Source of the DNA: an uncultured Alphaproteobacteria bacterium
GTDB taxonomy: Bacteria; Pseudomonadota; Alphaproteobacteria; Rs-D84; CACZYB01
Assembly: GCA_934246625.1 (NCBI GenBank)
Contig: CAKQHZ010000001.1
Location: 240,001-272,000, forward strand
Length of the DNA: 32,000 nt
Direction of reading: 5' to 3'
The position numbers were made by a program, and so were the translations under genes. The number at the start of each line of letters is the position of its first letter. Within the stretch, counting starts at the first letter, position 1. The notes beneath the pieces are model-generated. The model did not search any database. It had not been told where the DNA came from and was given only the letters and a program-made list of their open reading frames with translations. Shown piece after piece: positions 1 to 32,000 of the stretch.

Positions 1-460
1 GTCGCATTCTCCAACCACCAGAAAAGTCAGATACTGGACGATTAAAATCTTCGTTTTTAAAACCTAATCCATTAAGTATGGTTGAAATTTTTGCCTCGGC
101 TTTATCACTATCTAAGACACGAAGTTCTTCATAAATTTCAGGCAATTCTTCGGGTGTTGCTGTTTCCAATTTTTTACGGGTGTTGATAAGCTCCTTATCC
201 TTACTTAACACAAAATCAATAATTGAAAGGTTGATGTCGTAAAATTCCTGTTCCACAAATGAAATTTTTTGATTATTCGAAAATATAACCTTGCCATCAG
301 TTGGTTCCAATTCCTTTTTAAGTATTTTAAAAAGTGTTGATTTTCCACAACCATTTAAACCAACAATACCGATTTTTTGATTATCAAAAATTTGGACTGA
401 GGCATTTTCAAGCAAAGTCCTTGATTGCATATAAACTGTTATATTTTCTATATTTATCAT
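1..460 (-). CDS. ABC-F family ATPase, N-terminal part (gene continues left of window)
   Basis: Own translation of the minus strand from the ATG at 458-460: MINIENITVYMQSRTLLENASVQIFDNQKIGIVGLNGCGKSTLFKILKKELEPTDG... It has Walker A GLNGCGKST and, at the window edge, FSGGWRMR, the ABC signature typical of ABC-F (Uup/YheS-like) proteins. It is absent from the ORF track because it is open at the edge. Confidence 0.8.
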   Translation of the reverse strand, partial: MINIENITVYMQSRTLLENASVQIFDNQKIGIVGLNGCGKSTLFKILKKELEPTDGKVIFSNNQKISFVEQEFYDINLSIIDFVLSKDKELINTRKKLETATPEELPEIYEELRVLDSDKAEAKISTILNGLGFKNEDFNRPVSDFSGGWRMR

Positions 461-569
461 AATAGGCTTTATGCTATCAAATAGGATTTTTTATTTCAAG
501 CAATATTATAAAAAGTTTTTCTCTTTTACAAGAAAAAATCAATGATATTTTATATTTGGCTACACGACA

Positions 570-778
570 AAGACTTAATGTATTTGATATTGGTGATAAA
601 ACGCATATGCAAAATATTTCAAAGGTCAAAGTTATTTAAATGTTGCAAATGTTAGCTTTGAACCAAAGTCCAGAAATAATTGGCATATCCATCACAAGGG
701 TGGACAAATCTTGCTTATTACTGGTAGAAATGGATATTACCAAGAATGGGGAAAGCCTGCTGTAAAATTAAAAAAGGG
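570..778 (+). pseudogene. Cupin-domain protein remnant, frameshifted and 3'-truncated
   Basis: From 600 the + strand reads NAYAKYFKGQSYLNVANVSFEPKSRNNWHIHHKGGQILLITGRNGYYQEWGKPAVKLKKG, a small-cupin core (NWHxH...GQIL...G.G). The preceding ...VFDIGDK is in a different frame. The expected C-terminal IP...HWHGA part is missing, and the frame runs into the first repeat of the adjacent array. Confidence 0.55.
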
Positions 779-922
779 AGTTACCTCCCTTGCGTATAAT
801 TAACAATATATATGGGGTGTGGGAAAGTAACACTTAAAAAAGGGAGTTACCTCCCTGTATTCACAGGCACCCTTTCAACAATAGGAGGGAAAGTAACACT
901 TAAAAAAGGGAGTTACCTCCCT
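755..922. CRISPR. CRISPR-like mini-array: two perfect 36-nt repeats plus one degenerate repeat, two 30-nt spacers
   Basis: GGGAAAGTAACACTTAAAAAAGGGAGTTACCTCCCT occurs at 821-856 and 887-922 (identical). Position 755-790 keeps only the last 23 nt (TTAAAAAAGGGAGTTACCTCCCT). The spacers 791-820 (tgcgtataattaacaatatatatggggtgt) and 857-886 (gtattcacaggcaccctttcaacaatagga) are each 30 nt and unrelated. The repeat contains the hairpin AGGGAG-TTAC-CTCCCT. Confidence 0.45.
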
Positions 923-1020
923 ATTAGAAGAAAAATATCCCTAATAATGTGTATTTCCACATAAATCATATTAAAAATTTTAAGAATTTCTAATACTTAC
1001 TTTTCATTATATTGCCGTTT

Positions 1021-2423
1021 TTATTTTTTACAATAATTTTCTTTTTTTGCATCTTCTGTAATTTCTTTTAATTTTATTTTCAAATCTTTATACATTTTAA
1101 AAACTATAACTTTAGTTTTTTTTAAATTTTTGTTTGGATTTTCATTAATATCTAAAATTATACTTTTAATTTTTTCTTTAAATCGTTTATGAACTGACAA
1201 AGATTTATCATTTGAAATTTTTATCGTTAAAATTTCTTTTTTAACTTTATCTTGTTTTTTATGTTTTTCAAATTCTGTTAAAAGTATTATATTATCTTTC
1301 TTTAAAAATAATGACATTAATGCTTTTAATAAATTTATTTTTAATTCTTTTGCGTTTTCAAAATTATTATCAAAAAAATCTAAAATTAACAGCAAATTGC
1401 TTCTAAATGTATCAAAAAATGACTTCGTAGCATCACTTTCGTTATAAAAAAATATTTTACCATGACTAATTTGATTTCTGATTTTTGTAATTTTTTCAGG
1501 AATAGATCTACACTTTATGTTTTCATAATTATAAACAAAATGTTTTTGTAGTATTTCACTTATTTTTATAAATAACATAAAAATTTTTTCTTTTTCTTCT
1601 AGATAAAATAATTTACGATATTGTGAATATTTTTTCTTTCCTAATAATGTTTTTAATATACTATCAATTTTATTTAAATTATATGAATTTATAAAATTTT
1701 GGCGTTCCAAACAATTAGATATTTTAATAGATTGTAAACTTTTTAAAAGCATACGATTGTCTTTTATTAAATCAATTTCTTTTTTATTATAATGATTTTC
1801 AAAAATAGTTTTTACATTTTTACTTTTTGTAGATAAAACAGATTTGAATAAATCTTCAATATTATAATCAAATTTTCCGTTATTTTTTTCACGTTCAAAC
1901 AATAATTTAATATCATTAATATAAACATTAGGAAGAAATAAAAACAAATTTTTTAAAGATTCTTCAACATTTAGTTCCTTCTCAATTCCAGAAACTGTAA
2001 TAGTTTCCTCTTTCGGTAAATTATTATGTTCAAAATAATGTCTTAATAAAGAAATTGATGCAATTTTATTTTTGAAATCTTTAAAATCTTTTATATAAAT
2101 AAGTTTCTTTTTAAATATAAAATAAAAGTATTTTTTAATTTCTGACTCTGTTTTGATAAAAATTCTTCTCTAAATACATCTGTCCCAAAAATATCAAAAG
2201 GATAACTTGGCAAGTTATTTGAGTTATTTTTTTCTTTTTTATACCATTTTACAACTTGTTCAAAAGAATTTCTTGCTTCGTTATCAAGCATTTCATACTT
2301 ATATTCATAATCTTTTGTTGCATCAAAAAAACTATGCAAAATTGCATTATCTAAAATATAAATATAAGATAATATTTTACTTCTTACTGATTTATTTGAA
2401 AAAATCTCCATAATAATTTCCAT
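1021..2423 (-). pseudogene. Protein of about 467 aa with two Rx4H (HEPN-type) motifs, split by one frameshift; compact Cas13-like or AbiF-like candidate
   Basis: Track ORFs 2091-2423 and 1021-1947 are on the same strand. The frame of the downstream ORF stays open upstream to about 2169 (own translation: ...KKYFYFIFKKKLIYIKDFKDFKNKIASISLLRHYFEHNNLPKEE...LFLFLPNVY...). It therefore overlaps the 110-aa ORF in another frame inside an A/T-rich run (about 2100-2165). The motifs are LLRHYFEH (about nt 2040) and KIRNQISHGK (about nt 1476). The track start at 1947 is a TTG. Confidence 0.5.
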
Positions 2424-2559
2424 TGATAAATAATGCTTTTATTTTAATCTGTATATATTATCCTTTCAAGAAAAAATAAACACGACCAAATGATGATGTT
2501 TAATAAAATATAAATTATTACTGGACCACTTAATCCTATTGCGAATCACTCACCTAAAA

Positions 2560-2901
2560 ATGATTATGAGGGATTTTGAAAGATTTTTACTTAAAAGACA
2601 TTGGAATAAAAAGCACATACCATTCATTGCATTTGCAGAAAAATGAGTATCTGAAGAATGGCATTTTCACTTGCTTTTCAATGGTGGTGAATTTACTCAT
2701 CAGGAATTAAAAATAGCAACCTACAGGATAATTTTGAAACAAAAACTACCCGCATACAGTCTGTAAATAGATGAAATAAAAGATGGTGTTGCAAAGGTTG
2801 AATGTTATACGATAAAGGAAATCAAAGTCACAGATTATAATCATTTTGACAGTGACAGGATTATACTTTCTCACAATTTATTTAATCTGGAGGTAAAATA
2901 A
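2560..2901 (+). pseudogene. Fragment of an HUH-type rolling-circle replication protein with in-frame stops
   Basis: Own translation: MIMRDFERFLLKRHWNKKHIPFIAFAEK*VSEEWHFHLLFNGGEFTHQELKIATYRIILKQKLPAYSL*IDEIKDGVAKVECYTIKEIKVTDYNHFDSDRIILSHNLFNLEVK*. It has an H-hydrophobic-H motif (HFHLL) but is interrupted by a TGA and a TAA. Confidence 0.3.
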
Positions 2902-3007
2902 TTCAATCCCACCTACCCAATATCAACGAAAAACAAAATTATAGTAAATTATAAACCAGAACTGTTTAATCGCAATTCTGGCTTGTTTATGTCATTCTAG
3001 ATAATAT

Positions 3008-3323
3008 TTAGTATTCTTCTGCTAACATAACTGTCATTACTCGTATTGTCTTTGTTATATCAGTTGGGTCGTTCGAATAATAACGAAAATCCCTATCATA
3101 ATAATCAATCTTCCACATTATCTTTTCACCATAATAAATAAAACTTCCATAATCGTGTTCATTATATGGGTCGTTCTTACTATTAAAATTATTAAAAGCT
3201 TTTCACTCCCTGCAAAATCTCATTTATTGCTTTTTGTCCTTTGCTGAAAACACCTCTGGTCAACATCACTTTCCCACCTAAAAGGCTTTTACGGAAGTTA
3301 TCGTTTAGTGTTTGAATATCCAT
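3008..3323 (-). pseudogene. DUF3768-family protein, frameshifted
   Basis: Own translation: MDIQTLNDNFRKSLLGGKVMLTRGVFSKGQKAINEILQGVKSF* then, in another frame, NNFNSKNDPYNEHDYGSFIYYGEKIMWKIDYYDRDFRYYSNDPTDITKTIRVMTVMLAEEY*. The NDP.gEHD.G.f...g.ki.WKIDYYD...T.RV.T.MLAEEY signature is the one I remember for DUF3768. Confidence 0.65.
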
Positions 3324-3574
3324 TATCTACCCTCCTGAATCAAGAATTTATTGAAGCGACGAAGTGCTTGTTTTACGCTTGTGTGAGAACGATTTCCATA
3401 AGCAAATTTTTCACCCGCTTTGTAAATTGGTAAGATTGAAGTAATGTTTTGTGTGAGAGTTTCAAGGCTGATATTTTACTTCTTACAAAGGCAAGTTATA
3501 CGACCTTGATAGTCCTTTGCAGTGTTAAGTTTGTAGTTGTTAGCGATAAGCCAATTTTTAAATTTTTTAAGCAT
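3323..3574 (-). pseudogene. Small conserved-looking ORF with an in-frame TAA, translationally coupled (TAATG) to the DUF3768 gene
   Basis: Own translation: MLKKFKNWLIANNYKLNTAKDYQGRITCLCKK*NISLETLTQNITSILPIYKAGEKFAYGNRSHTSVKQALRRFNKFLIQEGR*. Its stop overlaps the next ATG by 1 nt. Confidence 0.4.
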
Positions 3575-3865
3575 TTTAAAACCCTTTCATTTTTTGTTTT
3601 ACATAATAAATATGTCGTGTTGTTTTGAGAAAATACGCAAAAAATGTGAGAAAGATGGCTGTTTTTAGGTATTTTTTGAGTAGGTTTGAATTTTATTGAG
3701 AAAAATCAAACCTCGTGTCCACATGGACACAAGATTGAAATCAATAATTTGTTACCACAAAAACGCTAACAAATGATGCTAAACTGAAAATGTGTTTTAT
3801 CCGAGAATAAAAAAAGACACCTCATATCGCTAATAATACGAGGAGTCATAATTATGGATTACTTT

Positions 3866-4432
3866 TTAATTCTTCATATATCCATCAATAATTAATACTT
3901 CTTCTTTTAAAGTTCCATCATCATTATAAATTTTTTTTATTCCATCTGCTGTACCATTTTTATAAGGAGTTTTTATATTTATTTTTCCGTTTGGAAAATA
4001 ACCAATATGATAACCATCTGCCTTTCCATTCTTTAAATGAACTATACCAGTAATATAATTTGTTCTCCAATTTAATGAAGGGTGCATCATTTCTTTAAAA
4101 CGTGTAGCATTTTCATAACTATCTCTACCATAAAGTGTTATCAAATCAAAAGAATAAGTCTTTACAATACCAGTTATAGGATTTCCGTTTTTATCGGTAC
4201 AGCTTTCCGTTTCTGGTTCTATAGTTAATATACAATTAACGTCTTTACCAAGATATACTTTTTCAGAAAACAAAGCATAATATCCAATAAAAAGACAACA
4301 TAATATTGTCAAAATTTTAACAATTTTATATTGCTTATAAGATGAAACACATTTTGCTGTATATTTATTTTTATTTAATTTTTCTTCTATTAAAGATGTG
4401 TATTTTTTAAGTTGAGTAAGATATTTTTCCAT
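3866..4432 (-). CDS. Membrane-anchored MORN/YwqK-like repeat protein
   Basis: Track ORF of 188 aa. It has an N-terminal hydrophobic helix (ILTILCCLFIGYYALF). The C-terminal part has G-x-x-G/Y...NG-type repeats (LKNGKADGYHIGYFPNGKINIKTPYKNGTADGIKKIYNDDGTLKEE). Confidence 0.55.
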   Translation of the reverse strand: MEKYLTQLKKYTSLIEEKLNKNKYTAKCVSSYKQYKIVKILTILCCLFIGYYALFSEKVYLGKDVNCILTIEPETESCTDKNGNPITGIVKTYSFDLITLYGRDSYENATRFKEMMHPSLNWRTNYITGIVHLKNGKADGYHIGYFPNGKINIKTPYKNGTADGIKKIYNDDGTLKEEVLIIDGYMKN

Positions 4433-4447
4433 TTTTTTATCCTTTCA

Positions 4448-5380
4448 TTAAAATCCATTTAAAGTTTCAGCACATAAAGTAAGCCAACTATTATCATTAA
4501 GAATCTGCTCCATTCTATCAGGGTTTTCGTAAGCAAGCTTTACAGATTCTTTCATAAATGTATAAGCTTCAGCTCCATGAGAATAAGTACTTTCTATCAT
4601 TTTATATGCAATATTAATAGGAGTTCCATTTCTTCTATGTCCAACTATAACGTTCATTATAGTAGCAAAATTAGAACATATTCTTCCTCCCATAGTTTCC
4701 AATATTCGTTCTTTTTCAGCAAGTCTTTTAGCTTCTTCAGGATGTTCTTCTGCCCACTTCCGATTTATTTCAGCTTGTCTTGCTAATTCAGCTTCTTTTT
4801 CTTTTTTAGCTTTTTCTCTAGCTGCTTTTTCATTGGATATACTCTTATCTATTTCAGAAACAATTTTTAAAATTTCAGATAATTTAGCATCTAAACCTGC
4901 AATTTGTTCATCAGTTAATGAGCTACTACAAATAAGATTTTCAAATTCTTGTATAGCATTTTCAGCTTTATCTATAACTGCTGAAATTTTTTTGTTTGCA
5001 TCATATCTATTTTCATATCCCAATTGACTTAATTTTTTTAATGATTCATTAAACTTTTTATTTAAATTTTCAACTTTCCGTATATATTTTAAATAAACTC
5101 CAAAATTTTTTCCGAAATTATCATAAAAATTTAAAAAATCATATTTATCATCAAATCCCCATTCTTTTTTGTAATCTGTATATTTTTGAAAATATGTTCT
5201 TATATCAGCATAAGAATATCCTTGATTCAAATATTTTTGATATGTTTCTAAATCGAAATGGCAAGAATAATCTCCACAAATAAGACTATATTGTTCTTCA
5301 TCATCACTTTGAGACCTTGCAAAAACCTCATTAAAATTTAAGCAAAATAAACAAAGTATTAAAAAAATTTTTTTTAACAT
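4448..5380 (-). CDS. Secreted coiled-coil protein, function unknown
   Basis: Track ORF of 310 aa. The signal-peptide-like N-terminus is MLKKIFLILCLFCLNFNEVFA. A charged central coiled-coil segment reads KAAREKAKKEKEAELARQAEINRKWAEEHPEEAKRLAEKE. It overlaps the upstream gene by 7 nt. Confidence 0.55.
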   Translation of the reverse strand: MLKKIFLILCLFCLNFNEVFARSQSDDEEQYSLICGDYSCHFDLETYQKYLNQGYSYADIRTYFQKYTDYKKEWGFDDKYDFLNFYDNFGKNFGVYLKYIRKVENLNKKFNESLKKLSQLGYENRYDANKKISAVIDKAENAIQEFENLICSSSLTDEQIAGLDAKLSEILKIVSEIDKSISNEKAAREKAKKEKEAELARQAEINRKWAEEHPEEAKRLAEKERILETMGGRICSNFATIMNVIVGHRRNGTPINIAYKMIESTYSHGAEAYTFMKESVKLAYENPDRMEQILNDNSWLTLCAETLNGF

Positions 5381-6018
5381 ATTTTTTCGGCCTCCTTCTT
5401 TACTTTTTTAACTGAAAATTTTTTATCCCATTCATCCAAAACATCGTCATCATCTACAGTTTTCATAAGATACATAAGATGGTCTAAATCTTCATCTGAT
5501 ACATGTGTAATTATATAATTTGTTTGGCAAATACATTTAAAATCTCCTCCACATGTTGGAACAAAAGCTGTTCTCATTTCTTTTCTAAACTCATCATAAT
5601 CAACAGGTTTTTCCTCTTTTTTAGGACTATTTGGATTAAAACATTTTTCTTCAGCTTTCTTAGATATAGCTTGTATAGATGGTTTATTCCAGAAATTATT
5701 AAATTTAGGAGTTTTATTTATTTCTATCGCTTTTTGGAAAATATTTGCAACATCTTTCAAGTCTGTTTCAGATAAATTATTAGCAGTATAATTTGTTTTA
5801 CATTTACAATCTATATCATCACAAGATTTTAGCATTACATCTCTAAACAATTCTCTAATTTCTTCAGAAGAAGCTTCTTGTAAATTTATTTTTTGTTCAT
5901 TAGATTCTGTTTCTGTTATACTATTAATCCCATTTAAACTTTTATCAACAATATCCTTTAATTGAACACATGCTGCAAAACTAAATACCATAGGAATTAT
6001 AAACAATTTTTTATTCAT
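5374..6018 (-). CDS. Putative lipoprotein with two tandem Cys-rich repeats
   Basis: Track ORF of 214 aa with a lipobox-like N-terminus (IIPMVFSFAAC). Two units of about 70 aa each carry C-x(4-5)-C-x-C-x-TNY...(S)(E/D)xDL...W(N/D)K...KKxxE(E)K(I)C. Confidence 0.55.
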   Translation of the reverse strand: MNKKLFIIPMVFSFAACVQLKDIVDKSLNGINSITETESNEQKINLQEASSEEIRELFRDVMLKSCDDIDCKCKTNYTANNLSETDLKDVANIFQKAIEINKTPKFNNFWNKPSIQAISKKAEEKCFNPNSPKKEEKPVDYDEFRKEMRTAFVPTCGGDFKCICQTNYIITHVSDEDLDHLMYLMKTVDDDDVLDEWDKKFSVKKVKKEAEKIC

Positions 6019-6035
6019 TTTATTTCTCCTTATTC

Positions 6036-6494
6036 TTATATTTGTTTAATTAAAAATTTTAGCCCTGAAACTTTTGTATCAAGCCAATTTTCATTAGATA
6101 ACGGATTTTTCTCTTCATTCTTACGAGAACTTCCATTATAATCACATTCCACTTCTGATAAAAATATACCAAAACAATAAGTATTATTAGATTTCAGTTT
6201 TTCTAAATTTTTACAATCGTCTATAAAACTACTTCTTTTATTTGTATTACCTTGATTAATTTTATCATATTTAAATTCAATATAATAATTAATATTATTC
6301 ACAACAAAATACATATCAACATCATGACCATTACGATGCTCTTCTGTATGAAGTTTTTGTAAATTTTGTTTTAATAAACCATCAGATACATAATTTCTGA
6401 AATCATTTTCATCTTCTGGGTGAAAATTAAGATTTTCAATTATTTTAATTAAAACGTTTAACATTGTTCTTCCTTGTTTATAATTAAACTTCAT
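6036..6494 (-). CDS. Hypothetical protein with a PD-(D/E)xK-like motif
   Basis: Track ORF of 152 aa. GHDVDMYFVV...NYYIEFKYDK resembles a D...E-x-K nuclease core. This is a weak, motif-only call. Confidence 0.35.
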   Translation of the reverse strand: MKFNYKQGRTMLNVLIKIIENLNFHPEDENDFRNYVSDGLLKQNLQKLHTEEHRNGHDVDMYFVVNNINYYIEFKYDKINQGNTNKRSSFIDDCKNLEKLKSNNTYCFGIFLSEVECDYNGSSRKNEEKNPLSNENWLDTKVSGLKFLIKQI

Positions 6495-6530
6495 ATTAAA
6501 TCCAGTCGATTTTTGCTATTTTTAATATAC

Positions 6531-6661
6531 ACAAATCACCGTCTATTTGATATAGTCTTATGCAATCATTGGATATGCTAGCTTTTATAGAAATTAGTTG
6601 ACTTTTAGGGTTAAAATTCCTAAAATGGAAATGTATTAAATATAGACGGTGGTTTATTTGT
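6531..6661. repeat. Inverted repeat pair flanking a promoter (candidate invertible segment)
   Basis: ACAAATCACCGTCTAT at 6531-6546 faces ATAGACGGTGgtttATTTGT at 6642-6661. The perfect 10-bp G+C-containing core is CACCGTCTAT / ATAGACGGTG, and the 6-bp outer arm is offset by 4 nt. Confidence 0.5.
6598..6626 (+). promoter_or_regulatory. Near-consensus sigma70-type promoter, TTGACT-N17-TAAAAT
   Basis: ttgact is at 6598-6603, followed by a 17-nt spacer and taaaat at 6621-6626. It lies between the inverted repeats and currently points at the recombinase gene (ATG at 6743). Confidence 0.5.
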
Positions 6662-6742
6662 CATATTTAATTTTCACAACAAACATTAGGTAAAATCTGG
6701 TAGTTCTTATAGTTGTAAAAACAACAAATAGGAGCTAAAAAA

Positions 6743-7330
6743 ATGATTTATGGATATACCAGAGTTTCAACTGAACTACAAAACACCGAAAATCAAAAAC
6801 ACGAAATTCAAACCTTTGTAAAGTCGCAGAAAATCAAGATTGACAAGTGGGTGGATGAAATAATTTCTTCCCGAAAATCATTAAAAGAAAGGCAACTGGG
6901 TAAACTTTTAAAACATCTTAAAAAAGGGGATATTTTGATTGCTTCGGAACTTTCAAGACTTGGCAGAAATTTGCTTGAAGTTATGGGAATTTTGCAAAGC
7001 TGTTTGGAAAAAGATTGCCAAATATGGACCTTAAAAGAAAACTATAAACTTGGTGCAGATATACAGTCAAAAGTCCTTGCATTTGCGTTTTCGTTGGCTG
7101 CTGAAATTGAGCGACAACTTATTTCTCAACGGACAAGGGAGTCATTAAAAAGGATAAAAGATGAAGGTAAACATCTTGGCCGGCCATTTGGATTTAGTTA
7201 TAAAAAACTTGATGCAAAGAAAGGTAAAATCCAAGAATTACTTTCAAAAGATATTTCCAAAGCCGAAATTGCAAGGCTTCTAGATTGTTCTTGGATAACA
7301 CTTCACAGGTATATACGAAAGTCATTGTAA
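6743..7330 (+). CDS. Small serine recombinase (resolvase/invertase family)
   Basis: Track ORF of 195 aa. The N-terminus MIYGYTRVSTELQNTENQ carries the catalytic Ser in the YxRVST context. It also has ELSRLGRN and a C-terminal HTH (KAEIARLLDCSWITLHRYI). Confidence 0.9.
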   Translation: MIYGYTRVSTELQNTENQKHEIQTFVKSQKIKIDKWVDEIISSRKSLKERQLGKLLKHLKKGDILIASELSRLGRNLLEVMGILQSCLEKDCQIWTLKENYKLGADIQSKVLAFAFSLAAEIERQLISQRTRESLKRIKDEGKHLGRPFGFSYKKLDAKKGKIQELLSKDISKAEIARLLDCSWITLHRYIRKSL

Positions 7331-7336
7331 AAAACC

Positions 7337-7370
7337 TTGTATTGCTGATAATACAAACTTTATTTATTTG
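7337..7370 (+). terminator. Hairpin plus T-rich tail downstream of the recombinase gene
   Basis: TTGTATT-gctgat-AATACAA (7337-7356) is followed by actttatttattt. Confidence 0.4.
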
Positions 7371-7646
7371 TTATTCATAATCAACTAAATTTTTTTGTAA
7401 AAGCATAAGTAATAACCATTAAAATTAGTTCAATAATTACACCGTATCGCACTTAACTAATTGCATAATACTTAGTATAAAACCCTTTTTTCTAAAGCAA
7501 ACAAGTTTTTAATAAAATTAATTTTAATTAACGCATAAAAAACTCATCTTATAGGGGATACATTTTCCTTCTTATTTTACTTAAATTTTTAACATTAAAA
7601 TCTTATAACTCATTTTACATATCAAATAAACATTATTTTTTATTTT

Positions 7647-10238
7647 CTAATATTTCGATAATACTGTAATTATCTCCTGTTTTATTTTCTGTGGAAAATC
7701 GTAATTTATCCAATCTGGATTGTTATTAAACCAAGACAAGCATTGTTCCTGAGTTAAGTTATCACTTGTCATGTATTCAAATATATAGGATACTGCCGTA
7801 CGAGAAAAACCTAAATATAACAATGATAACTGTGTTTTTTGACTAACACCGAATTCCAAGAAAACTGAAAAATCTTGAATTTCTTGAACTAAATCATTTC
7901 TATTAATACTCGTCAAATAATATTTCAATACATCTGAATAGCATTTAAGATATTTTGGGGCTGTATATCTTGCAAATTTTTCTATTAATTCCATTGTTTC
8001 CCTGATCAATGTATTTGTATTTAGTGAATCAGAATAATTCCTTGATTTTATATAGTTAATTCTGTTTGTTATAATTCTCTTTAATGGATACCCTCTCATC
8101 CAATTCACTACTATAATTGAGCAACTATATAACGAACGACTTGAGTAATAAATTCGAGTTAAATGATTATTGATTCTTTGAAACGCTTTGTTATAGATAC
8201 CAACAGCATTTTCACTAGCAGGATCGCATAGTAATAGCTCCTCAATATTCTTTTTTTTATTTTTATTGCGTTCTATAAAATAATTATACAGTCTAATTAT
8301 ATGCATAGAATTTATGCCTGGATTATTTTCTATAATATCCAAAGGGAAGGGTAAATTTTGATAAATATTTGCAATCTCGCTTTCTATCTCATCAATGTTA
8401 GGAAAGAAATTACTCCATTTATATTGTTTTATTGTCTTATATCTTCCATATTGTGCCACTAAATATGACACAAACTGATCAAATAAATGATTAGGCTGTG
8501 CGTTTATATCTTGACATTTTATATAGTTTAAAAAACTTGTTGTCTTAAACTCTTCATTATCGATAAATTTCCTAATGTAGTATTTCTGTCTTTTCTTTGG
8601 AGCTTGTCCATCCGTCCAGATATTTTTATCGTTGGGATCAATACAGATTATATTACCTTGAAATTCAGTTCCCCATCGTCCTGCTCGTCCCGCTAAATTC
8701 CAAAAATCAGCATTTGACATTAACTGTTGTTTCCCTTTTTTAGGGCCTCGCATAAATATACTTCTACACGACAAATTAACACCTTCAACCAATGTAGAGG
8801 TACAAACTAAATGTGTAATAATATTTTCATTGAATAATCGTTCTATTTCTGCTTTTATTAAAATAGGCATATTTCCATAATGAAAAGCTACACCACGTTT
8901 TAGAACTTTACATAGAACATATTCTTCATGGATAGTTTTCTTACATAAATCAATTAATGAATTTAGTGCTTCATCGTTTTTATTGTTATCTTCACCCAAC
9001 AAATCACATATTAACTGAGCAATCTTTTCAGCATCTGCAGCACCATTTACATATATAATATTACCTTTAGCAATTATATTTTGATTATGGGTTAATGCAT
9101 CGACCATATAAGCAATTCTTTTTTGATCAGAATTGGGGGATGATTTAAGAGAAATATTATTCAAACAATATTCTTCATTACCACTTATCAGCTTCAAAAC
9201 CCATTTCTTAGATGAATGAGGCTGTTGTTCTACCCACAGAATGTTCTGATTAACCGTCAGTTCTTCACCTTTGATACAATGTGTTTGTTTTTTCTCATCT
9301 ATATCTTCAAGTAATCGTTCTGGATTAGCAGTAAATGGGCTAACAAAAACTAATTTAAGATTACTATTTTCAAATATTCCCCATTCTATAATTTGTTGCA
9401 ATAAAAGTCCACGATTATCATCACCTATCTTATAGGCTTCGTCAATAATCATTGCAAATATATTTAATTCAAAATTCAACGAAGAAAGTAATAGATAAAA
9501 ACGTTCTTGCGTAAATACGAAAATATTTGATTTATTCCAATCTAAAATATCATTTATTGGCATAGATGTCACATTGACTTTTTCTTCCAGAGCATTATCG
9601 TTTATTAGTTTTTTAAAATCTTCTTCTAATTCATATATTAAAGCTCGCGTAGGAACAATATATACTATATTTACTTTGTTATTTTCTTTTATTTGATCGA
9701 TAATCCATTGTTTTACTATAAATGTTTTACCTGCAGCTGTTGGAGCTGTAACACTCAAATATTTGTAACATTCCAAACTTCTCCAAAAATTATTTTGAAA
9801 TTTATTCGCAAATATTTTCTTTCCGTTGTTTGTGTCTATAAGATTTTCTTTTCTACATCTTGTCCAAAACATTTTAGATGAAAAATTTAGACGGTTTTCT
9901 ATATGTCCTTCTATAAGGTTTCTTTTTTCTGCTAAATTAATGGCCGGAATGTTAGATAAAGAATTAAGAATAATGGTCGCCATATCTCTATGTTCAGGTG
10001 ATACAGCACAAGATATACATGTCTGGGTAATTCTTAAAACCTTATCAAAATTAGAAACATCTTTTGCTAAAATACTTGCACATAGTAGCAAATATCCCCA
10101 ATCTATATCTGCTTGCGTATCTTTTTCCTTAATAAATATGCCATCGAACTGTTCTTCAACAGATAAAAGGAGAACCTTTAAATACATATTACTAAAGTAT
10201 TGGTTATTATTTATCCATTCCAATAAAGTTTCTTGCAT
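7647..10238 (-). CDS. hamB: Hachiman HamB, SF2 (Ski2-like) helicase
   Basis: Track ORF of 863 aa. Helicase motifs: TAPTAAGKTF (I), IIDEAYKIGD (II), VAFHYGNMP, TSTLVEGVNL (V) and NLAGRAGRWG (VI). It starts 3 nt after the stop of the DUF1837-like gene. Confidence 0.8.
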   Translation of the reverse strand: MQETLLEWINNNQYFSNMYLKVLLLSVEEQFDGIFIKEKDTQADIDWGYLLLCASILAKDVSNFDKVLRITQTCISCAVSPEHRDMATIILNSLSNIPAINLAEKRNLIEGHIENRLNFSSKMFWTRCRKENLIDTNNGKKIFANKFQNNFWRSLECYKYLSVTAPTAAGKTFIVKQWIIDQIKENNKVNIVYIVPTRALIYELEEDFKKLINDNALEEKVNVTSMPINDILDWNKSNIFVFTQERFYLLLSSLNFELNIFAMIIDEAYKIGDDNRGLLLQQIIEWGIFENSNLKLVFVSPFTANPERLLEDIDEKKQTHCIKGEELTVNQNILWVEQQPHSSKKWVLKLISGNEEYCLNNISLKSSPNSDQKRIAYMVDALTHNQNIIAKGNIIYVNGAADAEKIAQLICDLLGEDNNKNDEALNSLIDLCKKTIHEEYVLCKVLKRGVAFHYGNMPILIKAEIERLFNENIITHLVCTSTLVEGVNLSCRSIFMRGPKKGKQQLMSNADFWNLAGRAGRWGTEFQGNIICIDPNDKNIWTDGQAPKKRQKYYIRKFIDNEEFKTTSFLNYIKCQDINAQPNHLFDQFVSYLVAQYGRYKTIKQYKWSNFFPNIDEIESEIANIYQNLPFPLDIIENNPGINSMHIIRLYNYFIERNKNKKKNIEELLLCDPASENAVGIYNKAFQRINNHLTRIYYSSRSLYSCSIIVVNWMRGYPLKRIITNRINYIKSRNYSDSLNTNTLIRETMELIEKFARYTAPKYLKCYSDVLKYYLTSINRNDLVQEIQDFSVFLEFGVSQKTQLSLLYLGFSRTAVSYIFEYMTSDNLTQEQCLSWFNNNPDWINYDFPQKIKQEIITVLSKY

Positions 10239-10241
10239 GTT

Positions 10242-11210
10242 TTATCCTTTATCTGGAAAAATTCCCAAACATTTATGAAATTCTGTTCTTAATTCATTTA
10301 CAGATTTAAAAGGAATACAGAAGAAATGTATAACAAAAGAGTCTAATCCTTTCATTTTTAGTTTATTTTGAATAACTATATTCAATTTCGGTATTTCTTT
10401 TCGAATTTTCTTTTCTACATCTGAAATAGTTTCTTGATTGGGAGATTGAGGATAATAATTATCTTGTTCAAAGCCAACAAAAGCTATGGCTCTTATTTCG
10501 AGTTTATTAAATTTAGGACTATCTCTATCTAAATACTCCTTAAGTACATCTTCCATTTTTTTATCATTAAGATCTATAAACTGCTTTAATAGAATAAAAT
10601 CCCTATTATCTGCGGACAAGATACCACCATTCGCATTAAGTAAGGTATTTAAGCTATTTAAGCAATCTTCAACTGCGGTAGGAAAATCTTTATAAACTTT
10701 TGATTCTCCCCAATGTAAAGCTAAATTATTATCCTCTGTTAATCCAAGATATACTCCATCTGCACCATGGAAGTACATATTATGATTTGTTTTTAAATTC
10801 ATTTTACATATCACTTGGGGAATTTTTAAAAATTTTTCTGCTAATACAAATAAAATTAGTTCACCTAATTCACCTGACTTAACACTATCGACAAATGTTT
10901 CCTGTGCTTCTTGCCGTAATTTCATCATATTTCTGGTTGTTGAATTTTGGTTATCCCTATTTTTTGCTTCAACAATACGACTTCTTGGAATTACATAATC
11001 AATTATATCACAAACCACACAATCCACAAAATCTTTTGTTCGATCCCGTCCGTTGCCATCTAATTCAATACAATGCCAATAAGATATTGTTTCTGTTTCA
11101 TCTATCTTTTTTTCTTTTTCTACAGTGTGTAAGAAAGCTTCATAGCTATTGAAATCACCCCTAGCTAATCTATTTAATATACTCAATAAAAAATCTTCGT
11201 TCTCAGACAT
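10242..11210 (-). CDS. hamA: Hachiman HamA, DUF1837-like nuclease
   Basis: Track ORF of 322 aa. SGELGELILFVLAEKFL..., KMNLKTNHNMYFHGADGVYLG and LALHWGESKVY (D...ExK) match my memory of the DUF1837 signature. It is immediately upstream of the helicase. Confidence 0.75.
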   Translation of the reverse strand: MSENEDFLLSILNRLARGDFNSYEAFLHTVEKEKKIDETETISYWHCIELDGNGRDRTKDFVDCVVCDIIDYVIPRSRIVEAKNRDNQNSTTRNMMKLRQEAQETFVDSVKSGELGELILFVLAEKFLKIPQVICKMNLKTNHNMYFHGADGVYLGLTEDNNLALHWGESKVYKDFPTAVEDCLNSLNTLLNANGGILSADNRDFILLKQFIDLNDKKMEDVLKEYLDRDSPKFNKLEIRAIAFVGFEQDNYYPQSPNQETISDVEKKIRKEIPKLNIVIQNKLKMKGLDSFVIHFFCIPFKSVNELRTEFHKCLGIFPDKG

Positions 11211-11237
11211 ATCTTTTTTCTACCTTATTATGCATTT

Positions 11238-11594
11238 TTATAACTTATTGCAATAGTGCATTAATTCATCGACTTTAGCAACGATACGTTTTTGCTCAGT
11301 TAGTGGAAGAAGGGGAATTAAAATATTATGTAACACTCCAGAGGATAATCTCTGTATTCCAATACCTTTTCCTCCGATAAAACCAGTTATTTTATAAAAG
11401 AATAATACATAATCAGCCCTTTTAGGCTCTCCACGTTTAACTTCCTTACCCCTAATCATTATTCTACCTTTAGTAAAGCTAACTTCTTGCTTTATTTGAG
11501 TCTTATTATCCCAACCTCTTTCAATAATGCTTGGTGTAATTTCAATACGTTTAGTATCCTCTTCGGATAATTTATTATAATCAACTTTAACCAT
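11238..11594 (-). pseudogene. Type I R-M scar: HsdR N-terminal domain fused to the HsdS C-terminal tail
   Basis: Track ORF of 118 aa. SEEDTKRIEITPSIIERGWD...FTKGRIMIRGKEVKRGEPKRADYVLFFY is the HsdR N-terminal domain. It runs directly into ...ILIPLLPLTEQKRIVAKVDELMHYCNKL, the conserved end of specificity subunits. Confidence 0.7.
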
Positions 11595-11727
11595 AAGACT
11601 AACCTTTTGTTAGGTTAACAACCAATTTTCTCTATTTTACTTAATTGTATAGCATCTTTCAAGGAAAATAATCTCTTGTTTATGTAAATATTCTTTGATA
11701 AAATGTTTCCGTACATGGAGGTAAAAT

Positions 11728-12291
11728 ATGAAAAAGAAATGGGGATTTTTAAGAGAAACAAAAGAACTTGCTCAAAAAGCAGGAATTGATAAAGATACTG
11801 GTTTACACAGAAATGGTTTAGATGAATATTTAAATGTTATTTTTCCTCATGTTAATGATTGGATTCATGATAAATCTATTGATCTTGATGGAAAAAAATA
11901 TAGACCAGATTACAGAAGTGAAACATTAAAACTTATTGTAGAATTTGATGGACTTCCTCACTATACAAACCCTCAAAATATACTAAATGATATTGAAAAA
12001 ACAGAATTTTACAAAAAACACGAATATAAAGTTGTAAGAATTCCATACTTTATACAATTATCAAATAGTGTTGTTAAAAGTTTATTTAATGTAAATGTAA
12101 AAGAAGAATTATTTGATGAAAAGATACCATCCCTTGGAATACAAGGTCGAAATACTCCAGCTTTTCTTTGTGTAGCTGGAATTATTAGGATGAAGGAAGA
12201 ATTTAAAAAATTTCCGAGACAATATGAAGTTAATAAAAAAGCTCTTATAAAAGAAAACAATCCTTATTTAACAGGCGTAGATTTGATATAA
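11728..12291 (+). CDS. PD-(D/E)xK (DUF559/Vsr-like) endonuclease-fold protein
   Basis: Track ORF of 187 aa. KYRPDYRSETLKLIVEFDGLPHY...YKVVRIPYF resembles the RPD(F/Y)...vE.DG..H core of DUF559/Vsr-like proteins. Confidence 0.45.
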   Translation: MKKKWGFLRETKELAQKAGIDKDTGLHRNGLDEYLNVIFPHVNDWIHDKSIDLDGKKYRPDYRSETLKLIVEFDGLPHYTNPQNILNDIEKTEFYKKHEYKVVRIPYFIQLSNSVVKSLFNVNVKEELFDEKIPSLGIQGRNTPAFLCVAGIIRMKEEFKKFPRQYEVNKKALIKENNPYLTGVDLI

Positions 12292-12310
12292 GTCTACATA
12301 AAATAAAACA

Positions 12311-12328
12311 TCCCCACAACGACGGGGA
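12311..12328. terminator. Hairpin between convergent genes
   Basis: TCCCC-acaacgac-GGGGA has A/T runs on both sides. It lies between the stops at 12291 (+) and 12350 (-). Confidence 0.45.
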
Positions 12329-12349
12329 GCAAAAAAGTAGGAAAAAAAT

Positions 12350-13276
12350 CTATTTATGTGTTATCTCAATCTTCTTTTTTGATGCAAGAGGTTCAGCCTT
12401 TACAACAACCTCATTTTCTTTCTCTTTAAGTTCAATTTTTGGCATAGATATAAGGATATTATCCTTAAAAAAATCAGGTTCAAGTTTACATGCAAACTCT
12501 ACAAATTCCTTTATATATCTTAACTTTTGACGTTTGTTATCATTTTTAACATTAGGTTGAGCTAAAATATCCTTTGAAATTTTTTGAATATTGTCTGTAT
12601 TATGAAATTTTGAATAGTCATCATCAAGAGATAGACCTAACTTATTAAAATTTTCCTTTAAAAAATTTCTTTTTCTTTTGGTTTCAGCCTCCCCGTTATT
12701 GGCTTTTAAAAGCATTGAATCCAATATATATTCAAGAGTATGTTTCGGTGGTTCAATTATTTGAATTCCACCTACTTTTTTGAATAGTTCAGAACCAAAA
12801 GTTTTTTCAAGTAGTTTATACTTATATTCCATAGATTTCAATCTGTCCGATATTTCCTTTTGAACATTGTATTTTGCAATATTTTGATTTAACTCTCCAT
12901 ATAATTTTATAAATTCAGCCATCGTTTGAGGGTCATTATCTTTTGCAATAAACCATTCATCAGGAATATTAAGCATAAAGCCCAAATTACAAGAAGATAA
13001 AGGCCTTCTATATCTTATAACTTCAATTTCCGAGTATAATTTGCATAATCTGTCGAATTTTTCGTTGAAATCCTTAATTTCATTCATTTTGCCTAACGCC
13101 TCATAATAACTATTAGTATGTAAGGAATAGCACAAATACCGCCTTTTTCCTTCCACTCTTGACAATTCTATTCTACAGTAAAAGACATTATTCCTCAACC
13201 ATAAATGTGGTTGGATTTTGCTTTGTGCTATACAGTTTGCCATGCACTTTTTATCCATTTGCAACTTTCCTAACAT
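12350..13276 (-). pseudogene. Tyrosine-integrase remnant (arm-binding and core-binding parts only, catalytic domain absent)
   Basis: Track ORF of 308 aa. PHLWLRNNVFYCRIELSRVEGKRRYLCYSLHTNSYYEALGKM resembles the N-terminal arm-type DNA-binding domain of island integrases (..yYfR...p......SL.T.d...A). No R...HxxR...Y catalytic region follows. It lies directly downstream of the tRNA-Thr fragment. Confidence 0.4.
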
Positions 13277-13386
13277 TTTTAAGGAGTTAAAATTGTTAAC
13301 TATTTGTTTTTGCTAGTATTTTGCAAAAGATAAAATTCTTTAAATTGATTAAAGTGAGAAATAAAAAATCAGTAAAATCAAAGATT

Positions 13387-13440
13387 TTTTAGTGGTGCCG
13401 GCACACGGACTCGAACCGCGGACCTGATGATTACAAATCA
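13387..13440. repeat. attL: 54-bp direct repeat containing the displaced 3' 48 nt of tRNA-Thr (13393-13440, minus)
   Basis: ttttagtggtgccggcacacggactcgaaccgcggacctgatgattacaaatca is identical to 30610-30663. Confidence 0.9.
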
Positions 13441-13566
13441 TAAGGGCTATTATTTTACAATTTTTGATTGTAATTTATTTTATTGTATAATCAATATGTT
13501 AAATCGTTTTATGAAAATTTTAAGATTTACCAAAATTGATGTATTTTGACCTTTTTTGATAAAAAA

Positions 13567-13653
13567 TACGGCAATAATTCGGCAATGAAAATTGAATAAA
13601 AATCCTTGATTTTAGCAATGTATATACTTATAATTAAATTATGATTCGGCAAT
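13567..13653 (+). promoter_or_regulatory. Candidate integrase arm-type binding sites (left arm)
   Basis: TACGGCAAT is at 13567-13575, and TTCGGCAAT is at 13578-13586 and 13645-13653. The same 9-mer recurs twice just inside attR. Confidence 0.45.
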
Positions 13654-13686
13654 AAATGAAACAATTAAGGAACAAAGGGTTAAAAA

Positions 13687-14715
13687 ATGGAAAATAAAGG
13701 AAATATTATAATATACAAAGATGAAAATGGCACAGTTAAGGCTAATGCTTTATTTGCCAATGAAACTATATGGCTTACACAAAAAGGAATGAGTGAACTT
13801 TTTGATATAGACCCTTCTGGTATAAGCAAACATATACAAAATATATTTAATGACGGAGAATTGGCAGAAAACACGACTCTTGCAAAATTTGCAACTGTCG
13901 TAAATCGAGGTTTTCGTGGTCCAATAGAAGAGGAACTTGATTACTATAATCTTGATATGATTATTGCTGTCGGATATAGAGTAAATTCCAAAAAAGCAAC
14001 TGCTTTTCGTATTTGGGCGACAAATGTTTTAAAAGAATTTATTACAAAAGGCTTTATCCTTGATGATGAACGCTTAAAAAATGGAAATATGTTCGGTAAA
14101 GATTATTTTAGAGAATTATTAGAACGTATTCGTGATATTAGGATTAGTGAAAAAAGACTATATCAACAATTAAAAGATATTTACGCCCTTTCCGCTGATT
14201 ATACAAAAGATAATAAAGATGCCTTACGATTTTTTGCAACAGTCCAAAATAAAGTGCATTTTGCAATTACTGGAAAAACTGCTCCTGAAATTATATATGA
14301 AAGAGCAGACTCTGAAAAATCTAATATGGGACTTACATCTTGGAAAAATTCACCAAACGGAAAAATCTCCAAATCAGATATTGGTATTGCTAAAAATTAT
14401 CTTAATGATTCCGAATTACAAGATTTAAGGGGAATAATAAATATGTTCCTTGATTATGCAGAAATGCAAACAAGAAATAACAAACTAATTTATATGAAAG
14501 ATTGGGAAAAACGTCTTGACGACTTTATAAAATTTAATGAAAAGCAAGTTTTATCAAATGCCGGAAAGATATCTCGTATGACAGCACTAAGAAAAGCCTT
14601 TTCTGAATATGATAAATATAAAGAATTATTAAGAATAGAAGAAAAGGAACAAGCTGAAAAAGAAATAGAAACAGATATAAAAGAATTAAATGAAATTTTA
14701 GTGAAGAATAATTAG
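13687..14715 (+). CDS. RhuM-family protein
   Basis: Track ORF of 342 aa. IIIYKDENGTVKANALFANETIWLTQKGMSELFDI...YYNLDMIIAVGYRVNSKKATAFRIWATNVLKEFITKGFILDDERLKNG matches the RhuM signature as I remember it. Confidence 0.8.
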   Translation: MENKGNIIIYKDENGTVKANALFANETIWLTQKGMSELFDIDPSGISKHIQNIFNDGELAENTTLAKFATVVNRGFRGPIEEELDYYNLDMIIAVGYRVNSKKATAFRIWATNVLKEFITKGFILDDERLKNGNMFGKDYFRELLERIRDIRISEKRLYQQLKDIYALSADYTKDNKDALRFFATVQNKVHFAITGKTAPEIIYERADSEKSNMGLTSWKNSPNGKISKSDIGIAKNYLNDSELQDLRGIINMFLDYAEMQTRNNKLIYMKDWEKRLDDFIKFNEKQVLSNAGKISRMTALRKAFSEYDKYKELLRIEEKEQAEKEIETDIKELNEILVKNN

Positions 14716-14717
14716 CA

Positions 14718-14750
14718 TATCAGTTGTTCGAGATTTTCGAATAACTGATA
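14718..14750. promoter_or_regulatory. Imperfect palindrome between rhuM and int
   Basis: TATCAGTT-gttcgagattttcgaat-AACTGATA has an inner TTCGA/TCGAA pair. No T-run follows, so it looks more like an operator than a terminator. Confidence 0.25.
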
Positions 14751-14772
14751 ATCAATAAAACAGGAATATCTT

Positions 14773-15933
14773 ATGTCAAAACAATTTAACTTCACCAAAA
14801 AAGATATTGATGCATTGCCAGTGCCAAACAAAGGTTTTGCCACCTACTCTGACACAACGGAAAAAGGGTTGAAACTCTACATTACTCCAACAAGGACAAA
14901 GACTTTCTTTATTCGTAAATTTATAAATGGGCGGGATGAACGGCTTATCATAGGTCCGTATCCGGATTTGACTATTTCACAGGCGAGGGAGAAAGCAAGA
15001 ATTTTAAAGGGGACTATTGCAAACGGCATCAACCCAGCGGAGGAGAAAAGAAAACTTCGCCGTGATATGACCGTTGCGGAATTTTTTGATTACTACATTA
15101 CAAATTACTCCACAAAGAAAAAGCGCCCTAATTCCATCAGGTCGGAAAAAACTTTGTATAAAAATCATATTGCAGATTTTCTCGGGTATAAAAAGATGAC
15201 CTTGGTGCAAAAGGCGGACATTGAACGGATTTTAAAGCCCTTGGTAAATCAAGGCAACTTTGCCACAGCAAACAGGATACTTGCCCTGTTTTCTGGTATG
15301 TATAACAGAGCGATTGAATGGGGTTATCCCGATGAAAATCCGACAAAGGGGATAAAAAAGCAACGCGAAAAATCACGGGAGAGATTTTTGCAACCTGATG
15401 AATTGCCACGATTTTTTGAGATGTTAAACTCTGTTAAAAATGAGAATTTTAAAAACTATATATTGCTTTCACTTTTTACGGGGCAACGAAAAAATAATGT
15501 GCTTTCAATGAAATGGGAGCAGATAGATTTGTCGCTTGGGATTTGGTTTATACCACACACGAAAAATGGAGAAAGTTTGAATTGTGCGTTGAGTGATGAG
15601 GCAATAAAACTTCTCTCTGATATAAAACAAAATACAACCTCCGAGTGGGTTTTGCCAAGTGAAACTTCCTCCAGCGGGCATTATGAAGAGCCGAAACGGG
15701 CTTGGAGAACCTTGCTTAAAAATGCAGGGATTGAAAATTTACATCTTCATGATTTAAGGCGAACCCTTGGAAGCTATCAGGCGATAGGCGGTTCAAGTTT
15801 ACAAATAATTGGTCAATCTTTGGGACATAAATCCTTGCAATCTACACAAATATACGCCCGCCTTATCAAAGCTCCCGTCCGCCAAAGCACAAACATGGCC
15901 GTCGCGAAAATTTTGGAGTATGCGAAGAGGTAG
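14773..15933 (+). CDS. int: Tyrosine recombinase, P4-type island integrase
   Basis: Track ORF of 386 aa. The N-terminal arm-binding region is GLKLYITPTRTKTFFIRKFINGRDERLIIGPYPDLTISQAREKA. Catalytic residues are in LFTGQRKNNV, HLHDLRRT and LGHKSLQSTQIYA. Confidence 0.95.
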   Translation: MSKQFNFTKKDIDALPVPNKGFATYSDTTEKGLKLYITPTRTKTFFIRKFINGRDERLIIGPYPDLTISQAREKARILKGTIANGINPAEEKRKLRRDMTVAEFFDYYITNYSTKKKRPNSIRSEKTLYKNHIADFLGYKKMTLVQKADIERILKPLVNQGNFATANRILALFSGMYNRAIEWGYPDENPTKGIKKQREKSRERFLQPDELPRFFEMLNSVKNENFKNYILLSLFTGQRKNNVLSMKWEQIDLSLGIWFIPHTKNGESLNCALSDEAIKLLSDIKQNTTSEWVLPSETSSSGHYEEPKRAWRTLLKNAGIENLHLHDLRRTLGSYQAIGGSSLQIIGQSLGHKSLQSTQIYARLIKAPVRQSTNMAVAKILEYAKR

Positions 15934-16095
15934 GGATATTCATACAAAGTGTGATTTTATGATTGGTAATTGCAGAGTAATTTCAAACCCTAGAGTATAT
16001 TAACTATGGCGAAAATCCCCAATGGAACAAGAATGGTTGTATAATTGAGGTGTAGGAGGATAATGTTTATACTTCATCATTTGGAAATGTTCGTG

Positions 16096-16701
16096 TTATT
16101 TCGTATGCTCATCTCCAATTTTTATATATTTTCTATAAATTTCCACAGGATTTAGTTTAAAAATTTCTGTTAATATATCATGCTCTTCATTTACTATTTT
16201 TGTTCGCTCATTGTCGACAGGGAGATCTTCTATTTTAAAATTTAAAATAAATGCTTTCTTAGCTTTATTTAACCATAGTTCAGTATATTCAACAATATCT
16301 TTTGGTAAATAAAGTCTTGCTTCTGAAAATGCTTTATAAATATAATTATGAGCTTTTGCATTAACATGACCGGCTCTCCAACATTCTGATATAAATGAAT
16401 TAACCAAATTATAATTATCCAAAAACAATTTTCTTTCATCATCTGTTAATACTTGTTTTTGAGTCATAAAATCAATTTCATAATCTTTAAATTTTATACG
16501 AGATAAATCCATATATTTAAATATCCAACAAACAAGAGCTATAATTCCAAAATAAAAACCTTTTAAATCAAATAAAATTAAAATAAAAGATATGACAGGA
16601 ATTAGCAATAAAAAGAAATATTTTATTGAAATATTATATTGAGATAAATAACTTTCTAAATTTCCATACCAAATTTCTACTTTATTTACTTTCTTATTCA
16701 T
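16096..16701 (-). CDS. Hypothetical two-TM membrane protein
   Basis: Track ORF of 201 aa. The hydrophobic segments are YFFLLLIPVISFILILF and FYFGIIALVCWIF, followed by a soluble C-terminal domain. It starts 4 nt after the stop of the upstream ORF. Confidence 0.5.
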   Translation of the reverse strand: MNKKVNKVEIWYGNLESYLSQYNISIKYFFLLLIPVISFILILFDLKGFYFGIIALVCWIFKYMDLSRIKFKDYEIDFMTQKQVLTDDERKLFLDNYNLVNSFISECWRAGHVNAKAHNYIYKAFSEARLYLPKDIVEYTELWLNKAKKAFILNFKIEDLPVDNERTKIVNEEHDILTEIFKLNPVEIYRKYIKIGDEHTK

Positions 16702-16705
16702 ATTT

Positions 16706-17053
16706 TTATTTTCCTTGAAACAATTTATTTAAAATAAATTCAAAACCTTCATCTTTTAATTTATCAACAGCTACATAAAAAGGAATATTGTTAGTAAGAT
16801 AAACTAATGATTTATAGACTGTATTATAATCAAGTTCTTCATATTTAACTATTTTAACATTTGTAAATATAGATAATGCGTTGATAGATTGTTTATATCT
16901 TTCCATAGATTTATTTAATCTATCTTGTAGTTCATTAAAATTATTTCTCCTTATAACCTCTATATTTTCATGATAAAAAGATATATCTTCTCCTAAATCA
17001 TAAGAAGATTTCATTATTTTTAATCCTTCATAGACATCATCAAATGTAATCAT
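16706..17053 (-). CDS. Hypothetical 115-aa protein, first gene of a two-gene unit
   Basis: Track ORF with no recognisable motif. It is tightly coupled to 16096-16701. Confidence 0.45.
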   Translation of the reverse strand: MITFDDVYEGLKIMKSSYDLGEDISFYHENIEVIRRNNFNELQDRLNKSMERYKQSINALSIFTNVKIVKYEELDYNTVYKSLVYLTNNIPFYVAVDKLKDEGFEFILNKLFQGK

Positions 17054-17204
17054 ATTCTCTATCCTTTCTGTAATTTATTATAATTCTGTATGTTTTTTAA
17101 TATTCTATTTACATTTTGTTTATTTACAATATTTTATTTCCTTCAAAACATACCACATTCAACCTATTTAGCACCGTTCAGCCACCTTTGTAACCGTTTG
17201 CAAG

Positions 17205-17246
17205 CACTTTGAGACTACTTACAACTGGTAAGTAAAGTGTTTTTTT
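17205..17246 (+). terminator. Orphan rho-independent terminator on the + strand
   Basis: CACTT-tgagac-TACTTAC-aactg-GTAAGTA-AAGTG (17205-17239) is followed by T7 (17240-17246). No + strand CDS lies upstream of it. Confidence 0.5.
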
Positions 17247-17423
17247 ATTAAGTATAACATATTGAAAAGATGGAGTAAAACTTGAAGTTGTTTTTTTGAC
17301 TCGAAAGTAGCTTGCCCTAATTCTGCAACCATTTAGAATTTTTTTGAACCAAATACCAACCTGTTTGATAGTTTTTATACCATTAGTTAAAGTTCTATAC
17401 TAATAAAATCTTTACATCCTATA

Positions 17424-17452
17424 TTGAAATTTAAGGACATATTTCTTATATA
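17424..17452 (+). promoter_or_regulatory. Candidate promoter TTGAAA-N17-TATATA for the 488-aa/417-aa operon
   Basis: ttgaaa is at 17424-17429 and tatata at 17447-17452. An AAGGA Shine-Dalgarno sits about 8 nt before the ATG at 17486. Confidence 0.4.
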
Positions 17453-17485
17453 ATAATATATAATTGAATTAAGAAAAGGATTAAA

Positions 17486-18952
17486 ATGTTTTATGCAAAT
17501 TGGATATTTTTCTTAGGTGATAAAGAAAATAAATATAAAATTTTTGTATATGGACTTTCTTTACCAACAAATAAAAAAGAAAAATATGTTTCTAAATTAC
17601 AAAAACTTTGTAAAATTGATAATTATAATTTATATATGTTATGTGCAATTACAGAGATAAATAATATTATACAAGATAATACTATAAATTTATCAATTAT
17701 TTCTGATGAATTACCTCAAATAAAATATTTATGTTCAAAAAAATTTATTCAACCTGCTGACCCAGGAGAGGCATTGTCATATATTAAAAGTCCTATAAAT
17801 AGTTTAACAAATATTACTAGCTACTATACTAAAGAAATTTTAACAAAAGAGTTTTTAAACGAAGATTTAATTATTCTCTTGAAGCAATTAAATGATATAT
17901 TAAATCAAAGGTTTTATGGAGAATATTCAAAAAGATTAGGTTGCTTTGAAATAGGAGAAATACAAACTTGGGCAGAAGATATTATTCCATTTTATTTTAA
18001 ATTTGATAAAAATAATAATGACTATATTTTTCATAAAAGAAATGATTTTAAAGAAGATCTTTATATTGTTTTAAAATGTTATTTATCAGATAATGAGAAA
18101 ATATATGAAAATATAAAATTTGTTTCTAAAACAGATAATGATATTCAATTCAATGGAATTAAAGAGCATTGGATATATGAAGCTTCTATATATAATAATA
18201 CAGGAAATTTAATACATGAGGAAAAATATTTCTATACAAAACGTATTTGGTTAAATATATGTCCTAAACCTTCAAATAAAATAAAAATAGAAGATGTATA
18301 TTCTGAAAAAGATGCTAATTTAAGGACTGTAGATTCTGCTATATTTACTACTCAATCTATAGTAAATAATCCGTATATTGATATTAAATATGATGAAATA
18401 GAAAAATTACATAAAAATATAGAACAGAGAATAAACAATTATAAAATCTCTGAAAAAGAAGGAGCATTCTTTTCAGAAAAGGATAAATTAAATTCTATAA
18501 TAAATTATCTTAATTCTATTAACTTAAAAAATGATAAAATTATCATTATTGATCCTTATATTGATATAGATTCTTTATCATTAGGGTTGAGATTACATTC
18601 AAGCGAATTATTGGTGATTTCTTCAAAAAATCCGCCACATATGCCAAAATCCAGTATCAAGCAAAATATACAAAATATACTTAAAGTGAAAAAAGAAAAT
18701 AATATAAACAGTATTAAAGTTCATTTTATTGAAAAACGATTTCATGATAGATTTATTATATTTTTTAATAATCATGAAAAAGATATTTATAGTATATCAA
18801 ATAGTGTTAACTCCTTAAAAACAAATCCTAATATATTAATTACAAAATTAAATGGAAAAGTTAGATTTGATGTAGAAAAATATCTTGATACATTAATAGA
18901 ATTATGTAAACCAGAAAATACAGTTGAAGAAATTTTAAAAAATGATAAATAA
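17486..18952 (+). CDS. Unknown 488-aa protein; C-terminal DPYI...HDRF region reminiscent of MIT_C-type PLD-like domains
   Basis: Track ORF. The C-terminal segment is KIIIIDPYIDIDSLSLGLRLHSSELLVISSK...VHFIEKRFHDRFIIFFNNHEKDIYSISNSVNSL. I recognise no motif in the N-terminal part of about 330 aa. Confidence 0.55.
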   Translation: MFYANWIFFLGDKENKYKIFVYGLSLPTNKKEKYVSKLQKLCKIDNYNLYMLCAITEINNIIQDNTINLSIISDELPQIKYLCSKKFIQPADPGEALSYIKSPINSLTNITSYYTKEILTKEFLNEDLIILLKQLNDILNQRFYGEYSKRLGCFEIGEIQTWAEDIIPFYFKFDKNNNDYIFHKRNDFKEDLYIVLKCYLSDNEKIYENIKFVSKTDNDIQFNGIKEHWIYEASIYNNTGNLIHEEKYFYTKRIWLNICPKPSNKIKIEDVYSEKDANLRTVDSAIFTTQSIVNNPYIDIKYDEIEKLHKNIEQRINNYKISEKEGAFFSEKDKLNSIINYLNSINLKNDKIIIIDPYIDIDSLSLGLRLHSSELLVISSKNPPHMPKSSIKQNIQNILKVKKENNINSIKVHFIEKRFHDRFIIFFNNHEKDIYSISNSVNSLKTNPNILITKLNGKVRFDVEKYLDTLIELCKPENTVEEILKNDK

Positions 18953-20195
18953 AAAGTTTTGTTTTAAGAAATTAACTGATACTAAACCAGAAGTTGTATT
19001 GACTAATTTAATAAAAAAATTTAACTCTAGGAGAAATATTAAACTTATAAAATATGTTGAAGCATTATCATTATTATCTCATATAAGAAATGAAAAAATT
19101 TTTAAGTATCAATTAATAAAAATATTGAAAACAAAATTACTTAATAATATTTATAATAAATTAGAGGATTTACCTAGTACTTTTGATGAGATTAATATAG
19201 ATATATCAGAAATTGATAGTTTAATTAACTCAGAATTATCATATAAATTAATAGACAATATTGCAAAAACTGAAATTAATATAAATAAAAATTATAAATA
19301 TTATGGAATCCGTAACTTATTTCAATATTTATTGGAAATAGATTTACAAAATTTTGAAAAATTTATATCAGAAACAAATAGAGATGATTTTAAAATAATA
19401 TTTGTAAGTATTCTTTTATCTATATTTCCAATATTAGAAGATATATATAAAAATTGGGATAAAGCTACCTTAGGTATTTTACAGGCATATTATGCAAATA
19501 TATACTACAATAATAATCCTCACTATTGGCAATTTAATTTAAATAAAAATAAAGAGATTAATACAATATTAAAAACAAACTTACCTAATAAAAGTAAATT
19601 TATAATATATTTGAAGTATATTATTCAGAAATATCACGGTAAAAAATTCACTAATTTATTAAAAGATAGTGAAATTGACAATTTAGTAAATAACCTATTA
19701 TCTATAGATTATAACTTCACTTGTGAAGAACTATTTGCTCAATCTCCAGTTTTTTATTCTTCAATATATTTGATAATTATAGATAATGTTTCTGATAAAA
19801 AGAAACAATACGAATTTGCTTCTTTCTTATATGAAAAACTCATAAATTGTATTGAAAAAAATAATTCAGAATATTATGTTCAATACATAGAATATGCAAA
19901 TATATTGGGTGATTTAACTATAATTATGAATAATTTTGATAAACTAGATAAATTATTTAATCAAAATTATAAACAATTATTATTTCCATATAGTTTTTGT
20001 AAAAGACAAGATTGGAATGAAAAGATATTATTATTACTTTATATACTAATATCAATAAAAATAGTATATGATGGAAATGATATTTCCAACTACTTACATA
20101 AATTTAAAGAAGTAAAGGGCAAGCACTTGACAATGCTAGAAAAAATAAATCCTGATATCTATAATCAGATAATCAAACAATTAGACAATAATTAA
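18942..20195 (+). CDS. Unknown 417-aa, apparently all-helical protein, overlapping the upstream ORF by 11 nt
   Basis: Track ORF with no recognisable catalytic motif. The overlap with 17486-18952 suggests translational coupling. Confidence 0.5.
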   Translation: MINKKFCFKKLTDTKPEVVLTNLIKKFNSRRNIKLIKYVEALSLLSHIRNEKIFKYQLIKILKTKLLNNIYNKLEDLPSTFDEINIDISEIDSLINSELSYKLIDNIAKTEININKNYKYYGIRNLFQYLLEIDLQNFEKFISETNRDDFKIIFVSILLSIFPILEDIYKNWDKATLGILQAYYANIYYNNNPHYWQFNLNKNKEINTILKTNLPNKSKFIIYLKYIIQKYHGKKFTNLLKDSEIDNLVNNLLSIDYNFTCEELFAQSPVFYSSIYLIIIDNVSDKKKQYEFASFLYEKLINCIEKNNSEYYVQYIEYANILGDLTIIMNNFDKLDKLFNQNYKQLLFPYSFCKRQDWNEKILLLLYILISIKIVYDGNDISNYLHKFKEVKGKHLTMLEKINPDIYNQIIKQLDNN

Positions 20196-20277
20196 AAGAA
20201 ATAAGCTCTTATAATGGAACATACAAAATATAAATATTAAAATCAATGTTAATATATATTTAGATAATTATGTATTA

Positions 20278-22086
20278 TTATGATTCTTTAATCTTATTCA
20301 ACCAAAATAAATACCATTTATCCTGAATATGTTCTTTAATTTTATTCTCAATACTAAGAGTATTCAATTTGTTATTTTCTAAACAAAAATTATATAGAAT
20401 TAAAAATTTAGATAAAGGATAACCCTTTTTATGTTTATTTTTAGGAAATAAATATTCTTTTAAATAATGTATATTTTTACATGATCTAATTTCATCCATA
20501 TTATAAATTACAGAAGATGCATCATTATAGTCACGTTGTAAAATGAAACTACGTAAATCATTGTATTCATCTTTTAAGTCTGGTAATAAACGAAAAAGAA
20601 TAGATGAAACTTGTCTAGTTAAAAATGAATTTTTGATCCAAAGATTTCGATATTTATTTATATGTTCATAGATAGATTTTGGTGTTTCATATTTAGCAGC
20701 AAACCATAAGTAACTATAAAAATTAAATTCTTTATCCTTAATAGTTAATGATTTTAAATATTTAGATATATAATTTATATTTTCAATATCCACTCTTGAA
20801 TATCCAATATTCCAATCTATAATTAAAGCAACCAATAAAAATAACGTTATATCATCATATCTTGTAATATTTATCAATGATTGAAAAATTTTATATGTTT
20901 TTTTAGTATATCCTAATTTATATAAATATTGACATACATTAGTTCTCAGATCTGAATATTCTTCAAAAATTCTTGGTAAATATTTTAAGATTTTAGTAAA
21001 ATTGTTATTTCCAGCAATAGTCAAAAATCTTTTTAAAACCTTATCAAAATTTTTATATTGTTTATTCTTGTTCCAATGTCTTCTAAAATATTTCATAAAC
21101 TCTTTTTCTTTTGGGGGATTTTTGTCAAATATATTTAATTGAATATTTTCGTCAAATAAAAAATGTCTTTTTGCCTCAGAAGCATCAAGAATCTTTGTTT
21201 TTGACATATTAAGAGACAATCCTCTACTTTTTAAAACATCAGATATATTGCTTAAAATTGACTTAGCCTCCCTTATATCATCAATACCAATAACAATATC
21301 ATCCATCCATCTTACAAAATTTTCATTTATTTGATATTTTAATAAGTAATCAATTTCAAAAAGAAAAGAATGTGCTAATAGTCTAATTGCTTCTAAATTA
21401 ATTGTAGGCATTCCAATTGATTGATTGGGTAAATAATCTGGTTTCCATGATAAATCTTCAATTATATTAAAAATTAAATCTAATAAAACTTCGTCACATT
21501 TGATATACCCAGAAACTACACTTCTTAACTCATTTAACCGTATACTATCAAAATAATTTGATAAATCTGTTATAATAATATATTTTTTTGTTTTTGTAAA
21601 TTGAAGAATTTCATTTTGATATATTTTCCATTGTTCAAACCAATCATTATAATCCGTATTTATTTCATGAGGAAGTTTAATAGAAGAACTTTTATCTCTA
21701 GAATAATAAGCATGATTTGAAGGTGCCTGTTTTTCTAAATCATTACAAAAAGGTTCTATAAGAGCTTGTAAAATAAGAGTGTCACTAGGAGATAAAATAA
21801 TCATATGGCGACAAATGCCAAATTTTTTCTCTAATGTATATATAATTGGTATTTGCGATTTATATTGACCAGAAATAATTTGTTCATTAATTTTACTTGT
21901 ATTATAATCTATTCTTCTATGAAAATCATAAAAATCATGTAAATCAAGAATACTCATACTCCTTACTTGACTCTTAACTTTATGTTTCCATAATGTTTTT
22001 AAAGTATCCTTTTTAAATGGATTTTCTAACTGTTTTTGCCTTTTTTTAAATCTTAACGTTATAGGTTTAGACATTTTAAAACTCAT
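20278..22086 (-). CDS. Reverse transcriptase of the UG/Abi (defence-associated) type with a long helical C-terminal extension
   Basis: Track ORF of 602 aa. RT motifs: ILSPSDTLILQALIEPF (2), YIIITDLSNYFDSI (A), FVRWMDDIVIG (C) and LSLNMSKTKI (D/E). About 270 aa of helical C-terminus follow, including EIRSCKNIH (R-x5-H). Confidence 0.8.
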   Translation of the reverse strand: MSFKMSKPITLRFKKRQKQLENPFKKDTLKTLWKHKVKSQVRSMSILDLHDFYDFHRRIDYNTSKINEQIISGQYKSQIPIIYTLEKKFGICRHMIILSPSDTLILQALIEPFCNDLEKQAPSNHAYYSRDKSSSIKLPHEINTDYNDWFEQWKIYQNEILQFTKTKKYIIITDLSNYFDSIRLNELRSVVSGYIKCDEVLLDLIFNIIEDLSWKPDYLPNQSIGMPTINLEAIRLLAHSFLFEIDYLLKYQINENFVRWMDDIVIGIDDIREAKSILSNISDVLKSRGLSLNMSKTKILDASEAKRHFLFDENIQLNIFDKNPPKEKEFMKYFRRHWNKNKQYKNFDKVLKRFLTIAGNNNFTKILKYLPRIFEEYSDLRTNVCQYLYKLGYTKKTYKIFQSLINITRYDDITLFLLVALIIDWNIGYSRVDIENINYISKYLKSLTIKDKEFNFYSYLWFAAKYETPKSIYEHINKYRNLWIKNSFLTRQVSSILFRLLPDLKDEYNDLRSFILQRDYNDASSVIYNMDEIRSCKNIHYLKEYLFPKNKHKKGYPLSKFLILYNFCLENNKLNTLSIENKIKEHIQDKWYLFWLNKIKES

Positions 22087-22156
22087 TAAATATTATTTTG
22101 CAAAAATATATTATCTTTATAAGTCTTTTTCAATAAAAAATATGAATTATTATCTT

Positions 22157-25100
22157 TTATCCAAACAATCTATCCAGTTCTTCTTCTAAAATACCTTCCT
22201 TAACAAGAGGAAGTGTATCAACTTGTTTCAAATTATGTTTTTGAATGAAATTTTCATTATCGAAACCAAGGATATATGATATAGCAATACGATAAATTAT
22301 TTCTGTCGGTGCTAATCCATAAACTTGCTTTTCAAAAATATGCTTTAATCTATCTTTTGAATCAGGATAAATCTTTATCAATTTAGGATTATTATATAAT
22401 CGTTTTACAATTTCAGTGATATATAATCCTGATTTCATATATAAATCAATAAATGTTTTATCTGGATCTGTAAAGCAATCTGGACATTCTTTTTCTAAAT
22501 TATCTACCATTTCTTTTACTACTTTTTTAGGCGTAAAGATTTGGTTTGTTTTTTGTGGTGGAATATAATCAAAAATATCCTCAGTGTTATTTTCATCAAA
22601 ATAATTGGAAAGTTTAGTTTTCAAATTTAAGAATTCCTTAATGGAATCATTGAAAACAATAGGATCAAATAGATGTCCATCAAAATGCTCCATTTTTCCT
22701 GTTTTTTCATCTTTATAATCTCCACCATCACGTAAAAACTTAAATTCAGCAAGAGAAATACTTGTAACTTCTTTAAATACTTCATCTGGTATAATTGTAT
22801 CAAAGTTTTCTAATGTTGTGTTTTCATTACCATAAGCCATTAAAAATGAAGGTATTGTTCTTGAAAAACCTCTTAAATAGTCTCGAACTGAATCTTCTAT
22901 GGCTGTTTTTTCTTTTTGCCTTTTATCTGTTTCTACTCTTTCAATAATTGTATTTCCTGTATTTTGAATAAGTTCAGGAAGTTTATTCTTCAATTCTGAA
23001 ATAAATGTTGTTTTGTTTTCAGCAACTTTCAAATCATATAGTTCATTAATTTTATCTTTTTCAAAATCAGATGCTGTTTTTAATTCTTTTTTTCGTTCTA
23101 ATTCTGTCTGATTTTGTAAGATTTTATAATTACCATATTCTTTATCAAAAACCTGATTTGTTGTATTTAATATTGTTTGAGTAATTTTCTTTAAAGAGCT
23201 GGTTGTTACAGCATTTTTGTAGTTTGTTTTTACTGTATCAACAAAAGTTTCTTCAACTTTAGCTTTAAATGTATCTTTTAATTCTTTTAATTTCTCATCA
23301 TCTTGTTCAGGTTGGTTATTTTGCAATTCATTTACAGTTTCAACTAAATCTTTATTAATACTTTCATAAATCTTATCTCCAAATATTTCATTCGCTTGAC
23401 CAATAATAAAGTTTTGTGAAAGTTCTACTTCTCCATCTTCATTTAAAGATAAATCATCTTTTGTATTTTGATTAATTGGTAAAGGTTCTTTTGTCTTTTC
23501 AAATTTTTTTATAATATCAACAACTTCTTGTGGTGCATTGAATATGTTTCCAATATTCTGGAATAAGAAATTACTCATAAAACCACGTTGAACGACTTCT
23601 TGTGCATGGATTTTACGAGGAATAGATAATACCTGTTCAGCCTTAAGAAGTATCATTTCACCATCCTCATCTTCACCATAAACAGGGAAAAAGTTTAAAA
23701 GTTCTCTAACATTTTGTTTCCTTGTATCACTATCACCTTGTCCACTTGTTGTATTTATACTTAAATCGTTAGCAAATTTTTCAACAATTTCCAAAGTTCT
23801 TGCTGGATCAAAATCAAATACATAAGCATTTTCTTTTCTAAAGAATTGTCTATCTTTATGGAATATACAAGGATTTTGCGACCTGAAAGCTGTTTGCATA
23901 TATAATGCTGGACTTTTAACATTACCAAGCATTAAAACTGCTGTCCATTCAGGAATTGTAATTCCAGTAGTTAATTGTCCTACAGATAGAGTAATTGTCT
24001 TTTCATAATTCTTTATGCCATTAACAACTTTATTAAATGCATTTTCACGTTCTTCGTCTTCATTAAGTTTACCATCCCCAGCGGCAACAATAATTTCATA
24101 ATTTTTAAATATAGGGTGATTTTTTAATTTTTTTGCCAAAGCTTTAACACTACCAACTCTATCTAAAAACCAGAATGTATGATTAAGTTCATCTCTTAAT
24201 TCTTGAGTTGAAAATGGAAATTTAGTTTTTATAGTTAATGCATCCAAAAATTTATCAACGGCTTCATCATACTTAAAACTTCCATTTTCATTTGTTGAAA
24301 AGAATTCATTCAAATCAAAAGCATATTCTCTAATATCATCATCAGATAAATTGCATCCCTGTTTTACCTTGTCTTCAATAATATCTGACATCTTATATGT
24401 ATAAAGATTTAATTGAGGTAAGTTTTGATAAGGATTTTCTTCTTCGTTTGATGTATCCCAATTTTTTTTTGCATTTTGTTCATCAGCATAAGTCCAATTA
24501 AATATAGCTTTCTCTTCAAATTTATTATTTGCTAAAGCTTTAAATGGCGTTCCAGATAAATGAAGTGTAAATTTTCTTTTTATTTGATCAAAGGCAATGT
24601 CAGTATGATATGTATCAACACCTTCATGTGCTTCATCAATTACTAATAAATCCCAGTCTAAATCTTTAATCTCTTTAAGTTTATCATATTTTCCACCAAA
24701 GTAGATTGACCCTTTTAAATCTTGTAATGATACAAATTCAATACATCCTTTATGATTTCCATCGTTAAGTTTATTTAAGTATTCTTCTCTTGATAGAACA
24801 TATTCTTTACTTTTCAAAGTACTAACTTGACTAACAAAATAATATCCTGAATTGGTACCTAAAAACCTTTCATAATCAGCATACCAAGAATTAGCAATAG
24901 CTGGTCTATTCGTTACAATTAAAACTTTTTTTGCATTTATCTGTTTGCATAAGTCATAAGTTGATAATGTTTTACCAAATCTAGGTTTTGCATTCCATAA
25001 AAATTCTGGTTCATCATCTTTATGACTTTCAAAATATTCTTTTGTTTGAGAAACAGCATTAAATTGCTCATTTCTAAGTTTGTATTCTATTACAGGTTTT

Positions 25101-25456
25101 GTTTCTAAAATTCCTCTGTTTTCTTTAAATTCATAAAATTTTTCTTTTGAATCTTTTGGGGATATTTTAAACCATTCTGTATCCGGTTTTCTTTCAATAT
25201 TGTTTTTCTTAAGGTAAGCGTGAAAATCTGTATCATGGAAAACCTCGCCAGAACCATCCTCATATATAGCATTAGATTTCCATTCCAATACAAATTTTAC
25301 ATCTGCAGTTTGAGTTTGCTGTTTTATACGAGTTTCGACATCTTGTTCTGTAAAACCAATCTTTGTCCATCCATCATGTTCTTTAATCTCAGGAGTTGTA
25401 TATGCATAACACATAGGGACAATTTTCTTTAATGTTTTAATATTTAGTTTTACCAT
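22157..25456 (-). CDS. GIY-YIG/T5orf172-like nuclease domain + SF2 (Res-like) helicase + C-terminal methyltransferase-N-half-like region
   Basis: The track ORF runs to 25492. I prefer the ATG at 25454-25456 (MVKLNIK...), which has GGAG about 9-12 nt upstream and abuts the upstream stop. N-terminus: WTKIGFTEQDVETRIKQ...HAYLKK...TEWFKIS. Helicase: KPRFGKTLST (I), LLVIDEAHEG (II), LSGTPF (III) and LYMQTAFRSQNP (VI-like). C-terminus: NQIFTPKKVVKEMVDNL...KTFIDLYMKSGLYITEIV...KQVYGLAPTEIIYRIA. Confidence 0.75.
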   Translation of the reverse strand: MVKLNIKTLKKIVPMCYAYTTPEIKEHDGWTKIGFTEQDVETRIKQQTQTADVKFVLEWKSNAIYEDGSGEVFHDTDFHAYLKKNNIERKPDTEWFKISPKDSKEKFYEFKENRGILETKPVIEYKLRNEQFNAVSQTKEYFESHKDDEPEFLWNAKPRFGKTLSTYDLCKQINAKKVLIVTNRPAIANSWYADYERFLGTNSGYYFVSQVSTLKSKEYVLSREEYLNKLNDGNHKGCIEFVSLQDLKGSIYFGGKYDKLKEIKDLDWDLLVIDEAHEGVDTYHTDIAFDQIKRKFTLHLSGTPFKALANNKFEEKAIFNWTYADEQNAKKNWDTSNEEENPYQNLPQLNLYTYKMSDIIEDKVKQGCNLSDDDIREYAFDLNEFFSTNENGSFKYDEAVDKFLDALTIKTKFPFSTQELRDELNHTFWFLDRVGSVKALAKKLKNHPIFKNYEIIVAAGDGKLNEDEERENAFNKVVNGIKNYEKTITLSVGQLTTGITIPEWTAVLMLGNVKSPALYMQTAFRSQNPCIFHKDRQFFRKENAYVFDFDPARTLEIVEKFANDLSINTTSGQGDSDTRKQNVRELLNFFPVYGEDEDGEMILLKAEQVLSIPRKIHAQEVVQRGFMSNFLFQNIGNIFNAPQEVVDIIKKFEKTKEPLPINQNTKDDLSLNEDGEVELSQNFIIGQANEIFGDKIYESINKDLVETVNELQNNQPEQDDEKLKELKDTFKAKVEETFVDTVKTNYKNAVTTSSLKKITQTILNTTNQVFDKEYGNYKILQNQTELERKKELKTASDFEKDKINELYDLKVAENKTTFISELKNKLPELIQNTGNTIIERVETDKRQKEKTAIEDSVRDYLRGFSRTIPSFLMAYGNENTTLENFDTIIPDEVFKEVTSISLAEFKFLRDGGDYKDEKTGKMEHFDGHLFDPIVFNDSIKEFLNLKTKLSNYFDENNTEDIFDYIPPQKTNQIFTPKKVVKEMVDNLEKECPDCFTDPDKTFIDLYMKSGLYITEIVKRLYNNPKLIKIYPDSKDRLKHIFEKQVYGLAPTEIIYRIAISYILGFDNENFIQKHNLKQVDTLPLVKEGILEEELDRLFG

Positions 25457-25457
25457 A

Positions 25458-25838
25458 TTACACCATCTCCTTTTTATCCAATTGAATTCCATTTACTTTT
25501 GTTTTTAATTGTTCAATTAGTTTATATTTATGTTTTTTGATATAATATTTACGTAAAAATAAAGAAATAATTTCTATAAATAATCCAATAAAATAAATAT
25601 ACACGTTATCTATATATAAAGTTTCAAAAATATTAGAAATGGTAAAAGATAAGATACCAACACATTTTAAATATCTTTCTTTTAAATATTCTTCTATCAA
25701 ATTTGTATTACAATCTAAATATGTTGAACTTTTTGCTAAAATATGCTCATCTGAATCTAAATTACATATTATTAATATAATACCAAATATTTGCAAAATA
25801 AGTTTTAATACAGTAGATAAACTTAAATAAATAAACAT
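25458..25838 (-). CDS. Small multi-pass membrane protein inside the methylase/helicase gene train
   Basis: Track ORF of 126 aa. The hydrophobic segments are LSTVLKLILQIFGIILIICNL, CVGILSFTISNIF and VYIYFIGLFIEIISLFL. GGAG lies upstream of the ATG. Confidence 0.5.
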   Translation of the reverse strand: MFIYLSLSTVLKLILQIFGIILIICNLDSDEHILAKSSTYLDCNTNLIEEYLKERYLKCVGILSFTISNIFETLYIDNVYIYFIGLFIEIISLFLRKYYIKKHKYKLIEQLKTKVNGIQLDKKEMV

Positions 25839-25853
25839 TTTTACTCATCTCCT

Positions 25854-26843
25854 TTAGACAGTTTTTTGTTCAATATACTTTATTTCTTCTAATGTAAGAT
25901 TATATTTTTCATATAAATCTTTGTTGTTCCATTTCTTTGAAAAATCTTGGATAGGTACAAATTTATAAACATTTCTTGCTGCATTTTGTGATTTTTTTAT
26001 TTGAGATATTAAGTATTTATATAGATTAGTATTCATATATGAAATAACATTTTCACATATTTCTTTACTATCAAATGGTCCCACAACTAAATATGTTTCA
26101 TTACAAGCTGTTCCTGGTGCTCCATAGAATGGTAATCCATTAAATTTTGCAGAAATTTCTCCTGCTTTTGATACATAAACTTTATGCTGATCAATCCATT
26201 CTTTTTTAGAAATAATTTTATTTCTATCTATATATGCAAACTTTTCATCTGAACGATCTCGAGAAAATCTATAAATTTTAATGGAATTTTTTTCTTTTTT
26301 ATTTGAAAAATAATTTTTATAATTTCCAACTTTTCCATTAGCAAAAGGAGAATATGTTGAAACTAAATCCATAAATGATGCAAAATCTTTAGAATATATT
26401 CCAACTTTAGTTACTATTTCATCAGCTTTTGGATCTCTTATAAAAAATTCTGTTCCATGTTCAGCCATGTTCCTAATATCTGTTTTCACTATATCGCCAT
26501 CTATATAGGTATATTTTGTATGTGCTGTAACATTTTTATCATATATAAAGTATGATACACCACCAGCTAAGGAAATATTTGTTTGAAAAACCTTATTTGC
26601 ATCAGTATAATCAACCATAGATGAAATATGATTATTTTTTAACATAAATTTTCTAAATTCATCTAAACCAGTTCCACCTGTCATCCATAAACTTGGTGTA
26701 ATCATAGAAACATAATTAGCTTTTAAATTAATTGCACTTTGTACAAAATGATGATAAACAGGATTTGCTTGAGAAATAGATCCTGAATTATTTGCAACTA
26801 ATTCCTGATAAGGTGGGTTTCCAATTATAACATCAAACTTCAT
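25854..26843 (-). CDS. N6-adenine DNA methyltransferase, C-terminal half (motif IV NPPY plus putative target-recognition domain)
   Basis: Track ORF of 329 aa that begins MKFDVIIGNPPYQ, so it lacks the AdoMet-binding motifs X and I. AAAGGAG lies 7 nt upstream of the ATG. It overlaps the upstream ORF in ATGA. Confidence 0.8.
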   Translation of the reverse strand: MKFDVIIGNPPYQELVANNSGSISQANPVYHHFVQSAINLKANYVSMITPSLWMTGGTGLDEFRKFMLKNNHISSMVDYTDANKVFQTNISLAGGVSYFIYDKNVTAHTKYTYIDGDIVKTDIRNMAEHGTEFFIRDPKADEIVTKVGIYSKDFASFMDLVSTYSPFANGKVGNYKNYFSNKKEKNSIKIYRFSRDRSDEKFAYIDRNKIISKKEWIDQHKVYVSKAGEISAKFNGLPFYGAPGTACNETYLVVGPFDSKEICENVISYMNTNLYKYLISQIKKSQNAARNVYKFVPIQDFSKKWNNKDLYEKYNLTLEEIKYIEQKTV

Positions 26844-27775
26844 TTTTTAGCTCCTTTCAAATCTTTGAAATAGATAGTTTTTCCACTACGCCAATCTTTG
26901 ATTTTGCAAAGTATTGGTGTCGAAAGTTGTATATCTGTATTAAATAAATCTGGTTGAAAATAATCTTCTTCTGTTGTTGCAAATGGTACAGTATCGTTTA
27001 AACCATCCATCTGCCATATATTCCATGAAATAATATTTGCAATTTGCTCAATCTGTATAAGACTTGGTTCTTTATGATATTTATTCTGATAGTAATCAAT
27101 AAAAGTCCAAAGCAAATTTTCCCTTGCCAATAATAAATTATCGCCTTGGTATTCATAACCATAGGTACTTTCAAATGCTCGCTTAACCCAATTAAACCAA
27201 TCTGTATCATTATTTGTGTTTTCGTTAACGACACGAAGTTTTCTATCTAAAATACCTATACGTTTTATGATTGGTAAGATTTCACCAGTTGTGGTATCAT
27301 ATCTTGAAACTAAATATGGTGCCTCACCACAAGTAATTTCAAGTCTTCTTGAATCGACATAACTTTTCCAATCCTTGTCGTTAAAATCTATAAATCTTTC
27401 ATTTGGTATCCAATCTTGATTTTGTTGGATATTGAATACATTTTTGTAACCAAACCATTCTTCATCACAAAGATTATTCATTTCATTACAAATCCAAGAT
27501 GGAGTGAAAACTTCTGCTGATTTATGGGTACGATTTTTTTGTTCTTCTTTGTTTTTGGCAATTCTTGGCTGAATAATAGAGGTATTCTTATCAATAATTA
27601 ATTCAGGTAAGATTTCTTTTTCTTTTGAATAATCATCACCATATTTTAGATATTCATCGCATGCCCAATGGATATATCTCCCTGTTGTCTTATCCCTTAG
27701 TAATATCTTTAAAAGATAAGGACTTAAGACATGTATATATTGCTCAAGAATATCTATGTTACTTTCAATAACCAT
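26840..27775 (-). CDS. N6-adenine DNA methyltransferase, N-terminal half
   Basis: Track ORF of 311 aa. It has AEVFTPSWICNEMNNL (motif X-like) and LEITCGEAPYLVSRYD (motif I region), and ends ...DLKGAKK directly before the NPPY ORF. Confidence 0.7.
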   Translation of the reverse strand: MVIESNIDILEQYIHVLSPYLLKILLRDKTTGRYIHWACDEYLKYGDDYSKEKEILPELIIDKNTSIIQPRIAKNKEEQKNRTHKSAEVFTPSWICNEMNNLCDEEWFGYKNVFNIQQNQDWIPNERFIDFNDKDWKSYVDSRRLEITCGEAPYLVSRYDTTTGEILPIIKRIGILDRKLRVVNENTNNDTDWFNWVKRAFESTYGYEYQGDNLLLARENLLWTFIDYYQNKYHKEPSLIQIEQIANIISWNIWQMDGLNDTVPFATTEEDYFQPDLFNTDIQLSTPILCKIKDWRSGKTIYFKDLKGAKK

Positions 27776-27818
27776 CTTTTTAGATGCGGAAAATAATATC
27801 CACCCATATTAATTTTCA

Positions 27819-27846
27819 TTGATTATTGAGAATTTTTTGCTAAAAT
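27819..27846 (+). promoter_or_regulatory. Candidate promoter TTGATT-N16-TAAAAT between the short inverted repeats ACCCATAT/ATATGGGT
   Basis: ttgatt is at 27819-27824 and taaaat at 27841-27846. The inverted repeats are at 27802-27809 and 27880-27887. The promoter points away from the methylase operon in the present orientation. Confidence 0.35.
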
Positions 27847-27891
27847 ATTGAGAGAATTTTATTAATAGAACAGTAAAATATATGGGTCATT

Positions 27892-28500
27892 TTATATATG
27901 CTTTTGTAAATGATTTTTTATATATTTATTGAGTGTTGGTTTAGTAATTTTTAGTTTTTTTGCAACAATATATTTGGGTAATCCTAATCTTAAAAGACTA
28001 ATGATTTTATCTTTTTTCTCTTCAAGTTTATTGTGCTTATTTTTACTTCCCTTCGGTCTTCCAATTGTGGAACCTTCTAAAAGTCTGCGTTTCAATCCCT
28101 CTATAGTCCTTTGACTTATCAAATCTCTTTCCATCTCTGCAAATGCACTTAAGATTGCTATCATCATCTTTCCCATAGGGGTGTTATCAATCGACATTCC
28201 TTGCTTTACAAGATAACAATTCACACCTTTTTTCACAAGCAACTGACAAGTATTTATAACATCACTTGTTGATCTTCCAAGTCTAGATAGTTCTGATGTT
28301 ATAAGCACGTCTCCTTTATCCAATATTTTTAGTAAGGTTCCCAGTTTACGTTTCTTTGCAAGAATTGTGCCACTGACACCTTCATCAATATATTCTTTAT
28401 CTATTTTCCAATTCATTCTGTTTACAAAATCTATTACTCCAAGTTTTTGACTTTCATAGTTTTGCAATTCTGTAGATACTCTGTAATATGCATATATCAA
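27892..28500 (-). CDS. Small serine recombinase (resolvase/invertase family)
   Basis: Track ORF of 202 aa. It has MIYAYYRVSTELQNYESQ, ELSRLGRS and a C-terminal HTH (KYIVAKKLKITKPTLNKYI). Confidence 0.9.
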   Translation of the reverse strand: MIYAYYRVSTELQNYESQKLGVIDFVNRMNWKIDKEYIDEGVSGTILAKKRKLGTLLKILDKGDVLITSELSRLGRSTSDVINTCQLLVKKGVNCYLVKQGMSIDNTPMGKMMIAILSAFAEMERDLISQRTIEGLKRRLLEGSTIGRPKGSKNKHNKLEEKKDKIISLLRLGLPKYIVAKKLKITKPTLNKYIKNHLQKHI

Positions 28501-28832
28501 TTATCTTTCTCCTGTTCCATTTCTAAAAGTTCTTGGATTTCTTTAAAGTTTTCAATATCCTTTATTTTTTCTTCCTCATCAATAAACTGTAAAATAAGAC
28601 AAATAGCCCTTACATCTCCATTTAATCCCTTTTGTATAAGTGATATACATAATTTCTCTTTAAAACTAATTCCATCAGGTGATTTATTTTCCAATAAGTC
28701 ATTTAATATTTTCTTAAATTTTCGTTTTTCTCTTCTTACTTTACCGCTGGCAATACCACCTTTTTGAGCAATTTTTCTTTGTTCTTCCGTGGTTCGTTTA
28801 TTTATTGGTATTAAGTTTTTATTATTTGACAA
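28497..28832 (-). CDS. Small basic protein (KGG-type motif), function unknown
   Basis: Track ORF of 111 aa. It contains RTTEEQRKIAQKGGIASGKVRREKRKFK and overlaps the recombinase start by 4 nt. Confidence 0.5.
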   Translation of the reverse strand: MSNNKNLIPINKRTTEEQRKIAQKGGIASGKVRREKRKFKKILNDLLENKSPDGISFKEKLCISLIQKGLNGDVRAICLILQFIDEEEKIKDIENFKEIQELLEMEQEKDN

Positions 28833-29000
28833 TTTTAATATCCTTTATTAAATCCTACATGGTATATTATATGTTTCCCAAAATTTAATACTTTGGTATG
28901 AATAAAAAGTATAAGATAAATATCAATTTTTGAACTTATCAAACATATATAAATTAAATGAAGTTTTAAAATTTGATACATACAATAGTAAAAAATGATA

Positions 29001-29393
29001 CTATCTTGCATTTTTATATTCTTTCCATTCATTAGTTGGCGGATTATTATTATAATTTAGAAATGTAAGAATATAAGTAGTGGCCATTTTATATGTAAAC
29101 ATACCCTTTTTATTAACCTTTATAAAACCTTTATCTATTAGTTCATGCGATGCTTTACTAAAAGTATTCTTTGATAAATTACATAACTTAGCACCTTCTG
29201 CAATCCCTACTCCAATTTCTCCATTATTCATCCCATTATATCTGCGAATAAATAATAGCAAAACAGTTTTTGCAGATGATGATAACCTTATATAATTAAT
29301 ATTATCAAACATTTGATGTGTGATTTTTATAAATCTCTCTTTATTTTTTCTTCCCATTGTTTTTTCAAATTTATTAACTTTGCGTTTAATCAT
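29001..29393 (-). CDS. Winged-HTH-like island regulatory or replication-type protein
   Basis: Track ORF of 130 aa. The HTH-like pattern is SSAKTVLLLFIRRYNG...GAKLCNLSKNTFSKASHELIDKGFIKV. Confidence 0.45.
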   Translation of the reverse strand: MIKRKVNKFEKTMGRKNKERFIKITHQMFDNINYIRLSSSAKTVLLLFIRRYNGMNNGEIGVGIAEGAKLCNLSKNTFSKASHELIDKGFIKVNKKGMFTYKMATTYILTFLNYNNNPPTNEWKEYKNAR

Positions 29394-29601
29394 AATAAAC
29401 CTCCGTATTTATAGTTTTACTTTTCAACCATTCATAGAATTTGTCTTCCGGATAAAGAATAATTTTACCAAGTTTTATATATGGTAAATCTTCCCATCCT
29501 TTTGCTTTGATACAGCGGTGATGATTAAGGGTTGATAATTTTATGCCTAATATTGTGGCTACTTCTTTTTGAGTTAGATATTGTGTTTTCATATCAATCA
29601 T
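29386..29601 (-). CDS. AlpA/excisionase-family HTH protein
   Basis: Track ORF of 71 aa. LTQKEVATILGIKLSTLNHH...LPYIKLGKIILYPEDKFYEWL is the MerR-like excisionase pattern. Confidence 0.7.
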   Translation of the reverse strand: MIDMKTQYLTQKEVATILGIKLSTLNHHRCIKAKGWEDLPYIKLGKIILYPEDKFYEWLKSKTINTEVYYD

Positions 29602-29684
29602 ATTTTATCTCCTCTTTTTTTTATTAATATTAAGGAATTATCTCATTCCTTTGTTTATAAGAGGTAATATAGATTGATATTTTT

Positions 29685-29714
29685 AAAAAGAAATCCCAAA
29701 AGGCGCTTTTGGGG
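29685..29714 (-). terminator. Rho-independent terminator after the 229-aa ORF
   Basis: CCCAAAAG-gcg-CTTTTGGG lies at 29695-29713. On the minus strand it is followed by atttcttttt, directly after the stop at 29719. Confidence 0.55.
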
Positions 29715-29718
29715 TCAA

Positions 29719-30408
29719 TTATTTTTTTATAAGTTTACTATAATATTTTTCTGCGGTCTTATCACAAACATCTTCTTTTTCCATAATATAGTTTATTTTA
29801 CTCATATACTTAGTACAATATTTCGGAAAATATGCATCTGGATTTGCTAAGTATGTTTTCTTGAATTTTCTAAATTTATTAACTCCCTTTTTTGCTCCAT
29901 TATTTCTATTATGCTTAGTAATAATTGGCTTTGTATCTTCTTTGATGACACTTCTAAATCCTGTATATATTAAAATACTTTCTAATTTAGCCAATAATAT
30001 TATATAATTATAAGCCTCTGAGTTAGTGTAAATTTCTTTTTCAATATCGTAATTATTTTCAATTTCAAAACTTGCTATTATAAAAATTGAAATTATAACA
30101 GTTTCAAAAGTTCCTAATAAAGATACGCCTATTATTTTTTCATATTTTTGCTCAAAATCTTCTCTAATACTTACATGAGAATAACGAGATTCTACACTAA
30201 AATATTCAATTAAATTAAATATATTTTCATATTCTTTACTAATATCTTTAATAATCGTAATTATCTTATTTATGTAATCATCATCAAATGAAGATGTTAC
30301 AAATAAAATTCTATCTATATCTTTACTTAAATAAGAATAAATTTGAGATTGTTTTAAATGACATCTTTCTTTTAAATATTTTGAATAAAGTGATTCGTCA
30401 ATTAACAT
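29719..30408 (-). CDS. Hypothetical protein
   Basis: Track ORF of 229 aa with no motif recognised. It is the first gene inside attR. Confidence 0.45.
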   Translation of the reverse strand: MLIDESLYSKYLKERCHLKQSQIYSYLSKDIDRILFVTSSFDDDYINKIITIIKDISKEYENIFNLIEYFSVESRYSHVSIREDFEQKYEKIIGVSLLGTFETVIISIFIIASFEIENNYDIEKEIYTNSEAYNYIILLAKLESILIYTGFRSVIKEDTKPIITKHNRNNGAKKGVNKFRKFKKTYLANPDAYFPKYCTKYMSKINYIMEKEDVCDKTAEKYYSKLIKK

Positions 30409-30526
30409 AATATACCCTTCTATTTTAAAATAGATACAGCTACTATTCTACTTCTTATATCCAGCTCTATTTTAAATATAATTCCACAATAATCAAATCT
30501 TTTTCCCCTGCAAATTTCTGCAAAAA

Positions 30527-30546
30527 TTCGGCAATGATTCGGCAAT
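30527..30546 (+). promoter_or_regulatory. Candidate integrase arm-type binding sites (right arm)
   Basis: TTCGGCAAT occurs at 30527-30535 and 30538-30546, in the same orientation as the three copies near attL. Confidence 0.45.
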
Positions 30547-30615
30547 GGAAATTTTGCACGCAAAACTCATCGTTCTTACTAACTTCATAACTCATTGATT
30601 TTTGGATGGTTTTAG

Positions 30616-30691
<76 letters not shown>

Positions 30692-30745
30692 AATCAAGAT
30701 AGCTATAATAATAACAATATTTTTTCAAAAATCAAGAAAAATTTA

Positions 30746-32000
30746 TTATTTTTTATCAATCAGCATTTCATATAGGTCAAATGATGGATAGCCATCTGGA
30801 ATTATTGGGTTTCCAGATTTATATGTTGTAATTTCTTCGCCCGTTGGTGAAACATCTTTATCCCCATCTAAAAGCATATTTTGATACTTTTTTATCGCCT
30901 TCATTGTCAACTTACCATACAAACCTGAAATCTTTGCATTATAAATGTCAAGTTTTGCAAGTTTTTCCTGTATTTCCTTTATTTGATTTGTGCTCATGGG
31001 CTTTATTTTATCCCAATTTGCAGGACGATCAAATAATGGTGTAGAGTTTGATACTATTGCATCTGAAAGAAGCCCGATTGATAAAGCATAATTAGTTGAA
31101 AAATTCCAACGCATAATATATTTAAAATTGTTATACACAAGAAAAACTGGACCATTCACACCATCAGGAGCAATCAAAGATGCACTTATATCTGAAGAAG
31201 GAAGTGGTGAACCATCATATTTTTTTACTCCAAGAGATTTGAAAAAATTAACATCTTTCCACTCATTAGAATTTACATATTGCCAAACATTTTTATCCTT
31301 TTTATCAACAAGAACAGGTCTTCCCCATTTATATTTTCCATTCCAACCCATTTTTGATAAATAGTTGGCAGCTGAATTTACTGCGTCTTCAAGATTATTG
31401 ATTAAATCGATTTTTCCATCACCATTTCCATCAACGGCATAAGCCATAAAGGTTGATGGCATAAATTGGAAATTGCCAAAGGCTCCTGCCCATGAACCTT
31501 TCAATGATTTTATACTTATATGACCAGCATTTACGATTTGCAAAGCCTTTATAAGTTCTGAGGTAAAGAAATCTGAACGTCGAGGGTCAAATGCCAAAGT
31601 TGTAAGGGCTGGAATTATTGAATGATTACCCATATATTTCCCATAATTGGTTTCCATTCCCCAAAATGCAATCAAAATTTGTGGTTGGACATTATATTTT
31701 TCAGCAACAGAATAAAATAACTTTGCATTTTGTTTGAGCTTTATTTTTCCATTTGCTACACGTTCAGGCTTTAATGCAGAATCGTAATAGTTCCAAAACG
31801 TTTTCATAAATTCAGGTTGTTTTCTGTCGTAATTGATAATTTTTGGTTCGTATTTAATATCACGAAAAGCCTCATCAACAATGGATTGCTTTATTTTATA
31901 TTTTTTTACGGCTGTTTTTTTGAAATCTTCCACCCATTCTTTAAATTCCTTATCATCAAAGGTTTCGACATCTTCTGTGGCAGTTGCCAAAGCATTTATT
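30746..32000 (-). CDS. Lytic murein transglycosylase (MltB/SLT_2 type) with a C-terminal peptidoglycan-binding domain; N-terminus beyond the window
   Basis: The track ORF frame stays open to the window edge (...INALATATEDV...). Motifs: AFWGMETNYGKYMG (catalytic Glu), GAFGNFQFMPSTF, DGNGDGKIDL, and IKEIQEKLAKLDIYNAKISGLYGKLTMKAIKKYQ (PG_binding_1-like). Confidence 0.85.
   Translation of the reverse strand, partial: INALATATEDVETFDDKEFKEWVEDFKKTAVKKYKIKQSIVDEAFRDIKYEPKIINYDRKQPEFMKTFWNYYDSALKPERVANGKIKLKQNAKLFYSVAEKYNVQPQILIAFWGMETNYGKYMGNHSIIPALTTLAFDPRRSDFFTSELIKALQIVNAGHISIKSLKGSWAGAFGNFQFMPSTFMAYAVDGNGDGKIDLINNLEDAVNSAANYLSKMGWNGKYKWGRPVLVDKKDKNVWQYVNSNEWKDVNFFKSLGVKKYDGSPLPSSDISASLIAPDGVNGPVFLVYNNFKYIMRWNFSTNYALSIGLLSDAIVSNSTPLFDRPANWDKIKPMSTNQIKEIQEKLAKLDIYNAKISGLYGKLTMKAIKKYQNMLLDGDKDVSPTGEEITTYKSGNPIIPDGYPSFDLYEMLIDKK

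Follow-up and report, generated by a model that had tools for sequence, protein, structure and literature searches.

The locus described here occupies the minus strand near one end of a 32,000-nt stretch of contig CAKQHZ010000001.1 (positions 240,001 to 272,000), which we refer to as the window. A broken gene for a compact protein with two HEPN-type RNase motifs is followed on the same strand by a leader of 98 nt and a short repeat array at 755-922 (Table 1), the 98-nt distance being that given in the original prediction. The coordinates likewise bear out the mini-array: two full repeats are identical 36-mers (GGGAAAGTAACACTTAAAAAAGGGAGTTACCTCCCT on the plus strand), a third copy retains only the final 23 nt of the plus-strand repeat, and two mutually unrelated spacers of 30 nt produce a period of exactly 66 nt. 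Matches to the repeat appeared in 0 of 100 shuffles, and further copies outside the array were absent from the 32-kb window (3 copies in total, all in the array).

Table 1. Features of the locus, in window coordinates
Feature	Position	Strand	Description
Terminal degenerate repeat	755..790	-	Hairpin and T-run (768-790) retained, 3' tail replaced
Spacer 2, distal	791..820	-	ACACCCCATATATATTGTTAATTATACGCA; also in L001, where the best ungapped register leaves 2 mismatches
Repeat 2	821..856	-	Same sequence as repeat 1
Spacer 1, leader-proximal	857..886	-	TCCTATTGTTGAAAGGGTGCCTGTGAATAC; missing in the otherwise near-identical L001
Repeat 1, leader-proximal	887..922	-	Gene-strand reading AGGGAGGTAACTCCCTTTTTTAAGTGTTACTTTCCC
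Leader, stop codon to repeat 1	923..1020	-	Conserved in four loci with unrelated spacers (alignment A4)
Leader block ('anti-repeat')	938..959	-	GGAAATACACATTATTAGGGAT; resembles an inverted, degenerate repeat copy
Promoter-like site in leader	992..965	-	TAGAAA-16-TATGAT
Putative cas13an-like effector gene, pseudogenised	1021..2411	-	ORFs and translations, L001 alignment, Cas13an homology
HEPN2 catalytic motif RNQISH (Rx4H)	1462..1479	-	H318 invariant, R313 nearly invariant in 11-sequence family
HEPN1 catalytic motif RHYFEH (Rx4H)	2026..2043	-	R125 and H130 invariant in 11-sequence family
4-nt deletion site (2096/2095)	2092..2099	-	TTTA/T-rich microsatellite; the gene's sole disruption, from comparison with L001
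Promoter-like site upstream of effector	2441..2469	-	TTGAAA-17-TAAAAT, 10/12 matches, consensus match only

The effector gene was characterized by comparison with its intact orthologue in locus L001, to which it is 98.6 % identical. The ATG at 2411 is the likely start codon because all homologues begin M[EK]IFSN, and repair of the frame from this position affords a protein of 464 aa in place of the ~467 aa first proposed. Without repair, the frame ends after 106 aa at a TAA (2093..2091) created by a 4-nt deletion. An alignment of 1391 nt revealed 20 substitutions and a single 4-nt gap relative to L001, in the context TTTATTTA[TTTT]TATA. The prediction of one frameshift was therefore right as to number, but the lesion is a 4-nt deletion at 2096/2095 and falls outside the interval of 2100-2165 suggested for it. 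The broken frame agrees with the suspected decay of the locus, and by its sequence the window copy appears to be a recent pseudogene, a relic rather than an active system. It is unlikely that the gene is instead intact in the organism, with the gap an assembly or sequencing error and the locus functional. The gap is the sole disruption in 1391 nt and sits in a low-complexity TTTA/T run, no difference separates the two full repeats, and the window carries one spacer more than L001, all of which would fit a working locus; a 4-nt deletion, however, is unlike the typical single-base homopolymer error.

Both catalytic motifs proposed for the protein were confirmed, RHYFEH and RNQISH lying 188 aa apart against the ~190 aa predicted. 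The former aligns with RNYLEH/RHYLEH of published Cas13an proteins and the latter with IRNxIAH. A confident AlphaFold model (pLDDT 81, pTM 0.83) is largely helical, and a REC lobe is presumably lacking, as judged from size alone. Promoter-like sites, including the one upstream of the gene, show no enrichment over shuffles in this AT-rich region.

Relatives of the effector are rare, with only ~12 protein clusters among billions of sequences. Only 3 close clusters were recovered from 5.8 billion proteins, all intact and 464-469 aa in length, and a further search of 1.84 billion representative proteins afforded 10 matches at E up to 0.001; the window query used in the profile scans and the 5.8-billion-protein search carried ~20 wrong residues around the frameshift join. 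A second, word-indexed homologue search yielded few members, as low-complexity words saturated the candidate list. Protein-pattern scans of GTDB genomes found no relative, the 592 matches to A3 patterns including none that was confirmed, and alignment A5 was too divergent for making protein patterns. Across the family, protein length ranges over 464-599 aa. The intact orthologues have dN/dS values of 0.18-0.27, the signature of genes under purifying selection.

Every related locus with at least 250 nt of sequence after the stop codon (11 of 11) carries a co-oriented array 60-240 nt past that codon, although the encoded proteins are only 22-33 % identical to the intact orthologue P0001. A lack of relatives with the gene beside an array had been named as an outcome that would speak against the prediction, and the opposite was observed. 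The arrays in these 11 loci contain 2 to at least 8 repeats, many only 2-5, and keep the exact 66-nt period in all but L003, which deviates with 25- and 31-nt spacers. No two of the 28 spacers collected are the same, and the length is exactly 30 nt in 25; leaders are conserved where spacers differ. Relative to L001, the window array has one additional leader-proximal spacer, and the spacer that the two loci share occurs in two slightly differing versions. The terminal repeat has degenerated in the same way in L001, L003, L014 and L016.

On the minus strand each repeat reads AGGGAG-GTAA-CTCCCT followed by T6, and the terminator look noted earlier was upheld by scoring, with 3/3 repeat units terminator-like against 0.2 expected. 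The repeats might then be mere tandem intrinsic terminators behind the gene of an unrelated HEPN toxin, with their periodicity a coincidence. The same hairpin and T-run do occur as isolated terminators in unrelated genomes: in 596 Gb of genomes just two single sites matched the pattern GGGAGGNAACTCCCYTTTTNNNGTGT, and JGI metagenomes contributed two more, all four being isolated chance terminators with neither array nor related gene. With no more than these four sites in the two collections, the repeat is not the dispersed REP or terminator element that the original prediction had envisaged as a refutation. Against a chance periodicity stand the 36+30 spacing in 11/11 loci, exact to 66 nt in 10 despite the protein divergence noted above, a 15-nt tail behind the T-run that is conserved within each array, the unique spacers and conserved leader, and the homology of the repeats to published Cas13an repeats described below. 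The comparative data effectively refute the tandem-terminator reading, and we give it negligible probability.

Published Cas13an proteins proved homologous to the family. Alignment of the family profile (A5, built without the window sequence) to a Cas13an profile with hhalign gave a probability of 98.6 % and an E-value of 6.4e-16 over 313 columns, the Cas13an side comprising the first 400 aa of 12 published sequences, roughly their N-terminal two-thirds. In hmmsearch the family profile retrieved Cas13an8 (3.7e-9), an4 (1.3e-6), an5 (1e-4) and an7 (2e-3), at identities to published Cas13an of only ~17-19 %. A database-scale HMMER search started from this clade failed to retrieve the published Cas13an sequences, and the family thus forms its own separate deep branch. 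Published Cas13an proteins are 429-577 aa long and are encoded beside arrays of 36-nt repeats and 30-nt spacers without cas1 or cas2 in cis (PMC12165695). The present family mirrors this arrangement in its single compact protein, in two Rx4H motifs of the same order and with the same flanks (N-terminal FRSxxL, RxYLEH, LxLLLP, IRNxIxH), and in its adjoining 36/30 array; cas genes, cas1 and cas2 included, are likewise missing in cis. Pfam scans of 27 ORFs lying within window positions 1 to 32000 detected no Cas1 or Cas2 domain, and none was present among the precomputed Pfam hits of all relatives' flanks. Several members also share the 3' two-thirds of the repeat with Cas13an2/3 (CC-ATTTTT-A-GG...TGTCTAT..AC): over positions 13-36, repeats from L011, L015 and L009 match in the sense of the published crRNAs (p<=0.007). 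Profile homology, array geometry and missing cas1/cas2 together support the predicted Cas13an-size dual-HEPN effector beside an array. Zilberzwige-Tal et al., in Cell in 2025, reportedly used the name miniature Cas13e, and theirs is probably the same lineage as Cas13an.

Other known families were matched less well. Pfam, PADLOC and NCBIfam models gave nothing meaningful for the window protein and 11 family members, with no match to any Cas13 model, and neither the profiles nor the size of canonical Cas13a-d (775-1400 aa) accommodates a protein of 464 aa. PDB sequence searches with three profiles returned nothing but one spurious match (E 0.12), and Foldseek comparison of the AlphaFold model with PDB and BFVD gave nothing significant. 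The inferred spacer-5'/repeat-3' crRNA would resemble that of Cas13b and Cas13X-Y (VI-B), and many VI-B loci also lack cas1 and cas2; in contrast, VI-B effectors are 775-1200 aa with large insertions, their repeat is different, and PADLOC Cas13 models are unmatched here.

On this sequence evidence, the locus quite probably represents a miniature type VI CRISPR system that stands alone and belongs to a deep branch of the Cas13an family, pseudogenised in the window. A rival reading takes it for an abortive-infection or type III toxin-antitoxin module of the AbiF/ToxIN kind, in which the protein would be an RNase toxin, the repeat RNA mainly its antitoxin and the spacers mere linkers, and in which adaptive immunity directed by guides would play no part. 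ToxIN also sets a tandem ~36-nt repeated RNA beside the gene for an RNase that processes the repeats. ToxI repeats, however, are contiguous, without spacers and upstream of the toxin gene, as is general for known type III antitoxins, and ToxN is not known to be a HEPN protein, whereas here spacers separate the repeats and the protein carries HEPN motifs. Features are also shared with AbiF/AbiD (Abi_2) proteins: the proposed ancestor of Cas13, they are defence-related Rx4H HEPN RNases, as predicted for the present protein, with a structured ~36-nt RNA encoded in cis. Cas13 has been reported to descend from AbiF, whose toxin is neutralised by its 36-37-nt RNA motif, and a miniature Cas13e crRNA to act as an additional antitoxin (PMC12737573; PMC12373285). 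The tiny arrays, the unlinked adaptation genes, the presence of a hairpin and U-run in every unit and the empty searches for spacer targets could all be read in the same direction.

Those searches covered all 28 spacers against phages, 6 spacers against plasmids and four 20-21-mers of the window spacers against IMG/VR, with no credible target in any of them, and self-targets were absent from the window and related loci. One marginal 22-nt IMG/VR match to spacer 2 has the right polarity, lies within chance expectation and is mismatched over the repeat-proximal 7 nt.

Nonetheless, several observations are hard to reconcile with a toxin-antitoxin module. Repeats and leader are conserved, yet the precise 30-nt spacers are wholly different from one relative to the next, a turnover unexpected of linkers, and two 98.6 %-identical loci differ by one unit at the leader end. 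Abi_2 (Pfam) had no match at E<=1 for the window protein and 11 family members, and Rfam found no family at E<=1 in window positions 1-3200, RF03085 (the abiF RNA motif) included. AbiF furthermore works as a homodimer of single-HEPN subunits, unlike a protein with two HEPN motifs; its RNA comprises one or two motifs and no variable spacers; and the effector has no PDB sequence match although PbAbiF is in PDB. The data accordingly lend no support to an AbiF/Abi_2 identity or to the AbiF-like alternative of the original prediction. Finally, the homologous Cas13an proteins are guide-dependent by experiment (PMC12165695). Overall, we regard a toxin-antitoxin module as quite improbable, while antitoxin and guide roles of the repeat RNA are compatible and not mutually exclusive.

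Repeat structure and leader bear on the strand from which the array of a Cas13an-like system would be transcribed. Using a manual, loop-anchored repeat alignment, adopted because MAFFT mis-registered three repeats, we found stem positions paired in 71/72 cases, against proportions of 0.56-0.78 in shifted controls, with compensatory changes in 4/6 stem pairs. Read on the gene strand, 8/12 repeats have a GNRA loop, 1 has UUCG and 1 has CUUG. An end-to-end fold resembling that of published repeats (-12.4 kcal/mol in the window clade) was rejected as a common structure, as it is not conserved across the family. Published Cas13an crRNAs place the spacer ahead of the repeat (Yoon et al. 2024, Science; PMC12165695). 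Stem covariation, GNRA/UUCG loops, the conserved leader and this published polarity indicate that the array would be transcribed on the gene strand to give crRNAs ordered spacer-5'/repeat-3'.

The original prediction had suggested a plus-strand reading, which would run convergent with the gene and in which the hairpin at the 3' end of the repeat, adjoining the following spacer, would provide a 5' handle as in Cas12a, Cas13a and Cas13d. A self-complementary stem forms on either strand, with opposite-strand energies only 0.3-3.8 kcal/mol weaker, and terminator-like repeats on the gene strand could hamper transcription of the array. However, the complements of the GNRA, UUCG and CUUG loops are not special tetraloops, the repeats that align with Cas13an2/3 do so in a crRNA sense corresponding to the gene strand, the conserved leader with its promoter-like site lies on the gene side, and the degenerate terminal repeat is gene-distal in 5 loci. 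We therefore judge plus-strand transcription very improbable, and loops, repeat homology and leader favour a repeat that forms the 3' handle, the arrangement of Cas13an and Cas13b.

For the preferred Cas13an-like system, homology with characterised members suggests how an intact copy would work. The ~464-aa dual-HEPN protein would be followed by a same-strand array transcribed from the leader promoter or by read-through, each crRNA would consist of a spacer and its downstream repeat as 3' handle, and a single composite HEPN site would both trim the pre-crRNA and cleave complementary RNA of phages or plasmids, accompanied by collateral RNase activity. Spacer acquisition would proceed in trans or be rare, since cas1 and cas2 are not linked. 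In the window, the 4-nt deletion would inactivate the effector, so that the locus is probably inactive with a residual two-spacer array. RNA-guided RNase activity, the polarity and processing of the crRNA and a role in phage defence are inferred by analogy with these relatives.

Repeat and leader also set this clade apart from published Cas13an. Its 6-bp G/C hairpin with a stable tetraloop stands at the extreme 5' end of the repeat, abutting the spacer and followed by the U-run, whereas published Cas13an repeats form hairpins that span the repeat from end to end and place the U-run inside the loop. Also in contrast to Cas13an, the leaders of many loci in this family contain a degenerate remnant of the repeat in inverted orientation. 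The window anti-repeat alone is not significant (p 0.34), but homologous leader blocks are in L002 (p 0.006) and L003 (p 0.027), and analogous inverted repeat elements occur in L009, L016 and L018. We found no earlier description of terminator-like repeats or a leader anti-repeat for Cas13an or other type VI systems. It is conceivable, though on balance doubtful, that the clade constitutes a distinct miniature type VI subtype with its own crRNA maturation, combining repeats as partial terminators with the leader anti-repeat. Hairpin and U-run might then double as a partial intrinsic terminator that sets crRNA 3' ends and favours leader-proximal spacers, and the leader inverted repeat, through pairing with repeat 1 of the array, might serve as an autoregulatory or tracrRNA-like RNA, or might silence the spacer-less first repeat.

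No RNA-guided RNase smaller than Cas13an is known. It is also a proposed link between AbiF toxins and Cas13, and only about 15 sequences have been described in the literature covered. The present family would add a separate, very divergent branch of ~12 protein clusters with an unusual repeat; the frameshift in the window copy is a further difference from published members. That all clusters open to examination have arrays strengthens the case for array association as an ancestral trait of the lineage. The intact orthologues P0001-P0003 (464-469 aa), with their different guide scaffold, are candidate compact RNA-targeting tools, and the exchange of one hairpin arm while the C-rich arm and the U-run stayed conserved, together with the leader anti-repeat, could shed light on the evolution of repeat RNAs from antitoxin-like RNAs. 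Its hosts seem to be uncultured bacteria represented by metagenomes only, as judged for the family as a whole; one member is labelled Alphaproteobacteria, and the genome of the window has a low G+C content. The window copy itself lies at the edge of a tRNA-Thr-linked defence island.

The window carries a miniature type VI CRISPR locus of the Cas13an family, belonging to a rare and divergent clade. As originally predicted, its array (755-922) comprises two identical 36-nt repeats and a 23-nt remnant at an exact 66-nt period, separated by two mutually unrelated 30-nt spacers; a gap of 98 nt lies between the array and the stop codon (1021) of a gene on the minus strand with two Rx4H HEPN motifs. 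No further repeat copy occurs elsewhere in the 32 kb window, and shuffling the window never gave a match. G+C content is 17.6 % in the gene region versus ~27 % in the genome. The terminal degenerate repeat adjoins a truncated, frameshifted cupin-like pseudogene (...NNWHIHHKGGQILLITGRNGYYQEWGKPAVKLKKG; ~560-790, plus strand; Pfam Cupin_7 match of only E 0.06), and a 13-nt stretch, TTAAAAAAGGGAG, is a possible microhomology junction joining this gene to the array. L001, the locus of a close relative, shares this junction.

The effector gene was expected to encode about 467 aa and to be broken by one frameshift at 2100-2165. Comparison with the L001 orthologue (98.6 % identical) revealed 20 substitutions and one 4-nt gap, confirming a single disruption and relocating it to between 2096 and 2095, within TTTATTTA[TTTT]TATA; it is a 4-nt deletion and not a single-base slip. 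The deletion gives a TAA stop at 2093..2091, and restoring the four bases yields an uninterrupted protein from ATG 2411, the start common to all homologues, which matches the expected size class at a corrected length of 464 aa. The locus has been inactivated recently in this genome, in line with the decay suspected at the outset. Just upstream lies a degraded rolling-circle Rep-like gene with in-frame stops (2560-2900, plus strand), bearing a WHFHLLF HUH-type motif and a weak REP_ORF2-G2P match (E 1e-3), which is also kept in L001.

Coordinates of features in the window and in loci of relatives (L-numbers)
Feature	Position	Strand	Remark
HEPN motif RHYFEH	2043..2026	minus	reading frame with stop codon 1021
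HEPN motif RNQISH	1479..1462	minus	reading frame with stop codon 1021
Full repeats	821-856 and 887-922		identical 36-mers, array 755-922
Third repeat copy	768-790		retains just the last 23 nt in plus-strand terms
Anti-repeat	L009 ~3779-3808		
Anti-repeat	L016 ~6437-6471		
Anti-repeat	L018 ~2375-2401		
Anti-repeat	L002 and L003 leaders		
ABC-ATPase gene	1-460		island boundary
tRNA-Thr and lytic transglycosylase gene	30616-31990		island boundary
Two resolvases			island
Hachiman system	7647-11210	minus	HamA (PF08878, E 6e-55) and DEAD/ResIII helicase
RhuM	13687-14715		island
Integrase	14773-15933		island
Reverse transcriptase	20278-22086		island
ResIII/T5orf172 helicase	22157-25492		island
Eco57I-type methylase	25854-26843		island

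The protein was recognised by none of Pfam, PADLOC and NCBIfam, and only three close clusters exist among 5.8 billion clustered proteins (P0001, P0002 and P0003, with 95 %, 82 % and 63 % identity to the window protein), all intact at 464-469 aa. Among intact close orthologues dN/dS is 0.18-0.27, showing purifying selection wherever the gene is undisrupted. Exhaustive HMMER searching of 1.84 billion representatives returned ten matches in total, adding seven remoter full-length relatives (P0004-P0010 and P0012; 465-599 aa), and a further search added P0013. The HEPN1 arginine and histidine and the HEPN2 histidine are invariant across the family, and the HEPN2 arginine is nearly so. P0008 (L015) has SNNISH in place of RNNISH at HEPN2 and retains a five-repeat array, and the P0007 gene (L014) is called in two pieces, 471 aa and a 102-aa ORF overlapping its end, beside a two-repeat array; both are possibly variant members or additional cases of decay.

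Whether relatives also carry the gene beside an array was examined by fetching their contigs and inspecting the DNA after each stop codon. All eleven loci with at least 250 nt downstream have a co-oriented array beginning 60-240 nt past the stop; in L012, the twelfth, a repeat begins right at the contig end, and L013, with zero DNA downstream of the gene, falls outside the count. These arrays hold from 2 to at least 8 repeats, and the 66-nt period is exact in 10 of 11, being broken in L003 by spacers of 25 and 31 nt. The 28 spacers collected are all different, and 25 are exactly 30 nt long. No relative's flank encodes a Cas1/Cas2 domain or any other recurrent neighbour gene, nor was a Cas1/Cas2 domain found among 27 window ORFs scanned. 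The window and L001 have the distal spacer in common (2 mismatches in the best ungapped register), and the extra unit at the leader end of the window array fits a leader-proximal gain there or a loss from L001. In L009, the first and eighth spacers (3996-4025 and 4458-4487) are identical, including the repeat after each, which is probably an artefact of assembly looping where the contig ends and not a genuinely duplicated spacer. In L007 (3902-6914) the gene and a five-repeat array are flanked on both sides by uracil-DNA-glycosylase-family ORFs (one of 182 aa, the other, a weak match, of 161 aa), and the module could be an insertion into, or beside, a duplicated gene of this family.

Published Cas13an effectors are 429-577 aa with two HEPN domains, accompany arrays of 36-nt repeats and 30-nt spacers, lack cas1/cas2 in cis, and use one HEPN site for both crRNA processing and target cleavage (Yoon et al. 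2024, PMC12165695). The 464-aa dual-HEPN frame, the 36/30 arrays and related repeats bear out the main interpretation of the original prediction. Specifically, over their 3' two-thirds the repeats of L011, L015 and L009 align in register with those of Cas13an2 and Cas13an3, in the sense of the published crRNAs and with the common motif CC-ATTTTT-A-GG...TGTCTAT..AC (p<=0.007 versus shuffles). The proteins share just 17-19 % identity with published Cas13an, whose sequences lay beyond the reach of the database-scale HMMER search, and the group accordingly forms a deep branch of its own within the Cas13an family. An AlphaFold2 model from an 11-sequence alignment was confident and mostly helical (pLDDT 80.9, pTM 0.83). 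Foldseek with this model found nothing significant in the PDB (top hit Cas13d, E 0.12) and nothing in a viral library, in line with the published comment that neither Foldseek nor HMMs link Cas13an to other Cas13s (PMC12165695). The AbiF-like reading is not supported, as neither an Abi_2 match nor the abiF RNA motif (RF03085) was found and the protein has a pair of HEPN motifs where AbiF has one.

In a loop-anchored alignment of repeats from 12 arrays, base pairing holds at 71 of 72 inner stem positions (six per repeat), versus 56-78 % in shifted controls, with both-sided compensatory changes at four of the six pairs (e.g. GGGAG/CTCCC, GGAGGG/CCCTCC, GGCGGG/CCCGCC, GGTGGC/GCCAC). On the gene strand, 8 of the 12 repeats have a GNRA loop, one has UUCG and one CUUG, and the complements of these loops are not special tetraloops; the gene strand is therefore the RNA strand. 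Transcription from the plus strand with the repeat as a 5' handle, as first envisaged, is disfavoured by these tetraloops, by the gene-strand sense of the homology to published Cas13an repeats, by the position of the leader and by the published crRNA order of spacer, then repeat (PMC12165695). On the gene strand the window repeat reads AGGGAG-GTAA-CTCCCT-T6-AAGTGTTACTTTCCC; with a single exception, the stem in each locus leads into 4-6 T, after which comes a ~15-nt tail conserved within each array. In the window, L001, L003, L014 and L016 the terminal repeat lacks the tail, while its hairpin and the first part of the T-rich segment are retained. Published Cas13an repeats form a hairpin that spans their whole length and holds the U-run in its loop, whereas here the conserved C-rich arm pairs with an upstream G-rich arm, placing the hairpin at the extreme 5' terminus of the repeat, where it abuts the preceding spacer, and the U-run after it. 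Every repeat consequently looks like an intrinsic terminator, and the predicted terminator-like character was recovered in all three window copies (0.2 expected). A dispersed REP or terminator element was rejected: only four isolated terminators match the repeat pattern across the genome and JGI metagenome collections, with no array or related gene at any of them.

A second difference from published Cas13an is an anti-repeat in the leader. The 98-nt leader, which includes a promoter-like TAGAAA-16-TATGAT site, is conserved in the four loci of the window's clade, whose spacers are unrelated. An inverted degenerate repeat copy is found shortly before repeat 1 at no fewer than five loci (L009, 26/29, p<0.002; L018, L016, L002 and L003, p 0.002-0.027); the window block (938-959, minus strand) is not significant alone and is homologous to those of L002 and L003. 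The anti-repeat is predicted to pair with the first repeat, and in four of five loci tested the leader and first repeat together form a single long, imperfect hairpin (z-scores -2 to -3.7). On the opposite strand the anti-repeat resembles a solo repeat, and in L009 a hairpin and T-run of its own come after it. The variant repeat architecture and leader anti-repeat would gain significance if they prove functional.

None of the 28 spacers had a credible match in phage records, six run against plasmid records found nothing, and there were no self-targets within the window or its related loci. Window spacer 2 has one 22-nt exact match in an IMG/VR contig (L023, IMGVR_UViG_3300009149_006183, 6743-6765), inside an ORF of >2400 aa on the opposite strand and in the polarity that RNA targeting by a gene-strand crRNA needs; however, the seven bases nearest the repeat do not match, and a hit of this kind is no more than chance would give. 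That the array acts only as a type III antitoxin is argued against by the precise 30-nt spacer length and by spacer turnover. By analogy with miniature Cas13e, for which an antitoxin role of the crRNA is reported (PMC12737573, PMC12373285), the crRNA here may have such a role in addition.

The module occupies one edge of an island of ~30 kb. Window 13387-13440 is a 54-nt duplicate of tRNA-Thr-adjacent sequence, identical to sequence beside the cas13an-like gene in L003, where the module directly adjoins tRNA-Thr. Another, distinct part of that L003 intergenic region corresponds to window 30484-30742, where tRNA-Thr (30616-30691) lies. Together these matches suggest tandem genomic islands integrated at this tRNA gene.

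Follow-up and report, generated by a model that had tools for sequence, protein, structure and literature searches.

Organization of the locus and its genomic island

The window analysed here, a contiguous stretch of 32,000 nucleotides, contains two plus-strand open reading frames encoding proteins of 488 and 417 amino acids, hereafter P1 (17486..18952) and P2 (18942..20195), both with an ATG start. As the first-pass annotation had proposed, the ORF listing places the stop of P1 and the start of P2 in an 11-nt overlap (18942..18952, plus strand), which can also be read in the sequence (...AAAAATGATAAATAA...) and which suggests translational coupling. Of 9 related lineages compared for this feature, 7 have overlaps of 1-14 nt, and the remaining two show a 2-nt gap (L023) and a distance of 380 nt (L015). 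P1 and P2 are real genes; homologues at 17-39% identity retain full length and gene order in 13 independent lineages.

The Shine-Dalgarno sequence previously claimed for the pair is read as AAGGA (17476..17480, plus strand), separated by 5 nt from the start codon of P1. The promoter-like element claimed for it (TTGAAA-N19-TATAAT; 17424..17454, plus strand, with TATAAT at 17449-17454) is also present, but its 19-nt spacer lies beyond the 16-18 nt optimum and, since such matches in this 20%-GC stretch are no more common than in shuffled sequences (49 versus 39.4 ± 7.2), it is indistinguishable from chance and carries no statistical weight. The 432 nt that precede P1 were searched for a regulatory RNA or a remnant of an attachment site, and nothing was found, with no Rfam match at gathering or E ≤ 1 thresholds and folding z-scores (0.03 and -0.32) giving no structured-RNA signal. 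No terminator-like hairpin was found downstream of P2, in the interval that separates it from a convergent reverse transcriptase gene of type UG13a (20278..22086, minus strand; Pfam RVT_1, PADLOC RT_UG13a E 2e-178), the convergence being as originally described.

The pair is carried by a 17.2-kb island inserted at a tRNA-Thr gene. The earlier description of an integrase-bounded island can be sharpened, as the element is delimited by a perfect 54-nt direct repeat, with an attL-type copy at one boundary (13387..13440) that is 100% identical to an attR-type copy (30610..30663) overlapping the 3′ part of tRNA-Thr(TGT) (30616..30691, minus strand). The island encodes its own tyrosine integrase (14773..15933, plus strand; Pfam Phage_integrase E 2e-27, Arm-DNA-bind_3 E 2e-16).

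P1 is related to the N-terminal half of VPA1262

VPA1262 was renamed Juno in an August 2026 preprint that reports it as a single-protein anti-phage defence, widespread and with homologues in diverse Gram-negative genera (bioRxiv 10.64898/2026.08.01.741415). In that work, family members on their own guarded E. coli against four phages, with protection shown only for single-protein members from Pantoea and Vibrio, and neither a mechanism nor a domain assignment was offered (bioRxiv 10.64898/2026.08.01.741415).

The two proteins had been annotated as orphans assignable to no family. For P1 this no longer holds, as it passes the NCBIfam model for the VPA1262 N-terminal domain (NF040700), scoring 81.3 bits (cut-off 80; E 6e-23); the match aligns residues 145-472 to profile positions 125-477 of 478. 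The margin over the cut-off is only 1.3 bits, and two close relatives of P1 (P0002 and P0003) fall just short of it, with 79.8 and 66.2 bits. The relationship is nonetheless recovered by BLASTP against the Agrobacterium VPA1262 protein (E 8e-9) and by profile-profile alignment of the P1 family with the N-terminal half of Juno (hhalign probability 98.8-99.6%, E 1e-16 to 1e-22), which covers the whole of P1. A P1 relative with 27% identity (MDD3466973.1) is named in GenBank as a "VPA1262 family N-terminal domain-containing protein". In the sources searched, NF040700 is a domain name only, with no function, partner gene or fold attached to it.

Membership in the full-length family (NF040699) is defined by a score of at least 325 bits, with both halves in one polypeptide of ~1000-1170 aa. 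Against this model P1 obtains 70 bits, below the threshold of 325, and covers profile positions 155-553 of 1026, while P2 has no match; the Agrobacterium protein, used as a control, scores 1114 bits. P1 has no match in Pfam, and neither protein matches any family at E ≤ 0.1 among the HMMs of PADLOC-DB v2.0.0, a release that dates from 2023 and is older than the Juno report. By sequence and profile comparison, P1 is a separate protein homologous to the N-terminal half of Juno/VPA1262.

Predicted structure and conserved motifs of P1

The AF2 model of P1 comprises three parts. Residues 1-250 (17486..18235, plus strand) form two beta-rich domains (1-120 and 125-250) predicted to be beta-sandwich or Fn3-like, with pLDDT above 90 for residues 1-90 and of 74-92 for residues 125-250; Foldseek matches them to Fn3 and cytokine-receptor domains (E 3e-3 to 1e-2), and a conserved motif, FVYGLSLPT, lies close to the N-terminus. 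Residues 250-298 (18233..18379, plus strand) are modelled with low confidence (pLDDT < 50) and probably constitute a flexible linker, which is also the least conserved segment of the protein (mean identity 21% versus about 31% elsewhere). Residues 300-488 (18383..18949, plus strand) form an alpha/beta domain, with pLDDT mostly of 72-91. The pTM of the whole model is 0.59, and it does not fix the inter-domain arrangement.

Judged from this model, the C-terminal module has a phospholipase D (PLD)-superfamily fold. Its Foldseek matches in the PDB are headed by 4urj (E 6e-5) and 4rct, the NgoAVII R protein (8e-5), followed by 5box, 2o8r and 9fhk, and further include 2c1l (BfiI; 1.5e-3) and 4gel (Zucchini; 7.5e-3), with probabilities of 0.99-1.0 for the PLD matches. 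The first-pass annotation had singled out this region through the strings IIIIDPYID, FHDRFIIF and SISNSVNSL, all found in the P1 translation, and had likened it to MIT_C-type PLD-like domains. The PLD-like part of that assignment stands (Foldseek probability 1.0, E 6e-5). Membership in MIT_C (PF16565) does not, as P1 has no match to the family and MITD1 is outside the top 50 structural matches; a sub-threshold score in one of eight relatives (the L015 C-domain, 13.8 bits against a cut-off of 25, E 0.055) leaves the likeness as a hint.

Three motifs mark the domain. D356-P357-Y358 (18551..18559, plus strand) contains an aspartate that is invariant in alignments A1, A5, A6 and A7 and a nearly invariant proline (invariant in A1, A5 and A6, at least 90% in A7); the pattern DP[YFW] is present in all the full-length P1-like proteins and Juno lineages that were examined, and is absent from a PLD-only mini-protein encoded at locus L025. 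The second motif, H420-D421-R422 (18743..18751, plus strand), is proposed to correspond to HxK of the PLD superfamily, with arginine in place of lysine and a putative catalytic role; it is invariant in every alignment and is also present in the Agrobacterium, Anabaena, Nostoc and Shewanella Juno proteins and in the L025 mini-protein. The third, N439-S440-V441-N442 (18800..18811, plus strand), follows a predicted beta-hairpin and is the proposed counterpart of GSxN; N439, S440 and N442 do not vary among P1-family members, and Juno proteins carry SNSxQ. All P1-like and Juno lineages checked contain both HDR and NSx[NQS], even at identities as low as about 20%. Set against the PLD signature HxK(x)4D(x)6GSxN, P1 retains the histidine (H420) and an N-S-x-N element (439-442), replaces the lysine with an invariant arginine (R422), has no conserved aspartate at the canonical spacing and shows a hairpin 11-13 residues longer. 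Neither P1 nor eight isolated C-domains match Pfam PLDc or PLDc_2, even at E ≤ 10.

These deviations bear on whether the domain is an enzyme at all. MIT_C/MITD1, FAM83 and TrmBL2 are regarded as pseudo-enzymes, and the PLD-like domains of FAM83/BJ-TSA-9 (4urj) and TrmBL2 (5box), the first and third structural matches of P1, are not known to be catalytic. It is conceivable, if on the unlikely side, that P1 follows them, binding DNA, membrane or protein and cleaving nothing, so that the killing or blocking activity would reside elsewhere, for instance in P2 or in a host factor. The replacement of the HxK lysine in all members, the missing PLDc match and the sub-threshold MIT_C match of one relative agree with such a scenario. 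Against it stand the conservation of H, D, R, N and S across lineages only about 20% identical, full-length Juno included, a pattern usual for active sites, and the presence of genuine PLD nucleases (NgoAVII, BfiI and Zucchini) in the list of structural matches. P2, moreover, has no recognisable enzymatic fold by Foldseek against the PDB or by comparison with BFVD.

P2 and the C-terminal half of Juno

The second protein had been described as all-helical, in agreement with its AF2 model (pLDDT 86.4, pTM 0.86), an all-alpha, solenoid-like structure of about 24 helices. P2 belongs to no Pfam, PADLOC, NCBIfam or PHROG family, and has no match among Pfam repeat families or in BFVD. A search of the PDB returns nothing by sequence, and the best Foldseek matches are TPR/ARM solenoids (LGN TPR, importin-alpha and designed toroids) at E ≥ 0.05 and TM ≤ 0.26, so that the modelled likeness to TPR/ARM/HEAT alpha-solenoids is generic only. 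Its family counts 34 representatives among 1.84 billion, of 376-472 aa apart from a few short fragments, and none lies within a longer protein. In 43 of 45 locus pairs P2 is the faster-evolving of the two proteins, with mean identities of 23.6% for P2 and 30.2% for P1.

Relative to Juno, P2 occupies the place of the C-terminal half, which likewise appears to be fast-evolving and helical. No similarity between the two was detected by BLASTP. Profile comparisons used 3-sequence and 29-sequence P2 profiles in hhalign, with additional local, global and low-mact runs against a more diverse C-half alignment and reversed controls, as well as hmmsearch with --max; they gave hhalign E-values of 0.19-0.77 and negative hmmsearch bit scores, no better than the controls (best score 19, at E 0.19, versus 12-19 for reversed and N-half controls). 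In a crude hydrophobic-periodicity test, the Juno C-half (0.69 alpha-like) and P2 (0.76) stand apart from the beta domains (0.38). The evidence for a split Juno thus consists of position, size and helical character.

One may accordingly entertain, as a tentative alternative, that P2 is a helical protein of separate ancestry that was recruited to act in trans, still in the service of defence. The VPA1262 N-terminal module would, on this view, serve as a portable effector combined with various helical partners, fused to it in Juno and separate in the pair. The absence of similarity even in controlled profile-profile comparisons, the lack of any P2-family member in a long fused protein among the 1.84 billion representatives and the shorter length of P2 (410-470 aa, versus about 530-570 aa for the Juno C-half) all point in this direction. 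However, the missing similarity says little, because Juno C-halves themselves fail to align between distant lineages whose N-halves do, and the gene order (N-module, then helical module), the tight overlap and the alpha-helical character of P2 fit a simple fission or fusion.

Co-inheritance, distribution and genomic neighbours

P1-like and P2-like genes are adjacent in 13 of the 13 distinct lineages in which both can be read, including lineages found through P1 alone. At L025, a 187-aa protein consisting of the PLD-like module only is encoded between the two genes, which is consistent with a two-part active site. The pair occurs in low-GC lineages of the gut and the environment, among them a Campylobacterales MAG, Brachyspira and an alphaproteobacterial MAG; a pattern scan of IMG/VR for relatives on viral contigs found none.

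Guilt by association had been proposed as a check on a defence role, and known defence genes do lie beside the pair in 8 of the 11 lineages with readable flanks. Defence genes near the pair comprise DRT UG13a in the window, with Hachiman next to the island, Gabija at L030, Olokun and a Schlafen-like helicase at L018, PDC-M62 at L023, PDC-S01 at L029, a type III R-M system with an AriA-like ATPase at L012, and type II or IIG R-M at L011, L025 and L033; L015, L017 and L021 have no clearly recognised defence neighbours. Together with the homology to Juno and the strict pairing, this context supports the defence role previously suggested for a co-inherited pair.

Because the UG13a reverse transcriptase directly adjoins the pair in the window and in all near-identical copies of the island (L001-L006), P1 and P2 might be accessories of this enzyme, in a larger DRT-type system that spans the convergent junction. 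This arrangement is very improbable. Outside the window's own island, no RT-family gene occurs among the annotated neighbours of the pair at L011, L012, L015, L017, L018, L021, L023, L025 and L029-L033; moreover, the orientation is convergent, with the two sides transcribed separately, and Juno functions as a single gene. A functional tie between the pair and the reverse transcriptase is largely refuted by the neighbours annotated at these other loci.

The mobile setting of the pair also raises the prospect that it serves the maintenance or competition of its carriers, as an addiction module, in the exclusion of rival elements or in plasmid or island stability. The pair always lies in mobile or variable DNA, exemplified by the tRNA-Thr integrase island, Tn7-like transposition genes and, in another locus, nearby serine recombinase and ParB genes; full-length relatives reside on conjugative plasmids, and a ParE toxin adjoins the pair at L015. 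Such elements, however, typically carry defence systems as cargo, and the neighbours of the pair are mostly bona fide anti-phage systems. Full-length family members expressed alone protected E. coli from four phages, and P1 and P2 are unlike known toxin-antitoxin or partition proteins in Pfam, PADLOC, NCBIfam and PHROG. A function other than phage defence is hence improbable, though less so than a role subordinate to the reverse transcriptase.

A probable two-gene form of Juno

We consider it likely that P1 and P2 together form an anti-phage module that is conserved, encoded by two genes with probable translational coupling and related to Juno; it is most likely an undescribed two-gene form of Juno defence. 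The homology of P1 to the Juno N-half, the PLD fold, the conservation of its motifs, the strict pairing and the defence-island context form the observed basis for this reading, from which we infer the anti-phage activity of the pair. The locus would represent a new architecture of a known family and not a new kind of system.

P1 corresponds to the N-terminal half of Juno in its entirety, with two predicted beta-sandwich domains, a probably flexible linker and the PLD-superfamily domain, and P2 holds the place, and roughly the size, of the C-terminal half. In the mechanism we propose, P2 would act as a sensing or regulatory subunit, recognising a phage-derived cue or keeping P1 inactive. Upon infection, P1 molecules would assemble, so that two single-motif PLD domains make up one composite active site, as in the dimers of Nuc, BfiI and Zucchini. 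The resulting enzyme, if P1 is catalytically competent, would cleave a phosphodiester substrate, most likely nucleic acid, halting phage replication directly or through abortive infection; binding of the target or the partner would fall to the beta-sandwich domains. A bolder version, which we put forward only tentatively, treats the VPA1262 N-terminal module as a portable cassette combined with unrelated, fast-diversifying helical sensors. P2 would then define a novel sensor family that acts in trans, and the HDR-type PLD domain would represent a novel catalytic form of the superfamily whose active site is assembled only on infection. Occasional extra PLD-only proteins, such as that of L025, would provide a second half-site.

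The locus yields a concrete mechanistic hypothesis for the whole Juno family, in the form of an HDR-type PLD domain placed behind two beta-sandwiches, with the putative key P1 residues H420, R422 and N439/S440 corresponding to H530, R532 and N551/S552 in the Agrobacterium protein. The natural split exactly separates the conserved, effector-like half from the helical half, which evolves fast, and the two functions should therefore be separable genetically and biochemically without protein engineering. The locus also extends the family to low-GC gut bacteria (Campylobacterales, Brachyspira and MAGs), in which its members would escape coverage-filtered homologue searches and PADLOC v2.0.0.

Comparison with known systems

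The P1 C-domain shares the general PLD-like fold and a DPY...HDR-type pattern with MIT_C (PF16565, MITD1), which is the top, albeit sub-threshold, Pfam match of one P1 relative over the DPF-to-HDR region; P1 itself has no sequence match in the PDB, and MITD1 is not among its top 50 structural matches. With the single-HKD PLD nucleases (Nuc, BfiI, NgoAVII R and Zucchini), P1 shares the fold over residues ~300-488 and the single histidine motif of each chain, after which come a beta-hairpin and an (S/G)-N-S-x-N-type motif. Dimerisation of P1 would be expected by analogy with these enzymes, and the PLD-only protein of L025 fits this expectation. P1 differs from them in having H-D-R instead of H-x-K, with no conserved aspartate at +4 from the basic residue, in its longer hairpin, in lacking a Pfam PLDc match and in its accessory domains, which are predicted beta-sandwiches and not B3-like DNA-binding domains; its catalysis is putative.

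The closest relatives of the pair lie in the VPA1262 family. P1 scores just above the NF040700 cut-off (81.3 versus 80 bits), and its full length is homologous to the N-terminal ~590 residues of Juno (NF040699), comprising the beta and PLD-like domains, with DP[YFW], HDR and NSx[NQ] common to both. The pair and Juno are both cargo of mobile or variable "armory" regions, and both combine the conserved module with a fast-evolving, apparently helical second component, be it the second half of Juno or the partner protein of the pair. They differ in that Juno is one polypeptide of ~1000-1170 aa and the pair is encoded by two genes (488 and 417 aa), that P2 has no detectable similarity to the Juno C-half and that P1 would miss the ≥70% coverage criterion of the preprint. 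Finally, the full-length members found here belong mainly to Proteobacteria and cyanobacteria, whereas the two-gene form occurs in low-GC lineages.

The gene pair and its integrated element

The two genes lie on the + strand of the window, at 17486-18952 (P1, the 488-aa product of the first gene) and 18942-20195 (P2, the 417-aa product of the second), and overlap by 11 nt, the ATG of P2 sitting within the final P1 codons. A Shine-Dalgarno sequence, read as AAGGA, stands 5 nt before the P1 ATG, and a reverse transcriptase (RT) of PADLOC class UG13a (E 2e-178; 20278-22086, - strand) is convergent with the pair, so that the two-ORF operon described in the first-pass annotation is present with all of these features. 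The promoter proposed there (TTGAAA-N19-TATAAT, 17424-17454, + strand) does exist, but it proves nothing, because in this stretch, where GC content is 19-22%, promoter-like matches are no commoner than in shuffled sequence (49 versus 39.4 ± 7.2); the GC content of the host is 27%. A terminator-like hairpin was looked for downstream of P2 and none was seen. The 432-nt intergenic region 5' of P1 (17054-17485) contains a GC-richer patch at about 17150-17340; Rfam gave no match to the region at E ≤ 1, and its folding on both strands was no better than that of shuffles.

A perfect 54-nt direct repeat (13387-13440 and 30610-30663) overlaps, in one copy, the 3' part of a tRNA-Thr(TGT) gene (30616-30691, - strand), and the pair therefore resides in a 17.2-kb tRNA-Thr-integrated element. 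The integrase-bounded island postulated from the sequence thus stands, with a tyrosine integrase (14773-15933) inside and the repeat at both ends. Short AAAATTCGGCAATGA-type repeats (13563-13588, 30512-30537 and 30523-30548), about 120-180 bp from each att copy, may be candidate arm-type integrase binding sites.

The island also carries RhuM (13687-14715), a resolvase and a RepO/HTH protein. Between the integrase and P1 lie two small minus-strand ORFs in overlapping frames (201 and 115 aa; 16096-17053), which match no family in Pfam, PADLOC, NCBIfam or PHROGs, are kept in all island copies and are absent at other P1/P2 loci. After the RT comes, also on the - strand, a 1111-aa T5orf172+ResIII helicase that only weakly matches PADLOC PDC-S57; the two genes together span 20278-25492 and may constitute an RT-helicase defence unit of their own. 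Eco57I-like methylase pieces (ORFs of 329, 311 and 126 aa; 25854-27775, - strand) may represent degraded or phase-variable R-M/BREX-like genes; one island copy (L006, 8144-10104) lacks the 126-aa gene and has a first piece called at 342 aa.

Several human-gut metagenome assemblies contain the island in near-identical form, with flanks that can vary past RhuM. A Hachiman-type pair (HamA and a DEAD/ResIII helicase; 7647-11210, - strand) lies just beyond the island boundary in the window and in copy L001, and copy L002, whose surroundings are otherwise the same, has HNH and C5 methylase genes in its place (3325-5630). This swap marks a variable defence hotspot beside the tRNA-fragment repeat, which suggests tandem islands.

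P1 and the N-terminal half of Juno

P1 has no match in Pfam, PADLOC or PHROGs, and the first-pass annotation had accordingly called the pair an orphan, with no family for either protein. For P1 this does not hold. The protein passes the cut-off of NCBIfam NF040700, the N-terminal domain of the anti-phage defence protein VPA1262 (81.3 bits, cut-off 80, E 6e-23), and partially matches the full-length VPA1262 model (70 bits, cut-off 325). A weak tblastn match on plasmids proved to be the gene for a 1126-aa 'VPA1262 family protein' on Agrobacterium fabrum pAt12D13b, with which P1 aligns by BLASTP (P1 residues 255-482 with 354-594, E 8e-9), and a Campylobacterales MAG relative, 27% identical, is named 'VPA1262 family N-terminal domain-containing protein' in GenBank. 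Alignment with hhalign of a 12-sequence P1 profile to the N-terminal halves of 35 full-length proteins gave a probability of 98.8% in local mode (E 1e-16) and of 99.6% in global mode (E 1e-22), the latter covering the whole of P1. Profile and pairwise comparisons thus identify P1 as a homologue of the N-terminal half of this family.

A preprint dated 3 August 2026 gave the VPA1262 family the name Juno and, producing single Pantoea and Vibrio members in E. coli, saw protection from four phages; T4, lambda-vir, BASEL_35 and BASEL_45 are Juno-sensitive, and the preprint contains no domain analysis or mechanism (10.64898/2026.08.01.741415). Its homologue search demanded at least 70% coverage (10.64898/2026.08.01.741415), a threshold at which half-length proteins such as P1 would drop out. 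Full-length genes occur on Agrobacterium, Anabaena, Nostoc and Shewanella plasmids (L007, L026, L027 and L028), three of them conjugative and the Agrobacterium one typed as non-mobilizable; their neighbours include NERD, nucleotidyltransferase/DUF6602, VapC toxin-antitoxin, ATP-binding plus DUF2290 and RecD-like genes, and the Shewanella copy is annotated merely as 'hypothetical protein'.

An AlphaFold2 (AF2) model of P1 built from 12 sequences (pLDDT 79, pTM 0.59) comprises two beta domains (residues 1-120, with pLDDT >90 over 1-90, and 125-250), a disordered linker (250-298) and an alpha/beta domain (300-488). The Foldseek comparison proposed by the first-pass annotation, run on AF2 models of both proteins, returned PLD folds for P1 and no significant PDB match for P2. 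The P1 C-terminal domain matches PLD-superfamily structures with a probability of 0.99-1.0, among them FAM83/BJ-TSA-9 (4urj, E 6e-5), NgoAVII R (4rct, E 8e-5), TrmBL2 (5box), PPK1 (2o8r), vaccinia F13 (9fhk), BfiI (2c1l) and Zucchini (4gel); the N-terminal domains give weaker matches to Fn3 and cytokine-receptor beta-sandwiches. The earlier hint of an MIT_C-type PLD-like domain is therefore sustained as regards the PLD-like fold, but MIT_C itself is not established: Pfam gave one sub-threshold MIT_C match among 8 sequences, MITD1 is missing from the top 50 structural matches, and P1 has no PDB match by sequence.

Across the P1 family D356, F419-H420-D421-R422 and N439-S440-x-N442 are invariant and P357 nearly so, and the same DP[YFW] / HDR / (S)NSx[NQ] pattern recurs in Agrobacterium, Anabaena, Nostoc and Shewanella Juno. 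Relative to the canonical PLD signature HxK...GSxN, the His motif is kept, whereas the Lys is replaced by Arg, the hairpin is longer and NSxN replaces GSxN. The main uncertainty in reading this domain as catalytic is that the HDR type may instead be a binding pseudo-enzyme, as the ranking of FAM83 and TrmBL2 among its best structural matches would suggest.

P2 and the C-terminal half of Juno

P2 matches no family in any profile library searched (Pfam, PADLOC, NCBIfam and PHROGs). An exhaustive profile search retrieved just 34 relatives among 1.84 billion representatives, of 376-472 aa bar a few short fragments, none of which sits within a longer protein. One family member (P0205, DAJ70206.1, in the cluster of P0129) is present on 152 contigs and carries the GenBank label 'Caudoviricetes sp.'; scanning IMG/VR by pattern turned up no viral contig with a P1 relative. 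The AF2 model (29 sequences; pLDDT 86.4, pTM 0.86) is all-alpha, with about 24 helices, in agreement with the all-helical protein anticipated from the sequence. Foldseek found nothing significant in the PDB, the best matches being TPR/ARM-type solenoids (TM ≤ 0.26); BFVD, too, gave no significant match.

The end of P1 coincides with the end of the Juno N-terminal domain, at about residue 594 of 1126, leaving about 530 residues that P2 would replace. Between P2 and this C-terminal half nothing was found by BLASTP, by hhalign (E 0.19-0.77) or by hmmsearch --max, which returned negative bit scores; the best hhalign score (19.3) did not improve on that of P2 with the Juno N-terminal half (18.6) and exceeded those of reversed controls (12-13) by little. 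That P2 is the missing half of Juno thus cannot be demonstrated by sequence. The lack of similarity is, in turn, weak evidence against homology, because Juno C-terminal halves themselves fail to align between lineages whose N-terminal halves align at 25-27% (Agrobacterium/Nostoc and Shewanella/Anabaena), because P2 evolves fast, and because the Juno C-terminal half is rated alpha-like. Mean identity is 23.6% for P2 versus 30.2% for P1, and of 45 locus pairs, which are non-independent, 43 show the higher conservation for P1. The rating comes from a crude hydrophobic-periodicity test, calibrated on AF2-modelled segments (0.38 for the P1 beta domains, 0.55 for the PLD domain and 0.76 for P2), which returns 0.38 for the Juno N-terminal part and 0.69 for the C-terminal half.

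Co-inheritance and genomic neighbourhoods

Related loci were reached through P1 (L008/L011, a JGI contig with the relative P0002, L018/19, L021/22, L023 and L025) or through P2 (L009, L010, L012-14, L015/16, L017, L029-32 and L033). In 13/13 lineages readable at both positions, window included, a full-length P1-like gene stands directly upstream of the P2-like gene, matching P1 profiles at E 1e-30 to 1e-200, and at most junctions the two genes overlap by 1-14 nt. The pair is a genuine conserved two-gene module.

Recognised defence genes were tabulated within 10 kb. In the window these are the UG13a RT (DRT) and RhuM within the island and Hachiman just outside. Directly upstream of the pair lie Olokun (OloA/OloB) in L018, which also has a Schlafen-like helicase and RhuM, PDC-M62A/B (ATPase and HNH) in L023, an MmeI-type R-M system in L025 and PDC-S01 in L029-32. 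Other neighbours are a C5 methylase and HindVP endonuclease (L011), type III R-M and an AriA/PD-T4-4-like ATPase (L012), Gabija (GajA 1e-87, GajB 4e-48), a PLDc_2-SNF2 helicase and several R-M genes (L030), and MmeI-type R-M, PDDEXK_4 and a protein kinase (L033). Loci not clearly defensive have only ParE (L015), a 1680-aa AAA protein (L017) or LysR and a hydrolase (L021). The pair thus has recognised defence neighbours in 8 of the 11 informative lineages; in these lineages the two guilt-by-association checks put forward with the original defence proposal, co-inheritance and defence neighbourhood, came out in its favour.

We also considered the pair as a partner of the UG13a RT. Among its annotated neighbours no RT-family gene was matched in any lineage other than the window's; on these loci the partnership was rejected, and the pair is therefore independent of the RT.

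In L029, L031 and L032 (1500-6488) the pair lies behind Mu-transposase_C, TniB-like and integrase-SAM genes and PDC-S01 (AAA_14-DUF4143), and in this lineage it looks like Tn7-like transposon cargo.

Discussion

Nuc, BfiI and Zucchini form dimers in which two single-motif PLD domains make up one active site. By analogy, we infer a mechanism in which P2 would detect a phage cue, or gate P1, and activation would unite two P1 PLD domains into one active site, whereupon a phosphodiester substrate, probably nucleic acid, would be cut. In L025 the P1-like and P2-like genes are separated by an additional ORF of 187 aa (11560-12123), which matches the PLD-like module only and keeps FHDRF and GNS; its product could supply the second half-site of a composite PLD active centre.

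Rather than an orphan or a novel kind of system, the pair is best regarded as a split or modular variant, encoded by two genes, of the recently described Juno/VPA1262 defence family. As such, it provides a natural dissection of Juno into effector-like and sensor-like halves, and offers the family its first hypothesis at the level of domains.

Follow-up and report, generated by a model that had tools for sequence, protein, structure and literature searches.

Five ORFs are packed head to tail on the minus strand of the 32,000-nt window (the whole stretch of DNA analyzed here); they encode two methylase halves (MT_N and MT_C), a small membrane protein, a nuclease-helicase and a reverse transcriptase (RT). 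A preliminary description had proposed that they form a composite defence system with the RT as its trailing component, and the question raised by this locus is whether the RT really works with the other four genes. The train is one unit, comprising its first four genes, beside an unrelated RT, that is, two systems; the grouping of these four genes thus stands, and the inclusion of the RT does not. Judged by sequence, the first unit is best regarded as a restriction variant that resembles Type ISP or YeeABC, has been little studied and lies in a defence island.

The ORFs (311, 329, 126, 1099 and 602 aa in transcriptional order) were confirmed at the places listed in Table 1. The first two overlap by 4 nt (ATGA), by which MT_C is coupled to MT_N, and MT_C has its own AGGAG ribosome-binding site upstream; the remaining junctions are gaps of 15, 1 and 70 nt, the second of which refers to a helicase start at 25456 (1099 aa) and not at 25492 (1111 aa), as homologues and gene callers agree. 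The domain calls made from the letters were recovered with Pfam, which assigns Eco57I to the NPPY ORF (8e-24), T5orf172 and ResIII to the large ORF and RVT_1 to the last one. Moreover, each methylase ORF is matched over the full length by an MTase_II profile of its own in PADLOC, PDLC03390 for MT_N (3e-102) and PDLC03375 for MT_C. The size of about 1100 aa and the T5orf172/SF2 helicase content given for the large protein were right, but a second methylase N-part at its C-terminus (N') had been missed. A canonical restriction endonuclease is absent, as first noted, and the sole nuclease-like domain is fused to the helicase.

Table 1. Features of the island and of the gene train (positions in the window; ".", no strand)
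Feature	Position	Strand	Evidence or remark
Opposite island end	13387..13440	.	perfect 54-nt copy of the tRNA-Thr 3' part
Tyrosine integrase	14773-15933	+	within the island; integrase Pfam families
UG13a reverse transcriptase, stand-alone, Class-1-like UG/Abi	20278..22086	minus	PADLOC RT_UG13a
A/T-rich 70-nt spacer, helicase-RT	22087..22156	minus	junction of two unrelated cassettes
T5orf172 (GIY-YIG-like) nuclease, SF2 helicase/translocase, coiled-coil, methylase N-part (N')	22157..25456	minus	Pfam T5orf172, ResIII
N', C-terminal methylase N-part of the helicase	22160..22570	minus	QIFTPKKVV, DLYMKSGLY, VYGLAPTE
126-aa small membrane protein	25458..25838	minus	two strong hydrophobic segments and one weaker
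10-nt direct repeat AAAGGAGATG, copy 2	25464..25473	minus	just upstream of the helicase start codon
10-nt direct repeat AAAGGAGATG, copy 1 (ribosome-binding-site region)	25846..25855	minus	flanks the membrane-gene insertion
MT_C, catalytic NPPY half and target-recognition domain	25854..26843	minus	GNPPYQ at start
MT_N, N-terminal part of gamma-class N6-adenine methylase, own cistron	26840..27775	minus	FTP motif X, motif I-like LEITCGEAPYL
Small serine recombinase, Mpi-like invertase/resolvase	27892..28500	minus	Pfam Resolvase 4e-35, NCBIfam Mpi family
Island end	30610..30663	.	54-nt repeat copy inside tRNA-Thr(tgt)
tRNA-Thr(tgt)	30616-30691	minus	

The train lies in a 17.2-kb integrative island (13387-30663) at the tRNA-Thr gene, bracketed by 54-nt perfect repeats of the 3' end of this tRNA. 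Proteins of the island were found on about 8 contigs, against 56 carrying the flanking chromosomal transglycosylase. We consider it highly probable that the train consists of two independent cargo modules of this island, module 1 (22157-28500), which includes the serine recombinase, and the RT (20278-22086).

The opposite reading is that the five genes are a single defence system in which the RT cooperates with the methylase/helicase or follows it in the pathway; the helicase-nuclease could, for example, make the RT's substrates, or restriction could be gated by what the RT synthesizes. The common strand, the tight packing and the lack of a terminator-like site in the 70-nt gap agree with it, and the arrangement of the five genes is kept in 8/8 retrieved island copies, but these copies are one element and hence give no independent observations of RT linkage. 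Conservation of the linkage, which the composite proposal implied, failed among homologues: a relative of the helicase or of MT_C lies near the RT at only one of 85 homologue loci from other organisms, the partners being missing at the other 84. This second co-occurrence (L022) is a Bdellovibrio SIR2/GIY-YIG defence island holding a related methylase-helicase pair near a UG13a RT; its gene order is different, however, with the RT upstream instead of downstream, on the other side of the module, and other ORFs intervening. A conserved RT neighbour was sought at 70 usable loci and no family occurred in more than four; the closest RT relatives (67-70% identity) adjoin unrelated genes and serine recombinases. 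The helicase side gives the same picture: tblastn detected no RT in 83 helicase loci, and an RVT_1 domain was found in none of the downstream neighbours of 64 modules, which are heterogeneous (GmrSD, AAA_15, AbiTii, housekeeping genes). In two loci whose helicase is 95% identical, L179 and L183, recombinase, methylase and helicase occur without an RT and without the membrane gene, and their DNA similarity to the window breaks off sharply at 22171, 14 nt short of the helicase stop codon. UG25 and UG35, RTs fused to methylases, UG35 also with a UvrD-like helicase (Mestre et al. 2022, PMC9226505), set a precedent for cooperation between the three activities; unlike them, the RT of the window is a UG13a without a methylase domain, and its linkage is not conserved. 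The RT was consequently rejected as part of a composite system: the neighbourhood data appear largely to have refuted this reading already, we hold it to be very improbable, and they favour the fallback of the preliminary description, an RT that is a mere neighbour in a defence island.

The spacer between helicase and RT had been reported to show no obvious structured ncRNA, and an Rfam search of it gave no match. A promoter/terminator pair at this place would separate the two genes; no terminator-like site was found in it, and a promoter-like TTGAAA-17-TATATT is present at 22133-22105, although such matches are no commoner here than in shuffled sequence. When the spacer was compared with the DNA preceding the RT gene of its nearest relatives, no conservation was seen. 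Since the RT follows the helicase in the same direction after 70 nt, with no terminator-like site between them, their co-transcription in the island is possible.

The likeness of the RT to UG/Abi defence enzymes, noticed at first sight, is borne out by the PADLOC RT_UG13a profile, matched over positions 3-588 of 589 (2.3e-178, 593 bits), the second-best group being UG21 (8e-28). With the UG13a group it has in common this full-length match, the single gene and the lack of a conserved partner. Motifs A (TDLSNYFDSI) and C (RWMDDIVIG) are present, and D174, D262 and D263 are invariant among 15 sequences. In the AlphaFold2 model (pLDDT 80), residues 302-601 are entirely helices (pLDDT mostly 80-96), corresponding to the C-terminal alpha-helical repeat domain of Class 1 UG/Abi enzymes. 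The best fold matches of the model are DRT6 (UG12), AbiA, UG15/DRT4, AbiK and Abi-P2, all but AbiA near full-length; sequence identity to the solved relatives is only 13-16%, and the likeness consists of motifs A and C and the all-helical, repeat-like C-terminal half. By analogy with the Class-1 enzymes AbiK, Abi-P2 and DRT4, the RT most likely acts alone, as an oligomer, and would require neither an ncRNA nor any adjoining gene; upon infection it probably synthesizes untemplated, possibly protein-primed, single-stranded DNA. Y53, invariant and located in an N-terminal loop, could be a priming residue, an assumption that we take from AbiK. Untemplated synthesis is performed by Class 1 DRTs (PMC13174585), and DRT4 is a single gene whose product is random ssDNA (PMC12783706). 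The defence role of UG13a is rated 'inconclusive' by Mestre et al. 2022 (PMC9226505).

Module 1 has a methylase-helicase core that is conserved in more than 80 loci: of 83 helicase loci, 64 yielded MT_N and 77 MT_C, and most of the remaining contigs are truncated. MT_N is 40-69% identical across loci; MT_C shows only 24-36% identity and, in L183, an MT_C of 26% identity is bordered on both sides by DNA that is 92-94% identical. MT_C is thus a swappable specificity cassette between conserved flanks. The similarity to L183 begins at 28502, just beyond the serine recombinase, and a resolvase is detectable in 13/83 helicase loci; the recombinase travels with the methylase-helicase module.

The large protein carries at its N-terminus a match to T5orf172/MUG113 of the GIY-YIG clan, and it has more than 8000 relatives, mostly of about 1094-1106 aa. 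Its predicted fold resembles Snf2/Rad5/RadD/RIG-I/SauUSI-type SF2 motors in a low-confidence model (AlphaFold2 pLDDT 62, pTM 0.37), in which Type ISP structures are outside the top matches; a PDB sequence search with the helicase gave no match to solved structures. N' (residues ~975-1111) has an FTP motif and a degenerate motif I, is nearly invariant in 21 relatives and ends exactly where an NPPY half would begin. In fact, the alignment pairs it with residues ~975-1100 of a 1445-aa fused protein from E. faecium, a homologue that goes on at residue 1104 with LKFDVIIGNPPYQ. Complete loci with MT_N always have two N-parts and one C-half, the latter attached either to MT_N (order N-C-H) or to N' (order N-H-C), each fused or split. 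Of the 59 N-C-H loci, 33 have MT_N and the NPPY half as an in-frame fusion and 26 have them as separate genes; fusion and split recur at one and the same point, and every split version carries a ribosome-binding site of its own.

The membrane gene is a 382-nt insertion between MT_C and the helicase, flanked by the two copies of AAAGGAGATG, of which L179 has a single one at an uninterrupted MT_C/helicase junction. The insertion duplicates the ribosome-binding site, so that the membrane ORF and the helicase are both still translatable. The protein had been described as multi-pass; hydropathy agrees with a membrane protein, with two strong segments and a weaker one. Its family is rare (8 matches in 1.84e9 representatives; 10 clusters in 5.8e9 proteins), and L180 has a member at the corresponding position, while another lies within an MmeI-like methylase/T5orf172 operon; as the family recurs inside two other methylase-helicase-T5orf172 operons, the gene is probably an optional accessory. 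That the ORF is instead an unrelated hitch-hiker, or spurious in A/T-rich DNA and without functional link, seems unlikely to us: it is missing from the 83 other helicase loci and the closest relatives, has no Pfam, PADLOC or NCBIfam match, and family members are also found after AbiEii and near a serine recombinase, but the family has conserved columns (Q16, G19, I33, S37, T39, Y56, K102 and K106), three of its five contexts are inside methylase/SF2 helicase/T5orf172 operons of three architectures, in two of which the start and stop codons overlap, and the duplicated site, as said, leaves both ORFs translatable.

How might module 1 (28500-22157) work? It is probably a recombinase-associated, ATP-dependent restriction-modification-like system. 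MT_N and MT_C would form a gamma-class N6-adenine methylase that finds its target through the variable domain of MT_C and protects host DNA; the 1099-aa protein, without a recognition domain of its own, would bring the SF2 translocase and the T5orf172 nuclease, and may dock on the methylase/recognition subunit via N'. This docking role is a guess, since profile comparison finds only the FTP motif common to N' and MT_N. Unmodified sites would then lead to translocation and DNA cutting, as in Type ISP, Type I and Type III enzymes, and specificity is altered when the MT_C cassette is exchanged between its conserved flanks. The optional membrane protein may be a membrane tether or an effector. A further step, doubtful but worth stating, is that one C-half (motif IV onward) acts in trans with MT_N for modification and with N' for restriction, and that the dedicated small membrane protein adds tethering or an abortive-infection output. 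The two N-parts and single C-half of the complete loci agree with this. If so, a single swappable cassette would reprogram modification and restriction at once, and the membrane protein, whose family is shared by three architectures of methylase, helicase and T5orf172, would attach this restriction class to the membrane or add abortive infection.

Alternatively, the module may not restrict at all, being an orphan or epigenetic methylase with a decayed or repurposed partner, or serving anti-restriction or establishment of mobile elements. The dnmA-yeeB-yeeC genes of B. subtilis have no phage or transformation phenotype (PMC9973331), relatives are found on plasmids and beside recombinases and relaxases, and the methylase part of the helicase itself is incomplete with a degenerate motif I. 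We nevertheless judge this quite improbable. The catalytic residues of nuclease, ATPase and NPPY motif are conserved; seven helicase sequences, with identity down to 28%, have invariant nuclease, Walker A, DEAH and motif VI residues, the invariant positions (1111-aa numbering) being Y29, Y31, K44, G46, R55, H91, E106, G173, K174, D286, E287, H289, S313-P316, Q533 and R537. Moreover, a hypervariable recognition cassette exchanged between near-identical flanks is typical of phage-driven diversifying selection, the neighbours are mostly defence genes, and Vibrio crassostreae becomes more sensitive to some phages after deletion of dnmA or yeeB (PMC9973331).

Among known systems, a classical Type II/IIG (Eco57I-like) assignment was rejected, as no PD-(D/E)xK endonuclease, separate or fused to the methylase, was found and as the partner has the Walker A and DEAH motifs of an ATP-dependent motor. 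The window helicase also falls below the threshold of the PADLOC Type IIG profile, which is REBASE-derived and covers fused nuclease-helicase-methylase-recognition relatives (L001, L161, L168 and L172). These single-chain relatives of the window protein connect it to Type ISP, whose domain logic is shared: nuclease, SF2 helicase-like motor, helical linker, gamma-class N6-adenine methylase with NPPY, and variable recognition domain. LlaGI and LlaBIII differ by an exchanged recognition part, the rest being >90% identical (PMC3553950), and L183 does likewise. Type ISP proper is nonetheless excluded, because in module 1 the enzyme is distributed among three cistrons instead of forming a single polypeptide, the recognition domain being part of MT_C, whose gene precedes that of the helicase, and because the N-terminal nuclease is T5orf172/GIY-YIG-like and not Mrr/PD-(D/E)xK; the NPPY/recognition half is, in addition, attached to a different methylase N-part, and an extra MT_N protein occurs.

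The second comparison is with DnmA(YeeA)-YeeB-YeeC, an MmeI-like methylase, a DEAD helicase and a GIY-YIG/T5orf172 protein (PMC2731913; PMC9973331). In the prediction of Morgan et al. 2009, specificity and protection come from the methylase, and cutting is the task of separate helicase and GIY-YIG subunits (PMC2731913); the B. subtilis system gave no phage protection (PMC9973331). Module 1 is not of this type proper, as a search for MmeI_* domains in the methylase ORFs with Pfam and PADLOC returned only Eco57I and MTase_II matches; its Eco57I-type methylase is split before motif IV, and helicase and T5orf172, also downstream of the methylase, are fused in one 1099-aa protein, T5orf172 being N-terminal, with an extra methylase N-part on the helicase. 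The two systems nevertheless have the same three activities, with the methylase gene first, both lie in defence islands beside recombinases, and one DnmA-YeeB-YeeC operon holds a member of the same membrane-protein family.

The five minus-strand ORFs that the preliminary description had joined into one composite methylase/membrane/helicase/RT defence system are all present, and its calls of methylase, nuclease-helicase and reverse transcriptase (RT) domains are supported by Pfam. The Eco57I match falls on the 329-aa ORF carrying the NPPY/target-recognition half of the methylase (MT_C), whose start is MKFDVIIGNPPYQ; the large ORF matches T5orf172 and ResIII, with a weak Helicase_C, and the 602-aa ORF matches RVT_1. 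In PADLOC, MT_C and the ORF for the N-terminal half (MT_N) each have their own full-length MTase_II profile match. The true start of the helicase is at 25456 (1099 aa), one base past the stop of the membrane ORF, and its residues ~975-1111 (1111-aa numbering) are a second methylase N-terminal part, N', which ends exactly where the NPPY half starts in a fused 1445-aa Enterococcus faecium plasmid homologue. The five-gene composite itself is unsupported, because the RT is linked to helicase or methylase genes in 1 of 85 RT loci and in none of 83 helicase loci; the fallback reading, that the RT is a neighbour within a defence island, is the one that holds.

The 85 RT loci come from other organisms and comprise the 3 closest relatives (67-70% identity) and 82 from a genome-wide scan covering many phyla. 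When they were scored for neighbours by tblastn with the window proteins, a relative of the helicase or of MT_C was near the RT only in a Bdellovibrio defence island (L022, 7265-19249). There the UG13a RT lies upstream of a related Eco57I methylase and an 821-aa helicase, less than 2 kb away and with another ORF intervening; the locus also carries SIR2_2, Peptidase_M91 and GIY-YIG/DUF4357 genes. This is the sole other RT/helicase co-occurrence found, and its gene order is unlike that of the window. When all ORFs up to 4 kb from the RT were clustered for the 70 usable loci, no family was shared by more than 4 loci, the few recurrent ones coming from closely related genomes. From the other side, no RT was found by tblastn in the 83 helicase loci, and a Pfam census of the first ORF downstream of the helicase in 64 loci gave no RVT_1; these ORFs encode GmrSD, PDDEXK_2, AAA_15/AAA_13, AbiTii, RhuM and housekeeping proteins. 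Most telling are two loci, L179 and L183, with helicases 95% identical to that of the window (and, in L183, an MT_N 99% identical), both of which contain a recombinase, MT_N, MT_C and the helicase and then an unrelated gene in convergent orientation. Similarity to the window DNA starts at 28502 in L183 and ends in both at 22171, 14 nt ahead of the helicase stop codon. The 70-nt spacer between helicase and RT (22087-22156) contains no terminator-like site and is unlike the regions upstream of other UG13a RTs.

The RT is independent of the methylase-helicase module, which eliminates a tempting but false RT-containing candidate for a composite defence system. A pairing of the RT with the convergent VPA1262-like genes was also dropped, since none of the 85 other RT loci has them. 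Of the three closest RT relatives, two are close downstream of a serine-recombinase gene or fragment (L010, 6114-9862; L011, 667-1506), directly in L011 and with a 151-aa ORF in between in L010. The RT gene may be carried on recombinase-mobilised cassettes.

Classification against profiles makes the RT a new but otherwise ordinary UG13a member (RT_UG13a, PADLOC 2.3e-178 across the whole profile), one of the groups whose defence prediction was inconclusive according to Mestre et al. (PMC9226505). Its AlphaFold2 model (pLDDT 80, pTM 0.81) combines an RT core with a C-terminal half made up entirely of helices, and the best PDB fold matches, over ~500-670 aligned columns, are hexameric DRT6, AbiA, UG15/DRT4, AbiK and Abi-P2. 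Class 1 DRTs carry out untemplated synthesis (PMC13174585), and the single-gene DRT4 needs no template to make random ssDNA (PMC12783706). By analogy, the RT is probably a stand-alone, oligomeric, template-independent DNA synthase; if so, such synthesis would account for the absence of an ncRNA. As already described, no obvious structured ncRNA is seen in the 70-nt gap, where Rfam gives no match; the tRNA was the sole Rfam match, the 300 nt up- and downstream of more than 80 RT homologues share no conserved sequence except among close relatives, and the upstream regions of the nearest ones could not be aligned. These results support a stand-alone status for UG13a, which makes its experimental testing simpler.

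The methylase-helicase module is part of a very large ATP-dependent restriction-like family, the helicase having more than 8000 relatives at E<1e-20. Nearly all of the 120 best matches have lengths of 1094-1124 aa, so the absent NPPY half is normal for the family and not a truncation. MT_N was detected in 64 and MT_C in 77 of the 83 helicase loci, the remaining contigs being mostly truncated. The usual order is MT_N, MT_C, helicase, with a fused ~680-aa methylase ORF in 33 loci and a split one in 26, where the split lies directly ahead of FD(V/F)(I/V)IGNPPY and the junctions are varied and coupled, each with its own ribosome-binding site. Elsewhere MT_C lies behind the helicase, as a fusion with it in L161, L168, L172 and L001 of E. 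faecium and as a separate cistron in L165, L169, L170 and L176; in a single locus the helicase comes first, then MT_N and MT_C. All loci with a detected MT_N have one catalytic/recognition half but two methylase N-parts, MT_N itself and N'.

Conservation scored over seven helicase sequences, down to 28% identity, shows (in 1111-aa numbering) that the GIY-YIG-type residues Y29, Y31, K44, G46, R55, H91 and E106 are invariant, as are the motor residues of Walker A (G173, K174), DEAH (D286, E287, H289), SGTP (S313-P316) and motif VI (Q533, R537). Identity between loci is 48-67% for the helicase, 40-69% for MT_N and 24-36% for MT_C. In L183, MT_C is 26% identical to that of the window between flanks 92-94% identical in DNA, with breakpoints at the NPPY motif (~26804) and the helicase start (25473), which shows that the specificity part is exchanged as a cassette. 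Traits of the family are a GIY-YIG-type nuclease, a methylase that is naturally split ahead of motif IV, and cassette-style specificity switching. PADLOC recognised only its methylase pieces; the REBASE-derived PADLOC Type IIG profile PDLC03626 covers both helicase and methylase of L180, a shorter relative, and, in the fused E. faecium protein, the methylase end, so that curators already class fused relatives as putative restriction-modification enzymes.

Programmed -1 frameshifting or phase variation at the A6 run of the MT_N/MT_C junction was rejected because other split loci have varied junctions (TGAGATG, TAAGGGCATG and others), their own ribosome-binding sites and no slippery run. Invertase-driven shuffling was set aside, no convincing long inverted repeats being present around the methylase parts, and a profile comparison of N' and MT_N as paralogues gave the FTP motif only, at a probability of 47%. 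In L107 (1760-3100) a 1.3-kb insertion, including an 89-aa opposite-strand ORF, separates MT_N from MT_C, further evidence that the junction ahead of motif IV tolerates interruption.

The membrane ORF has two strong hydrophobic segments and one weaker. Compared with L179 and L183 it is a 382-nt insertion with a copy of the 10-nt repeat AAAGGAGATG on either side (25855-25846 and 25473-25464), the repeat being the ribosome-binding-site region. Exhaustive HMMER searching of 1.84 billion representatives gave 8 matches, the query's own cluster among them, and a profile search of 5.8 billion proteins gave 10 clusters; neither in the other 83 helicase loci nor in the 85 RT loci did the family HMM detect a member, and tblastn found none in plasmids. 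In L180 a 32%-identical homologue lies between an Eco57I methylase and an 834-aa T5orf172-ResIII helicase (34% identical to that of the window, without N'), with overlapping start and stop codons. Another is in the five-gene P0272 operon (MmeI-like methylase, 146-aa ORF, membrane homologue, 684-aa protein, T5orf172 protein), a DnmA-YeeB-YeeC-type cluster followed by Hachiman genes; two other members lie after AbiEii or near a serine recombinase. From these few retrievable contexts the protein is regarded as a rare, optional accessory of methylase/helicase/T5orf172 systems, and it connects the family of the module with DnmA-YeeB-YeeC clusters, whose function has been debated. In L155 (2835-3284, plus strand) the slot between MT_C and helicase holds another gene, a soluble 149-aa ORF; accessory genes in general may insert at this slot.

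The 17.2-kb island is bounded by the two identical copies of a 54-nt direct repeat. Besides the RT and the helicase/methylase genes, it carries genes for a tyrosine integrase, RhuM and a small serine recombinase, the two VPA1262-like genes, and short HTH/replication-like ORFs. Proteins identical to those of the island were seen on ~8 contigs, against 56 for the neighbouring chromosomal transglycosylase, so the island is an accessory element of this low-GC (~27%) human-gut bacterium. The VPA1262-like pair is in every island copy but in none of the other RT or helicase loci; it may be another uncharacterised defence pair. Hachiman genes lie just beyond the island, and strain L003 has a C5 DNA methylase and an HNH_2 gene after RhuM in place of the window arrangement, so this region appears to be a defence hotspot of variable content. 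Across loci, small resolvases are repeatedly found next to defence modules (e.g. L095, L097, L183). Near-identity DNA searches of plasmids and phages gave a 120-nt match in an E. faecium methylase-helicase gene and otherwise tRNA matches only.

Features of the island and its surroundings (window positions)
Feature	Position	Strand	Remarks
Very low GC (17.6%)	1001-2000		overlaps 308-aa ORF
308-aa ORF	1021-1947	-	no Pfam match
Second small serine recombinase	6743-7330	+	Resolvase 2e-31; flanks Hachiman genes
Hachiman, complete	7647-11210	-	HamA 10242-11210, PADLOC 3.5e-106; HamB 7647-10238, 1.5e-278
DUF559/Vsr-like protein	11728-12291	+	flanks Hachiman genes
54-nt direct repeat	13387-13440 and 30610-30663		3' part of tRNA-Thr(tgt), 30616-30691
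32-nt direct repeat, AAAAATWCGGCAATRATTCGGCAATGRAAATT	13562-13593 and 30522-30553		91% identical; inside, near each island end; putative integrase/excisionase arm-type binding sites
RhuM-family protein	13687-14715	+	Pfam 1e-104; PADLOC candidate PDC-S05, 1e-134; adjoins island integrase
Overlapping gene pair	17486-20195	+	convergent with RT; 488 aa with VPA1262-family N-terminal domain (NCBIfam 6e-23) and 417 aa (no matches)
RT	20278-22086	-	UG13a
Helicase	22157-25456	-	T5orf172-SF2
Membrane ORF	25458-25838	-	126 aa
MT_C	25854-26843	-	NPPY half
MT_N	26840-27775	-	N-terminal half

For a module with this observed gene content, these conserved catalytic motifs, the modular split and the cassette swap, we propose that MT_N and MT_C would together methylate a target set by MT_C. 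Since the nuclease-helicase has no recognition domain, it would gain specificity by association with the methylase/recognition subunit, possibly through N', and would then cut unmodified DNA by ATP-driven translocation. Such translocation-coupled cutting is the mode of action of Type ISP, Type I and Type III enzymes. The same scheme was proposed for YeeA/YeeB/YeeC by Morgan et al. (PMC2731913). No defence was seen with DnmA-YeeBC of B. subtilis. Deletion of dnmA or yeeB is reported to have made Vibrio crassostreae more sensitive to some phages (PMC9973331).

No experimental characterisation of the family was found in the libraries and papers searched, and the AlphaFold2 model of the helicase is too poor for reliable comparison with Type ISP structures. 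Type ISP enzymes are single chains with an Mrr nuclease, whereas the module is spread over several chains and lacks such a nuclease, which places it outside strict Type ISP; it likewise differs from DnmA-YeeBC because it lacks the MmeI-type methylase. On the evidence available it is predicted to work like both, and it is best called a widespread variant of ATP-dependent restriction-modification.
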